Positions 1-64,000 of a stretch of DNA of 64,000 nt are shown in pieces. The notes beneath the pieces were generated by a model that did no database searches, was not told where the DNA came from, and worked only from the letters and a program-made list of their open reading frames with translations. The stretch covers positions 25,125,649 through 25,189,648 of the forward strand of contig NC_092398.1 of the NCBI RefSeq assembly GCF_030028105.1, written 5' to 3'. The stretch comes from Mobula birostris (Eukaryota). Each line of letters starts with the position of its first letter. The stretch's first letter is position 1. The translations under genes and the position numbers were made by a program.

Positions 1-89
1 AGTACATTGTGGTAAGTATAAAGGTGCTTTAGGAGGGCATTAGGCTAAAACCTGTTCAGAAACACTGACCTACACAAACTCCTGTCACC

Positions 90-572
90 TGCCCTAATTT
101 GACAAACTCTATCCCATCTCGTCCTTTTACAGCATGGGAGTCCCAGTCAATGTGTGTAAAGTTAAAATCACCTTCTATAACAACCTTATGTTTCCTGAAA
201 CTGTCTGTGATCTCCCTACAGATTTATTCCTCTAAATCCCTCGGACTGTTGGGTCGTCTGTAATATAGTCCCATGAACATAGTCATACCTTTCTTTTTTC
301 TCAGAGTGCCTCACTAGACGAGTTCCCCAGTCTGTCTCGATTGAGCACTGCTGTGACATTTTCTTTGACAAGTAATGCCAGCCCTCCTGCTTTAAACCAT
401 CCTACTCTGTTGCATCTAAAACAGACCCTGGAATATTGAGCTGCCAGTCCTGACCCTCCTACAACCAGGTCTCACCAATGGCTATAATATCATAACTCCA
501 AGTGTTAATTCATGCCCTAAGCTCATCCACCTTTCCTACGCTACTTCTTGCATTGAAATATACACAGCTCAC
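90..572 (-). mobile_element. CR1 LINE fragment (endonuclease region)
   Basis: Reverse strand encodes a degenerate CR1 APE endonuclease (GLYYRPPNS-type motif), homologous to the CR1 pieces at 32270-32530 and 50690-50950. Confidence 0.75.
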
Positions 573-574
573 TG

Positions 575-1522
575 TACACCCATGATTGTGGAGCCAAGTT
601 TCCATCAAACTCAATGTATAAGTTTGCTGAATACACTACAATTGTAGGCCATATCTTGGGTAATGATGAGTTTGAGTACAGAGAGGAAATTAAGAACCTG
701 ATGGCATGGTGCGAAAACAATAACCTATCCCTCAACGTCAGCAAGACGAAGGAATTGGTTGTTGACTTCAGAAGGAGTAGCGGACCGCACGACCCCACTT
801 ACATCGGTGGTGCCCAAGTGGAACAGGTCAAAAGCTTTAAGTTCCTCGGGGTCAATATCACAAATGACCTGACTTGGTCCAACCAAGCAAAGTCCACTGC
901 CAAGAAGGCCCACCAGTGCCTTTACTCCTGAGAAAACTAAAGAAATTTGGCCTGTCCCCTAAAACCCACACTAATTTTTATAGATGCACCGTAGAAAGCA
1001 TTCTTCTAGGGTGCATCACAACCTGGAATGGAAATTGTCCTGTCCAAGACCGGGAGAACCTGCAGAAGATTGGCAACACAGCCCAGCACATCACACAAAC
1101 CAATCTTCCGTCCTTGGACTCACTTTACACAGCACGCTGTCGGAGCGGTGCTGCCAGGATAATCAAGGACACAACCCACCCAGCCAACACACTTTTTGTT
1201 CCTCTTCCCACCAGGAGAAGGCTCAGGAGCTTGAAGACTCGTACGGCCAGATTTGGGAACAGCTTCTTTCCAACTGCGATAAGACCGCTGAACGGATCCT
1301 GACCTGGATCTGGGCCGTACCCTCCAAGTATCCGGACCTGCCTCTAATTTTTTTTGCACTACCTTACTTTCCCTTCTCTATTTTCTATTTATGATTTATA
1401 ATTAAAATTTTAATATTTACTATCGATTTGTACTCCAGGGAGCGCGAAGCGCAGAATCAAATATCACTGTGATGATTGTAGGCTCCAGTATCAATTGTTT
1501 GGCGACAATAAAGTAAAGTAAA
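575..1522 (+). mobile_element. Rex1/Babar-type LINE 3' portion (RT C-terminus, DUF1891-like region, 3' UTR)
   Basis: ORFs 614-931 and 874-1302: YKFAEYTTIVG...WCENNNLSLNVSKTKELVVDFRR, LRKLKKFGLSPKTHTNFYRCTVESIL. Tail (TAAAG)n near 1510. The same 3' UTR recurs at about 12818-13060. Confidence 0.85.
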
Positions 1523-1924
1523 ATTAAATTTCAGGACATGCAACCTTTCAAATCCTGACTTAGTCTGAGGTCTTACCAACATCTGTCTCAACAATCTCTC
1601 CGCTAACTGTTCTGGCACTCTAGTTCCCATCCCCCTGCAACTCTAGTTTAAACCCCACCCTGAAGCACTAGTAAACCTTCCCACTAGGATATTAGTCCCC
1701 TTCCCTTTCAGGGGTAAACCATCTCTTCTGCACAGATTCCACCTTCCCCTCTCTCCCATCTCAGTCACTAAAGCTTGTAACTCCTCCAGAGTTGTCATAG
1801 ATCTCTTGGTGGCCTCCCTCACTCGTCCCCTTCTTGCATGGTCATCCAAAAATCTTATGTGCTTCCTCCTACATCAACTCATTAGCCACGTGTTAAGCTG
1901 TATAAACTTCCTATTCACCCCTTT

Positions 1925-3299
1925 TATTATGACACACCAAATCATCACTGGTGCAGCCAATTAGTCTTAGAAGTCACGTAATTTGTTTTCTGTTTTTGAA
2001 GACCTGTGTGCAGACAGGGTGTTTCAATTGATAGCAGTAAAAATACACCTATATCTGGAAGGTCCAACTGCTCGTGAACCAGTGTCCAGGTAAAAACTAC
2101 ACCATGAAACAAAAGAACTCTCCAAGCAGCTCCGCCAAAAGCACAAGTCAGGAGATGGATACAAGAAAATTTTCAAGTCACTGAATATCCCTTGGAGTGC
2201 AGTTGTTGATCATCAAGAAATGGAGAGAATATGGCACAGCTGTAAATCTGCCCAGAACAGGCCGTCCTCAAAAACTGAGTGACCATGCAAGAAGGGGACG
2301 AGTAAGGGAGGCCACCAAGAGATCTACAACAACTCTGGAAGAGTTACAAGCTTTAGTGGCTGAGATGGGAGAGACTGCACTTACAACAACTGTTACCGGG
2401 TGCTTCACCAGTCACTGCTTTATGGGAGAGTGGCAAAGAGAAATCCACTGTTGAAAAAAACTCACATGAAACCTTGGCTAGACCTTGCCAGAAGGCATGT
2501 GGGAGACTCTGAAGTCATCTGGAAGAAGGTTCTATGGTCTGATGAATCCAAAAGTGAGCTTTTTGGCTATCAGACTAAACACTGTGCTTGGCATAAGCCA
2601 AACACTGAACATCCTCAAAAACACACCATCCCTCCTGTGAAGCATGCTGTGGGGATGCTTCACTGCAGCGAGCCCTGGAAGGCTTGTGAAGGTAGAGGGT
2701 AAAATGAATGCAGCAAAATACAGGGAAATCATGGAAGAAAACCTGATTCATTCTGCAAGAGAACTACGACCTGGGAGAAAATTTGTTTACCAGCAAGACA
2801 ATGACTCCAAGCATAAAGCCAAAGTTACAGAGGAGTGGCTTAAAAACAACAAAGTTAATGTCCTGGAGTGGCCAAGTCAGAGTCCAGACCTCAATCCAAT
2901 TGAGAATTTGCGGCTGGGCTTGAAAAGAGCTGTTCACTCACTACTCCCGTGCAATCTGACAGAGCTTGAACAGTTTTGTAAAGGAGAATGGGGAAAATTT
3001 GCAGTATCTAGATGTGCAAAGCTGATAGAGACCTATCCACACAGACTCAAGGCTGTAAATGCTGCCAAAGATGCATCTACTAAATACTGACTTGAAGGGG
3101 GTAAATACTTATGCAGTCAATTATTTTGTGTTTTATGTTTGTAATTAATTTGGATCACTTTGTTGAGATACGTTTTCACTTTGACACGAAAGAGTTATTT
3201 TCTGTTGATCAGTATAAAAAAGCCAAATTAAATCCACTGTGTTTTAATAGAAAATGGAACTTCTGCGGGGGTGGGGTATGAATACTCTTTATGGCACTG
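1925..3299 (+). mobile_element. Tc1-like DNA transposon, 5'-truncated, frameshifted transposase
   Basis: ORFs 2197-3090 give an HTH plus DDE motifs LWSDESK, QQDNDSKH, SPDLNPIE. The right end is ...GGCACTG followed by TA. Confidence 0.9.
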
Positions 3300-3552
3300 T
3301 ATCTATCAATATTATGTATCACAATGTACTGCTGCTGCAAAACAACATTCATGACCTATATCGGTGATACTAAACCTGATTCTGAAATAATAGTACTATC
3401 ACTGGCTTGAATTTATAGTAAATGTATTTTTGTTAAAGAAAAAAGGTGGGGACACTGTTCCCGGCACTTGTAGAATTGGCTGCAGTCCAAGGTCAAAATA
3501 ACTTCCTCTGTTCGACGTGAGCTTGTATTCAATCATCCAGTTAACCACATAC

Positions 3553-3811
3553 AATTCAGGGTCAGAACATTCTGGTAAACGCTCTCTGCAATGAAAGGGA
3601 CGAAGGCTTGGTATGGTTGACTTCAATGACAGCCAGGGGGTTGCAGTGGTTCAGGCCTCTGATGAAAGCTTCCAAAGTGAAACGCTGGCCCCGAATTTAC
3701 TCGCAGATAAATCAAAGTAGGTGACATCTTTGCCGTTATAACCAAGTCACAGGTCCGTTCTCGAGAACCACGAAGCTGTGCTGGAGTAGATTGTCTAACT
3801 GATGTGCATTC
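3553..3811 (-). pseudogene. Decayed MHC membrane-distal (beta1/alpha2-like) domain exon, paralog of 24885-25141
   Basis: Manual translation MHIS*TIYSSTASWFSRTDL*LGYNGKDVTYFDLSASKFGA...EAFIRGLN...PFIAESVYQNVLTLN aligns in register with the 24885-25141 exon. It has two stops and two frameshifts; the acceptor AG is changed to TG (3813-3812); the donor is GTATGT at 3552. Confidence 0.8.
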
Positions 3812-4226
3812 CAGATAAACACAAATTAGAAGGATAGTTTAACAGTCAAAGCCATTCTGAGTTGGGAATGAGTTACTTAAGACAAGGTGACTTCTATCTC
3901 CAAAGTTGCAGATTGCATCTACCAGTTACAGTTTCAATCTCTTTCCTCTCATGTTAGACATCACAACATCAATGCCTCAACAAGCTCTGTAGAACTATAC
4001 AGCATAGAAACAGGCCCTTCAGCTCAACTGGTCCATGCTGGCCAAGATTCACATCCAAACCAATACTACTTGTCCACATTTGGCACACATCATTTACCCT
4101 GTTTGCACTCCCTGCCGTCCCCTCTTCTCCCTCTCCCCCACCTTGAAATCTTTCTTATCCATGTATCTTTCAAATGCTGCTGTCCTGCCTGCCTCAATCA
4201 ATTCCCCTCGTAGTTTGTGGAATTAT

Positions 4227-6845
4227 GATGTTTGTGGCCATGACAGAGACTTGGCTGCACCAGGGCAGGAATGGATTCTCAATATTCCTGGATTTCAGTG
4301 CTTTAAAAGGGATAGAGAGGGGGGAAATAGGGGAGGAGGGGTGGCATTACTGGGCAGGAATACTATTACAGCTACAGAAAGGGTGAGTAATTTAGCAGGA
4401 TCCTCTTTTGAGTCAATATGGGTGGAAGTCAGGAACAGGAAGGGTGCAGTTACTCTACTGGGGGTATTCTACAGGCCCCCTGGTAGCAGCAGAGATACAG
4501 AGGAGCAGATTGGGAGGCAGATTTTGAAAAGGTGCAAAAATAACAGGGTTGTTATAATGGGTGACTTTAACTTCCTTAATATTGATTGGCACCTGATTAG
4601 TTCCAATGGTTTATACAGGGCAGAGTTTGTTAAGTGTGTCCAGGATGGATTCCTGTCACAGTATGTTGACAGGCCGACGAGAGGGAATGCCATATTAGAT
4701 CTAGTATTAGGTAACGAATCGGGTCAGGTCACAGATCTCTCAGTGGGTGAACATCTGGGGGACAGTAACCGCCGCTCCCTGGCCTTTAGCATTATCATAG
4801 AAAAGGATAAAATCAGAGCGGACAGGAAAATTTTTAATTGGGGAAGGGCAAATTATGAGGCTATAAGGCTAGAACTTGCAGGTGTGAATTGGGATGATGT
4901 TTTTGCAGGGAAATATACTACGGACATGTATAGGGATGTTTAGGGATCTCTTGCGGGATGTTAGGGATAAATTTGTCCCGGTGAGGAAGATAACAAGTGG
5001 TAGGGTGAGGGAACCATGGATGACAAGTGAGGTGGAAAATCTAGTCAGGTGGAAGAAGGCAGCATACATGAGGTTTAGGAAGCAAGGATCAAATGGGTCT
5101 ATAGAGGAATATAGGGTAGCAAGAAAGGAGCTTAAGAAGGGGCTGAAAAGAGCAAGAAGGGGCCATGAGAAGGCCTTGGCGAGTAGGGTAAAGGAAAACC
5201 CCAAGGCATTCTTCAATTATGTGCAGAACAAAAGGATGACAGGAGTGAAGGTAGGACCAATTAGAGATAAAGGTGGGAAGATGTGCCTGGAGGCTGTGGA
5301 AGTGAGTGAGGTCCTCAATGAATACTTCTCTTCGGTATTCACCAATGAGAGGGAACTTGATGACGGTGAGGACAATATGAGTGAGGTTGATGTTCTGGAG
5401 CATGTTGATATTAAGGGAGAGGAAGTGTTGGAGTTTAAAATACATTAGGACAGATAAGTCCCCAGGGCCTGACAGAATATTCCCCAGGCTGCTCCTCGAG
5501 ACGAGGAAAGAGATTGCTGAGTCTGGCTAGGATCTTTATGTCCTCGTTGTCCACGGGAATGGTACCGGAGGATTGGAGGGAGGCGAATGTTGTCCTCTTG
5601 TTCAAAAAAGGTAGTAGAGATAGTCCGGGTAATTATAGACCTGTGAGCCTTACGTCTGTGGTGGGAAAGCTGTTGGAAAAGATTCTTAGAGATAGGATCT
5701 ATGGGCATTTATGGATTAGATTATGAAGACACGCAGTCCTCTCTTATTGTCATTTAGTAATGCATGCATTAAGAAATGATACAATATTTCCTCCGGAGTG
5801 ATATCACAAAACACAGGACAGACCAAGACTGAAAAAACTGACAAAACCACATAATTATAACATACAGTTACAACACTGCAACAATACCATAACTGATGAA
5901 GTAGTCCATGAGCACAGTAAAAGTTCAAAGTCTCTCAAATGTCCCACATCTCACGCAGACGGGAGAAGGAAGAACTCTCCCTGCCATGCCGACCACAGTC
6001 CGATTCTGAGTCATCCGAAAACTTCAAGCTCTGATCAGCTCTCCGACACCGAGTACTGAACGCCATCTCTGTCCGAACGATTCGACCTCAATCTTGGTCG
6101 CCAACAGCAGGCAAACCGGGGATTTTGAGGCCTACCCTCCGAAAGGTTCCCGACCACACAGTAACGACAGCAGCGAACGAGTGTTTCAGAAATTTCTCCA
6201 GATGTTCCTCTGTGCTTTCACATCCCTCTACATCAAATCAGAATTGTCCACGGCCCCTATTTAACGGATATGATATCATTTAGAGTTCTTTGAGGAGGTG
6301 ACCAGGCATATAGATGAGGGTAGTACTTGGAGTACTGTGTCCAGTTCTGGTCGGCTCACTACAGGAAGGATGTGGAAACATTGGAAAGGGTACAGAGGAG
6401 ATTTACCAGGATGCTGCCTGGTTTAGAGAGTATGGATTATGATCAGAGATTAAGGGAGCTAGGGCTTTTCTCTTTGAAGAGAAGGAGGATGAGAGGAGAC
6501 ATGATAGAGGTATACAAGATATTAAAAGGAATAGATAGAGTGGATAACCAGTGCCTCTTCCCCAGGGCACCACTGCTCAATACAAGAGGACATGGCTTTA
6601 AGGTAAGGGGTGGGAAGTTCAAGGGGGATATTAGAAGAAGGTTTTTTACTCAGAGAGTGGTTGGTGCGTGGAATGCACTGCCTGAGTCAGTGGTGGAGGC
6701 AGATACACTAGTGAAGTTTAAGAGACTACTAGACCGGTATATGGAGGAATTTAAGGTGAGGGTTATATGGGAGGCAGGGTTTGAGGGTTGGCACTACATT
6801 GTGGACCGAAGGGCCTGTACTGTGCTGTACTATTCTATGTTCTAT
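4227..6845 (+). mobile_element. CR1 LINE ORF2 (EN, part of RT, C-terminus), internally deleted and interrupted at about 5706-6282 by another repeat
   Basis: ORFs 4035-4943 (GVFYRPP, MGDFNF, PTRGNAILDL), 4894-5448, 5514-5726 (PEDWREANV, NYRPVSLTS) and 6327-7007 (EYCVQFWS, FFTQRVVGAWN). Confidence 0.92.
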
Positions 6846-7189
6846 ACGGATATATACACACATAGTTCTCCAACTGGGACAAGCCCTCTTCTCATTACAA
6901 TCGTCGGGATGAGGTTCAGGAGGCTGAAGAGCCAGCTTCTGCCATCAGATTTCGGAACAGTTCATGAATCCATGAACACTGTTCTCTTTTTTTGCACTAA
7001 TTTATGATCTATGCACCGTACTGCCGCTGTAAAGCTACAAATGATCAGAATCAGGTTTATTTTCACCGGTGTATATTAGCAGCGGCAATAAATGATTTTA
7101 GAGAAAGAAAATTAAACAACCAAGTAAATCAATTACAGAAGTATATGTATATATTGAATAGATTAAAATATATATTTAAAAGAAGTGAG

Positions 7190-7625
7190 GTAGTTTTCAT
7201 GTTTTCAATGTCCATTTAGGAATCTTATGGCAGAGGGGAAGAAGCTGTTCCTAAATCGCTGAGTGTGTGCCTTTAGGCTTCTGTACCTCTTTCCTGGCAG
7301 TAACAATGAGCCAAGGGTATGTTGTGGGTGATGGGGATCCTTAATAATGGACATTGCCTTTCTGAGGTACCGCTCCTTGAAGATGTCTTGGATACTACGG
7401 AGGCTAGCACCCAAGATGGAGCAGACTAATTCTACAACTTTCTGTAGCTTCTCTCGGTCCTGTACCTGCCCCCTACCATACCTGACAGTGATGCAGCCTG
7501 TCAGAATGCTCTCCACAGTATATCTACAGAAGTTTTAAAGTGTTTTAGGTGACAAACCAAATCTCTTCAAACTTCTAATAAAATATAGCCACTGTGTCGC
7601 CTTTTTTATAGCTGGATCAATATGT
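7190..7625 (-). mobile_element. Rex1/Babar-type LINE 3' fragment
   Basis: ORF 7205-7516: MESILTGCITVRYG...IIKDPHHP...RFRNSFFPSAIRFLN. Confidence 0.8.
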
Positions 7626-8104
7626 TGGGACCAGGTTAGGTCCTCCGAGATCTTGACACCCAGGACTTGAAATCGCTCACTCTCTCATTGTGTCCTATAC
7701 GAAACTTATGATTTAAACTGATCCCGATACTGACCACCCTCTGGGTGAAAAAGTTGCACCTCAGGCTCATAGTGAATCTCTCTTCTCTCATTTTAAACCT
7801 ACACTCTCTAGTTCTTGATTCCCCAACGCTGGGAAAAAGACTGCACATTCACCCTAAGTATGCTGTTCAGGATTTGGCAAGGTGGAAATGAGGAGGATCA
7901 AAGTGAGCAAGGTTAGGAAGGAGGAGGAGGAGGAGGCAAAAGCAATCTCCATAATTCCCTCCATTTAAGTGACACCCAACGCCATCCCCTCCCATTTGTC
8001 CCTCCCACCCACATTTGCCACTAATCCCCCAGGCACCTTGATAACCATCCCCCATCATAAACCAAGTCCTCCTTCCATTTATTCCCTCTCACCTATTGCA
8101 TGAT

Positions 8105-8325
8105 GGGCATGTGGCCAAGTGGTTAAGGCGTTCGTCTAGTTACCTCAAGGTTGCTAGTTCGAGCCTCAGCTGCGGCAGCGTGTTTGTGCTCTTGAGCAAG
8201 GCACTTAATCACACATTGCTCTAGTCTGTGCGAGGAGTGGCGCCCCACACAGACTTCCAATCTGTGCCTTGTAAGACATGAAAAATGCCGGACGCAGGCC
8301 TCTCATAGTCTGAGTCGATGCTGCC
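8105..8325 (+). mobile_element. tRNA-derived SINE
   Basis: Head GGGCATGTGGCCAAGTGGTTAAGG (A box) and GTTCGAGCC (B box), followed by a SINE body (TTGAGCAAGGCACTTAA) rather than a tRNA 3' acceptor stem. Confidence 0.75.
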
Positions 8326-8849
8326 CCCCCACCTATTGAACCCATTTCTTCACCCCCTGTGAATCAGTCTGCACTGCCTCCTCACACACACCCCTTCAGC
8401 ACAAATCTCTGAAACCACCCCCTTAACCTCAGCACCCCCACTCATCACTCACTCCATATTTACCTGCTCACACTTTGCACAGACCTGGTTAGCTTCAACC
8501 AGTACTCCAACCCTTCAGTCCCACCATCTGTAATCACCTTCCAACCCCTGCACCACCCAGTAACACACACACTCAATGCACCCACACCTGAATCCCATGC
8601 TCTGCAACTGTCTCATTCTTTCCACCCTCTGCACCATTCTTCACCCCACCCTCTGCATCTACCTTCTCAACACCTAATGCACCCACCCTTTTAAGTCCAT
8701 TACCTCTCCCCCTCCCTGCGCACCCACACATCACTCCCATTCTCTGTAGCCACCCTTCTGAATCCATCTGCTCGACACCCTATCCCTGTTCCATCTAAGC
8801 CGTCCAGATGTGTGGCTGCGCAGTTACTGAAATGCTCCCGCTCACATAC

Positions 8850-8943
8850 CCTTCGTAGCTGTGCAGCTGGAATTTTCTTTAGTGCTCACTGCGAACGTGG
8901 ATTCAGTTTTTTGAATTAAATCATATGTAAATCTGGGAACAGA
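8850..8943 (-). other. Candidate small exon (possible cytoplasmic-tail exon of the MHC-like gene)
   Basis: TTCCACTTGTAG acceptor, open frame SVPRFTYDLIQKTESTFAVSTKENSSCTATK-G, donor G|GTATGT. Its phase is compatible with the 41-nt candidate exon at 10896-10936. Based on splice signals only; no homology support. Confidence 0.3.
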
Positions 8944-9599
8944 CTACAAGTGGAACATTTAGATGATCTGATCAGGGCTAAGAAGTATCTTTCAGCTGAA
9001 TGACGTTTACAGGCAATGGATTCGTAATAAAGACAGACAAGAAAAAGTTTATGAAACTAGCAAGACTTTCTTTGTTGTGCTGTATTTAATTATGCCCTTC
9101 AATTAATAAGTAAAATAAAATGTATGTGATTCTAAAAACGCAAACACGAGAAAATCTGCAGATGCTGGAAATTCAAGCAACACACACACAAAATGCTGGT
9201 GGAACGCAGCAGTCCAGGCAACATCTATAGGAAGAAGTACAGCTGACGTTTCGGGTCGAGACCCTTCGTCAGGACTAACGGGAAAAAGACATAGTAAGAG
9301 ATTTGAGAGTGGGAGGGGGAGGAGGAGACCCGAAATGATAGGAGAGGAGGGGGAGGGATGAAGCCAAAAGCCTCTGATCTGGGTTGACATTTACATGCCA
9401 GATGGCACCAAATTAATTAGCTTGTTTATTTCGGCTTTTTTCTCAAAGACGTGCTGGGTGCGCTCTGGCTACCGCTGCACACCTGCATTCTTCGCGGCCC
9501 GAAGGCTGGGGACCACTGCCCTAGAACTGCCCATCACTCTCCGGGCCTCATTAGGCATTTGTCAAATCCGCACTTGTAGTATTGTGAGCAGTTTTATCT

Positions 9600-10860
9600 G
9601 AGAATAGATGTGCTTGCGTTGGCGAGGGTTCAGAGGAGGTTCACAGGAAATGATCCTGGGAACGAAAGGGTTAACATGCGGACAGCATTTCACAGGTGAA
9701 GGGAAAGTAGTGTCAAGGAAGCAGGGTGTCAGTAGAAGGACTTAGATTGGGAGAATTGGCAAAGAAGTAGCAGATGGAACAGTATCGGGAAGTGTATTTT
9801 GGCAGAAGGAATAAAGGCGTAGATTATTTTTCTGAATGGAAGGAAATTCAGAACTCAGAAGTGCGAAGGAACTTGGGAGTACTTATGCAGGATTCCCTAA
9901 AGGTTAATTTGCAGCTTGAGTCGGTGCTGAGGAAGGCAAATGCAATGTGAGCATTTGTTTTGAGAGGACTAGAACATAAAAGCAAGGGCGTGATACTGAG
10001 GCTTTATAAGGTACTGGTGAGACCTCACTTGAAGTATTATGAGCAGTTTCGGGCCTCTTATCTAAAAAGGATGTACCAGGTTTAGAGAGGGCCCAGAGGA
10101 GGTTTATGAGAATGATCCCAGGGAGGAAAGTATTAACCGTGAGAAAACACAAATCCGAGGTGCAAAGGGAATTGGAGGTCCTCGAACAGGATTCCCTAAA
10201 GGTTAATTTGCAGGTTGAGTCAGGAGTAAGGAAGGCAAGTGCAGTGTTACCATTCTTTTATGCTGAGGCTTCATAAGAGATTGGTCTTACGCAGTTTGAA
10301 TATTGGAGAGGGTCCAAATGAGGTTAATGAGAATGATTCTGACAATGCAAGGGTTAACATATGATGAGCATTTGATGACTCTGGGCCTGTACTTGGTGGA
10401 GTTTAGAAGAATGATGGGGGTGGGGGGTGGGGATGTAAATCTCATTCAATCCTATCAAATACTGAAAAGCCTAGATAGAGTGGACGTGGAGAGGATGTTT
10501 CCTCTCGTGGGGGAGTCTAGGAGCAGAGGACACAGCCTCAGAATAGAAGGACATACCTTTAGAACAGAAGTGAGAAGGAATTTTGTTAGGTAAGTCCCTT
10601 AATTCATTGCCATAGACTGCTCTGGAGGCTACGTCACTGGGTATATTTAAAGATGAAGTTGATAGGCTCTTGATTATTAATGGTGTCAAAGGTTACGGGG
10701 AGAAGGCAGAAATATGGGGTTGAGAGAATAATAAATTAGCTATGAAATGCCAAAGCAGATTCACTAGGCCAAATGGACTAATTCTGCTCTTATAATTTAC
10801 GATCTTATGGTGATCAGCATGGTCCAGTTGGGCTGAAGGGCCCATATCTGTATTACTCCA
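9600..10860 (+). mobile_element. Several decayed CR1 3' fragments
   Basis: For example ORF 10303-10593 (MERVQMRLMRMI...RMFPLVGESRSRGHSLRIEG). Confidence 0.8.
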
Positions 10861-10895
10861 TGACTGATGTAGAAAGGGGAGATACTGGTCCTCAC

Positions 10896-10936
10896 CAGGT
10901 TACAGCAGGATTCTGTTCCTGCGAAACAATCGTAAC
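10896..10936 (-). other. Candidate 41-nt exon (possible cytoplasmic exon of the MHC-like gene)
   Basis: TTTTCAACCCATTCAG acceptor, GYDCFAGTESCCNL in phase 1 to phase 0, donor CTG|GTGAGG. It sits in a short non-repeat island. Based on splice signals only. Confidence 0.35.
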
Positions 10937-10965
10937 CTGAATGGGTTGAAAATGTGAACCAAATC

Positions 10966-12325
10966 ACCCAATCATGTGGCAGCAACTCAATGCATCAAAG
11001 CATACAGACAAGGCCAAGAGGTCCAGTTGTTGTTCAGACCAAACATCAGATTGGGGAAGAAATGTGATCCAAGTGACTTTCACCATGGAATCTAGTCAAG
11101 ATGGCTCCTGTGTACAACGTCCTCCTGGTCGACATCTACCAGATAGTCCATGAAACTGTTTATTTCATTTCTTTTACGTCTGCTTTTCATCTTAACTGTG
11201 TTTCTGAAACTGTTAAGAGCCTGTGATTTACAGTTTGGAGATCAATTGAGTGATCTAGTGCTTTGCTGTCTCCGGGAAGATTCCAGGAAGCTCAAACAGC
11301 CTCAAGGTGAAGCAGCTTAAAGATAAGGCAGGGGCCAATAATCGACTCCGTTTTGCCGATTAAAGTGTCGAGGAAGATTGAATCTGAGGCAACTGCTTGC
11401 CTTTTGATTGCAGGGATGGATTTCTCTGCTGTGAGAGGAGTTTGTGTGGTGCCTTTCACTCACTGTTGTTGGCAGGAAGGCCTCTGTGTTTGAGTGGTCT
11501 CTCTCTCTCTCCCGCTGTTAGTCAGAGGACATTACCAAGGTTCTGAATTTATGGATTGGACTATAGACTTTTTCAGTATTATGATTTTTATATTCTGTGT
11601 TTTCCCCTGTTCTTTCACCTTATTGTTGCAGAGCATGTTTTGTTAGTTTTTTGTGCAGGGGAGGGGGTTTAGGGCTTGATGTTTTTGTTAGTTTTTTACG
11701 TGAGGGAGTGGGGTTTTGGTGGGTTGATGTTCTTGTTGCATTTTGACTTTTTTCCTGCAGGGTGGGGGTTTGGGGGGGTTGATGTTCTTGTTAAGTTTTG
11801 ATTTTTTTGTGCAGTGGAGGGTGAGGGTTGACGTTTATCTTTGAATGACTTCCATGGATTTCTTTTTTTTTGTGGCTGTCTGGAGAAGATGAATCTCAGA
11901 GTTGAATACTGAATACATAGATTGATAATAAATGTACCTTTGAACGATGCTGATGCACGACGGGGTGGTTTGAGTACCTCAGAAATTGTTGAGCTCGCGG
12001 GATTTTCAGGCACAAGTCTCGAGAGTTTAAAGTGAACAGTGTGAAAAACAAAAAAAAAAAATCATCTACTGAGTGGCAGTTGTGGGCAAAAGTGCCTTGT
12101 TAGTGAGATTTCAGAGGAGAATGGCCAGACTGGTTCCAGCTAACAGGAACACGACAGTAACTGAAAGAACCGCCTGATACAACGTTGGTGTGCGGAAGAG
12201 CGTCACTGAACGCAAACATTTCCAACCTTGAAGCGGATGAGCTACAGCAGCATAAGACCACGACCTTACACTCAATGGTCACTTTATTATGTAGAGGAGG
12301 TGCCTGATAAAGTGGCCACTGAGTG
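10966..12325. mobile_element. Non-autonomous Tc1-like element, left end truncated, with an unclassified retro-like repeat inserted at about 11092-11944
   Basis: Right TIR ...GATAAAGTGGCCACTGAGTG followed by TA. The same family occurs at about 13491-13960, 30444-30850 and 44640-44755. The insert ends in AATAAATGTACCTTTGAAC. Confidence 0.7.
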
Positions 12326-12406
12326 TATAATATAGTGTTGGACAGAGTGTGAACCAGATCATCACCAGTACACGGGACCCCAAATTACTCAGACACTGAG
12401 CCTTAC

Positions 12407-12688
12407 CCCAAACTGCATGCAGCTTGTCAGGGACGCTCAGATGCTCGATTTCACAAGTGTAAGTGTCACCCTTCCCGGGGTCAATTTCGACCTGTAGCCG
12501 GACTTGGAACATCCTATCCTGGTTGGGTAAAATTTTCGTCATTAGCACTTCCTGATCGATCGCCACACCATTCCGCAGCCACGTTGCGTGGATTTTCTTG
12601 GGATAAAATCCATGCACTTGGCATGTCAGGGCCAAGTTATTCTCTCTGTTCTTCAGGTGTCTTGAGGTTATTGTGATCGTCGGCTTCG
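12407..12688 (-). CDS. MHC Ig-C1 domain exon (class I alpha3-like; W-category beta2 candidate)
   Basis: 282 nt (94 codons), phase 1/1, acceptor TTTCTGTCCACTGCAG, donor TGGG|GTAAGG. Protein: AKPTITITSRHLKNRENNLALTCQVHGFYPKKIHATWLRNG...ILPNQDRMFQVRLQVEIDPGKGDTYTCEIEHLSVPDKLHAVW, with the C1-set motifs LTC, GFYP, W, YTC. Confidence 0.93.
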
Positions 12689-13172
12689 CTGCAGTGGACA
12701 GAAATACATTGAAGCTGAACTTGGTTACAGGATCAGAAAAAGTAAAGAGCAACGGAATTTCAAAGTTCAAAGTATGTTTATTATTAAAGCATGTGTACGA
12801 TATACTTTATGTGAGAAGACTGCTGAACGGATCCTGACCCGGACCTGGGCCGTACCCTCCAAATATCCGGACCTGCCTCTCGGTTTTTTTGCACTACCTT
12901 ACTTTCTATTTTTCTATTTTCTATTTATGATTTATAATTTAATTTTTTAGTATTTACTATTGATTTGTAATCCAGGGAGAGTGAAGTGCAGAATCAAATA
13001 TCACTGTGATGATTGTACATTCTAGTATCAATTGTTTGGCGACAATAAAGTATAAAGTATACAACCTTGAGATTCCACCATAACGGAATGCTGGAACAGA
13101 CACAATGGGTCGAATGGCCTAATTCTGTTCCTATGTTTATTCACCTCCCTAGATGCTGCCTGGCCTGCTGAA

Positions 13173-13174
<2 letters not shown>

Positions 13175-13224
<50 letters not shown>
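13175..13224. repeat. (TG)25 microsatellite
   Basis: Direct count of the perfect TG run. Confidence 0.97.
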
Positions 13225-13226
<2 letters not shown>

Positions 13227-14719
13227 AGTGTGAGTGTGAGGCAATCCGGAACTGCTTTGGATTGCCACCATCTGCAGAATCTTTTGTGTTTAGAAACTGT
13301 CCCCGGTCATCTGCCTCTCACCAGCGGTATGGTTCTTTCAGTCACTCCCAAGTCACGAGTGTTCCAAGAACTGTCAGTAACCCAAAGTTTCCGTAAGGTG
13401 GAAATACTTAGAAATGAATATTTGCATGGTGAGGTTAATTAGTTACAGGTTAGTGCATATCAGAATCAGGTCTGATATCAATGACATAGACTCAGTGTCC
13501 ACTTTATTAGGTACGCCTGCTCATTAATATAAACCTCTAATCAGCCAATCATGTGCCAGCAACTCAATGCATAAAAGCATGCAGACGTTGTCAAGAGGTT
13601 CAGTTGATGTTCAGACCAAACATCAGAATGGGGAAGAAATACAATCTAATTAACTTTGACCATGGACCAGATGGGGTGGTCTGAGTATCTCAAAAACTGC
13701 TGATCTCCTGGGATTTTCATACACAACGGTCTCTAGAGTTCACAGAGAACGGTGCGACAAAGAAAAAACATCCAGCGAGCGGCAGTTTTGTGGGTGAAAG
13801 CACCTTGTTAATGAGAGAGGTCAGAGGAGGATGGCCAGACTGGTTCAATCTGACAGGACGAGGACAGTAACTCAAATCACCATGTGTTACAGCAGTGGTG
13901 TGCAGAAGAGCATCTCTGAACGTACAACATGTCACACCTCAAAGTGACTGAGCTGCAGCAGTGATTCCCAAGGGGAGTGCGGTATTGTATGATGTCATGG
14001 GGGAAGAGTGACACCCCTACTTGAGGCTCGAGACCTGACCGACCATTAGTAGACTAGGCACTTCCGACAAAAAGGATGAGGCACTGGAACACACAGGAAG
14101 AACCACAGCTCAGCAGGCGGTGAGCACCGTCATCACAACAAGTCTGAAATCTGACAATCTCATCCAACCTTACCAACCAAACAGACATTATTGGGGATGC
14201 ATAAATTAACAAACAGGCTGTCCAACAGTTACCCTTGACTGGCAGCACGGAACGAGTTCGTGCAATTTAATAGTTGATAGGTCAAGTACACCCTCTCAAC
14301 CTTCGCAACAGATCTATGGAAAACGGGTCACGCAACGATACAGCGCTGGCCGGAACCAAATGGAGAAATAGAGTCAATCAGTGAACCCGTCAACACTGAG
14401 GAATCCTCTTGAGGTGTTCAAAGTGACCTCAGCTTCATATGTGCGGTCAAGAACCATCTTTGGGGATTACGAGACCTTACTTGATTGGTCAATTGTGCTA
14501 ACTGGAATAGTAAGAAGATAGCCTCCCAAACACAAGCTCTGTCCCGACTAACATTCGATTCCAATCTGAATCCTTGTCAATGTAATTTTTGCAGTTGTGA
14601 TCGTCTTCACCTTTGCCTCGCTGTTCCTTTGCATACCGCTGCCACCGTTCCATCCGTGTCAACTCACTGCCGTCAGCATCCGATAGGCATTCCCAGTGGT
14701 GTTAATTTTTTTATTTTAA

Positions 14720-16195
14720 TTTAGCCCCGTTAACAATGGTTAAGTATGTACGGTGCGATCTCTACAAGTTTGAAGGCGGTGAAGCTTTGGATTCTAATCC
14801 TGCTAAGAAACAGAAATTACACAAAGTGTGTCAATACAAAGTTACATACCTGGAATATGGTTTTATTCCATCCCATTAGATCAGCAGCGCCCCATGTTTC
14901 CTATTTGTAATACTGTACTGTCTAATGAATCCATGAAACCATCAAGATTGCAGGAACGCTTCTGCAAAAAGACACCCTGAAAAGGCTACTTATGGTATTA
15001 CTGGGTTCTAGAAGATGAAAGAAGCATTGCAAAACCATTGCACACTCAAGTCATTTGCCAAGAAATGACCTTGTTTGTGGTCTCGTTGCTTCTTATATAA
15101 TTTCCAAAATGATAGCAAGGTGTGGAAAATCTCATACAATTGGTGAAAGATTAATAATGCCGGCTTTATGACAAGTGCTCACCACTGTTCTCAAAATGGA
15201 AACCAGTATTTTAAAATAATTTCCTCTATGCAATAGCTCATCGTATTGATGAAATGAGTGCAGACGTGGAATATCAACTTTGCACAGAGTCACAAAAAAA
15301 CAGAATTTGGGATACAACTGGATGAGTCAACAGTGTAAGGCAATGCGGCATTGCTAATGTCATATGTACAGTTTGTAAAATGTATATTGAGGATGAAAGT
15401 ATTTCAATTAGGAACATGAATTCTTGTACAAGAGATGGAGCACCATATATGACAGGTTGCCATGCCCGGTTTAGTGGCATTAATGAAAAAGAAATTCCAA
15501 GTCTGTTTGCAATCCATTGTGTAATTCATCGTCAACATCTCGCAGCCAAAAACTTCAGCTCGTGAGTTTTTTCAAGCATGACTCTTGTAATATCTGCTAT
15601 CAACAAAATTAAAGCTCATCCATTAAATAGCAGAATATTTCACCATTTATGCCAAGATAACAATGCAGAGATTGAACGCATGCTTCTTCACACTGAAGTG
15701 TATTGGCTGTCAAAAGGCTGCTGCTTAAAACATTTCTTTGATCTTTATGACACTGGTGGAAGTCAACAACATTGAACTTCTATATGGAGATGTGGCAAAC
15801 GAAGCCAATCTGTATGACAAACTGAATATTCTAAATATGAAACTGCAGGGTGAAAACTTCAATTTAATCCAGGCAAAAAATGCAGTGTCCACTTTTATCA
15901 GAAAATTGGAAATATGTAAACAAAACATTGGGAGAAGAATGTTCTCAGTTTCCCTGCATGGAAAGTATGGCACTCTCTTTCACAGGTAGTGATTTGCAAG
16001 AGTGCTCCTTACACCTGCAGTCACCGAAGAAAGATTTTCAGAATTGATTCAAGGATTGGAAAAATCCAGAAATTTCAGATTGGGTAATTAGCCCATTCCT
16101 TTGCAAGGTGGAAGAACAGAAAGGGAGCTTGCAAGAAGAAATTATCAAAATTCAGAATAAGGGAGAAGAAAAAATGCTTATTTAAAAATGTCGAC
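14720..16195 (+). mobile_element. Decayed hAT (Charlie/Buster, SCAND3/ZBED8-like) transposase fragment
   Basis: ORFs 15380-15989: CTRDGAPYMTG, IHCVIHRQHLAAK, RMLLHTEVYWLSKG, LNMKLQGEN. The same family occurs at about 45780-46789. Confidence 0.85.
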
Positions 16196-16199
16196 TTTT

Positions 16200-19100
16200 G
16201 GGACTTCCAGGTTGAGCATGGAGTGACTGGGTGCGTGTGAGTGTGGCTCCCAATTTTTATTGAAAATCTACCTGTTTATCTTTGCCGTATGCTCAAGATA
16301 ACTGAATATTTAACATTGTGAACAACTTGGGACGTTGCTAGACACTGAAATGGCAAATAAAATGTACCTTCGAAGTAAAACTGGAGAAAAAGATAGCAAA
16401 GCCTCGAGCAAGAAAGCTGATGTTACAGTAATGGTGCTGTTGCACGTTGCTGGACCTGGACCTGCACTGCCCGATGACTTGGAGAGGCTTTGTTTAGTAC
16501 TTCTTACTGACATGATGCAAGTGGGGAATTCTGCCCTAAACAGAGAACTTGAAGATGCTTTGTCACCAGTGAATGCTACCATGGAACAAATTATGTCTTA
16601 TTATCAGTCGCACGACGAACGCATTCGTGAGGTTGAAGATGGCCTGAATGATTACAGTGACTGGCTGGTGAGCGCCGAAGCCGCCATTGCAGCGTTGCAG
16701 AGTGAAAATGCATTTCTGAAGGGAAAGCTAGATGACCTCAAAAATCAGTCGCAGAGATCCAATTTGAGAGTGGTCGGCATTCCTGAAAATTTGGAAGGTT
16801 CGAACCCTGTTAAATTTATGACCGAGTTTCCTGACAAAGTACTGGGGACAAATTTCTTCCCAAGGCCTCTCGTGTTTTTGCGTGCTCACCGAGGCAGGCC
16901 TAAACCATCCGGTGTCTCTGAAGCTAAGCAAACAAGACCAAGAACGTTCCTGGTTCTCTTTCACTTCTTTAAGATAAGCAATGTATCAATAGATGGAAGC
17001 AGAAGCTGTATTTCCGTGGACATCGTGTGTTTTTTCATGAAGATTTTAGTGCGGAGCTGGGGAAAAAATGAGCAGCTTTCAAGGTGAAATCCCTGCTTTA
17101 CGGGAAAGGGGTCAGGTTTGGCCTCTTGTATCCTGCCTGGCTCCGGATCATGCATGAAGGTAAAAAACATTATTTCGATTCACCAGAGGCGGCCAAGGAG
17201 TTTTACCATTCGCACCGGGGAGAAGAAGAACGAGAAGAGCAATGACTTTTTTTTAGGTTATTCATGCAGCATTGAAGGGGCCTCCTGCCGAGGCAAACTG
17301 TTAATTTTCGCAATCCACTTCTTTGTTCATTTTTTTCCATTTTAATTTGAGGAACACAATTGGGTCGAACTGCTGTGCTGCGGAATCTGATTAACAAAAA
17401 CTTTCAACCAGCAAAATGTAAACATTCGGGATTTGTATCTCTGGCATTTAGTTTCCTAGTTTTTTTGAGATGTTTTGCTTGACCTGTGTTATCCTTAGCC
17501 TATATATATTAAAGGTAGAATAAGTGACGGTATAAATTTTAAGGAGGGGAGCCACCCTAGATTAGATTGAAAGTTTGGTTGTATGGGGAACGCTTTGGAA
17601 ATTTTTTGTTTGGTAATGCCTGCTATCATCCTCAGTTGGGGAGGTAGATCTAGTTTTCGGGGGTTAATTGGGTTTTTTTGTTGTTTGTGTAAAGGGGTGG
17701 GGGGGAGTGTTTTGGGGTATTTCCATGGCAGCTTATTGTTTTGTGTGTTATGGATTGGCCAGACTTTCTTTTCATTGTGCATTATTGTGTGCAGCTTGTG
17801 CCCTCGCACTGTTTGGATTGTAGGTCCTGTTTGTCTTTTGATATGGTTAACATGAGTGCTGCTGATGGAGTCCACCCTGTGAGGTTTACTTCTTGGAATG
17901 TAAAGGGGCTCGATGGTCCTGTTAAAAGAGCTAAAGTTTTCTCTCATCTGAAACAATTAAAAGTAGATATACTATTTCCACAAGAGACACATTTAAGAGT
18001 GGAGGACCATAATAGACTTTGTAAAGCGTGGATTAGTCAGGTTTTTCATTCCAGATTTAATAGTAGGTCCAGGGGAGGTGGCAATATTAATCACCAATAG
18101 AATGCAGTTTACACCATCTGATGTAATCAGTGACCCTAATGGTCGTTTTATTATAGTCTCTGGATCTCATTTTCAGATACCTGTCATTTTGGTAAATGTT
18201 TATGCCCCTAATTGGGATGGTCCACTTTGCAAATAAGGTTTTGTCATTAATACCTAACCTGAATACACACCAGCTAACCTGTTCAGGAGATTTGACCTGT
18301 GCTATTGACCCACTGCTTGATAGGTCTAGCTCTAGGGGAACATTTTCTGGTATAGCAAAGGCCTTCTCAATGTTTATGCAACAAAATCCAGGGCAAAAAT
18401 CAAAAAGGGCCACTTTTCAACATAATTGTATAAGGGCTAAGAGTGTTGTAAAAGCAAGCCTGAAGGCTTTGTGTGTCAATGCAAGGAGCATTCATAACAA
18501 GGTGGATGAATTGAATGTGCAGATAGTTATTAATGAATATGATATAGTTGGGATCACAGAGACATGGCTCCAGCGTGACCAAGGATGGGAGCTCAACATT
18601 CAGGGATATTCAATATTGAGGAGGGATAGACATGAAAGAAAAGGAGGTGGGGTGGCATTGTTGGTTAGTGAGGAGATTAATGCAATAGAAAGGAAGGACA
18701 TTAGCCGGGAGGATGTGGAATAGATATGGGTAGAACTGCATAACATTAAGGGGCAGAAAACGCTGGTGGGAGTTGTGTACAGGCCACCTAACAGTAGTAG
18801 TGAGGTTGGGGATGGCATTAAACGTGCAATAACGGAACAGCAGTTCTAATGGGTGACTTCAATCTACATATAGATTGGGTGAACCAAATTGGTAAGGGTG
18901 CTGAGGAAGAGGATTTCTTAGAATGTATGTGGGATAGTTTTCTGAACCAACACGTCGAGGAACCAACTAGACAGCAGGCCATTCTAGACTGGGTACTGAG
19001 CAATGAGGAAGGGTTAGTTAGCAATCTTGTTGTGCTAGGCCCCTTGGGTAAGAGTGACCACAATATGGTGGAATTCTTCATTAAGATGGAGAGTGATATA

Positions 19101-22100
19101 GTTAAATCAGAAACAAAGGTTCTGAACTTAAAGAAGGGTAACTCTGAAGGTATGAGACATGAATTAGCTAAGATAGACTGGCAAATGATACTTAAAGGGT
19201 TGACAGTGGATATGCAATAGCAAGCATTTAAAGATCGCACGGATGAACTACAACAATTGTTCATCCCAGTTTGGCAAAAGAATAAACCAGGGAAGGTAGT
19301 GCACCCGTGGCTGACAAGGGAAATTAGGGATAGTACCAATTCCAAAGAAGAAACATACAAATTAGCCAGAAAAAGCAGCACACCGGAGGACTGGGAGAAT
19401 TTCAGAGTCCAGCAGGGGAGGACAAAGGGCTTAATTAGGAAGGGAAAAAAGATTATGAGAGAAAACTGGCAGGGAACATAAAAACTGACTTTAACAGCTT
19501 TTATAGATATGTGAAAAGAAAAAGATTGGTTAAGACAAATGTACATCCCTTATGGTCAGAAACAGGTGAATTGATCATGGAGGACAAGGGCATGGCAGAC
19601 CATTTGAATAACTACTTTGGTTCTGTCTTCACTAAGGAGGACATAAATAATCTTCCGGAAATAGTAGGGGACTGAGGGTTTAGTGCGATGGAGGACCTGA
19701 GGGAAATACATGTCAGTAGGGAAGTGGTGTTAGGTAAATTGAAGGGATTAAAGGCAGATAAATCCCCAGGGCCAGATGGTCTGCATCCCAGAGTGCTTAA
19801 GGAAGTAGCCCAAGAAATAGTGGATGCATTAGTGATAATTTTTCAAAACTCTTTAGATTCTGGATTAGTTCCTGAGGATTGGAGGGTGGCTAATGTAACC
19901 CCACTTCTGAAAAAAGAAGGGAGAGAGAAACCGAGTAATTATAGACCATTAAGCCTGACATCGGTGGCGGGGAAAATGCTAGAGTCAGTTATCAAAGATG
20001 TGATAACAGCACATTTGGAAAGCGATGATATCATCGGACAAAGTCAGCATCGATTTGTGAAAGGAAAATCACGTCTGACGAATCTCATAGAATTTTTTGA
20101 GAATGTAACTAGTAGAGTGGATAGGGGAGAACCAGTGGATGTGGTATATTTGGATTTTCAAAAGGCTTTTGACAAGATCCACACAGGAGATTAGTGTGCC
20201 AACTTAAAGCACACGGTATTGGGGGTATGGTATTGATGTGGATAGAGAATTGTGTGGCAGACAGGAAGCAAAGAGTGGGAATAAACGGGACCTTTTCAGA
20301 ATGGCAGGCAGTGACTAGTGGGGTACCGCAAGGCTCAGTGCTGGGACCCCCATTGTTCACAATATATATTAATGACTTAGACGAGGGAATTAAATGCAGC
20401 ATCTCCAAGTTTGCGGATGACATGAAGCTGGGCGGCAGTGTTAGCTGTGAGGAGGATGCAGGGTGACTTGGATAGGTTAGGTGAGTGGGCAAATTCATGG
20501 CAGTTGCAATTTAATGTGGATAAATGTGAGGTTATCCACTTTGGTGGCAAGAAAAGGAAAACAGATTATTATCTGAATGGTGGCCGATTAGGAAAAGGGG
20601 AGGTGCAACGAGACCTGGGTGTCATTGTACACCAGTCATTGAAAGTGGGCATGCAGGTACAGCAGGCAGAGAAAAAGGCGAATGGTATGCTGGCATTCAT
20701 AGCAAGAGGATTCAAGTACAGGAGCAAGGAGGTACTACTGCAGATGTACAAGGCCTTGGTGAGACCACACCTAGAGTATTGGGTGCAGTTTTGGTCCTCT
20801 AATCTGAGGAAAGACATTCTTGCCATAGAGGGAGTACAAAGAAGGTTCACCAGGTTGATTCCTGGGATGGCAGGACTTTCATATGATGGAAGACTGGATC
20901 GACTAGGCTTATATTCTCTGGAATTTAGAAGATTGAGGGGGGATCTTATTGAAATGTGTAAAATTCTAAAGGGTTTGGACAGGCTGGATGCAGGAAGATT
21001 GTTCCCGATGTTGGGGAAGTCCAGAACGAGGGGTCACAGTTTGAGGATAAAGGGGAAGCCTTTTAGGACCGAGATGAGGAAAAACTACTTCACAAAGAGA
21101 GTGGTGAATCTGTGGAATTCTCTGCCACAGGAAACAGTTGAGGCCAGTTCATTGGCTATATTTAAGAGAGGGTTAGATATGGCCCTTGTGGCTAAAGGGA
21201 TCAGGGGGTATGGAGAGAAGGCAGGTACAGGGTTCTGAGTTGGATGATCAGCCATAGTCATACTGAATGGTGGTGCAGACTCGAAGGGCCGAATGGCCTA
21301 CTCCTGCACCTATTTTCTATGAAAATGGTTATATGGAACCTTGGAGATTTTTGAATCCATCAGTTAGGCAATTCTCTTTCTTTTCTCATGTTCACCACTC
21401 CTATTCCAGGCTAGACTATTTCTTTATAGAGAGCTCCTTGATACCAATGATTAGACAAATTGAGTACACTGCTATAGTTATATCTGATCACTCGCCCGTG
21501 AAACTGGACCTATGTTTTCCTTTAAACATTAGAGAACAGCCTCTGTGGAGACTTAACCCCCTTTTGCTTTCCAATGAGAAATTTTGTAGTTATATATCGT
21601 CTAACATTGACACATTTTTCCAGACCAACAAAACTGAGTCGGTATCGTACTCCTTACTTTGGGAAACTTTAAAAGCTTACTTGAGGGGTCAAATAATATC
21701 TTATACTTCACATGCCAATAAAGAGCATGGGAAGGAAATGTAAGTGTTATCGCAATCTATTTTGGACCTGGATAGGCAATATTCTGAGGCACCCACTGCA
21801 GAATTACATAAAAGCTGGGCTGATTTGCAAGCGAAGTTTAATCTTCTCTCTACAAACCTATCAGAACAATTAATTCTTAAGACACGTTGCCTCTATTATG
21901 AAAATGGTGACAGGGGGAGCCGGCTTATGGGAGAGTCAAGCTGCATCACGACTTATTCCCCAGATAAGAGACACGCACCAAAGCTTGACAAGCAATCCAA
22001 AAGAGATTAATAACATCTTTGCAACTTTTTATTCCTCTCTATATGCCTCAGAGTTTCCATCAGATATAATGAATATGGAACATTTTTTTGATAATTTGGA

Positions 22101-23900
22101 AATACCAAAGGAACCAGAGGAGGTGGAGAATTTAGATTGGGCTCTTGGGCAGGAAGAGATTAATAATGCCATTATGGCTATGCAGAGTGGTAAGTCCCCA
22201 GGTCCTGATGTTTATCCAATAGAATTTTATAAGAAATTTAAGGATAAGCTCATACCGGTCCTTCTAGAAGTGTTTCAGGAATCTTTGGAGAATGGTCCCT
22301 TACCCCCTACTCTTTCACAGGCATCTATTTCACTTCTTCTTAAAAAGGACAAGGACCCGACTCAATGTGGATCATATCGCCCCATCTCACTTTTGAATGT
22401 GGATGTGAAAATTTTGGTGAAGTGCTTGCGTGCCGTTTAGAACGCCCCCTTCCCAAGATAATCTCAGATGATCAAACAGGTTTTATTAAAAATTGCCATT
22501 CTTTTTTTAATATCCGTCAACTGGCTGACGTGGTTTACTCACCCAGTGTTTCTCCGAGTCCGGAGGTTGTTATTTCCTTGGGCACGGAGAAGGCGTTTGA
22601 TAGAGTGAAGTGGGTATACTTGTTTAGTGTTTTGGAGAAATTTGGATTTGGCAGAATATTTGTAGCCTGCGTTAAGCTATTATATCACTTGCCTTTAGCG
22701 TGTATACAGACAAATTATTTTCGATCTGACTATTTCCCATTAACACGTGGCACGCACCAAGGCTGCCCATTGTCCCCTCTTCTTTTTGCAATTGAGCCTC
22801 TTTCTATTGCACTTTAAGTCAACTACATTATTTCAAGGTGTTAGGAGAGGGAACGTGGAACACCGTGTATCCCTATATGCTGATAACCTCTTACTTTACA
22901 TTAGCAACCCTGCAAGTAGCAGTCCTGCTATTGAGTCATTATTAGGTCAATTTGGAGCCTTCTATGGCTATAAACTGAACCTTCAAAAAAGCAAATGATT
23001 TCCCATTAATAACTTGGCCCTAGAGATCCGACAGGAATCTTTGCCTTTTCTTTTATCTCAAGATAGTTTTGTATACCTAAGAATGCACATTACTTGCTCT
23101 TTTACATCTCTGTTTGAAGCTAATTACAGGTCTCAGGTTAGCCAAATGAAGGCTGATTTTGAAAGATGGCGCAGTTTACCCCTTACTATAGCTGGGAGAA
23201 TTCAATCAGTGAAAATGACTATACTTCCCAGATTTCTTTATTTGTTCCAGTGCTTGCCAATTTTCTTATCTAAGCTACCCTTCAAATCAGTCGGCCAAGG
23301 TATAACCTCCTTTATTTGGGAAAATACGGTCCTAAGGGTTAATGAGCGCACTCTCCAAAGAGGTCGTGACATAAGTGGAATGGGTCTTCCTAGCTTTATT
23401 CATTATTACTGGGCATCAAACATTCAAAAGGTATTATTTTGGCTCCACCAGCCAGATATAAACTGGTGCCCGCTTGGGACATGGTCTTGCCACTCCTCGT
23501 CTCTCCCAGCTTTACTGTATTCTTCCTTACCATTGAAATCCTCTCAATTCACATCTAACTCAGTCATGCTCTCCACCGTCAAAATTTTTAATCAATTTCG
23601 CTCCACTGTAAGTTCACATCAGCTTCAGTTTTGGGTCCCATTCATAGAAACCATCTATTTCTTCCCTCCACAATCAATTCATCTTTGCAACAATGGGGTT
23701 TGAACGGTCTTGTGCGCATTAAGGATTTGTACACTGTTAACATATTGATAGTTTTGATAAACTGTGCAGTAAATATAGCCTTCCGCATAATCATTTTTTT
23801 AATACCTGCAGATTCGCCACTTTGTCAAGGAAACATTTCCCTCTTTTCTTGGTCTACCACCTGCTATGTTGTGGGAAAAACTCATTCTTTGCTTTAATGA
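16200..23900 (+). mobile_element. L1-clade LINE (5' UTR, ORF1, disrupted ORF2; 3' end missing), interrupted by a CR1
   Basis: Starts GGGACTTCCAGG. ORF1 16335-17087 (coiled coil, SQRSNLRVVGIPE, RAHR). ORF2 starts near 17852 (RFTSWNVKG) and resumes after the CR1 (GYMEPWRFLNP, SRLDYFF, SDHSPV, GKSPGPD, YRPISLLNVD, RGTHQGCPLSP, SLYADN). Confidence 0.92.
18390..21320 (+). mobile_element. CR1 LINE, most of ORF2, inserted in the L1 endonuclease region
   Basis: ORFs 18196-21238: [46 protein letters not shown]. It ends with the CR1 3' UTR and a (TTTCTAT) tail. Confidence 0.93.
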
Positions 23901-24339
23901 TAAAGGGCTGATCTCTGTACTATACTCTCAGCTGATGTCTTTGAGGCATCACTCCTTGAAGATTCCTGAATGCTAAGGAGGCTCGTACCCATGATGGAAC
24001 ATGACTGAGTTCACAACTTTCTGCAGCTTCTTTCAACCCTTTGCAGTATCTACACCCCCTACCCCCATGTGCAGCCAGTTATACCTCTCCACGGTAAATC
24101 TGTAGAAATTTATGTGCATCTTTGACATACCAAATCTCCTCAAACTCGTAATGAAATGTAGTCACTGTCGTGCCTTTTTGTAACTGCCTGATTATGTAGG
24201 ACCCAGGATAGATGCTCAGAGATATTGCCACCTAATAACTTGAAATTGCTCACTCCCTCCACTTCTGATTCCTCTTTGAGGACTGGTGCATGTGTTCCCT
24301 TGTTTTGCCCTCTCTGTCAGCCTCTGCCACACAGCCTGC

Positions 24340-24855
24340 TTGAACATCGCTTTGAAAACAAAACTTTAATTCCACTTCCCACTCCCATGCCACGGCCTCC
24401 TCTTCTTTCAGGATGAGGCCACACTCAGGTTGGAGGAGTAACATCTTATATTCCACGTGGGTAGCCTCCAACCTGATTGCATGAACCTCGACTTCTCGAA
24501 CTTCCAGTAATGCCCCCCCCACTTCATCATTCCCCATTCCCTTTTCCCTCTCTCACCTTACCTGCACATCACCTCCCTCTGGTGCTTCCCCCCTTTCTTT
24601 CTTCCATGCCCTTCTATCCTTTCCTATCAGATTCCTCCTCCTCCAGCCCTGCACCTCTTTTCCCAATCAACTCCCCAGCTCCTTACTTCACCCCTCTCCA
24701 CCTCCTAACTCTGACTCCTCAACTTGTTTCTCCAGTCCTGATGAAGGGTCTCAGCCCGAAACGTTGACTGTACTCTTTTTCATAGATGCTGCCTGGCCTG
24801 CTGAGCTCCTCCAGCACTTTGTGGGTGCTGCTTGGATTTCCAGCATCTGCAGATT
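24340..24855 (+). mobile_element. Penelope-like element 3' fragment (GIY-YIG C-terminus and terminal repeat)
   Basis: ATLRLEE.HLIF..GSLQPD-type coding remnant and terminal GATGAAGGGTCTCAGCCCGAAACG...CAGCATCTGCAG. Related pieces lie at about 9140-9375 and 27340-27720. Confidence 0.75.
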
Positions 24856-24884
24856 TTTTTTTTTTTTTGTGAAAATAAACTTAC

Positions 24885-25141
24885 CCGTCAGAGCTTGAAC
24901 AGCCTGGTGAACGATCTCCATGGCAAAAGGCATGTCATTAACATAGCGGGCAACATCTATGATAATCTTTCGATTGCAGTTCAGATCGTCCACGAAAGAC
25001 TTTACAGTGGATTGATGGCCACAATCTTTCCTGTGGCATAATCAAAGCGAACAGCTACTTCGCCAGTGTAAGCAAACTGCAGGGTAGCCATTGAGAACTC
25101 CAAACCTTTACCAGAGAAAGTCACTTGACCGATGTGCATTC
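24885..25141 (-). pseudogene. MHC membrane-distal domain exon (class II beta1 / class I alpha2-like), with -1 frameshift
   Basis: Acceptor TTACTTGCCAG|GA, donor ACGG|GTAAGT, 257 nt. Repaired translation: GMHIGQVTFSGKGLEFSMATLQFAYTGEVAVRFDYATGKIVAINPLxKSFVDDLNCNRKIIIDVARYVNDMPFAMEIVHQAVQALT. Without repair there is a TAA at 25004-25002. Confidence 0.85.
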
Positions 25142-25269
25142 CTGGCAAGTAAATAATAATCGATCCATTAACCATTTGTGAGAGTGAAATGGTTCATTTT
25201 AAAACCTTAAAATTAATCAAACTGAAAGAACAAATTTTTCTCTCCCTTCTGTGGATACCACACCATTCT

Positions 25270-26290
25270 GACAGCAAAAAGGTGCCACTCCTCCAGAGCC
25301 ACCTCTCCCTCCCACCGTAAAACTCCAATAGTTGGGATTTGGTGGTGGTGCTGCTGACCTTTCACCCCCACTCTCGGCACCCTCCTTTTCCTCAGCTTGA
25401 TGCCCACGTCCCCACCCGCCTCTTCACCCAAACCCCTCCTTGCCATCGAAGTGCCCTTCCCTCAACACCTGTCCCCACAGACATCTCTCCTCACCGTCCA
25501 CACCCAACTCTCCACCCACCCCCTCTCTCCCTACCCACCCTCGGTGACTACTTCCCTCCCTCTCCAAACATCCTTGGCAGTCCCTCCCCACCCACTCACC
25601 CATGGCCCCCTCCCCTCTCAATCTCCATGCCCTCTATCCTCCCCACTCTCTGCACTCCCACAACTCCACTCCTCAGCCTTCCATCCCACCCTTAGCACCC
25701 CTTTCCCTCCCCACACACCTTTGGCACCCTAATTCCTTTCCCACACAACCATCCCCAATGACCCCTCCCCTTCTGCCATCCCCTCAACGATACTCAATCC
25801 ACTCCTTTCCCTCCCTACTTGCTCTCTCACAGTGCGTCCTTCCCTTCCCATGCCCATTCGATGCCCTCTCCCCTCTCCTTTGGAACCCCCTGCCCTCCCA
25901 TGGTGCCTACTCCACTACTCTCCATTGGCACTCCCTCCTCCCCACCCTCCATTGGCACCCTTCCCCTCAGCTCTCTACCCTCCTTTGGTGCTCACTCCCC
26001 ACCCTGCCTCAATGTCACTCCCCTGTCCTCCCCATCCTCCATCGGTGCCCATTCCCCTCCCCTCTTAACTTTCCCTCAGTTCTCCTCCCCACCCTCCCTT
26101 GGTGCTACTCTCTCCACCTTCCTTCAGCGAGGTCTCCCTTTCCCTCCTGACCTTTACCCTCCCCTCCCTCCCTAGTTGCCCTCTTCCCTCTCTTGCCCAC
26201 CCTCCCTCAGTGTCCCCACCCCCCTCTACCTCCCTACGCTCCATCGGTGCCCCCTCCCCCGGCGCCTCCCATCCCTGGGGCGCTGCGCTC
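25270..26290. repeat. C-rich low-complexity tract (G-rich on the sense strand) filling intron 1
   Basis: Dense CCCT/CCAC runs. All ORFs here are Pro/Ser/Leu compositional artefacts. Confidence 0.85.
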
Positions 26291-26620
26291 CTCACCCAGG
26301 GCAATGGAGCCGTTGTGGAGGAGGAGGAGGAGGAAGGCGGCGAGCAGAGAGGGAGAGCGGCGTCGCCTCACGCCGGCCGGCGGCTCCTGAGACAGCGGGA
26401 GGAGCAGCTGGCTCACGGTTCGCGGAGACGGCATCATTCCCCACATCCCTTCCGCCGAAGGCTGAGGACCTCGTCACACAGCCGCTACGCACGAAACCGA
26501 TCGCCAGCCGGCAGGTCCCGTAACGGGAGGCGATCGATGTAGAAGTTTCCCCGACTGAGTGGGCGGCCGCTGCCACAGACAGGCGGGGCGAGGCGGGAGG
26601 GAAGGCCTTTTGTTTCAACT
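26260..26620. promoter_or_regulatory. CpG island / promoter of the minus-strand gene
   Basis: CpG-dense against a CpG-poor background, with GC boxes (GGCGGGGC) upstream of the leader ATG. Confidence 0.7.
26296..26437 (-). CDS. Leader (signal peptide) exon 1 of the MHC-like gene
   Basis: MMPSPRTVSQLLLPLSQEPPAGVRRRRSPSLLAAFLLLLLHNGSIAL-G, phase-1 donor CTGG|GTGAGG, within a CpG island. The exact start codon is uncertain. Confidence 0.8.
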
Positions 26621-26704
26621 TGGCGCTTTATTGTCAATGAGACTCAACAACACACGACGAAAGGTGATTGGGATACCGGCTGAGAGGAGCGTGGATGGGG
26701 TCGG

Positions 26705-27135
26705 GTAATAACAGGTGAGGGGGTGGTAGGTGTGTGGGTGGGACACCAGGTGAGGGGGGAGGTAGGTGTGTGGGTGAGATACCAGGTGAGGGGGAGGTAG
26801 GTGTGTGGGTGGGGCACCAGGTGAGGGGGAGGTAGGTTGGTGGGTGGGACACCAGGTGAGGGGGAGGTAGGTGGGACACCAGGTGTGGAGGAGGTATGTT
26901 TGTGGGTGGTACACCAGGTGAGGGGGGAGGTAGATGGGACACCAGGTGAGGGGGAGGTAGATGTATGGGTGGGATACCAGGGGAGGGGGAGGTAGGTTGG
27001 TGGGTGGGATACCAAGTGAGGGGGAGGTAGGTGTGTGGGTGGGATACCAGGTGAGCAGGAGGTAGGTGTGTGGGTGGGATACCAGGTGAGCAGGAGGTAG
27101 GTGTGTGGGTGGGACACCAGCTGAGGGTGGGATTC
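26705..27135. repeat. 36-bp G-rich minisatellite (about 12 degenerate copies)
   Basis: Unit ACCAGGTGAGGGGGGAGGTAGGTGTGTGGGTGGGAC, with shorter variants. Confidence 0.9.
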
Positions 27136-28769
27136 CAGGTGAGAAGGGAGGTGGGCGGGTGTAATACCAGGCGAGGGGAAGGTGGAATGAGGGGAAAGCA
27201 GGTGAGGGGGAAGATGGGTGGATGGGATACCAGTTGAGCAATAAGGTGGGTGATAGGGGGAGGGAGTATACCAGATGAGAGGGACTGTGTTTGTGTGTGT
27301 GTGTGATGTGTGTGTGGAGGGGGGCTACCAGGTAAGAGGGGATAGCAGGTGTTTGGATGGTAGACAGGTGGGTAGTGGATGGGGATATGCCAGATGAAGG
27401 GGAAGGTGTGAGTTTGCTCCATTTTCCATTCCTATCAGATTCCTTCTTCTTCAGCCTTAACCTCTTCCACCAATCACCTTCCAGCTTCTTATCCCAAAAC
27501 CTCAACCCATCCCACCCACCTTCCCCCTCTTCTGGTCTCACCTATCACCTGCAAGCATGTACACCTTCCCCTCCTCCCACCTTCTTATTCTGGCTTCTCC
27601 CCACCCCCCCCCCACCTTCCTTTCCAGTCCTGATGAAGGTTCTCGGTGTGAGACATTGATTGTCCATTTCCCTCTCTAGACATTGCCTGACCTGATGGGT
27701 TCCTCCGGCAGTTTGTGTGTCTTACATTTATGTAGCATCTTTGAAGAGATTCCGTGTCAATTAAATGTGTCATCAAACGCTCAGGAAGCCGGTGGCACCT
27801 AATGGCGATTCCTTTGCTTGCATCTTCGGAAACAGCTCTATTTCTTTCTTTTTTCCCTTTTCGGGGTTCTTTTGAAGATCCTGACCTGGAGTGACACGCT
27901 AACTTCGGTTCTTTGCGGGATTGGGACCCGCTCTTGGGGTCTCAGGACTGGCTGCTTTTTGATATGCCATGGACGCGGCCTGGAAGACTCGCGCACCTTT
28001 GGTGTGCCGGATTCCGGTGGCTCTGGAGGCAGGCGGACTCGAGGTCGGTGCCGGTACCTGGTGTGTTGTGGGAGATGAAAGGACACAGAGCTCAGAAAAA
28101 GCAACGCAGCAGAATTTTAAGACTGTTGTTTATTATACCTCCCCTCTCACTGTGAAATGGGGACATCTTTTTTTCCCTTATTAGGGAGAGAGAGAGAGAG
28201 AGAGAAAGAGCCCGTGGTATGTTGAATACCAGGTGAACGAGTAGTCTTTGGGGTACTGCAAGTCTCTGTCTTTATTGATGCTTTGCTGCACGCTTGAGTT
28301 CTTCATGGGGGGTGCTGATGCTTTTTTACTGGTGGGGGAGAGGGGGGTTGTTGCCTTGCTGCTGCTTATGTGTGGGAGGGGTGAGCTGGGGGTGGGCTTT
28401 GGGGTTCTAATATTTAACCGTCATTTATTCTTTGGGGTACTCCTCTGTTTTCATGGACGTTTGCGAAGAAAGGGAGTTTCAGGGTATATATTGTATACAT
28501 TCCTCTGACATTCAATGCACCTTTGAAATGTGATGTTGAGATGCGAATGGCAAAAGATGCAAAGGTCAACAGATGTTTGAAGGAAGAGGTAACTAAGCTA
28601 CTGAGAGGAGCAGAGAGGTGCAGGTATTACAGGTGATAATTCTTAAGAGCTGCCGACAATGGACTGGGTGGCGTAAGAAACCAGGGATGACATGACTACC
28701 TTCTCTGGAATCTCACTAGGCTGTGGCCTCAGCCTCCTTCTCTGTTTCTTGTACACTCACAACTGTGCG

Positions 28770-30350
28770 GCCACAGTCTGTGCTAACTCCATCTACAAGT
28801 TTGAGGAAGACACCATTGTAGTGGGCAGAACCTCAAAAAGCAGTGAGGGGAAGGAGAGGAAGATACAAGAGAGCCTAGTGGCATGGAGTCGTGACGACAG
28901 CCTCTCCCTGACTGTCAGCAGAACAAAAGGCTTTGTCAGTAACATTAGGAAAGAGGCACATGTTCTTGTTTCCATCTTTGGTACTGAGGCTCAGAGGGTT
29001 AAGAGCTTCTTGTTCCTAGGTGTGAACATCACTAATGTTCTATCCTTGTCCAACCACCTAAACACCAAGGCCAAGAGCACTCGCTAATGCCTCTATTTCC
29101 TCAGGAGGCTAAAGAAATCTAGCATGTCCCTTTTGACCCTCTCAGAGGGTCGTCACCTTATCATGGTGGGGAGGCTCGTGAGTTCCTGAGAGTGATGCCG
29201 CCTGGAGCATAGGCCCTGGTAGGGTCACGCACGGTGGTAAGGTTAACGGAGAAGTTCCAGACAAAGAGCGATGCAACTAAGACCTCAGTTGTAGGGCTGG
29301 CGGAAGATAATGACACATCACAATGACAGTGAGAGCCGGACGGCTGTAGCAGTGACAGGTCTCCAGTCGCCTTGCACTCCATGCCACTAGACCCTGTCCT
29401 GAATCTGTCAATGACTGCGCATCAGCATCTTCACGTCGAACAATGCCACGCATAGCTGTTCTCCATTAAGGGAATAACCCCTTTGGAGAGTGTCATACCC
29501 GACTCGAGTGACCGTTCTACCCTCATATGCAGCGGCACCAGAGAATGCCATCATGGTTTGATGGGGTAACGGCTCTGCACGTGACTGCATGAAACTGTAG
29601 AGCTGCGGACACAATTCAGCACATCGCGGAAAGCGGCTTCTCCTCCATACACTGCTCGCTGCTTCAGCAAAACAGCCAACATAACCAAGGACCCCAGCCA
29701 CCCCAGACATTCTCTCTTCTCCCCTCTCCATTGGGCAAAAGCCTGAATGCATGCAGTACCGGGCTCAAGGACAGATTCCATCCTGGTTATAAGACCATTG
29801 AATGGCCCTCTAGTCAGATGAGGTGGAATCTGGACCTCATAATCTCTCTGGTTGTTGCCTGCGCTGTGCTTCCCTGTTACTGGAAGACCCTACTCTTCAT
29901 TGTATAATTGCTTTCCCCTTGTCCATCTCAGTGTGCTGATGTGATAAATGATTTGCCGGTGTGGCATGCAAAAACCAAAATTCCCCACTGCTTTCAAGAT
30001 GTTTGAGGCCATCTTCAAAAGGCAATGCCTGAAAAGGGGGGCATCCGTCATTAAGGACCCCCATCACCCAGGATGTACCCTCTTCTCATTGCTACCATCG
30101 GAGAGGAGGTACACGGATCTGAAGGCACACGCTCAATGTTTTAGGAACAGCTTCTTCTCCCCCTCCACCACATTTCCAAATGGTCCGTTACCTCATGAGT
30201 ACTATTTTGCTCCCTTTTCTCTCTACTTATTTATTTTTAATATATTGTAATTTATATATTGTAATCTATAGCATTTTTTATGCATTGCAATATTCTGCTG
30301 TTGCAAAACAATCGCTTTCACGACACATGTCAGTGATAATAAACCTGATT
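28770..30350 (+). mobile_element. Rex1/Babar-type fragments in both orientations with an RTE-type 5' UTR-like insert (about 29140-29510)
   Basis: YKFEEDTIVVG, VKSFLFLGVNIT, IKDPHHPG...FRNSFF. The insert starts CGTCACCTTATCATGGTGGGGAGG, which resembles RTE/Rex3 heads. Confidence 0.65.
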
Positions 30351-32123
30351 TTGTGCTTTGGGTCACATGACAATTTCAGTGTGGTAGAAACATGGACAAG
30401 CCACACAACATATTGCACATGTTTCCAGTGAATGCTTGATATTCACTCGGGGCCACTTTATTAGGTACTTTAATGCAAATATCTAATCAACCCATCATTT
30501 GACAGCAACTCAATGCATATGATTTTGTTCAGACCAAACATCAGAATGGGGGAAGAAATGTGATCTAAGTGACTTTGACTGTTGGTGCCAGATGGGGTGG
30601 TTTGAGTATCTCAGAAACTGCTGATCGCCTGGGATTTTCACATACAGGTCTCCAGAGTTTACAAAAACTGGTAGGAGGAACAAAAGTGGAGCGGCAGACC
30701 TGTGGGTGAAAACAATTTGTTAATGAGAGAGGTCAGAGGAGAACGGCCAGGCTGGTTCATACTGACAGGAAGACAACAGTGAGTCAAATAACCACACATT
30801 AAAACAGCAGTGTGCAAAAGAGCATCTTGAATGCACAGCATGTGGACCTTGAAGTTTGTACGTTTTCCCCATGACCATGTGGGTTTCCTCTGGGTGCTCT
30901 GGTTTCCTCCCACAGCCCCCAGATGTACTGGTTGGTAGGTTAACTGGTCTTTGTAAATTGTCCTGTGATTAGGCTAGCATTAAAATGGGGTTTCTGGAAT
31001 GTGCAGCTCAAAAGAGAAGGGCCTACTCTTAAATATTTATCACTAAATAAACAATAAACCTACACTTAACAATAATCAACCAATTTACCAATTTCGAAGT
31101 GGAAGAAGGATGGCAAGCCACACTATATATTACATAAATTTCCAATTCCATCCTCCATAAATTTGTATATTTAAATTCTGTGCATTCTTTGGTCTCAGAT
31201 GAGGAACTTAACTCAGCTTCGAGGAAGTTTCACATGGAAGCTCCTGTGTTAGCTCTGTGCCCAAGACACTAAATTACATTCTGCAGCACACTGAAATGCA
31301 CTGAACCTGACCTGGGGGATTTCTCAAGATAGTGTTCCTTTGTTCAACCAGGAAGTGGTCTCATTTAAATATCCTTACAACCAATTAGTCCGGATTATCC
31401 ACGTAACAATAATTCTTTGAGCAGAGAGTGGCAGTTAACTCAATAAAATCTGGTTTCTTTTCATATGTCCCTTGTTCAAGGTTCAAAGTAGATGTATTAT
31501 TAAAGTACGTATATGTCACCATACAGAACTCTGAGATTCATTTCCTTGTGGGCATACGTACATAGTAAATCCAATGTGTCACCAGTGTTCCGGATTCTTC
31601 TCTGAGAACCCATGAGTACAAAATTTAACTGTAGAAAAGTAGCATCACATACTTTCGTACATTTGGGAGGGTATCCCCCAAAAGTTTATAAAACTGGAAA
31701 AATGGGAGCCCTATAAGGGTCTTGGCCCAAAACATCAACTCTTATTACTGTAGCCCCTGAGTTCTTCTGGCATTTTGTGTGTGTTACTCAAAAGTGGAAA
31801 ATACTGGATTTTCCTCTGGCCAGGCTAAGTGATTCGGTGTGACTCTGGTCTGACGTCCTGGGTAAAACACTAAGCAGAGAAAAGATTATGAGATGACTCA
31901 TGCATGAATATTATGCATAACAGGAAGGGTGAAATGCAACAGATTTAAATAAAGTAGGAGGAACATCTACTGAACTTCATTTGGAAGAGCCTTTCTGCCC
32001 CAGTGTTTCATGTGGTTTGGATTGGGTATTTCAAAGTTCAGATTTCAAAGTAAAGCTCACTATCAGAGTACACACATGTCACCGTATACAACTCTGAGAT
32101 TCTTTATCTGTGGGCATACTTCA

Positions 32124-32265
32124 CTCTAACAGTCGTGAGAATACGGTGAGCTCGGATGCCAATTTCATTAGACTGCAGCTTGCAAGTATTTAGTGCGGGC
32201 GGGGCGCTCGAAAATGTGTGGCCCGTAGCATATGCTACTTTTGCTAGTAGGTTAATCCAGCCCTG
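32124..32265. mobile_element. Right end of a hAT element (duplicate of 50544-50685)
   Basis: TIR TTAATCCAGCCCTG followed by TGTGCATT, matching the target-site duplication of the element at 46854-50685. Confidence 0.8.
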
Positions 32266-32534
32266 TGTGCATTCTCTCGTTAGAAACTCTCCTGAACAAA
32301 TTTGATAAACTCTATCCCATCTCATCCTTTTACAGTATGGGAGTCCCAGTCAATATGTGCAAAGTTAAAACTATCTATATTATGTTTCTTGCAATAGCCT
32401 GTGATCTCTCTACAGATTTGTTCCTCTGCATCCCTCGGACTGTTGGGTGGTCTGTAATATAGTCCCATTATCGTGGTCATACCTTTCTTATTTCTCAGTT
32501 CCACCCACAACACCTCGCTAGATGAGTTCTCCAG

Positions 32535-32846
32535 TGAAGCCAATCCCGAGACCCGGCGAGCCGGCACCTGCCAGAGACTGCGCATGCGCTCGTCATCCGG
32601 CCGCCCGCCGCTGATTGGCTGCCGCGGCTTCCCGCCAGAGACACTCCCCGCCCTCTCTCCGGCACGTGACTCCGCCAGCGGCCGGGCCGCTTCTTCACTC
32701 TCTTCGGCGTTGCCAGAAGCGGAGGAGCGAGGCCGGGGCTGGGACTAGGGCGGTACGTTGGGCGGGGAGAATGGCGGGGGCGTCGCCTCCTCCTGCCTCC
32801 TGCATCTTACCTCCAGCCGCTCTTTGCTTTTGGCACAGTCGCAACC
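32535..32846 (+). promoter_or_regulatory. CpG-island promoter with CCAAT/Y box, X2-like CGTCATC, NRF1 palindrome, E-box and GC boxes
   Basis: CCAAT near 32540, TGCGCATGCGC 32579-32589, CGTCATC 32591-32597, CTGATTGG 32611-32618, CACGTGAC, GGGCGGGG. Confidence 0.7.
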
Positions 32847-32922
32847 ATGGGTCGATATGGCGCCGCCTGTGCGCTCCTCCTGCTCCTCGTCGCTCGTTCG
32901 GGAACTGACAGCTCGGCGGCCG
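32847..32922 (+). CDS. Signal-peptide exon 1 of a plus-strand gene (candidate MHC W-category alpha-chain partner; downstream exons not found)
   Basis: Strong Kozak context GCAACCATGG, MGRYGAACALLLLLVARSGTDSSAA-G, phase-1 donor G|GTGAGT. Identity is inferred only from position and exon phase. Confidence 0.75.
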
Positions 32923-34313
32923 GTGAGTTGATTTCTGTCGCGGGGATCACCGCTCTTGCTGCAGACTGTGGGATCTTGTGGAGTTTACCGGACTTTTCTA
33001 CCTTCTTCCCAATGGGAGGTGTGTGTGGCATCTCTAAGGGGCATAAATTGGGTGAAGGCAGATAGCCCTTTTTTCCAGTATAGGGAATTCAAGAACTAGA
33101 GGACAAAGGTTTACGTAAGAGGGGAGAGATGTAATAGGAACCTGAGGGACTGCTTTTCCACAGAAAATGTGGTTCATATCTGGAACCAGCTGCCAGAGTT
33201 TAGGATGGAATGGTTGAGGCAGATATATTAACAATGTTGAAAATACGTCTGGACAGCTACATAGGCATAAGGCACATGAGCAGAATTAGGCCATTCAGTC
33301 CATCGAGACTGTTCCACCATCTATTATTAGCTCTGTTATTTTCTCAACCCCATTCTCCTGTTTCCTCCCATAACATTTGATGCCCTTTCTGACGAAGAAT
33401 CTATCAATCTCTGCTTTAAATATACACAATGACTATGCCACCACATCCAACTGTGGCAATGCATTCCATCAGCTGCAACATGTTCCAGCAAAAGAAATTT
33501 CTCCTCACCTCTGACTTAAAGCCTCCTATTCTGAGGTTGTGACCCCTGGTGCTATTGGAAACTCTCTCTCCACGGCCACTCTATCCTGGCCTTTCGATAT
33601 TCCATAGATTTCAATGAGAATCCCCACCCCAATTCCATAGGTTTCAATGAGAATCCCCACCCCAATTGAAAAGGAGGAGGTGATTGCTCTCTTGAGGCAA
33701 ATTAAAGTGGATAAATCCCCAGGACCTGACAGGGTGGTCCCTCGGACCTTGAAGGAGACTAGTGTTGAAATTGCAGGGGCCCTGGCAGATGTATTTAAAA
33801 TGTCGGTGTCTACGGGTGAGGTGCCAGAAGATTGGAGAGTGGCTCATGTTGTTCCGTTGTTTAAAAAAGGATCGAAAATTAGTCCGGGAAATTATAGGCC
33901 AGTAAATTTGACGTTGGTAGTGGGTAAGTTATTGGAGGGAGTACTAAGAGACAGAATCTACAAGCATTTGGATAGACAGGGACTTATTAGGGAGAGTCAA
34001 CATGGCTTTGTACATGGTAGGTCATGTTTGACCAATCTATTGGTGTTTTTTGAGGAGGTTACCAGGAAAGTGGATGAAGGGAAGGCAGTAGATGTTGTCT
34101 ACATGAACTTGAGTAAGGCCTTTGACAAGGTCCCGCATGGGAGATTAGTTAGGAAAATTCAGTCGCTAGGTATACATGGAGAGGTGGTAAATTGGATTAG
34201 ACATTGTCTCAATGGAAGAAGCCAAAGAGTGGTAGTAGAGAATTGCTTCTCAGAGTGGAGGCCTGTGACTAGTGGTGTGCCACAGGGATCAGTGCTGGGT
34301 CCATTGTTGTTTG

Positions 34314-37300
34314 TGTTACGTACCCCGTAACTGGGTTGCCAATCCAGAAGAAATGGACCACTTAGTTGGAGTCTGGATAACTGGAACTAAGAAAGTTTTA
34401 TTAAAGAAATAAGTAACACAGTACTCTAATCGTAAGGATATAACTGCAACGGGTTAGCAATGATAAAACACACATGTACACAGAACTAGAATAATAGGAA
34501 TCAATCAAGCTCTATCGCAGTCTAGGGGTAAAATGATGAGTCTCAAGTGACGCAGAGCTCAGTTCAACTTAGTACAGTTCGCAGTAATCGCTGTTGTGCC
34601 GTTGGAGAGAGAGCGCGAATGATGATATGCAAATCGAATTCAGACAGACCTTGATGTTCCTCCGCAGTTAGCTTTTGGACTTTTTAATGTCTTCTGAGGT
34701 CACCGACTGTGACCCCTCTGTTCCGAATACGATCGTTCTTCCGCAGTGAACCCGGCACCCAGGCAAGGGCGGACACACACACCAGGTTCCCGCTGATCGT
34801 ACCTTTTCACCCTGTGCGTCTATGGTCAGACCCGCGACCAGACCTCCAAAACTCCCACCAACTTGGGGCACAGCGCATTTCCAGGGTCTCGTTATCTCGT
34901 GATCTCGTGGTGTCTGTCTTGCCTTAGCAAACCTGTTCCTTTTATCCCCCTGCTGGGGTATCGCCTGTCCATCAAACTTCAAACAGTTCAGGTTCAAAGC
35001 AACCCATCTGACAATACTCGGAACTGTGTCTCTCTTCGTTAATCTCTCTCGTCTCTCATTAACATTTCCGAATGCTGCTCCATTGGCTCACCTATCACTC
35101 TCATTAGCATCAATCTTCTGATAACTTGGTCTTTTGTCACGCCCCTATCCTTCAAAGGATTTTTACCGGGGTAAAAATTATAGGCATGAATACATTATTA
35201 GATACACACAAATATACATGGTCATCAATTATTTGGCTAATACAGAGAACTTTAAGTTGTCAACACCTTGACAGACAGTCAGCAATCACATTTTCCGTTC
35301 CTTTTATATGTTTTATTTTTATATCAAATTCCTGTAGCACCAGGCTCCAATTTAGCAATCTTTTGTTTTTATTTTTCATAGTGGCCAAAAACACTAATGG
35401 GTTGTGATCAGTGTAAATGACCAGTGGTTTCTGTGCCAGGCAAATATAAACCTCAAAATGTTGTAATGCTAGTATGATGGCCAGTAACTCTTTCTCCACA
35501 GTGGAAAAATTTCTCTGATGGATATTAAATTTCTTAGAAAAATAAGCGACTGGGTGATCAATCCCCCTCCTTGTCTGTCTGCAACAGCACCGCCCCGGCT
35601 GCTTCGTCGCTAGCATCTGTTGCTAGGGAGAAGGGTTTCGAAAAGTCAGGCGCATTCAGCACAGGATAGTGACACAAAATCGCCTTCAGACTCTCGAAGG
35701 CTTGTTGAGACAAAGGTCGTCCCACACAAACTTCGCATTCTTTGGCAAGAGCTTAGTAAGAGGGAGGGTAATATCCGCAAAGTTTTTGCAAAACTTCCTA
35801 TAGTACCCCACCATCCCCAAGAACCTTCTCAGGGCTCTCTTGTCTGTCGGGGTGGGGACTTCCGAGATAGCCCGCACCTTAGCCTGCATCGGAGCCAGCT
35901 GCCCCTGTCCTACCACAAATCCCAGATAAGTGACCTTTGCATGGCCGAACTCACTTTTTGCGAGGTTTACTGTCAGGTTGGCTTCGGACAGCCGTTTAAA
36001 CAGCTCCTCTACTGCCACAATGTGCTCCTCCCACGTGTCACTCCAGACTACTAAATCATCAATATACGCTTCTGTGTTCCTTAATCCCTTTATCCCTGAA
36101 TTAATCATCCTCTGGAAGGTCCCTGGGGCAGTTTTCATGCCAAAAGGTAAAACATTATACTCATATAACCCGGATGGAGTGACAAATGCTGAGATTTCTC
36201 TAGCCCGGTCGGTTAAAGGAACACACCAGTACCCTTTCAGCAAATTGATCTTTGTGATGTACTTAGCTCTCCCCACTTTATCGATTTTCTGTAATCTGTA
36301 CAGAATCGGATGCTCCCATCGACTTTCGGGACAACCACACGGGGACGCCCATTCCGACTTGGATGGCCTAATAATATCTGTGGCTAGCATGTGCTCAATT
36401 TCTTTCTCCACTAGCTTGCCCTTCTCCAAGTTCATCCTACGGGGGTGTTGTTTAATAGGCTGGTCTGAGGTGACAACAACATCATGCACCGTCCCTTTGC
36501 ATCGCCTCGGGACATACATCGGCGTGCCGGTTAATTAGCTTTATCAATGGCCCGCTCCGTTCGGGGGTTAGGTGAGAGACCTTATCAGCCAAATTAGCCA
36601 GAACAATAGAGTTCTCCAATCAGGTCGGGACCATATTTATTTTTTCAAAATGGGTTTTCCCCCTATCATTCGACACCCCAGTCTCATTAATTTTCGTGAT
36701 AACACCAACTAGATCTGCTTTCTGATCGTGGTAAATTTTAACATGTTAATGTGTACTAACTGTGTGGGTTTACGCCTGTCCGGTGTTTTGATAACATAAT
36801 TCAAAGGGTCTATCTTTTTAATTACCTTGTACGGACCATGGAATCTCGCCTGGAGGGGGTTGGTTACCACTGGGAACAGAACTAAGACCCGATCGCCCAC
36901 TTGGAACACTTGTTCGCGGGCATGCCTATCATACCATTGTTTCATTTTAGTTTGGGAGTGTCGCAGATTTTCTTTGGCAAGGTCACAGATCCTTTCAAGC
37001 CTGTCACGAAATTTTAAAACATAATCAATCACATTAACTTGGACTGCTGAACTGGACCATTGCTCTTTCAGTAAGGTCAGGGGTCCTCTGGGCCGATGAC
37101 CGAAGACGAGCTCAAATGGGCTGAACCCCAATGACTCTTGAACCGTGTCCCTCACAGCAAATAACGAGAGGGGCAAAGCATCATCCCAGCCCCTAGCGTT
37201 CTCTTGACAGTAAATTTTAATCATTGTCTTTAATGTGGCGTGGAATCGTTCCAACGCCCCTTGGGACTCTGGGTGGTATGCGGAGGCCAAAATCTGCTTT

Positions 37301-40300
37301 GCTCCCATCTCATCTAACATCCATCAGAATGTGTGAGATGTGAAGACACTCCCCTGATCTGACTGGATTTCCCTGGGCAGCCCCACCGTAGTGAAAAATT
37401 TCACAAGCGCCTTTACCACTGCGGGAGCCTTGACGCTTGCCAGGGGCACCACCTCTGGAAACCTGGTGGTGGCGCACATCATAGTCATCACACACTCTCG
37501 CCCACTTGCAGTTCTGGGCAGGGGACCGACAAAATCCACAATATTCGGGAAAAAGGTTCCCCGAAAGCGGGTATCGGTCAAAGGGGCGCTTTTGGCAGGA
37601 CTTGATTTGGCTTTCCTACCACCTGGCATAAATGGCATCGCCTACAATATTCAACAATATCTTTCCTCATGTTTGGCCAGTAAAACTCTTTCATGATTCT
37701 GCCGACTGTTTTCCTCACCCCAAAATGTCCACCGAGGGGTATCTTGTGGGCCAGGTTAAAAATCTGGCCCCTATAAATTTTTGGCACCACCACCTGGTGT
37801 ACAACCCCCCATTCCTCATCTGCGGGCACGGTACGTGGTCTCCATTTCCTCATTAGTACTCCGTCCTTTACATAATAGCCCACTGGCTCCCTTTTTAATT
37901 CTGCTTCAGAGAGAGCTGTCTCCGCCAAAACCATCAGCTCCTCGTCTCGCTCCTGTGCCTGTACAAATTCCTTCCTTGCTAATGATAAATCTACCTCAAC
38001 GTCCGTTTCACTATGCCCCTTCTTTTCACTTTCTAACCCCTCCTGGTACAAGGCTGGTAAAAACGTCTCCGCTAAAGCTACATTTGCTTCGCCAGGCTTT
38101 CTGGACATGTGCTGAGTCACTGCGCAAATGGGATAAACCTGTGAGTCCATGGGCGGGGCCTCAATCCTGGCAGGCTGGCTAGTCAATCTTGCTGCTGGGT
38201 ACACCTCTCCGCCAGCGAGATCATTACCGAGTAAGACCTCCATGTCTTCCATCGGTAGTTCGGGCCTCACCCCGATCGTGACCAGTCCGGAGACCAAGTC
38301 GCTTTTTAGGTGTATCTGGTGCAAAGGTACTGCTTCAGTCCCTTTCCCAATGCCTTTTATCACACTGACCTCCCCAGTCTCTAAAACACTCCTTAAGATC
38401 AGTGACTGACAAGCTCCTGTGTCTCTCCAGATCCGCACTGGAACTGGATTTGACCCCTCCTTCACCGACACCAATCTTGCCGAAATAAACTTCTCACACC
38501 CTTCCTGAACTTTATCAGCCCTCTTCTCCCCTAGTGGTTTGTTTGCCGGTTCAATACAGCCAGTCGGAGTCGTTTTTCCTTTCCCCGTCTCCTTCTTTGG
38601 GGCGAAGCACCTGGACGCAAAGTGACCGGCTTTCCCACAATTATAGCATACGACCCCAGGAGACTTCCTACCAAACTGCTTCCTGTCTACCTTATCCTTC
38701 TCACTAGTCCCCGGCTTACTTTCTGACTTTTCTGGCAGACTCTCTCCGCCGTCCTGACTACCCTTCTGGTAGCCTTTACTCGGGGTAAGCTTCGTTTTAT
38801 GTGTCAACGCGTACTCATCCGCTAACTTAGCAGTTGCGGCTAAGGCGCCTGCCTCTTTCTCGTCTAGGTAGGGTCTCATACCTTCAGGGACACAACCTTT
38901 AAACTGCTCAATCAGGATTAGCTGTAGCAGTCTGTCAGAATCCCCATTGACCCCTTTCGAGGCGCACCAACGCTCACAATATGTCTGCATCTCAGGGACA
39001 AACTCTATATACGTGCGGCCCCATTGCTTCCTCGCATTCCGGAACCTCTGCCAGTATACCTCCGGGACCAACTCATAAATCCTGTGTATGGCCTCTTTCA
39101 CCACATCATACCTCTGGGCATCTTCTGCGGACAAGGCCAAGTAAGCTTGTTGGGCTTTTCCTTTAAGTACACTCTGAAGCAAAACAGCCCACTTATCCCT
39201 CGGCCAGTCCTGACTTGCAGCAACTTTTTCAAAATGGAGAAAGTACCGATCAACATCGGTCTCCTCAAATGGGGGACCCAGCCTAACCTCCTGGGTCGCC
39301 CTGAACCCTCCACCTTGGTTCGGCATGGGCCCCTGCGCTGCCATCATCTTCAACTTCTCCAGCTCAAATTCCCTTTCCCTCTGTTTCTCTCTCGCTTCTC
39401 GTTCTAACTGCTTGTTCCTCTCTTCTCGCTCTTCTCTCTCTTCTGTTTTACCCGGAACTTGTGCTCGAGTCTCAATTTTTCAATCTGCAGCTGTACCGCT
39501 TCTGCACCATGTTTTCCCATAGATACCACCTCCAGCTCCCCTTGGGGAAACACACCTTTAGATACATAATGCTCTATGATAGCTCTGTGCATCTCCGCTC
39601 TCCTCATTGTCGACTTCCCCTTAAAAAGATTCAACCGTTGGGCCACAGCTGCCAATTCTGATTTCCTGGCATCCTCTAATGCCACCAAGGTTGGTGCCTT
39701 TAGAAATTCCTCAATCTCTATTTCTGCTGTTTGCCCTTTCTTTCTTTCAGGAATTTTAACCCAATCAATTTACCCCGTCCCAAATTTAGCGTTCAAAATC
39801 GCGGACGAGAACCCCACTTATGTTACGTACCCCGTAACTGGGTTGCCAAACCAGCAGAAATGGACCACTTAGTTGGAGTCTGGATTACTGGAACTAAGAA
39901 AGTTTTATTGAAGAAATAAGTAACACAGTACTCTAATCGTAAGGATATAAATGCAACGGGTTAGCAATGATAAAACACACATGTACACAGAACTAGGATA
40001 ATAGGAATCAGTCAAGCTCTATCACAGTCTAGGGGTAAAATGATCAGTCTCAAGTGACGCAGAGTTCAGTTCAGCTTAGTACAGTTCGCAGTAATTGCTG
40101 TTGTGCTGTTGGGGAGAGAGAGAGAGAGAGAGAGAGCGTGAATGATGATATGCAAATCGAATTCAGACAGACCTTGATGTTCCTCTGCAGTTAGCTTTCG
40201 GGCGAGCCCTTTTTAATGTCTTCTGAGGTCACCGACTGTGACCCCTCTGTTCCGGATACGATCGTTCTTCCGCGGTGAACCCGGCACCCAGGCAAGGGCG

Positions 40301-40673
40301 GACACACACACCAGGTTCCCGCCGATCGTACCCTTTCACCCAGTGCGTCTATGGTCGGTCCCGCGATCAGACCTCCAAAACTCCCACCAACTTGTGGGGG
40401 CACAGCGCACTTCCAGGGTCTCGTTACCTCGTGATCTCGTGGTGTCTGTCTTGCCTTAGCAAACCTGTTCCTTTTATCCCCCTGCTGGGGTATCGCCTGT
40501 CCATCAAACTTCAAACAGTTCAGGTTCAAAGCAACCCATCTGACAATACTCGGAACTGTGTATCTTTTCATTAATCTCTCTCGTCTGTCACTAACATTTC
40601 CGAATGCTGTTCCATTGTCTCACTTATCTCCCTCATTAGCATCAATCTTCTGATAACTTGGTCTTTTGTCACA
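34314..40673 (-). mobile_element. Gmr1-like Gypsy LTR retrotransposon (SCAN-gag, protease, integrase, RT, RNase H), both LTRs, decayed
   Basis: LTRs 39821-40673 and 34314-35141; 4-bp TSD TTTG (34310-34313 / 40674-40677). PBS TGGGGTTCTCGTCCGCGAT resembles the tRNA-Pro PBS, and a purine-rich tract precedes the 3' LTR. Motifs: CYNCGKAGHFASRC, RDTGA, HHCC, GALERF, YIDDLV, VIYTDHNPL. Integrase precedes RT. Confidence 0.95.
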
Positions 40674-41176
40674 TTTGTCATCTATATCAATGATCCGGAT
40701 GATAATGTGGTAAATTGGATCAGCAAATTTGCTGATGATACAAAGATTGGAGGTGTAGTGGACAATGAGGAAGGTTTTCAAAGCTTGTAGAGGGACTTGG
40801 ACCAGCTGGAAAAATGGGCTGAAAAATGGCAATGGAGTTTAATACAAACAAATGTAAGGTATTGCACTTTGGAAGGACAAACCAAGGTAGAACGTACAGG
40901 GTAAATGGCAAGGCACTGAGGAATGCAGTAGAACAGAGGGATCTGGGAATACAGATACAAAATTCCCTAAAAGTGGCGTCACAGGTAGATAGGGTTGTAA
41001 AGAGAGCTTTTGGTACATTGGCTTTTATTAATCAAAGTATTGAGTATGAGAGCTGGAATGTTATGATGAGGTTGTATAAGGCATTGGTGAGGCTGAATCT
41101 GGAGTATTGTGTTCAGTTTTGGTCACCAAATTACAGGAAAGATATTAAGAAGGTTGAAAGAGTGCAGAGAAGGTTT

Positions 41177-44100
41177 AGACAATAGACAATAGGTGCAGAA
41201 GTAGACCATTCGGCCCTTCGAGCCTGCACCACCATTCTGAGATCATGGCTGATCAGCTACTATCAATACCTGGTCCCTGCCTTGTCCCCATAACCCGTGA
41301 TTCCCCTATCCATAAGATACCTATCTAGCTCCTTCTTGAAAGCATCTAGAGAATTGGGCTCCACTGCCTTCTGAGGCAGCGCATTCCACACCTCCACAAC
41401 TCTCTGGGAGAAGAAGTTCCTCCTCAACTCTGTCCTAAATGACCTACCCCTTATTCTTAAACCATGCCCTCTGGTACTGGACTCTCCCAGCATCTGGAAC
41501 ATATTTCCTGCCTCTATCTTGTCCAATCCCTTAATAATCTTATATGTCTCAATCAGATCCCCACTCAATCTCCTTAATTCCAGCGTGTACAAGCCCAGTC
41601 TCTCTAACCTCTCTACGTAAGACAGTCCGGACATCCCAGGAATTAACCTAGTGAACCTACGCTGCACCTCCTCCACAGCCAGGATGTCCTTCCTTAACCC
41701 TGGAGACCAGAACTGCATACAATACTCCAGGTGTGGTCTCACCAGGGCCCTGTACAAATGCAAAAGGATTCCTTGCTTTTGTATTCAATTCCCTTTGTAA
41801 TAAAGGCCAACATTCCATTAACCTTCTTCACTGCCTGCTGCACTTGCTCATTCACCTTCAGAGACTGATGAACAAGTACTCCTAGATCTCTTTGTATTTC
41901 TCCCTTACCTAACTCCACACCGTTCAGATAATAATCTGCCTTCCTGTTCTTGCTCCCAAAGTGAATACCCTCACACTTATTCACATTAAACGCCATCTGC
42001 CAAGTTTCTGCCCACTCACCCAGCCTATCCAAGTCACCTTGAATTCTCCTAACATCCTCATCACATGTCACACTGCCACCCAGCTTAGTATCATCAGCAA
42101 ACTTGCTGATGTTATTCACAATGCCTTCCTCTAAATCATTGACGTAAATCGTAAACAGCTGTGGTCCCAATACCGAGCCCTGTGGCACCCCACTAGTCAC
42201 CACCTGCCATTCCGAGAAACACCCATTCACTACTACCCTTTGCTTTCTATCTACCAACCAGTTTTCTATCCACGTCAATATCCTCCCCCCAATGCCATGA
42301 GCTCTGATTTTACCCACCAATCTCCTATGTGGTACCTTATCAAATGCCTTCTGAAAGTCAAGGTACACCACATCCACTGGATCTCCAGCATCTATCTTCC
42401 TGGTTACATCCTCGAAAAACTCCAATAGATTAGTCAAGCATGACTTGCCCTTGGTAAATCCATGCTGGCTCATCCCAATCCTATCACTGCTATCAAGATA
42501 TGCCGCTATTTCATCTTTAATAATGGACTCTAGCATCTTCCCCACTACTGACGTTAGGCTAACAGGGCGATAGTTCTCTGTTTTCTCCCTCCCTCCTTTC
42601 TTAAAAAGTGGGATAACATTAGCCATTCGCCAATCCTCAGGAACTGATCCTGAATCTAAGGAACATTGGAAAATGATCACCAATGCTTCTGCAATTTCCA
42701 GAGCCACCTCCTTTAGTATCCTAGGATGCAGACCATCTGGAGCTGGGGATTTGTTAGCCTTCAGTCCCATCAGTCTACTCATCACCGTTTCCTTCCTAAT
42801 GTCAATCTGTTTCAGTTCCTCTGTTACCCTATGTCCTTGGCCCATCCATACATCTGGGAGATTGCTTGTGTCTTCCCTAGTGAAGACAGATCCAAAGTAC
42901 TTATTAAATTCGTCTGCCATTTCTCTGTTTCCCATAACAATTTCTCTCAATTCATTCTTCAAGGGCCCAACATTGTTCTTAACTATCTTCCTTCTCTTCA
43001 CATACCTAAAAAAAACTTTTGCTACCCCCCTTTATATTCCTAGCTAGCTTGCGTTCATACCTCATTTTTTCTCCCCGTATAGCCTTTTTAGTTAAGTTCT
43101 GTTGCTCCTTAAAAATTTCCCAATCATCTGTCTTCCCACTCACCTTAGCTCTGTTATACTTTTTTAATGCTATGCTATCTCTGACTTCCTTTGTCAACCA
43201 CTGTGGCCACTTTCCCCCCTTTGAATCCTTCCTTCTCTGGGGGATGAACTGATTTTGCACCTTGTGCATTATTCCCAAGGATACCTGCCACTGTTGTTCC
43301 ACTGTCTTTTCTGCTAGGATATCGGACCAGTCAACTTTGGCCGGCTCCTCCCTCATGGTTCCATAGTCTCCTTTGTTCAACTGCAATACTGACACTTCTG
43401 ATCTGCCCTTATCCCTCTCAATTTGCAGATAAAAACTTATCATATTATGGTCAATACCACCTAATGGCTCCTTTACTTCAAGATCACTTATCAAATCCTG
43501 TTCATTGCACAACACTAAATCCAGAATAGCCTTATCCCTGGTCGGCTCTCGTACAAGCTGCTCCAAAAATGCATCCCGTAGGCACTCTACAAACTCCCTA
43601 TCCTGGGCTCCAGTTCCAACCTGATTTTCCCAGTTCACCTGCATGTTGAAATCCCCCATAACGACTGCGACATTTCCTTTGCCACATGCCATTGTTAACT
43701 CCCTATTCAACTTGCACCCAATATCCATGCTATTGTTTGGGGGCCTGTAGATAACACCTATTAGGGTCTTTTTGCCCTTACTGTTCCTCAGTTCTATTCA
43801 CACTGACTATACTTCTCCTGATTCTATGTCCCCCCCCCCTTGCAAGGGACTGAATCTCATTCCTCACCAACAGGGCCACCCCAGCCCCTCTGCCCACCTT
43901 TCTGTCCCTTCGATAGCATGTATACCCTTGTACATTCAATTCCCAGGTCTGATCCCCCTGCAGCCATATCTCCGTTATCCCAACAACACCATAGTTACCC
44001 ATTCGCACCTGAGCTTCAAGCTCATCCGCCTTATTTCTGACACTTCACGTATTCAGATATAGAATTTTTAACCCATTTCTCCTCTCTCTGTTTAAATCGC

Positions 44101-44187
44101 TACCTATTGTGCATAACCCAGCTCCCCGAACTCTCACCGGGCTATATGCCCCTTGAATTTTGTTGTCCTCCTTAAATTTACTTACTC
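41177..44187 (-). mobile_element. CR1 LINE with most of ORF2, antisense insertion into another CR1
   Basis: ORFs 43778-44008, 43006-43728, 41739-43001 (RT: [20 protein letters not shown]) and 41263-41763. Tail (CTATTGT)n at about 41177-41190. Confidence 0.93.
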
Positions 44188-45779
44188 TTTCTGCACTAAG
44201 GATGTTGCCAGGACTTGAGAAACTCAGTTACAGAGAAAGGTTGAATAGGTTAGGACTTTATTCCCTGGAACGTAGAAGAATGAGGGGAGATTTGATAGAG
44301 GTATATAAAATTATGATGGGTATAGATAGTGAATGCAAGCAGGCTTTTTCCACTGAGGCAAGGGGAGGAAAAAACCAGAGGACATGGGTTAAGGGTGAGG
44401 GGGGAAAAGTTTAAAGGGAACATGAGGTGGGGGGGCTTCTTCACACAGAGAGTGGTGGGAGTACGGAATGAGCTGCCAGACAAGCTGGTAAATGCGGGTT
44501 CTTTTTTTAACATTTAAAAATAAATTGGACAGATACATGGATGGAAGGTGTATGGAGGGATATGGTCCGTGTGCAGGTCAGTGGGACTAGGCAGAAAATA
44601 GTTCGGCACAGCCAAAAAGGTTCTGTGCTGTAGTTTTTTCTATGGTGTGCAGAAGATCATCTCTGAATGCTCAACACGTCAAAACTTAGAGTGGATGCGC
44701 TTTCGCAGCAGAAGATCATGAAGTTACAACAGTGGCCACTTTATTAGGTACAGTAGGTAAGTCCAGATGGAGTTGCTTTATTGGGTAAAGGAACCAAGCG
44801 GGAAGTCTTCCACAGCACCGGTATCTTTTCCTGACTCAGTCTCAGATTGTAAAGGTGCGTCAAAATACCAGAGAGCAGGTACCCACCTGCTTCAAAGGAG
44901 TGACGGTAATACCAGTGCCCAAGAAGAGCAGGGTGATTTGACTCAACAACTAATGCCCAGTGGCACTTATATCTACTGTGTTGACGTGTTTTGAAGGTTA
45001 ATGATGGCTAAAATCAATTCCTGCCTTAGCACCGACCTGGACCTGCTGCAATTTACCAAATAAATCTACAGTGTTTGCAATATCACTGGCTCTCCACTTG
45101 GTCTTGGATCACCTGGACAATAGTAATACTTATCTCGGGCTGCTGTTTATTGACTACAGCTCAGCATTCAACACAATCATACCCTCGGTACAAATCAACA
45201 AGCTCCAAAGCCTGGGCCTCTGTATCTCCCTCTCCAGCTGCATCCTTGACTTCCTCTCTGGGAGACCACAGTCTGTGCAGATTGAAAATTCCTCACTGAC
45301 AATCAACACTGGCGCAACTCAAGAATGCGGGCTTAGCTCAAGAATGAGGGCTACTCCCTCTACACTCACAATTGTGGGGCTAGGCACAGCTCAAACACCA
45401 TCTATAAATTTGCCAACTATGACAGAACTATTGTTGGCAGAAATCCAGTTGTGACAGGGAGGCACAAAGGAGTGAAATAGGGCAGATGGATGAGTGGTGC
45501 GGCAGCAACAACCTTGCAAGACGAAGGTTGGGGAAGTCAGGAGATGAGTTTTGTTGATGCTCCGCATGAAATAAAGGCACTGTTGCGCCTTCTGATCAGG
45601 TTGGAGGAGTTCAGGGACCAGGTGAGATCCTCAGAAATATGAACATCAAGGAATTTGAAGCTTGATACACGCTCCACTACAGCTCCGTTGATGTAGATGG
45701 GGACGTGAGCATGCCTGGATCTTGACTGGAGGGTGGTCACTGCACAAATCTTCCCGACCTTGCAGGGGTTTCACTCAAA

Positions 45780-46789
45780 TATGCACGTCACAATTCCCGA
45801 ACGAAGATTAAAAAGGTCGATCACTCCCAAAACGCTGAACAACATTAACTTTACCCAATCCTATGAACTCGGGTAACTGTGGTAATGCCTTCACTCTCCG
45901 ATACTGGACTGTCAGGGAAAAATAAACGTGCAACGAACAAAACCGGTGGTGTCTCGAAACATCCGACTGGCAACAACAACGTTGCTCAAAAATACAAAGG
46001 AGAACTGCGCCACAGTGGCGGGCTTTATTTAAATACCGTTTGGAACACGCTATCATGTGACATAACATCACCCCACGGTCATGAGACAATTACATCGAGA
46101 TAATGACATCATGCTCACAGATATGTAACAGTACACTTGAGGCATTCGCCAAGAAAGCTAAAGATAAGCCTGCTCGTGGTCTTATTGTTTCTCATATTTG
46201 TGAAATGATGGCAAGATATGGAAAAGCTCACACAATTGGTGATAGATTAATTAAGCCTGCTGTATTAGAAGTGCTCACCACTGTTCTCAAAATGATACCA
46301 GTTTTTTAAAATCAATTCCTCTGAGCAATAACACTGTGGCTCATCGTATTGATGAAATGAGTGAAGACATATCAACAAAAAAAATCAGAATTGTGCGAAA
46401 CAATGAGGCATTGCTGATAGTATATACAGTATACGGTGTATCAAAAAGGGAGAAGTTTATGAAGAGACCCTCTTCTGTAAAAAGTTAAAAATATCAATGG
46501 AGAATCAATCTACGATTAGCTCAAAATGTATATTGAGGATAAAAGTATTCTGATTCGGAACATGATTTCTTCTCCCACAGACGGAGCACCATATATGATA
46601 GGTCGGCATGCAAGTTTTGGTGGCATTAATGAAAAAAGAAATCCAAAGTCTGTTTAGATCACATTGAAATTGAAGCTGCTGTACTGTTTATGGATACTGT
46701 GTAAGCTAGGTTGAAAGACAAAAAATTGACAAGTATGGAAATGCTTTGGGAGGGGACAGTGTTGGGCTAAGAACGGTTGGGAAACACTG
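45780..46789 (+). mobile_element. Internally deleted hAT (Charlie/Buster-like) element with right TIR
   Basis: GKAHTIGDRLIKPA, PLSNNTVAHRIDEMSED remnants. The terminus GGTTGGGAAACACTG ends at 46789. Confidence 0.8.
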
Positions 46790-46853
46790 ACCTGTACAAA
46801 CGTCTGTCACCTGCCTGTCTTATTCCGCAATAGCAGATTAAGTATTGTGCAGT

Positions 46854-49800
46854 CAGGGCCGGATTAATCTAGTGCGGGGCTTGCAGCATATGTTATAAAG
46901 GGGCCCTAAATGTTAAAAATGCACGTAAGTATTAAAACATAAATTATTTACTTGCATAGTAAAGTAATTCAATTTTTTCATTTGCTATGCAGCCAGATAA
47001 TACAACAAATGTCTGGCACTTCAGTAATAGTATTACTTACATGTTGGTATCAATTTCAAATGTCAAAAGTAACAAAACTACAATTTAAAAGTTAGATTTT
47101 CTAGAGTTAGCATGAGCAAATTTGTTGTTGATACTGGAAATGTCTGTTTCATGCAGAAGTTCATGTTCAATGCTCATTAGGGTGAGATTGATCAATCTGT
47201 TTTGACCCATGCTGCTCCTGAGTTCATTTTTAATCCTTTTCACTTTTCATACGCGCGATTTTGCTTGTGTTTTCTTCGAGTTTGCTGTTGATGATCTTCA
47301 CACTTGGTCAGATCCGTGGCTTTTTGCTCAATGTCTGAAAAAGTAGACCGCACAGCTTGAATATATCCATGCAAGGATTCATAGAGTGCACAAGCTGTGT
47401 TCAAATCTTGGCCAGAAGATTGCAAAGAAGCACTGGTTATTTGAAAACACTGTGATACTTGATCCCACAATATGACCATTATTCCTGATTCCAACTTCAT
47501 CACGGTTGAAAGTACCCCAGGAGCCTGTTGTCAACACTCTGCCTTCTGATCATTGTTATTTGAAATGTCATCCAAGACTTATTTTATTGCAGAAAAGCTG
47601 TGTAAAAGTGCTTTTTTTGCATCTGCACGAGCTCACCACCTGGTATCTGACATTCTTTTCACGATGGGCAAATGAGCACCACCATCAGATAATGCAGCAG
47701 AAAGGAGATCCCACTGAGAAGTAGAAACAGGAAAAAATGTGTATGGGCTTTCTACAAATTGAAAGTAAATTAATGCTTCTTGACAATATTCAGCAGCACA
47801 TTTTCCAACCAAATTTAGTGAATGTGCAAAACATGGAACGTAATCCGCAAACTCATTCAGCTCTTTAATTCTGCCACTCATGTTGCTGGCATTGTCATAA
47901 GTTTGACCATGGCAGTCTTTAATATCAATGTCATTTTCCTTTAAAAAGTCAAGTAAACTTTGAGTGAGCTGTTCAGCACTATGACCTTCCATATCCAAAA
48001 ACTTCACAAATCTTTCAACTGGTCCAGACGGCAAAACATAGCGCAAATTCAATGTCAGCTGGTCCATATTTGATATATCTGGAGTAGAATCCAATGGAAC
48101 CAAATAATACTTGTATTTCTTCACTTCACCGATAATGTGATCCAGAATACTGAATCCAATCAGACTGATGAATTCCTCACATGTTGTTTTAGAAAGGTAT
48201 GACTTATGTCCCCTTCCTTGGTTTGCATGAGCATTTTTATGCTCTGCCAGAAAAGGGTCAAACTTGGCCAGTAATTCTAACAACCCCAAGTAATTTCCAT
48301 TATGAGGAGAACCAATGAAATGAAAGGCCGCATTTTTCTAAAAACTTTACAACTTCAATTATTCGCTCTAGAAGTGTGCGCCAATACTTTTGTTCAGTCT
48401 CCATTTCTTTCACAAGGTGGGAATCAACATGCTTGGCTTTGTTCTTGCGCATCAACAGTGAAATTAAAGCTTGTCTATGTGAGGAACTTTCTTCATGTCG
48501 ATGTAATAGATTGCTTGCATTTTTCCAGTCATTAAACCCCTCCTCACTAAACTTTGATGAACATCCTGAAGTCATAACCTTGCATGGGAAACAGAATAGG
48601 CTTCCTTTGCTTTCTGAATAGCATAACCAATTTCTTGTATGTTTATGAACATGTATAAAATAAGACTTCTGACAGTGCTGAGGTTTCTTTTCATTGTCAT
48701 ACAATCGCATGGATGAAGCGAAGTCACTCTCAGCATGTTGGCATTCATCACTTCCCTTGGCTATCCAATATTCACGATCAGAATAATCTAGATTATATGG
48801 CCATTCACCAATATCATTAGAGCATTCCATTCATCCCCCCCGCCATCCCTCCCCACTGATCTCGCTCCTGGCATTTAGCCTTGTAAGCGGAACAAGTGCT
48901 ACACATGCCCTTACACTTCCTTCCTCACTACCATTTTGGGCCCCAGACAGTCCTTCCAGGTGAGGCGATACTTCACCTGTGAGTTGGCAGAGGTGATATA
49001 TAGTGTCCAGTGCTCCCGATGTGGCCTTCTATATATTGGCGAGACCCAATGCAGACTGGGAGATCGTTTGGCTGAACACCTACACACTGTCTGCCAGAGT
49101 AAGCAGGATCTTCCAGTGGCCACACATTTTAATTCCACGTCCCATTCCCATTCTGATATGGCAATCCAGGGCCGCCTCTACTGTAAAGATGAAGCCACAC
49201 TCAGGTTGGAGGAACAACACCTTATATTCCGTCTGGGTAGCCTCCAACCTGATGGCATGAACATTGACTTCTCAAACTTCCGCTAATACCCCACCTCCCC
49301 CTCGTACCCCATCTGTTATTTATTTATATACACATATTCTTTTTCTCTCTCTTCTTTTTCTCCCTCTGTTCCTCTCACTATACCCCTTGCCCATCCTCTG
49401 TTTTTCCCCCACTCCCCCTTTTCTTTGTCCCTGGGCCTCCTGTCCCATGATCCTCTCATATCCCTTTTGCCAATCACCTGTCCAGCTCTTGGCTCCATCC
49501 CTCCCCCTCCTGTCATCTGCTATCATTTCAGATCTCCCCCTCCCCCTCCCACTTTGAAATCTCTTACTAGCTCTTCTTTCAGTTAGGCTGACGAAGGGTC
49601 TTGGCCCAACATGTCGACTGTACCTCTTCCTAGAGATGCTGCCTGGCTTGCTGCGTTCACCAGCAACTTTTATGTGTGCTGCTCATTAGAGCACTCGTTC
49701 TCTTCACTTGTTCTTTCGCATTCAATGGACGCTGGCTGTTGCTGTATCAAGCCTTCTGCCGCACTAGTACCAGTTGTTCCTAAATTTCCAGCTTCAGCCG

Positions 49801-50685
49801 TAATAGCACCATCACCATCTCCATGAACATCAAAATATTCTGTCAACTTAGCTGTTTTTGTTATCACAAGTTGGTCTCTTCTTTCTTTTTCTTCTTTTGC
49901 TTTACGTTTTGCACTTCCAGAAGCATGATAACATACAATATCTCTGGCTCTATTGCTCATTGCCATCTACATGAAAACAACAGCATTGCCAGATCGTCGT
50001 CGTTGTGGCGTGGATGAAATCACAGAGCGTTGCATTACTGGTAGGTAAAAGGCAGTTTCTTTATTCGACAAAACTAGGTCACAGCAGGCAAAGACACCTG
50101 GCAGAACATGTCTAACCGTCTTGTGATTGAGGCTCGATATTTATTTGCTAAATACAAAGGACAGTTCATTGTTACAAGTATAGACAATTCTTTGAAGTTT
50201 ACACATCTTTTGATTAAATTCATTCTACCGGCACCAGTATGCCTAAGCTGGCATTCATGGCCTTTAGGAATGCAAGTTAAAATCCATAGTACATTATTTG
50301 GTATGTTATGTGCTACCATAGAGGACAACTCATATTCAAAAAAAGCATAGATATGGTATGTTTGCAACGAGCTGTAAACTTTGCATTCTTGTGCCAGAGA
50401 TGCATTGTTACAAATGAAACTGGGTTCACAGCTATTAGGAAATGCATTGTTCTCAACTCAGTCTACAGTACTCTGCAAAGAACAGAAGGCTGATGGCTGA
50501 AGTCAGTTAGTTAAGTGTACATGAATCGTTTACCGAAAAATCTCTCTAACAGTCGTAAGAATACTGTGAGTTCAGATGCCAATTTCACCAGACTGCAGCT
50601 TGCAAGCATTTAGTGCGGGCAGGGCCCTCGAAAATGTGGGGCCCGTAGCATATGCTACTTTTGCTACTAGGTTAATCCAGCCCTG
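46854..50685 (-). mobile_element. hAT transposon with ZMYM1-like transposase (TTF-type zinc finger, DUF4371-like region), decayed
   Basis: TIRs CAGGGCCGGATTAA / TTAATCCAGCCCTG; degenerate 8-bp TSD TGTGCAGT / TGCGCACT. Motifs: WLCYSESKGSLFCFPC, LDSTPDIS, GQTYDNASNMSG, YVPCFAHSLNLVG. It is inserted in an antisense CR1. Confidence 0.92.
48825..49682 (+). mobile_element. Penelope-like GIY-YIG 3' fragment inserted in the hAT transposase
   Basis: ORF 48936-49286: VIYSVQCSRCGLLYIGETQCRLGDRLAEH...GSLQPDGMNIDFSNFR. It is flanked by an 11-bp direct repeat TCATTAGAGCA (48814-48824 / 49683-49693). Confidence 0.85.
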
Positions 50686-51255
50686 TGCGCACTCTCTCGT
50701 TGGAAACTCTCCTAAACAAATTTGACGAACTCTATCCCATCTCATCCTTTTACAGTATGGGAGTCCCAGTCAATATGTGCAAAGTTAAAACCATCTACAT
50801 TATGTTTCTTGCAATAGCCTGTGATCTCTCTACAGATTTGTTCCTCTGCATCCCTCGGACTGTTGGGTGGTCTGTAATATAGTCCCATTATCGTGGTCAT
50901 ACATTTCTTATTTCTCTGTTCCACCCATAACACCTCAATAGATGAGTTCTCCGGTGAAGCCAATCCGAGACCCGGCGAGCTGGCACTCGCCAGAGACTGC
51001 GCGCGCCCTCGTCATCTGGCCGCCCGCCACTGATCGGCTGCCGCGGCTTCCTGCCAGACACACACCCCCCCCACCCTCTGTCAGGTGCGCAACTCCGCCA
51101 GCAGCCGGGCCGATCCCTCACTCTATTCGGCGTTGCCAGAAGTGGAGGAGCAAAGCTGGGGCTGGGACTAGGGCGGTACGGTGGGCGGGGAGAATGGCGG
51201 GGGCGTCGCCTCCTCCTACCTCCAGCCGCTCTTTGCTTTTGGCTCAGTCGCAACC

Positions 51256-51330
51256 ATGGGTCGATATTGCACTGCCTGGGCGCTCCTCCTGCTCCTCCTC
51301 CTCGTTCGGGGACTCACAGCTCGGCGGCCG
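51256..51330 (+). pseudogene. Frameshifted duplicate of the plus-strand signal-peptide exon
   Basis: Near-identical to 32847-32922 but 75 nt instead of 76. The 1-nt deletion moves the GTGAGT donor to phase 0 (MGRYCTAWALLLLLLLVRGLTARRP). The Y box is mutated to CTGATCGG. Confidence 0.85.
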
Positions 51331-52988
51331 GTGAGTTGATTCCTGTCGCGGGGATCACTGCTGTTGCTGCAGATTGTAGGATCTTGCGGAGTTTGCATTG
51401 CTGGGGTCATCAACCTGGTCGGGGGTGAGGTATTACGGTTTGGATCTTGCTGGCCCCATACTATTTTGGGTCTTGTTGTTTAAGGGTTAAACTACTTGGT
51501 GAGACCACACTTGGAGTATTGTGTTCAGTTCTGGTCACCTCATTACAGAGCCAAGTTTAATATCAGGATATTTAAATTGGGATGTGGAAGCTTTAGAGAG
51601 TATGCTGAGGAGGTTTACCAGGATTAGAGAGCATGTCTTGAGTTGAACATGCTCGGGATTTGGTCTTTGAAGCGAAGGAGCATGAGAGGTGACTTAACAA
51701 AGATGTACAAGATAAGAGGCATTGATAGGGTGGACAGTGGAAAGCTTTGTCCTAGGGTGGCAATAGCTAACATAAAGGGACATAACTTTAAGGCGTTTAG
51801 AGGAGGAATGTCAGAGGTAGTATATTTAGGTGTGGAACCTGGCACTGCCAAGGTTGTCATGAAAGACATTTAGGAGACTCTTATAGGCACAGAGGTAACA
51901 GAATAATGGAGGCTTCTGTGTGAGGGAAGGGTTAGATTGATCAAAGGGTTGGCACAACAATATGGACCGAAGAGCTGGTACTGCAATCTACTGTTCTATA
52001 CACATGGTTGGTGGGATCTTGCTGTGGGCACGCAGGGATGGGGAGGGAGGAGTTGTGTAGTGGGATCTTGCCGTGCACTTGGGTGGGGGCTGTGCTATGG
52101 ATTGAATGGGAATTTGTTTGATTGTGCCTTGCCTGTGTTGCATGAACGCTTACCACGTGCAGACTGGATGGGGATTGTTGTAGTATTATAGACTTGTACA
52201 ACACACAACTGGACCCTTTTGCCCACCATGTGTTTGCTGACGTTTTTGCCCATTTACGCTAATCCCACCCGCCCCCCCCGCCCCACAGACGCACACATTA
52301 GGACCATATCCTGATGTTAAATGTACTTTGAATATAATTACAAAATAGGCTGAAGGAACTAGAAAAAAAAACACTAATTGAATTTGGCACAGGATACATT
52401 AGAGGAAATTTTAAAAATTAGGAATGAAATTAATAGTTGGCTACGCAAGAAATTAGGAAAAATTTAATGTTTCTGAAACAGAGACATTATGAAAGTGGAT
52501 CTAAGTCTATGAAAATACTGGCGTGGAAACAAAAAAAAATAGCAGAAAATACAATTCATAGAATTAGGGATCCAAGAACAAAAATTTAAGAATAGCTAAG
52601 TGAAATTCAAGAAGCTTTTGAAGTGTTTTACAAAATTCTATATTCCAAAGTTCCAGGGGGAAGCACAACCCAAATTGACACCTTCCTGAATTCCCTGGAG
52701 TTACTCACTTTAAGCGAAGAACAAAATAGAAGGATGACTGCTGACAAAACTGAAGTTAGCAGGCTTAAATTAAGTAAGTCACCAGGATCAGATGGGTATA
52801 CGGCAGAGTGGTAAAAAGAATTTAAAAATGAGTTAATTCCTGTCTTACTCCCCACACTGAACTGGGCTCTAAAATAGGCACAAATGCCACCCAGCTGGAG
52901 GGAAATGATAATCTCAGCTATACTGAAAGAAGGCAAGGATAAAATGGAATGTGGGTCATTTAGACCAATATCCGTTCTGAATGTAGAT

Positions 52989-55900
52989 CAGGGGTCAGCA
53001 ACCTTTTTGCCTTTGTGGGCCGGATGGCGTATTAATGAGTGGACGGTGGGCCAGATAAATGACATAAAAAAAACTTGAAATATGGGAATTATCCAGGGAC
53101 TTCCGGGTCATCAAGGGAATGGTGGCGTAAGCAAAAGGTCTCTCGACAAAAAAGAAGATAAACTGCCCCATAATCGAATTTAGACAAATACTTGATATTG
53201 CATAACTATATTAATAAAAGGGGCAAGGATGATGTCTAAGAACAAGATTAAAAAGTCTGCTCCGAAGGCTGATACACATAAAGAGACGCAGCAAGGCGAC
53301 GGGCCTAGCTCCCCCACGGCAAGCCAGGACGGAGATAATGAGGAAGAATCGGTGACTCTGTCCTTGATTCTCAGAGAGATTCACGAGTTCCGACAAGATA
53401 ACAGCAAACAGCTGGAAAATATTAAAAGAGAAATAGTAAAAACTAACTCGCGGATAGATGAAGCCGAAGCGAGGATTGTTGGAATTGAAGAGAAGCTACA
53501 AAACGCAGAGGAGGTGATAGCAGAAATGCTGAAGCTGCAAGACCAGCTCCAGTGGAAACTAATAGATCAAGAAGGCCGCTCGAGAAGGGAGAATGTGAGG
53601 ATTTACGGAGTTCCTGAAGGAACTGAAGGTAAACCCGGATTGATGATTTCCTTCGTGGAGAAGCTACTTAGGGAGAACCTTGATATACCGGCCGCAAAAG
53701 ACCTACAGATAGAAAGAGCTCACCGCGCGTTGGCACCACAGCCTCCAGCAGGCGCCCAGCCCAGATCGATTCTGGTCAGATTTCTCAGTTACAGCACGAA
53801 GGAAGAGGTGCTTAAAAGGGCATGGCAAAAGAAAGGTTTCATGTGGAGCAACTGTAAAATCAGTTTAGACTACGACTACGCACCGGAGATTCTTGCCAGA
53901 CGGAAGGAATATACGGAAACACGGAGAGTCCTGAAGGAAAACAACATCAGATTCCAGACCCTGTATCCAGCTCGGCTGAGAGTCTTTTACGACGAAGGGA
54001 CAAAAACTTACGCTACGGTGGAGGAGGCAACATTGGACCTGGCGGACCGGGGACTACCTATTAAAGTTATCACCCAACCGGAGTCGCTACTGGAGAGGAT
54101 TCGGCAGAAGTCGTGGCAGTTAGTGGGGCGAGGACGCTCCACTCGAACCAGAGTGTCAAACTACAAGGAAAAGCTGCAAATATTCAGATGCGAATGTACA
54201 GAGAACACAGATCAATTAAGAGAAATGACTGAAAAGAGTAAATCGGACTTAAGGGTAAAATGAAAACTGGTAACTGAAAATAAACTAGATGGAATAACTT
54301 GAATGATAGCAATATGGTCGAGACATAAATAGGAGAAAATTCTCTATGATTATTCAAACTGCTGAGGGCTCTCTAACACAGGGTGAAGATAGAGGTTATC
54401 CCTCTGAACTGAGGCAGGTCGGTGCTCAGGCTTCACTGTGGGAAGTCGGGAAAAATTTTCAAATGTTGCACGTTCAAAAATGTTTAGGGTGTGGTTATAC
54501 GTCTTGGTTTACTGTTGAGAAGGGATTGCTTACTGTTTGGTTAGAAAAGGAGAGTTTTTTTTTTCTACTAGAGAAAAATGCAAACTGAATTGGTAAAAAT
54601 AATTTCCTATAATGTTAATGGGGTTTTGAATCCAATTAAAAGAAATAAGATTATGTCTAAATTGAAAAAAGAGAGGGCACAAATAGCTTTCCTCCAGGAA
54701 ACACATATGAGCCAATCTGAACATGGAAAATTAAAAAGAATGGACTTTAAGCATGTATTTTATTCATCGTATAAATTGAGTCACAAAAGAGGGGTAGCTA
54801 CTTTAATATCAAGTACTCTTAATTATGAACATATTTCAGAGACTTGAGACAAAGAAGGACGGTTCGTTAAAATCACAGGAAGAATAGAAGGTACAGAAAT
54901 AACATTGCTGAATATTTACGCTCCTCCAGGTTGTGAATGGTCATTTTATAGACACATTTTTGACCTAATGGTCAGTTCTCAAGGGGTAGTAATTTGTGGA
55001 GGGGATTTTAATATTAGATTAAATCCTATATTAGATTCTTCAAGAATAGTTACTCAGAATAAACCTCTGACTCGGAAAGTGAATTCATTGATGGAGGAGT
55101 TGGGAATTATAGATGTCTGGAGGGAATTACACCCTACTAGTAAAGATTATACATATTACTCTTTCCCTCATTCAGCCTATTCAAGGATAGACTATTTCTT
55201 TATCTTTAATACAGATAGACTCAGGATAAAAAACTGTAATATTGCAACAATTGATCTGTCGGATCATAGCCCAGTCTGTATGTCTCTAATCCTGGAAAGG
55301 AAAATGAGGAAAACACTATGGAGGCTAAACTCACATATACTCAATAACCCGAAAGTAATGGAGAGATTAAGGGGAGAAATCAAAGAATATCTAGACCTTA
55401 ATGACACGGGAGAAACATCACCAGTGATCTTATGGGATACATTGAAAGCTGTACTGAGAGGGAAAATTATTTCCATTACCACTCACATGAAAAAAATCAA
55501 TGCACAAAAATTAGCAGACCTTCAAGGAAAATTAAAACAACTTCAAGTTGTAGATAGCAACAAAAGTAATTCAAATCGAAAACAGGAAGTTAGGAAATTG
55601 CAAAGTGAAATTGACGATATTTATACATTGGAAACTCAAAGAAATTTTCTTTACCTGAGACAAAAGAATTATGAAGTAGGAGGTAAATCAGCTAGATTAT
55701 TAGCATATAAATTACGAAAACAACAAGCAGGCAATACAATTCATAAAATAAAGAATCCAAAGACAAAGCTTGTGGAGAGTACAATAGGGAAAATTCAAGA
55801 GAGTTTTGAAACATATTATCGAGAGCTGTACTCCCAACCCCGGGCACCCAATGAGCCCTATATAGACAGTGTATTGAATTTTTTAGATCTACCTAAACTT

Positions 55901-58900
55901 ACAGATTTACAAAATGAAAGTTTATTAGAACCAGTAACTGTCAAAGAACTGAACGTGGTCATCTCTAGGTTAAAGGCTGGAAAGTCCCCGGGTTCTGATG
56001 GGTTTACCTCAGAGTGGTACAAGTCCCTGAAGACACAGTTAGCCCCATTACTACTTAACACCTTTAATTGGATCTTGCAGAGAGGAGAAACTCCACCTTC
56101 CTGGAGAGAAGCGATTATTTCAGTTATTCCTAAAGAGGGTAAAGATAAACTAGAATGTGGCAATTATTGGCCAATTAGTGTTCTTAATTTAGATTACAAA
56201 CTATTTACATCTATATTAGCGTGCAGATTGGAAAAGCTTTTACCTGGCCTAATCCACTTAGACCAGACTGGATTTATTCAACAAAGACAAACACAGGACA
56301 ACATAAGGAGAACTCTGCACATATTAGAAGAGGTTAATAAGAACGAGACAGAGACAATGGTAGTAGAATTGGACGCTGAGAAAGCTTTTGATTCGGTTAG
56401 TTGGGCATTCCTATACAGAGTGTTAGGAAGATTCGGCTTTCAAGAAAAGTTTATTAAAGTAACTCAGACTCTATATGACAGCCCTACAGCCCGAATTAAG
56501 ATAAATGGGGACCTCTCTGACTCCTTCATCTTAGAGAGAGGCACTAGACAGGGTGCCCAATTTCTCCTCTCCTTTTTGCGCTATACATTGGACCGCTTGC
56601 CCAACTAATAAGACAGAGCGAAATCGTAAAAGGTATCAAGGTGGCAGGGATTGAACAGAAAGTGGCGTTATTCGCAGATGATGTTTTGGTCTATCTGAGT
56701 GAACCAGAAAAATCATTTATAGGATTGTTTACACTGTTGGATGACTTTGGGAAAATATCAGGTTATAAAATAAATGTAAAGAAAATGCAGGTTATGTCCC
56801 TAAATTATACACCATCCAAAAAATTGCAGGATACATATGATCTTAAGTGGGAAGCTAAATCATTAAAATATTTAGGAATAACCCTGCCAAAGGATCTTTC
56901 AACACTGTCACAGGTAAATTATGGGCCATTAATCTCAGAGATAAAAGCAGATATGCATAGATGGAATCTTATCCCCTTTTTAAGTTTAAATTCAAGGATA
57001 AATACTATAAAAATGAATATTCTTCCTCTGTTATTGTATCTTTTCCGTACTTTACCGGTGGAGGTGGATGATAATCAATTCAGGGAATGGGACAAATGGA
57101 TTTCCCGCTTCATTTGGCAAGGAAAGAAACCTAGAATTCGATATAACACCTTACAGTTAGGGAAGGAGGGAGGAGGTATGGTTCTTCCTTGCCTGAGAAA
57201 TTATTTTTATGCCTCACAGATAACCCCTCTGTTATATTGGTGTAATAGGGAATATAAGGCTTGATGGAAGGAAATAGAATTTGGATTAGTTGACAGTTTT
57301 CCTCTTCAGGCCTCAATAGCTGACAAAGGATTGATGGCCCAGTTGGAAAAATTTAAAAACGCTTGGATAAATCTTACATTAAAAGTGTGGCAGAAGGTGG
57401 TTAATTCATGTGGAATCAATGACATGTTAAAATTTTTCAGATGGTGTGCATATGATACCAAATTCCTTCCCAACAGAGGAGATAAAAGATTTGAACTATG
57501 GATAAAGAAAGGTCTTACAACCTACCTCTCATTTATACATAAAAGAGTATTACAAAGTTTCCAATTCCTGCAGGACAACCATGGCCTAGAACACAATGAT
57601 TTTTTTTTTAGGTACCTTCAAGTACGACACTATGTTAACCAGAGTTGTAGATATACAGACTTATCAACAGTAGAATTAGAATTTTTCAAGATTCTGAATT
57701 CGGCTTACAGTTCAATACCAAGTAAATCAGTTTCTCAATTATATAATGCACTCTCCCATGCTAAAAATGTAAACACATTGTATATTAAAGAGAAGTGGGA
57801 GAAAGAAGTGAGGTTGGTACTTTCAGAGGAGGTTTGGGGGAAAATATGCAGCTTTCAGTGGTCTTCGACTAACTCTTTGACTTGGAGAGAACATTGTTAG
57901 AAAAATATTATAAGATACTTCAAGACCCCATATCAGGAAAAATAAAAAGACACAAACGTGACGTGTTGGAGAAGGCGCGGCTCCAAGGAGGCAAATCATT
58001 TCCATATTTTCTGGGATTGCCCTAAAATTATACTGGAAAGGTATTTATAGGACATTTGCTAAGGTACTTAGGTCCCAGATACCTCTGAACTTTGAGACGC
58101 TCTATTTGGGGCATGTATTGTTTCTTGAACAGAAGGAAGATATAAAGTTGCTGCAGACCATCTTAGCGGCAAGTAAGAAATCAATCACTAGAAAATGGCT
58201 AAATCCAATACCACCTACATTAGAAGATTGGTACGAAATTATCTTGGAAATATTTAAAATGGAAAAGTTGATTTACTCCCTGAGAACTCAAAAAGAAAAA
58301 TTTTATCAAATCTGGAATAAATAGATTGAATATATAACCCCAATGTGAGCAGACTTTAGATGACTCTCCTAATGATTTATACTGCTCTTCTCATCAACAC
58401 AGTAATATTGCTAACGTAAGCACCCCTAGTCTAAATGTTTGTTTTTTTTGTTTTCTTTTGGAAAATAGAGAATTAACACAAGTAAAGGGAAAGATTTGGG
58501 AAAGGGATAAAAAAAATGAAAAAATTAAGTAAATAAGTACATAGGGATTGAATAATTATGTCTGCGGGCAGGAGCAAGCATGAACAAATTAGGATATAAA
58601 CACCTACAATGGTTGATACATAGGCTTATATACAAATTTTGGACCAGTGGAAATGGTCCAGAAGGGTTATATGGAAACTATTATTACCATTTTTCTTAAC
58701 AACTAATTCCATTACTTAGCCTAATAGGTTAGATTTACCACAGTACATAATTATCTATTTAAATGTTTATTTTCCTTTTATATCATCTCAATGTGTACTT
58801 AAGAATGTATAAATAATTATAGTTTTATACATATAAAAAAATGGAAAAGGTTATATGTGTGAAAAAAGTACATGATATTTGTGAATTCCTTATCAAATAA

Positions 58901-59957
58901 AAATAAAATTTAAAAAAAAAAGAAATATGGGAATTATCCATTTAAATACATCTAGTTATGTTTTGCCTCAAATTAGTGAATAACACATGCTAGAAAATCA
59001 TTTGTGCTTAACCAAGGATGCCAATTAGTAATCAAAGAACTCAGTTTAGTTTTTCTGTCCCACCATTGCTGGTGCCCCATCAGTTGTGATGCCAATTAGT
59101 TTCGACACATTAAGTTTAATTTCTGACATCATTTCCAGCAAAGTAAAAAATGTCTGCCCCAGTAACCGTGTCCTTCATAGGAATTAGTTGAATAAACCCT
59201 TCAAAAATTTGAAAAGTTGAGGTCACTCCTCACACAAACTCTGCAAGTTGAGCAGTGTCTCTCAAGTCTGTACTCTCATCAAGCGCAATTGAAAAAAATG
59301 CAATTCGTTGCAGGCATCCCTTAAACAGCTTTTAACATCTGCTGACATTTCTTCAACTCGCCGTGTGATCGTTCTTGCTGACAGGCTGATAGATGCAAAT
59401 AAGGATTTCTTTTCAGGACAAACAATATCCACCACTGCCAGCAAACATTCTTTGACAAACTCTCCATTTGTAAAAGGCTTCATCTTTTCTGCAATACGTT
59501 TTGAGACTTCGCAGCTGGCATGGGTATTTCCTTCATTTTCACTGCTTTTTCAGCATTCAGCGTCTACCTTCCTGTGTTTTGCATTCATTGCCATTGGAAT
59601 TTTTTTCTTTGATTTCATTTCGAAACGCAAGTTATTCAACAAGTATCGTAGCACATCTGGATATTTAGCGTGGATTTCTTGTTAAAACACAGTGATGCTG
59701 TTTCTGTTTACAAATTTGAACGATCCCATCTGAAAACCTGCGCATGCACAGAGACTATCTAATACATATTAATAAGGTAGTCTGCCTTCCCGTCATTCGT
59801 ATATACCAGTGTTTGGTTTGGAACAAAACGGAACCTGGGGCCAGTCATGTCCATCAGTGTGGTCGTGTGAAACACTCAGAATAAGGAAAATTTGCTCGTG
59901 GGACGGATAAGGATAGTATCTCAATAGTTCCTCGCGGGCCGTAGGTTGCCTACCCCG
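52989..59957 (-). mobile_element. Internally deleted hAT (GTF2IRD2/SPIN-like transposase remnant)
   Basis: Termini CAGGGGTCAGCAACC / GGTTGCCTACCCCG; perfect 8-bp TSD ATGTAGAT (52981-52988 / 59958-59965). Remnant KPFTNGEFVKECLLAVVDIVCPEKK...SLSARTITRRVEEM. Confidence 0.88.
53096..58921 (+). mobile_element. Full-length L1-clade LINE: ORF1 open, ORF2 disrupted
   Basis: 19-bp TSD GAAATATGGGAATTATCCA (53077-53095 / 58922-58940), 5' GGGACTTCCGGG, poly(A) tail. ORF1 53229-54263 (344 aa). ORF2 from 54578 (SYNVNG, GGDFN, SDHSPV, GKSPGSDG, LFADD) has stops and frameshifts. Confidence 0.96.
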
Positions 59958-62900
59958 ATGTAGATTATAGATTATTTACCTCCATCACGGCCAAACAATT
60001 AGAAGAGTTTCTACCCATACTGATACATAAGGATCAGACAGGGTTTATGCAACAACGCTAAACGGAAGACAATGAATGAAGGACACTTCACATTATGGAT
60101 CATATGCAAAGAATAAATTCGAAGCAATAGTGATAAGCATGGACGCTGAAAAGGCATTTGATTTGGTTAATTGGAATTTTCTTTACAGAGGTTTACATAG
60201 ATTTAGTTTCCATTCTGCAATATTAAAACTATACAGGCACAAAATGACAATCCTACTGCTAGGATTAAAATTAGTGGATATTTATCAAATAGTTTTATCC
60301 TAGAAAGGGGCACAGACAGGGTTGTGCATGGTCACTGCTACCCTTTGCATTGTATCTGAAACCATTAGCTCAATACATCAGACAAAATGATATCAGGGGA
60401 ATTACTATTAAAGGGACAGAGCATAAATTGGCCTGTTAGCATATGACATTTTGATCTATCTAGGGCAACCAACATGCTCTTTACCTAAATTGATGCAATC
60501 CTTTGAACAATATGGTCAATTATCAGGGTACAAGATCAACATAGATAAAACCCAATTACCTTCATATAACTATAGCCCACCAAGAGAAATTGAAAGTAGA
60601 TATCCCTGGACATGGCAAACAAATTCTTTCAAATATTTGGGCATCATTATACCAAAAGATTTGGCAAAATTATCAGAATACAATTATCAGTTTATATATA
60701 AAAATTAAGGAAGATATAACAAGATGGAACTTAATTCCTTATTTTTAGTCTCAGTTTAAGGATTGAATCTATTAAAATGAATATACTGCCCAGACTATTA
60801 TATCTCTTTCTGACCCAACCAATAGAGATTAATCAAAATCAATTCAATGAATGGAATAAGATGTTATCAAGATATATATGGCAAGGTAAAAGGCCTAGAG
60901 TTCGTATCAAAACTTTGCAATTAGCCAAGGAAAAGGGGGGATGGGGCCTACCTTCTCTTAGAGATTATTATTTTGCCGCATAGTTGAGAGCTTTGATATG
61001 TTGGTGCAACCCATCATATGATGCTCAATGGAAAAACATTGATGAGGGGTTACTTCCCATCCCCATGCAGGCAATTTTGGCTGATAGCAACCTACAAAGG
61101 TATATAAATACTATTGATAACCCATGGGTGAAATGGACTCTTAAAATATGGAAAACTATTATAAAAGAATAGAAACTAGAGGGAGATATTGCAATTCTTA
61201 AATGGTGTGCATATGACTTGGATTTTATGCCCAATGAACTGGATGCTAGATTTAAGGACTGGACAGCTAAAAGAATAACAGTTCTTTACAATGTAATGAA
61301 AGAAGGAACACTGTTCAGTTTTGAAATGTTTAAAGAGAAACACTTACTAGAAAAACAAGACTTTTATCCATATTTACAGATGTTAATAGGACGATTAAAA
61401 ATGTAACCAAGGCAAGTACATGTTTGATAGAGCTATTTAGAAAAGCATATAATTCATATAATGGTAGTAGAATCATTTCAAGCGTGTACAAGGATTTGTC
61501 AAATCTTAAGACACATTCGACTTCATACATTAAAACAAGCTGGGAAAAAGAAGGAGGGATAATTATATCTGAGGAAGAATGGACAATAATATGGAGGTAT
61601 CAATGGAAGTGTACCAGTTCATAGAAATGGAGGGAGTTTGGATGGAAAAATTTGATAAGATATTTTATTACACCCTCTCAGATATCCCATTATGATGGTA
61701 ACCTCCCTGTTTGCTGGAGAAATTGTGGAAATCAAAATGCAAACCATTATCATATTTTCTGGGAGTGCCCCATTATCAAAGACTATTGGAGTGGGATACA
61801 CAATTGTATTTAAATGTTAAATACCCTTAGAAAGTAAGACCATATATTTTGGGTATATGCCTCAAGAATAATTCAAAAGAGATAAATGGTTATCACAGGA
61901 AAGCCCAACTTTAAACTCATGGATGGAAATTACAATGAACATTTACAAAATGGAGAAGATAACAGCATCTGTTAGTCATAATTTGGAATAATTTGATTCA
62001 TACTGGGGAAAAATGGTTTAACTAGATAACGCCTCATAGACCTGATTTTATTCTCACAGATTAATGAATATGTTGTAAAAAAAATAAGATCACTCCCTAC
62101 TTGTACATAGTTTTCTCCTTTTGCTTGTTCTTTCTTTCCTCTCTTTTCTGTAAGTGTATACCTCAGCGAAATATTATGTGGAGATTTGTGGCATATATGA
62201 CTATATAATATATGTACATTAACTGAAATACACCTTATGGTAATGTTTGATGATGAACTTCAATAAAAAATAAATTACAAAAGAATGTACTTTGAATATA
62301 CTATACTTCTCCACCTTGCCCATTTACGTGTCTGTGCAAATACCTTTTAAATGTAGTGATTGTGCCTGTTTCCACAGCCTCCGCTGACAGCTGATTCTAG
62401 ATATCAACTATTCTTTATGTAAGAAAAAATGTGTATCCAGGTGGATCCCCTTTAAAACTCCTTCCTTTCACCTGAAATCTGTGCCCTCTCTTTTTCATTG
62501 CTTATGGATTGGTTGGGATGTTGTTGTGTAACTGTTGAGTGAGATCTTGCCATGTACACAAGGTTGGATCATGTCACAGAGTGGGATAGTGTCTGTGCTT
62601 TGTGCATGTATATAGATGGGCGAGTTATTTCTAGCTGAGTCATTAGACACACCTACATAAAGAATAGAGAATTTTCTCAATATCCCAGGGCTAATGCTTA
62701 GCCCACTATCAACATCCAAAACATATGATTTTGGTCTCAATTTCCAGCCTGTTCTCTATAACTCATGACTCTGTATAGATCTCAGACATGTATCTTCGTT
62801 TTAATTATATTCAATGGCCCGGGCTCCTTGGCTTTCTATGCCTTCTATTTTCACTTGCCTCATTCATGAGTTCAAGTCTTTTGTCTCATTCAATATGATG

Positions 62901-63018
62901 ACTGATCAGTAAACGCTCAATAGGAAAACTAATCAGTTAACTCCAAGACCTGGGCCTCAATACCCCCTTGTGCAACACATCTATATGAAACGTTCCTGTA
63001 GAAAAGCAACATGAATCA

Positions 63019-64000
63019 TCAAAAACACAAGCAGGAGGAAATCTGCAGATGCTGAAATTTCAAGCAACACACACAAAAACTGCTGGTGAACGCAGCAGGC
63101 CAGGTACTGAGACCCTTCCTCAGGGTTTCGGGCTGAGATCCTTCCTCAGGACTAACTGAAAGAAGGGCTAGTAAGAGATTTGAAAGTGAGAGGGGGAGGG
63201 GGAGATCCAAAATGATAGGAGAAGACAGGAGGGGGAGGGATGGAGCCAAGAGCTGGACAGTTGATTGGCAAAAGGGATATGAGAGGATCATGGGACAGGA
63301 GGCCCAGGGAGAAGGAAAAGGGGGGGGAACCCAGAGGATGGGCAAGGGATATAGTGAGAGGGACAGAGGGAGAAAAAGGAGAGTGAGAGAAGGAATGTGT
63401 GTAAATAAATAACAAATGGGGTACGAGGGGGAGGTGAGGCATTAGCAGAAGTTTGAGAAGTCAATGTTCAAGCCATCAGGTTGGAGGCTACCTAGACAGA
63501 ATATAAGGTGTTGTTCCTCCAACCTGAGTGTGGCTTCATCTTCACAGTCGAGGAGGCCGTGGATAGACATATCAGAATGGGAATGGGACGTGGAATGATA
63601 GTAGAGGACGCCTTCCAGGTGAGGCACTTCACCTGTGAGTTGGCTGGGGTGATATACTGCGTCTGGTGCTCCCGATGTGCCCTTCTATATATTGGTGAGA
63701 CCCGATGCAGACTGGGAGATCGTTTCACTGAACACCTGCGCTCTGTCTGCCAGAGAAAGCAGGATCTCCCAGTGGCCACACATTTTAATTCCAAGTCCCA
63801 TTTCCATTCTGGTATGTCTATTCAAGGCCTCCTCTGCTGTAAAGATGAAGCCACACTCAGGTTGGAGGAACAACACCTTATATTCCGTCTGGGTAGCCTC
63901 CAACCTGATGGCCTGAACATTGACTTCTCAAACTTCCGCTAATGCCCCACCTACCCCTTGTACCACATCTGTTATTTATTTATATACACACATTCTTTTT
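63019..64000. mobile_element. Two Penelope-like GIY-YIG 3' fragments in inverted arrangement
   Basis: Minus copy about 63019-63598; plus copy about 63610-64000 (VIYCVWCSRCALLYIGETRCRLGDRFTEH). Confidence 0.85.

Follow-up and report, generated by a model that had tools for sequence, protein, structure and literature searches.

Our analysis places the gene on the minus strand of a 64-kb stretch of the giant manta, Mobula birostris (GCA_030028105.1, CM057584.1; hereafter the window), in the W category of MHC beta chains and, within that category, in the WB_DS1 lineage, an assignment supported by motifs, profile searches and trees. We consider this duplicate most likely to be a weakly transcribed, unprocessed pseudogene because its beta1 domain contains a stop codon, no anchor exon follows its C1 exon over the 23.4 kb searched, and residues that are otherwise invariant have been substituted. 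An initial annotation of this DNA had proposed a gene for a W-category beta chain (WB) with three phase-1 exons on the minus strand, probably from a ray. Exons, category and host have all held, and the profile search, the trees and the rows of Okamura et al. (2021) narrow the reading to WB_DS1. The features on which the argument turns are as follows, in window coordinates unless L001 is named:

26296..26446, minus strand: exon 1, encoding the 5' part with the signal peptide, MWGMMPSPRTVSQ...LLLLLHNGSIAL-G, with a phase-1 donor GT at 26295
25142..26295, minus strand: intron 1, 1154 nt, purine-rich and of low complexity
24885..25141, minus strand: exon 2, WB beta1 (membrane-distal) domain, 257 nt against an in-phase 258
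25002..25006, minus strand: lesion, loss of a single T between 25006 and 25005, which creates an in-frame TAA at 25004-25002
12689..24884, minus strand: intron 2, 12,196 nt, full of LINE/reverse-transcriptase-like ORFs in the ORF list
12407..12688, minus strand: exon 3, WB beta2 Ig C1-set domain, 282 nt, P57 present and W61 absent
6279..6359, minus strand: non-MHC alternative terminal exon of the M. hypostoma ortholog (isoform X3 tail VSRPELDTVLQV...)
5843..6281, minus strand: second copy, 72% identical, of the ~490-nt element from which the annotated terminal exon derives
3553..3811, minus strand: second, older WB beta1 pseudo-exon, <60% nucleotide identity to exon 2
L001 35837-35938, roughly 0.9-1.0 kb ahead of the window start: annotated terminal (tail) exon, from the ~490-nt non-MHC element

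All exon borders are GT/AG: CCCTGG/gtgagg at 26296 for the end of exon 1, ttgccag/GAATGCAC at 25141 and CTGACGG/gtaagt at 24885 for exon 2, and ctgcag/CGAAGCCG at 12688 and TTTGGG/gtaagg at 12407 for exon 3. The leader lies where it had been placed, with its start corrected: position 26437 is the second Met and the start ATG is at 26446. In tblastn, exon 1 matches residues 1-50 of M. birostris P0002 at 100% identity, and the leaders of three M. hypostoma proteins, P0003, P0004 and P0008, at 94%. Intron 1 was rightly judged too small for a class I alpha1 exon and holds no alpha1-type trace, and the second distal-domain exon that intron 2 might have concealed did not appear there, tblastn with full-length relatives finding no further MHC-like exon. 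The gene thus has the class II-type beta-chain plan of a leader, a single membrane-distal exon and a single Ig C1 exon; its intact relatives likewise run from leader to beta1 to beta2 without an extra domain between. In the scheme of Okamura et al. (2021), a WB gene is also paired head-to-head with the gene for a WA alpha chain. A C1-set profile search of the 64-kb window detected no second C1-set exon, including any candidate for a WA alpha2 domain, and none was found in L001 either, which extends to 23.4 kb past the C1 exon. The layout is not that of an MHC class I heavy chain, with alpha1 and alpha2 exons before C1, as there is one distal exon only and the intact relatives, of 269-291 aa, have one distal domain. 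Elsewhere in the window, a divergent leader at about 32.85 kb is part of an SRCR-domain product in public gene calls; scans for motifs and for Cys-rich stretches on the leader's other side turned up no SRCR exons. The gene had also been called cryptic, which is not fully accurate given that RefSeq XP_072102720.1 (P0001, 144 aa, "DR-1 beta chain-like") already models part of it, spanning the last 16 beta1 codons and the C1 exon, beginning at an internal Met and ending in a 33-aa non-transmembrane tail.

The domain motifs first read from this DNA are present: GMHIGQ, QFAYTG and VRFD in the distal domain, and a C1 loop, LPNQDRMFQ, that lacks the Trp at the position of class II NGDW. According to Okamura et al. 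(2021; PMC8713811), WB beta2 domains have P57 and lack the class II-invariant W61, mostly having G61, and WB beta1 domains have, with Q6, A32, G35 and D37, interface residues of the class I alpha2 type. Beta2 of the window copy reads L-P57-N-Q-D-R61-M-F-Q, and its intact relatives all have ILPNxDGTFQ, so that the copy carries G61R and T62M within a DGTFQ motif that is invariant in 10/10 aligned intact ray and shark relatives. Its beta1 retains Q6, A32 and G35 (GMHIGQ, FAYTG) and is without disulfide cysteines; position 37 is V in the window and in P0008, D in Hemitrygon akajei and E in houndshark WB_DS1. The C1 exon matches the Pfam C1-set family at 6.5e-17 and class I, MR1 and class II chains in the PDB down to 1.5e-26. 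Neither of the two pieces of window beta1 matches Pfam; beta1 of the intact ray relatives scores 24.3 and 28.2 bits against Pfam MHC_II_beta (cut-off 20.9), and in a sequence search of the PDB the intact domain has chicken class II beta chains, at E=0.06, as its sole matches. Single-sequence methods thus lack the power that the beta1 domain requires.

The locus belongs to the WB lineage as proposed, and is not very divergent within it, since it is about 86-91% identical to intact paralogs; against the intact 291-aa M. hypostoma P0008, identity is 91% in the C1 exon and 86% in the beta1 exon. Beta1 and beta2, and in the relatives the transmembrane segment, align with the WB_DS1 rows of Datasets S1-S3 of Okamura 2021. 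In an exhaustive profile search over 1.84 billion representatives, the best normal-length matches after the ray paralogs were P0013, a Cetorhinus protein, and P0157, Carcharodon XP_041035565.1 (1.7e-55), followed by P0019 (Stegostoma), P0021 (Leucoraja), P0031 and then the WB_DS3-like P0039 at 8.8e-31; lower down, the class I matches are near 1e-27 and those to class II beta near 1e-22. Beta1 of P0157 is letter for letter the row "great white shark WB DS1L" of Dataset S1. Separate trees of the C1 and distal domains, as the initial annotation had proposed, both give a W placement apart from cartilaginous-fish class II beta; they include WB_DS3 once and leave aside WB_Nds5L and bony-fish WB sequences. 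In the C1 tree, the window copy groups with the ray proteins (99/98), this group joins shark WB_DS1 (98/88) and cartilaginous-fish class II beta forms its own clade (100/99). In the beta1 tree, the window copy groups with P0008 (99/83), and the W sequences join class I alpha2 (99/96) apart from class II beta1, cartilaginous-fish class II beta again being its own clade (99/99). An AU test rejects a union of the ray group with cartilaginous-fish class II beta for both domains (C1, p=0.0006; beta1, p=0.012) and, for C1, a union with all class II (p=0.023) or with class I (p=0.025). The window gene thus clusters with published WB sequences rather than with class I or conventional class II.

The missing T in exon 2 turns the P-L-V-K codons CCA CTT GTA AAG of the intact gene into CCA CT^G TAA AG. 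One frame of beta1 accordingly gives ...AINPL-TAA and the following one VKSFVDDLNCNRK...QALT, where intact relatives have NPLVKSF, and translation would end after 45 beta1 residues. This frameshift had been listed for repair; it is instead a real lesion carried by independent reads. In DNA run X18 the extra base is at 0/9.7 depth, and this run is not merely the same consensus because over 1.8 kb it disagrees with the window at 13 further sites; in RNA library X22, a 161-nt contig matches the window exactly across the site. DNA run X23, which has another organism code, carries the extra base at 3.17/3.17 depth, so that the frameshift, rather than being fixed, may be a polymorphism or a species-specific change. 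The older pseudo-exon at 3811-3553 has lost its acceptor AG (ctg) and has a TAG at the Q6 codon and several frame breaks. The idea that it shares the same frameshift, and that this is special, was set aside: its missing base aligns better about 7 nt away, and a nearby frame break is unremarkable in an exon whose acceptor is gone and which has further indels and a stop at codon 6.

The second defect is at the 3' end. Exact-peptide and profile searches detected no CP/TM exon in the window or in L001, a search that covered 23.4 kb downstream of C1 and so extended to 11 kb before the window start. The connecting peptide, transmembrane and cytoplasmic (CP/TM/CY) region with beta-chain-type transmembrane glycines that characterizes WB chains is thus absent from the window copy, whose annotated transcripts end in non-transmembrane tails, and is present in the intact paralogs as VPKNTYPVYGYVIGIIAGIIGIL...GGMIRWK with a class II beta-type glycine pattern. 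The loss is therefore a lesion of the window copy and leaves the family placement unaffected. The RefSeq tail gave no match inside the window in either kind of search. Residues 202-228 of P0284, an M. hypostoma ortholog model, match 6279..6359 at 100% identity (tblastn), and M. birostris and M. hypostoma share the anchorless tail exon at 94% identity. The tails are exonized copies of a non-MHC element and come in two alternative forms. All three M. hypostoma ortholog models (P0283, P0004 and P0284) have the same anchorless tails as the window copy, and all three lack the last 27 beta1 residues and have F->S in the GFYP motif.

The exon-identical contig in RNA library X22 indicates that the locus is not silent. 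The junction 26296/25141 was not seen in RNA reads, and depth over the leader, part of which was skipped as repeat, was zero in both RNA libraries. A spliced contig (X1 record 8) ends exactly at 24885, with 2 mismatches in 50 nt that fit the paralog P0282; it therefore supports the exon border in the family and not expression of the window copy.

The intact members of the family encode a class II-style chain in which signal peptide, beta1 and C1 are followed by the CP, TM and CY parts. By analogy to the salamander (Okamura et al. 2021), this chain might pair with a WA alpha chain and be borne at the cell surface by means of class I-like interdomain contacts; the WA/WB heterodimer at the cell surface has been demonstrated only with tiger salamander recombinant chains (Okamura et al. 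2021, PMC8713811). In the window copy the exons for leader, beta1 and beta2 remain, their splice sites in good order, and its transcripts run out into exonized non-MHC sequence. The anchor was probably lost before M. birostris and M. hypostoma split, and the frame-breaking lesions would be later and species-specific. Neither a WA heterodimer nor arrival at the surface is expected for the window copy because of its stop codon and missing anchor, and the copy itself is presumably non-functional.

That both domains are for the most part well kept, as are splice sites and signal peptide, with 86-91% identity to intact paralogs, runs counter to a pseudogene and invites the reading that this is a working but unusual WB gene whose anchorless chain is secreted or held via a WA partner, the reference carrying a null allele. 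The undeleted allele, in those individuals or species that have it, would then specify signal peptide, beta1, beta2 and a hydrophilic tail of short length. The intact frame at the lesion in X23 DNA, the tail exon common to both Mobula species, the intact exon borders and signal peptide, and the exon-matching contig in the RNA library all favor it. We nevertheless consider it unlikely: the truncated beta1 and altered GFYP motif recur in 3/3 M. hypostoma models, G61R and T62M fall at invariant positions, the tails are two alternative exonized non-MHC copies, and anchorless WB chains have no precedent in Okamura 2021. A shade less probable still is the specific case in which an anchorless WB_DS1 variant has been alive since before the Mobula split, with a null allele segregating in the reference manta; if true, an intact frame would yield a soluble or partner-tethered W-category chain, which would be a first for the category. 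We regard it as quite improbable that the frameshift stems from an error in assembly or consensus and that the gene is intact up to the C1 exon; the missing base does sit in a short T/A run (CTT->CT) and is present in one short-read DNA run (X23), but the X18 reads and the 161-nt X22 contig agree with the window at this site, and the anchor exon is missing even without the frameshift.

The RefSeq name raises a different question, namely whether the gene is a divergent conventional class II beta chain, or a DM/DO-like one, in line with its class II-like architecture, the Pfam MHC_II_beta scores of intact ray beta1 and the chicken class II beta matches in the PDB. This reading is largely refuted and in our judgment the least probable of all. 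Beta2 is without W61, having R in the window and G in relatives, and beta1 is without its disulfide cysteines; class II beta of cartilaginous fish stands apart in both trees, the AU test opposes the union, and beta1 goes with class I alpha2. Mobula moreover has a separate classical class II beta, P0171.

This probable WB_DS1 pseudogene leaves the picture of the W category, already known from sharks and skates, unchanged. What it contributes is an expanded WB_DS1 family in the giant manta, of which one copy is a datable, decaying duplicate, and it is useful for ray MHC annotation and for the choice of paralogs to express, which should be the intact ones and not the window copy. Ray and shark lineages separated about 280 My ago (Okamura 2021 SI, PMC8713811), and shark WB_DS1 and WB_DS1-like genes (banded houndshark WB_DS1_n1; great white WB_DS1L, XP_041035565.1; PMC8713811) have the same phase-1 exon plan as the window copy, the same beta1 pattern (G-x-H-I/M-x-Q ... 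L-x-F-A-Y-x-G-x-x-x-x-x-F-N/D-Y-x-T), the same beta2 start, AKP(S/T)(I/V)xIT, and a loop of the ILPNxDGTFQ type with P57 and no W61. The window copy differs from them by a 1-nt deletion in beta1, by R61/M62 for G61/T62, by V for D/E at position 37 and in being without CP/TM/CY exons. Closer at hand, the intact paralogs of M. hypostoma (XP_062891132.1/XP_062891130.1, P0008/P0155; XP_062890833.1, P0003), P0005 and that of H. akajei (XP_072884196.1, P0006) share with it a near-identical leader and the same family-specific residues; unlike it, they show no interruption in beta1, carry G61/T62 and possess a CP/TM/CY region. Classical class II beta (M. hypostoma P0171; Chiloscyllium plagiosum P0179, "MHC class II antigen beta chain") has the same architecture and C1-set fold, and in cartilaginous fish it differs by its W61 (SDGDWTYQ) and by its separate clade in both trees. 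The WB_DS1-like sequence from little skate (Okamura 2021), or Leucoraja erinacea XP_055521770.1 (P0021), represents the lineage in another batoid and aligns closely with the window family in beta2 and also in TM, though it is partial in both sources; the manta family has grown to several paralogs. Finally, we note that, in the passage of the Okamura 2021 SI that describes it, WB_DS1_n2 of the banded houndshark is a second WB_DS1 locus, a possible pseudogene known only from an aberrant fused cDNA. By this description alone, the window copy parallels it as a duplicated WB_DS1 locus with unusual transcripts and apparently no normal full-length mRNA; WB_DS1_n2 belongs to a different species and would represent an independent duplication.

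In manta, the WB family goes only by the annotation 'class II beta chain-like', and the gene under study is a new, damaged member of it. Its three minus-strand, phase-1 exons (leader, beta1 and C1), as proposed in the initial annotation, are borne out with canonical borders at all three, and intron 1 has the proposed length and low complexity.

26446-26296, minus strand: leader exon, with ATG at 26446 and ending in CCCTGG followed by gt at 26296
Intron 1, minus strand: 1154 nt, low complexity, rich in purines
25141-24885, minus strand: beta1 (distal-domain) exon, 257 nt
Intron 2, minus strand: 12,196 nt, packed with LINE/reverse-transcriptase-like ORFs
12688-12407, minus strand: Ig (C1) exon, 282 nt

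The C1 exon encodes a clear C1-set domain (Pfam, 6.5e-17; PDB matches to MR1, class I and class II chains down to 1.5e-26), and the motifs cited in the initial annotation, namely GMHIGQ, QFAYTG, VRFD and LPNQDRMFQ with no Trp at the NGDW position, are each found in the exons. The beta1 exon contains one frame change, where ...AINPL is followed by TAA and the next frame resumes as VKSFVDDLNCNRKIIIDVARYVNDMPFAMEIVHQAVQALT. No further C1-set exon was found in the whole 64-kb window, which therefore holds no complete WA partner. LINE/reverse-transcriptase, retroviral gag-pol-like and transposase-like ORFs are dense in the introns and flanks (13176-24300, 33600-44000 and 53200-57900), and for a short interspersed repeat at ~24730-24830 the word depth is 10^4-10^6 in each of four sequencing runs.

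The W category is defined by an alpha/beta architecture of class II type (Okamura et al. 2021, PMC8713811) together with class I-type interface residues, that is, Q6/A32/G35/D37 in beta1, P57 in beta2 and no W61 (mostly G61) (PMC8713811). In alignment, the manta sequences repeat the patterns of the published WB_DS1 rows, including houndshark beta1 (GTHITQFM..LSAAYDGTEFIQFNYS), little skate (LQFAFDGEEFIRFEYS and AKPAITITSRR..LTCRVDGFYPMDINTTWLRNG) and the TM region (GYVAGIVIGVAGIIIALAGGI) (Datasets S1-S3, PMC8713811); in great white shark, this lineage is paired with WA_DS10L (PMC8713811). In an exhaustive search of 1.84 billion representatives with a profile of three intact ray proteins, the first matches after the ray paralogues were the shark proteins P0013 and P0157 (1.7e-55), followed by those of Stegostoma (P0019, 8e-39), Leucoraja (P0021, 3e-38) and Chiloscyllium (P0031) and by the WB_DS3-like P0039 (9e-31), while non-W matches ranked lower (class I from ~1e-27, class II beta ~1e-22). 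P0157 is Carcharodon XP_041035565.1. Its beta1 is identical in every letter to the row published as 'great white shark WB DS1L', and its TM region likewise agrees with the TM row of that sequence, thereby anchoring our family labels to Okamura et al. 2021. Pfam is non-discriminating here: MHC_II_beta passed weakly for the ray beta1 domains, MHC_I and MHC_II_beta matched shark WB_DS1L equally and below threshold, and neither matched a genuine Mobula class II beta.

For domain trees, the C1 domain and the preceding 95 residues were cut out, with the broken beta1 codon of the window as X, and set against eight cartilaginous-fish class II beta (including Mobula P0171), eight other class II beta, four DM/DO-like and 16 class I proteins. 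In the C1 tree, the window sequence joins the ray proteins (99/98*) and then shark WB_DS1 (98/88*); cartilaginous-fish class II beta (100/99*) and class I (93/83) form groups of their own. In the beta1 tree, the window sequence joins the M. hypostoma paralogue P0008 (99/83*), all W sequences come together (85/87), and W joins class I alpha2 (99/96*) rather than any class II beta1, which is the hallmark published for WB beta1. AU tests rejected, for both domains, trees in which cartilaginous-fish class II beta and the ray group are united (C1, p=0.0006; beta1, p=0.012) and, for C1, unions with all class II (p=0.023) and with class I (p=0.025); the latter two were not rejected for beta1, owing to poor resolution. 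The trees thus do not place the gene within classical class II beta or class I, so that the W-category WB reading of the initial annotation holds, and WB_DS1 stands as the lineage.

The window is part of CM057584.1 (GCA_030028105.1). Over the C1 exon it agrees at 100% identity with RefSeq XP_072102720.1 (P0001, Mobula birostris, 144 aa), which bears the name 'DLA class II histocompatibility antigen, DR-1 beta chain-like'. The RefSeq model begins at an internal Met of the distal exon (MPFAMEIV...), takes in the C1 exon and has as its last exon a 33-aa tail located ~1 kb ahead of the window start; the overlapping manta locus L001 comprises window 1-34933 reversed plus 11 kb past the window start. 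Close relatives with complete frames are M. hypostoma P0008/P0155 (291 and 320 aa), P0003 and P0005, and Hemitrygon akajei P0006.

The beta1 frameshift is a genuine 1-nt deletion. Intact relatives have NP(L/I)VKSF here; the expected CCA CTT GTA AAG is replaced in the window by CCA CT^G TAA AG. Contigs of the DNA run X18, which carry 13 further differences from the window in 1.8 kb, have the extra base at 0 of 9.7 depth, and a 161-nt contig of the RNA library X22 spans the lesion as an exact match; in X23, a DNA run with a different organism code, the extra base is present (3.17/3.17). The lesion is therefore neither an assembly slip nor universal, and the frameshift noted earlier as needing repair is real but, given the deletion in X18 reads, not an error to be repaired. 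Translated from the leader ATG, the allele in manta would yield a signal peptide and just 45 beta1 residues, and the 144-aa RefSeq product is without signal peptide; both products would be unable to form a membrane heterodimer. In addition, DGTFQ has become DRMFQ, altering two residues that do not vary among the ten intact shark and ray relatives, G61 now being R.

A CP/TM exon (like VPKNTYPVYGYVIGIIAGIIG) was not found by exact peptides, tblastn or a TM profile in the window or L001, to 23.4 kb past the C1 exon. Both copies of a non-MHC element provide alternative terminal exons to anchorless WB transcripts:

L001 35700-36300, ~1 kb before the window start: non-MHC element, ~490 nt, copy supplying the annotated terminal exon
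6281-5843, minus strand: second copy, 72% identical to the annotated-exon copy
5843-6359, minus strand: span of this second copy and the isoform X3 tail match

The annotated tail (AVHNPDVMETDV...) occurs in both Mobula species (94% identity between the M. hypostoma X2 and manta tails), and the tail of M. hypostoma isoform X3 (VSRPELDTVLQV...) is 100% identical to window 6359-6279; these common tails identify the M. hypostoma orthologue. In that orthologue the anchor is absent from all three isoforms, the final 27 beta1 residues are missing, the GFYP motif carries F->S, and the manta lesion site is read through. The simplest history, which we propose here, is that a WB gene was duplicated, that the copy would have lost its anchor ahead of the divergence of the two Mobula species, and that frame-breaking lesions would have been acquired independently afterwards. 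Only one reading would make the manta locus more notable, namely that an anchorless WB chain has been conserved and that its null allele is segregating, and we consider it very improbable.

Evidence for transcription of the window copy in RNA libraries is thin. The X22 exact-match contig covers 24936-25095 with flanking intron uncovered, and DNA may be present in such libraries; at the 26296/25141 junction predicted initially, neither leader coverage nor a leader-beta1 joint was seen, the leader being partly skipped as repeat. In the RNA library X1, a well-covered 763-nt contig has its end precisely at 24885, the predicted donor border, and its two mismatches to the window both fit the M. birostris paralogue P0282 (AMGIVHQAVQTLT), thus confirming this border for the family and pointing to good expression of the paralogue, not necessarily of the window copy. 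This paralogue (XP_072102492-494; P0282, P0002 and P0281), which lies on the same chromosome and has a TM region and G61, appears well expressed. Its isoform X1 starts at an internal beta1 Met (MATLQFAY), and its isoform X2 skips beta1 and has a leader 100% identical to the window leader. With such odd isoforms, manta's better WB copy may be irregular too, or the paralogues may have a common or gene-converted leader.

Further features lie on either side of the gene:

3811-3553, minus strand: older WB beta1 pseudo-exon, <60% nucleotide identity to the 25141-24885 exon
32615-32922 and 50942-51334, plus strand: GC-rich ORFs (…MAGASPPP…), a similar pair ~18 kb apart

The pseudo-exon shares its first 12 bases with the beta1 exon (GAATGCACATC[A/G]) and has lost its acceptor (ctg for cag), with TAG at the Q6 codon (codon 6) and several indels; no matching C1 exon lies downstream within 14 kb. 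Its missing base aligns best ~7 nt from the manta lesion, so that no shared or special frameshift is seen. A tandem duplication of a unit in the distant past is hinted at by the order beta1-C1-element, then pseudo-beta1-element. The ORF pair looks like a duplicated promoter/leader region. Public gene calls attribute a divergent leader at ~32.85 kb to an SRCR-domain product, and ORF 32615-32922 is the 5' end of a call for a 251-aa product with SRCR domains; within the window, no exon of SRCR type was found. In M. hypostoma GCA_963921235.1, a 473-aa public gene call (SRCR + SRCR + C1-set) lies beside the P0005 gene on the opposite strand, and the gene range of a nearby 321-aa C1-set product overlaps two WB genes. 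For these two calls, read-through or fusion between gene models of the WA/WB cluster may be the explanation, or SRCR and Ig domains may truly be combined.

W-category genes have been described earlier, including WB_DS1-like genes in a batoid, the little skate (PMC8713811), and, in houndshark, a WB_DS1 locus that is probably a pseudogene (PMC8713811).
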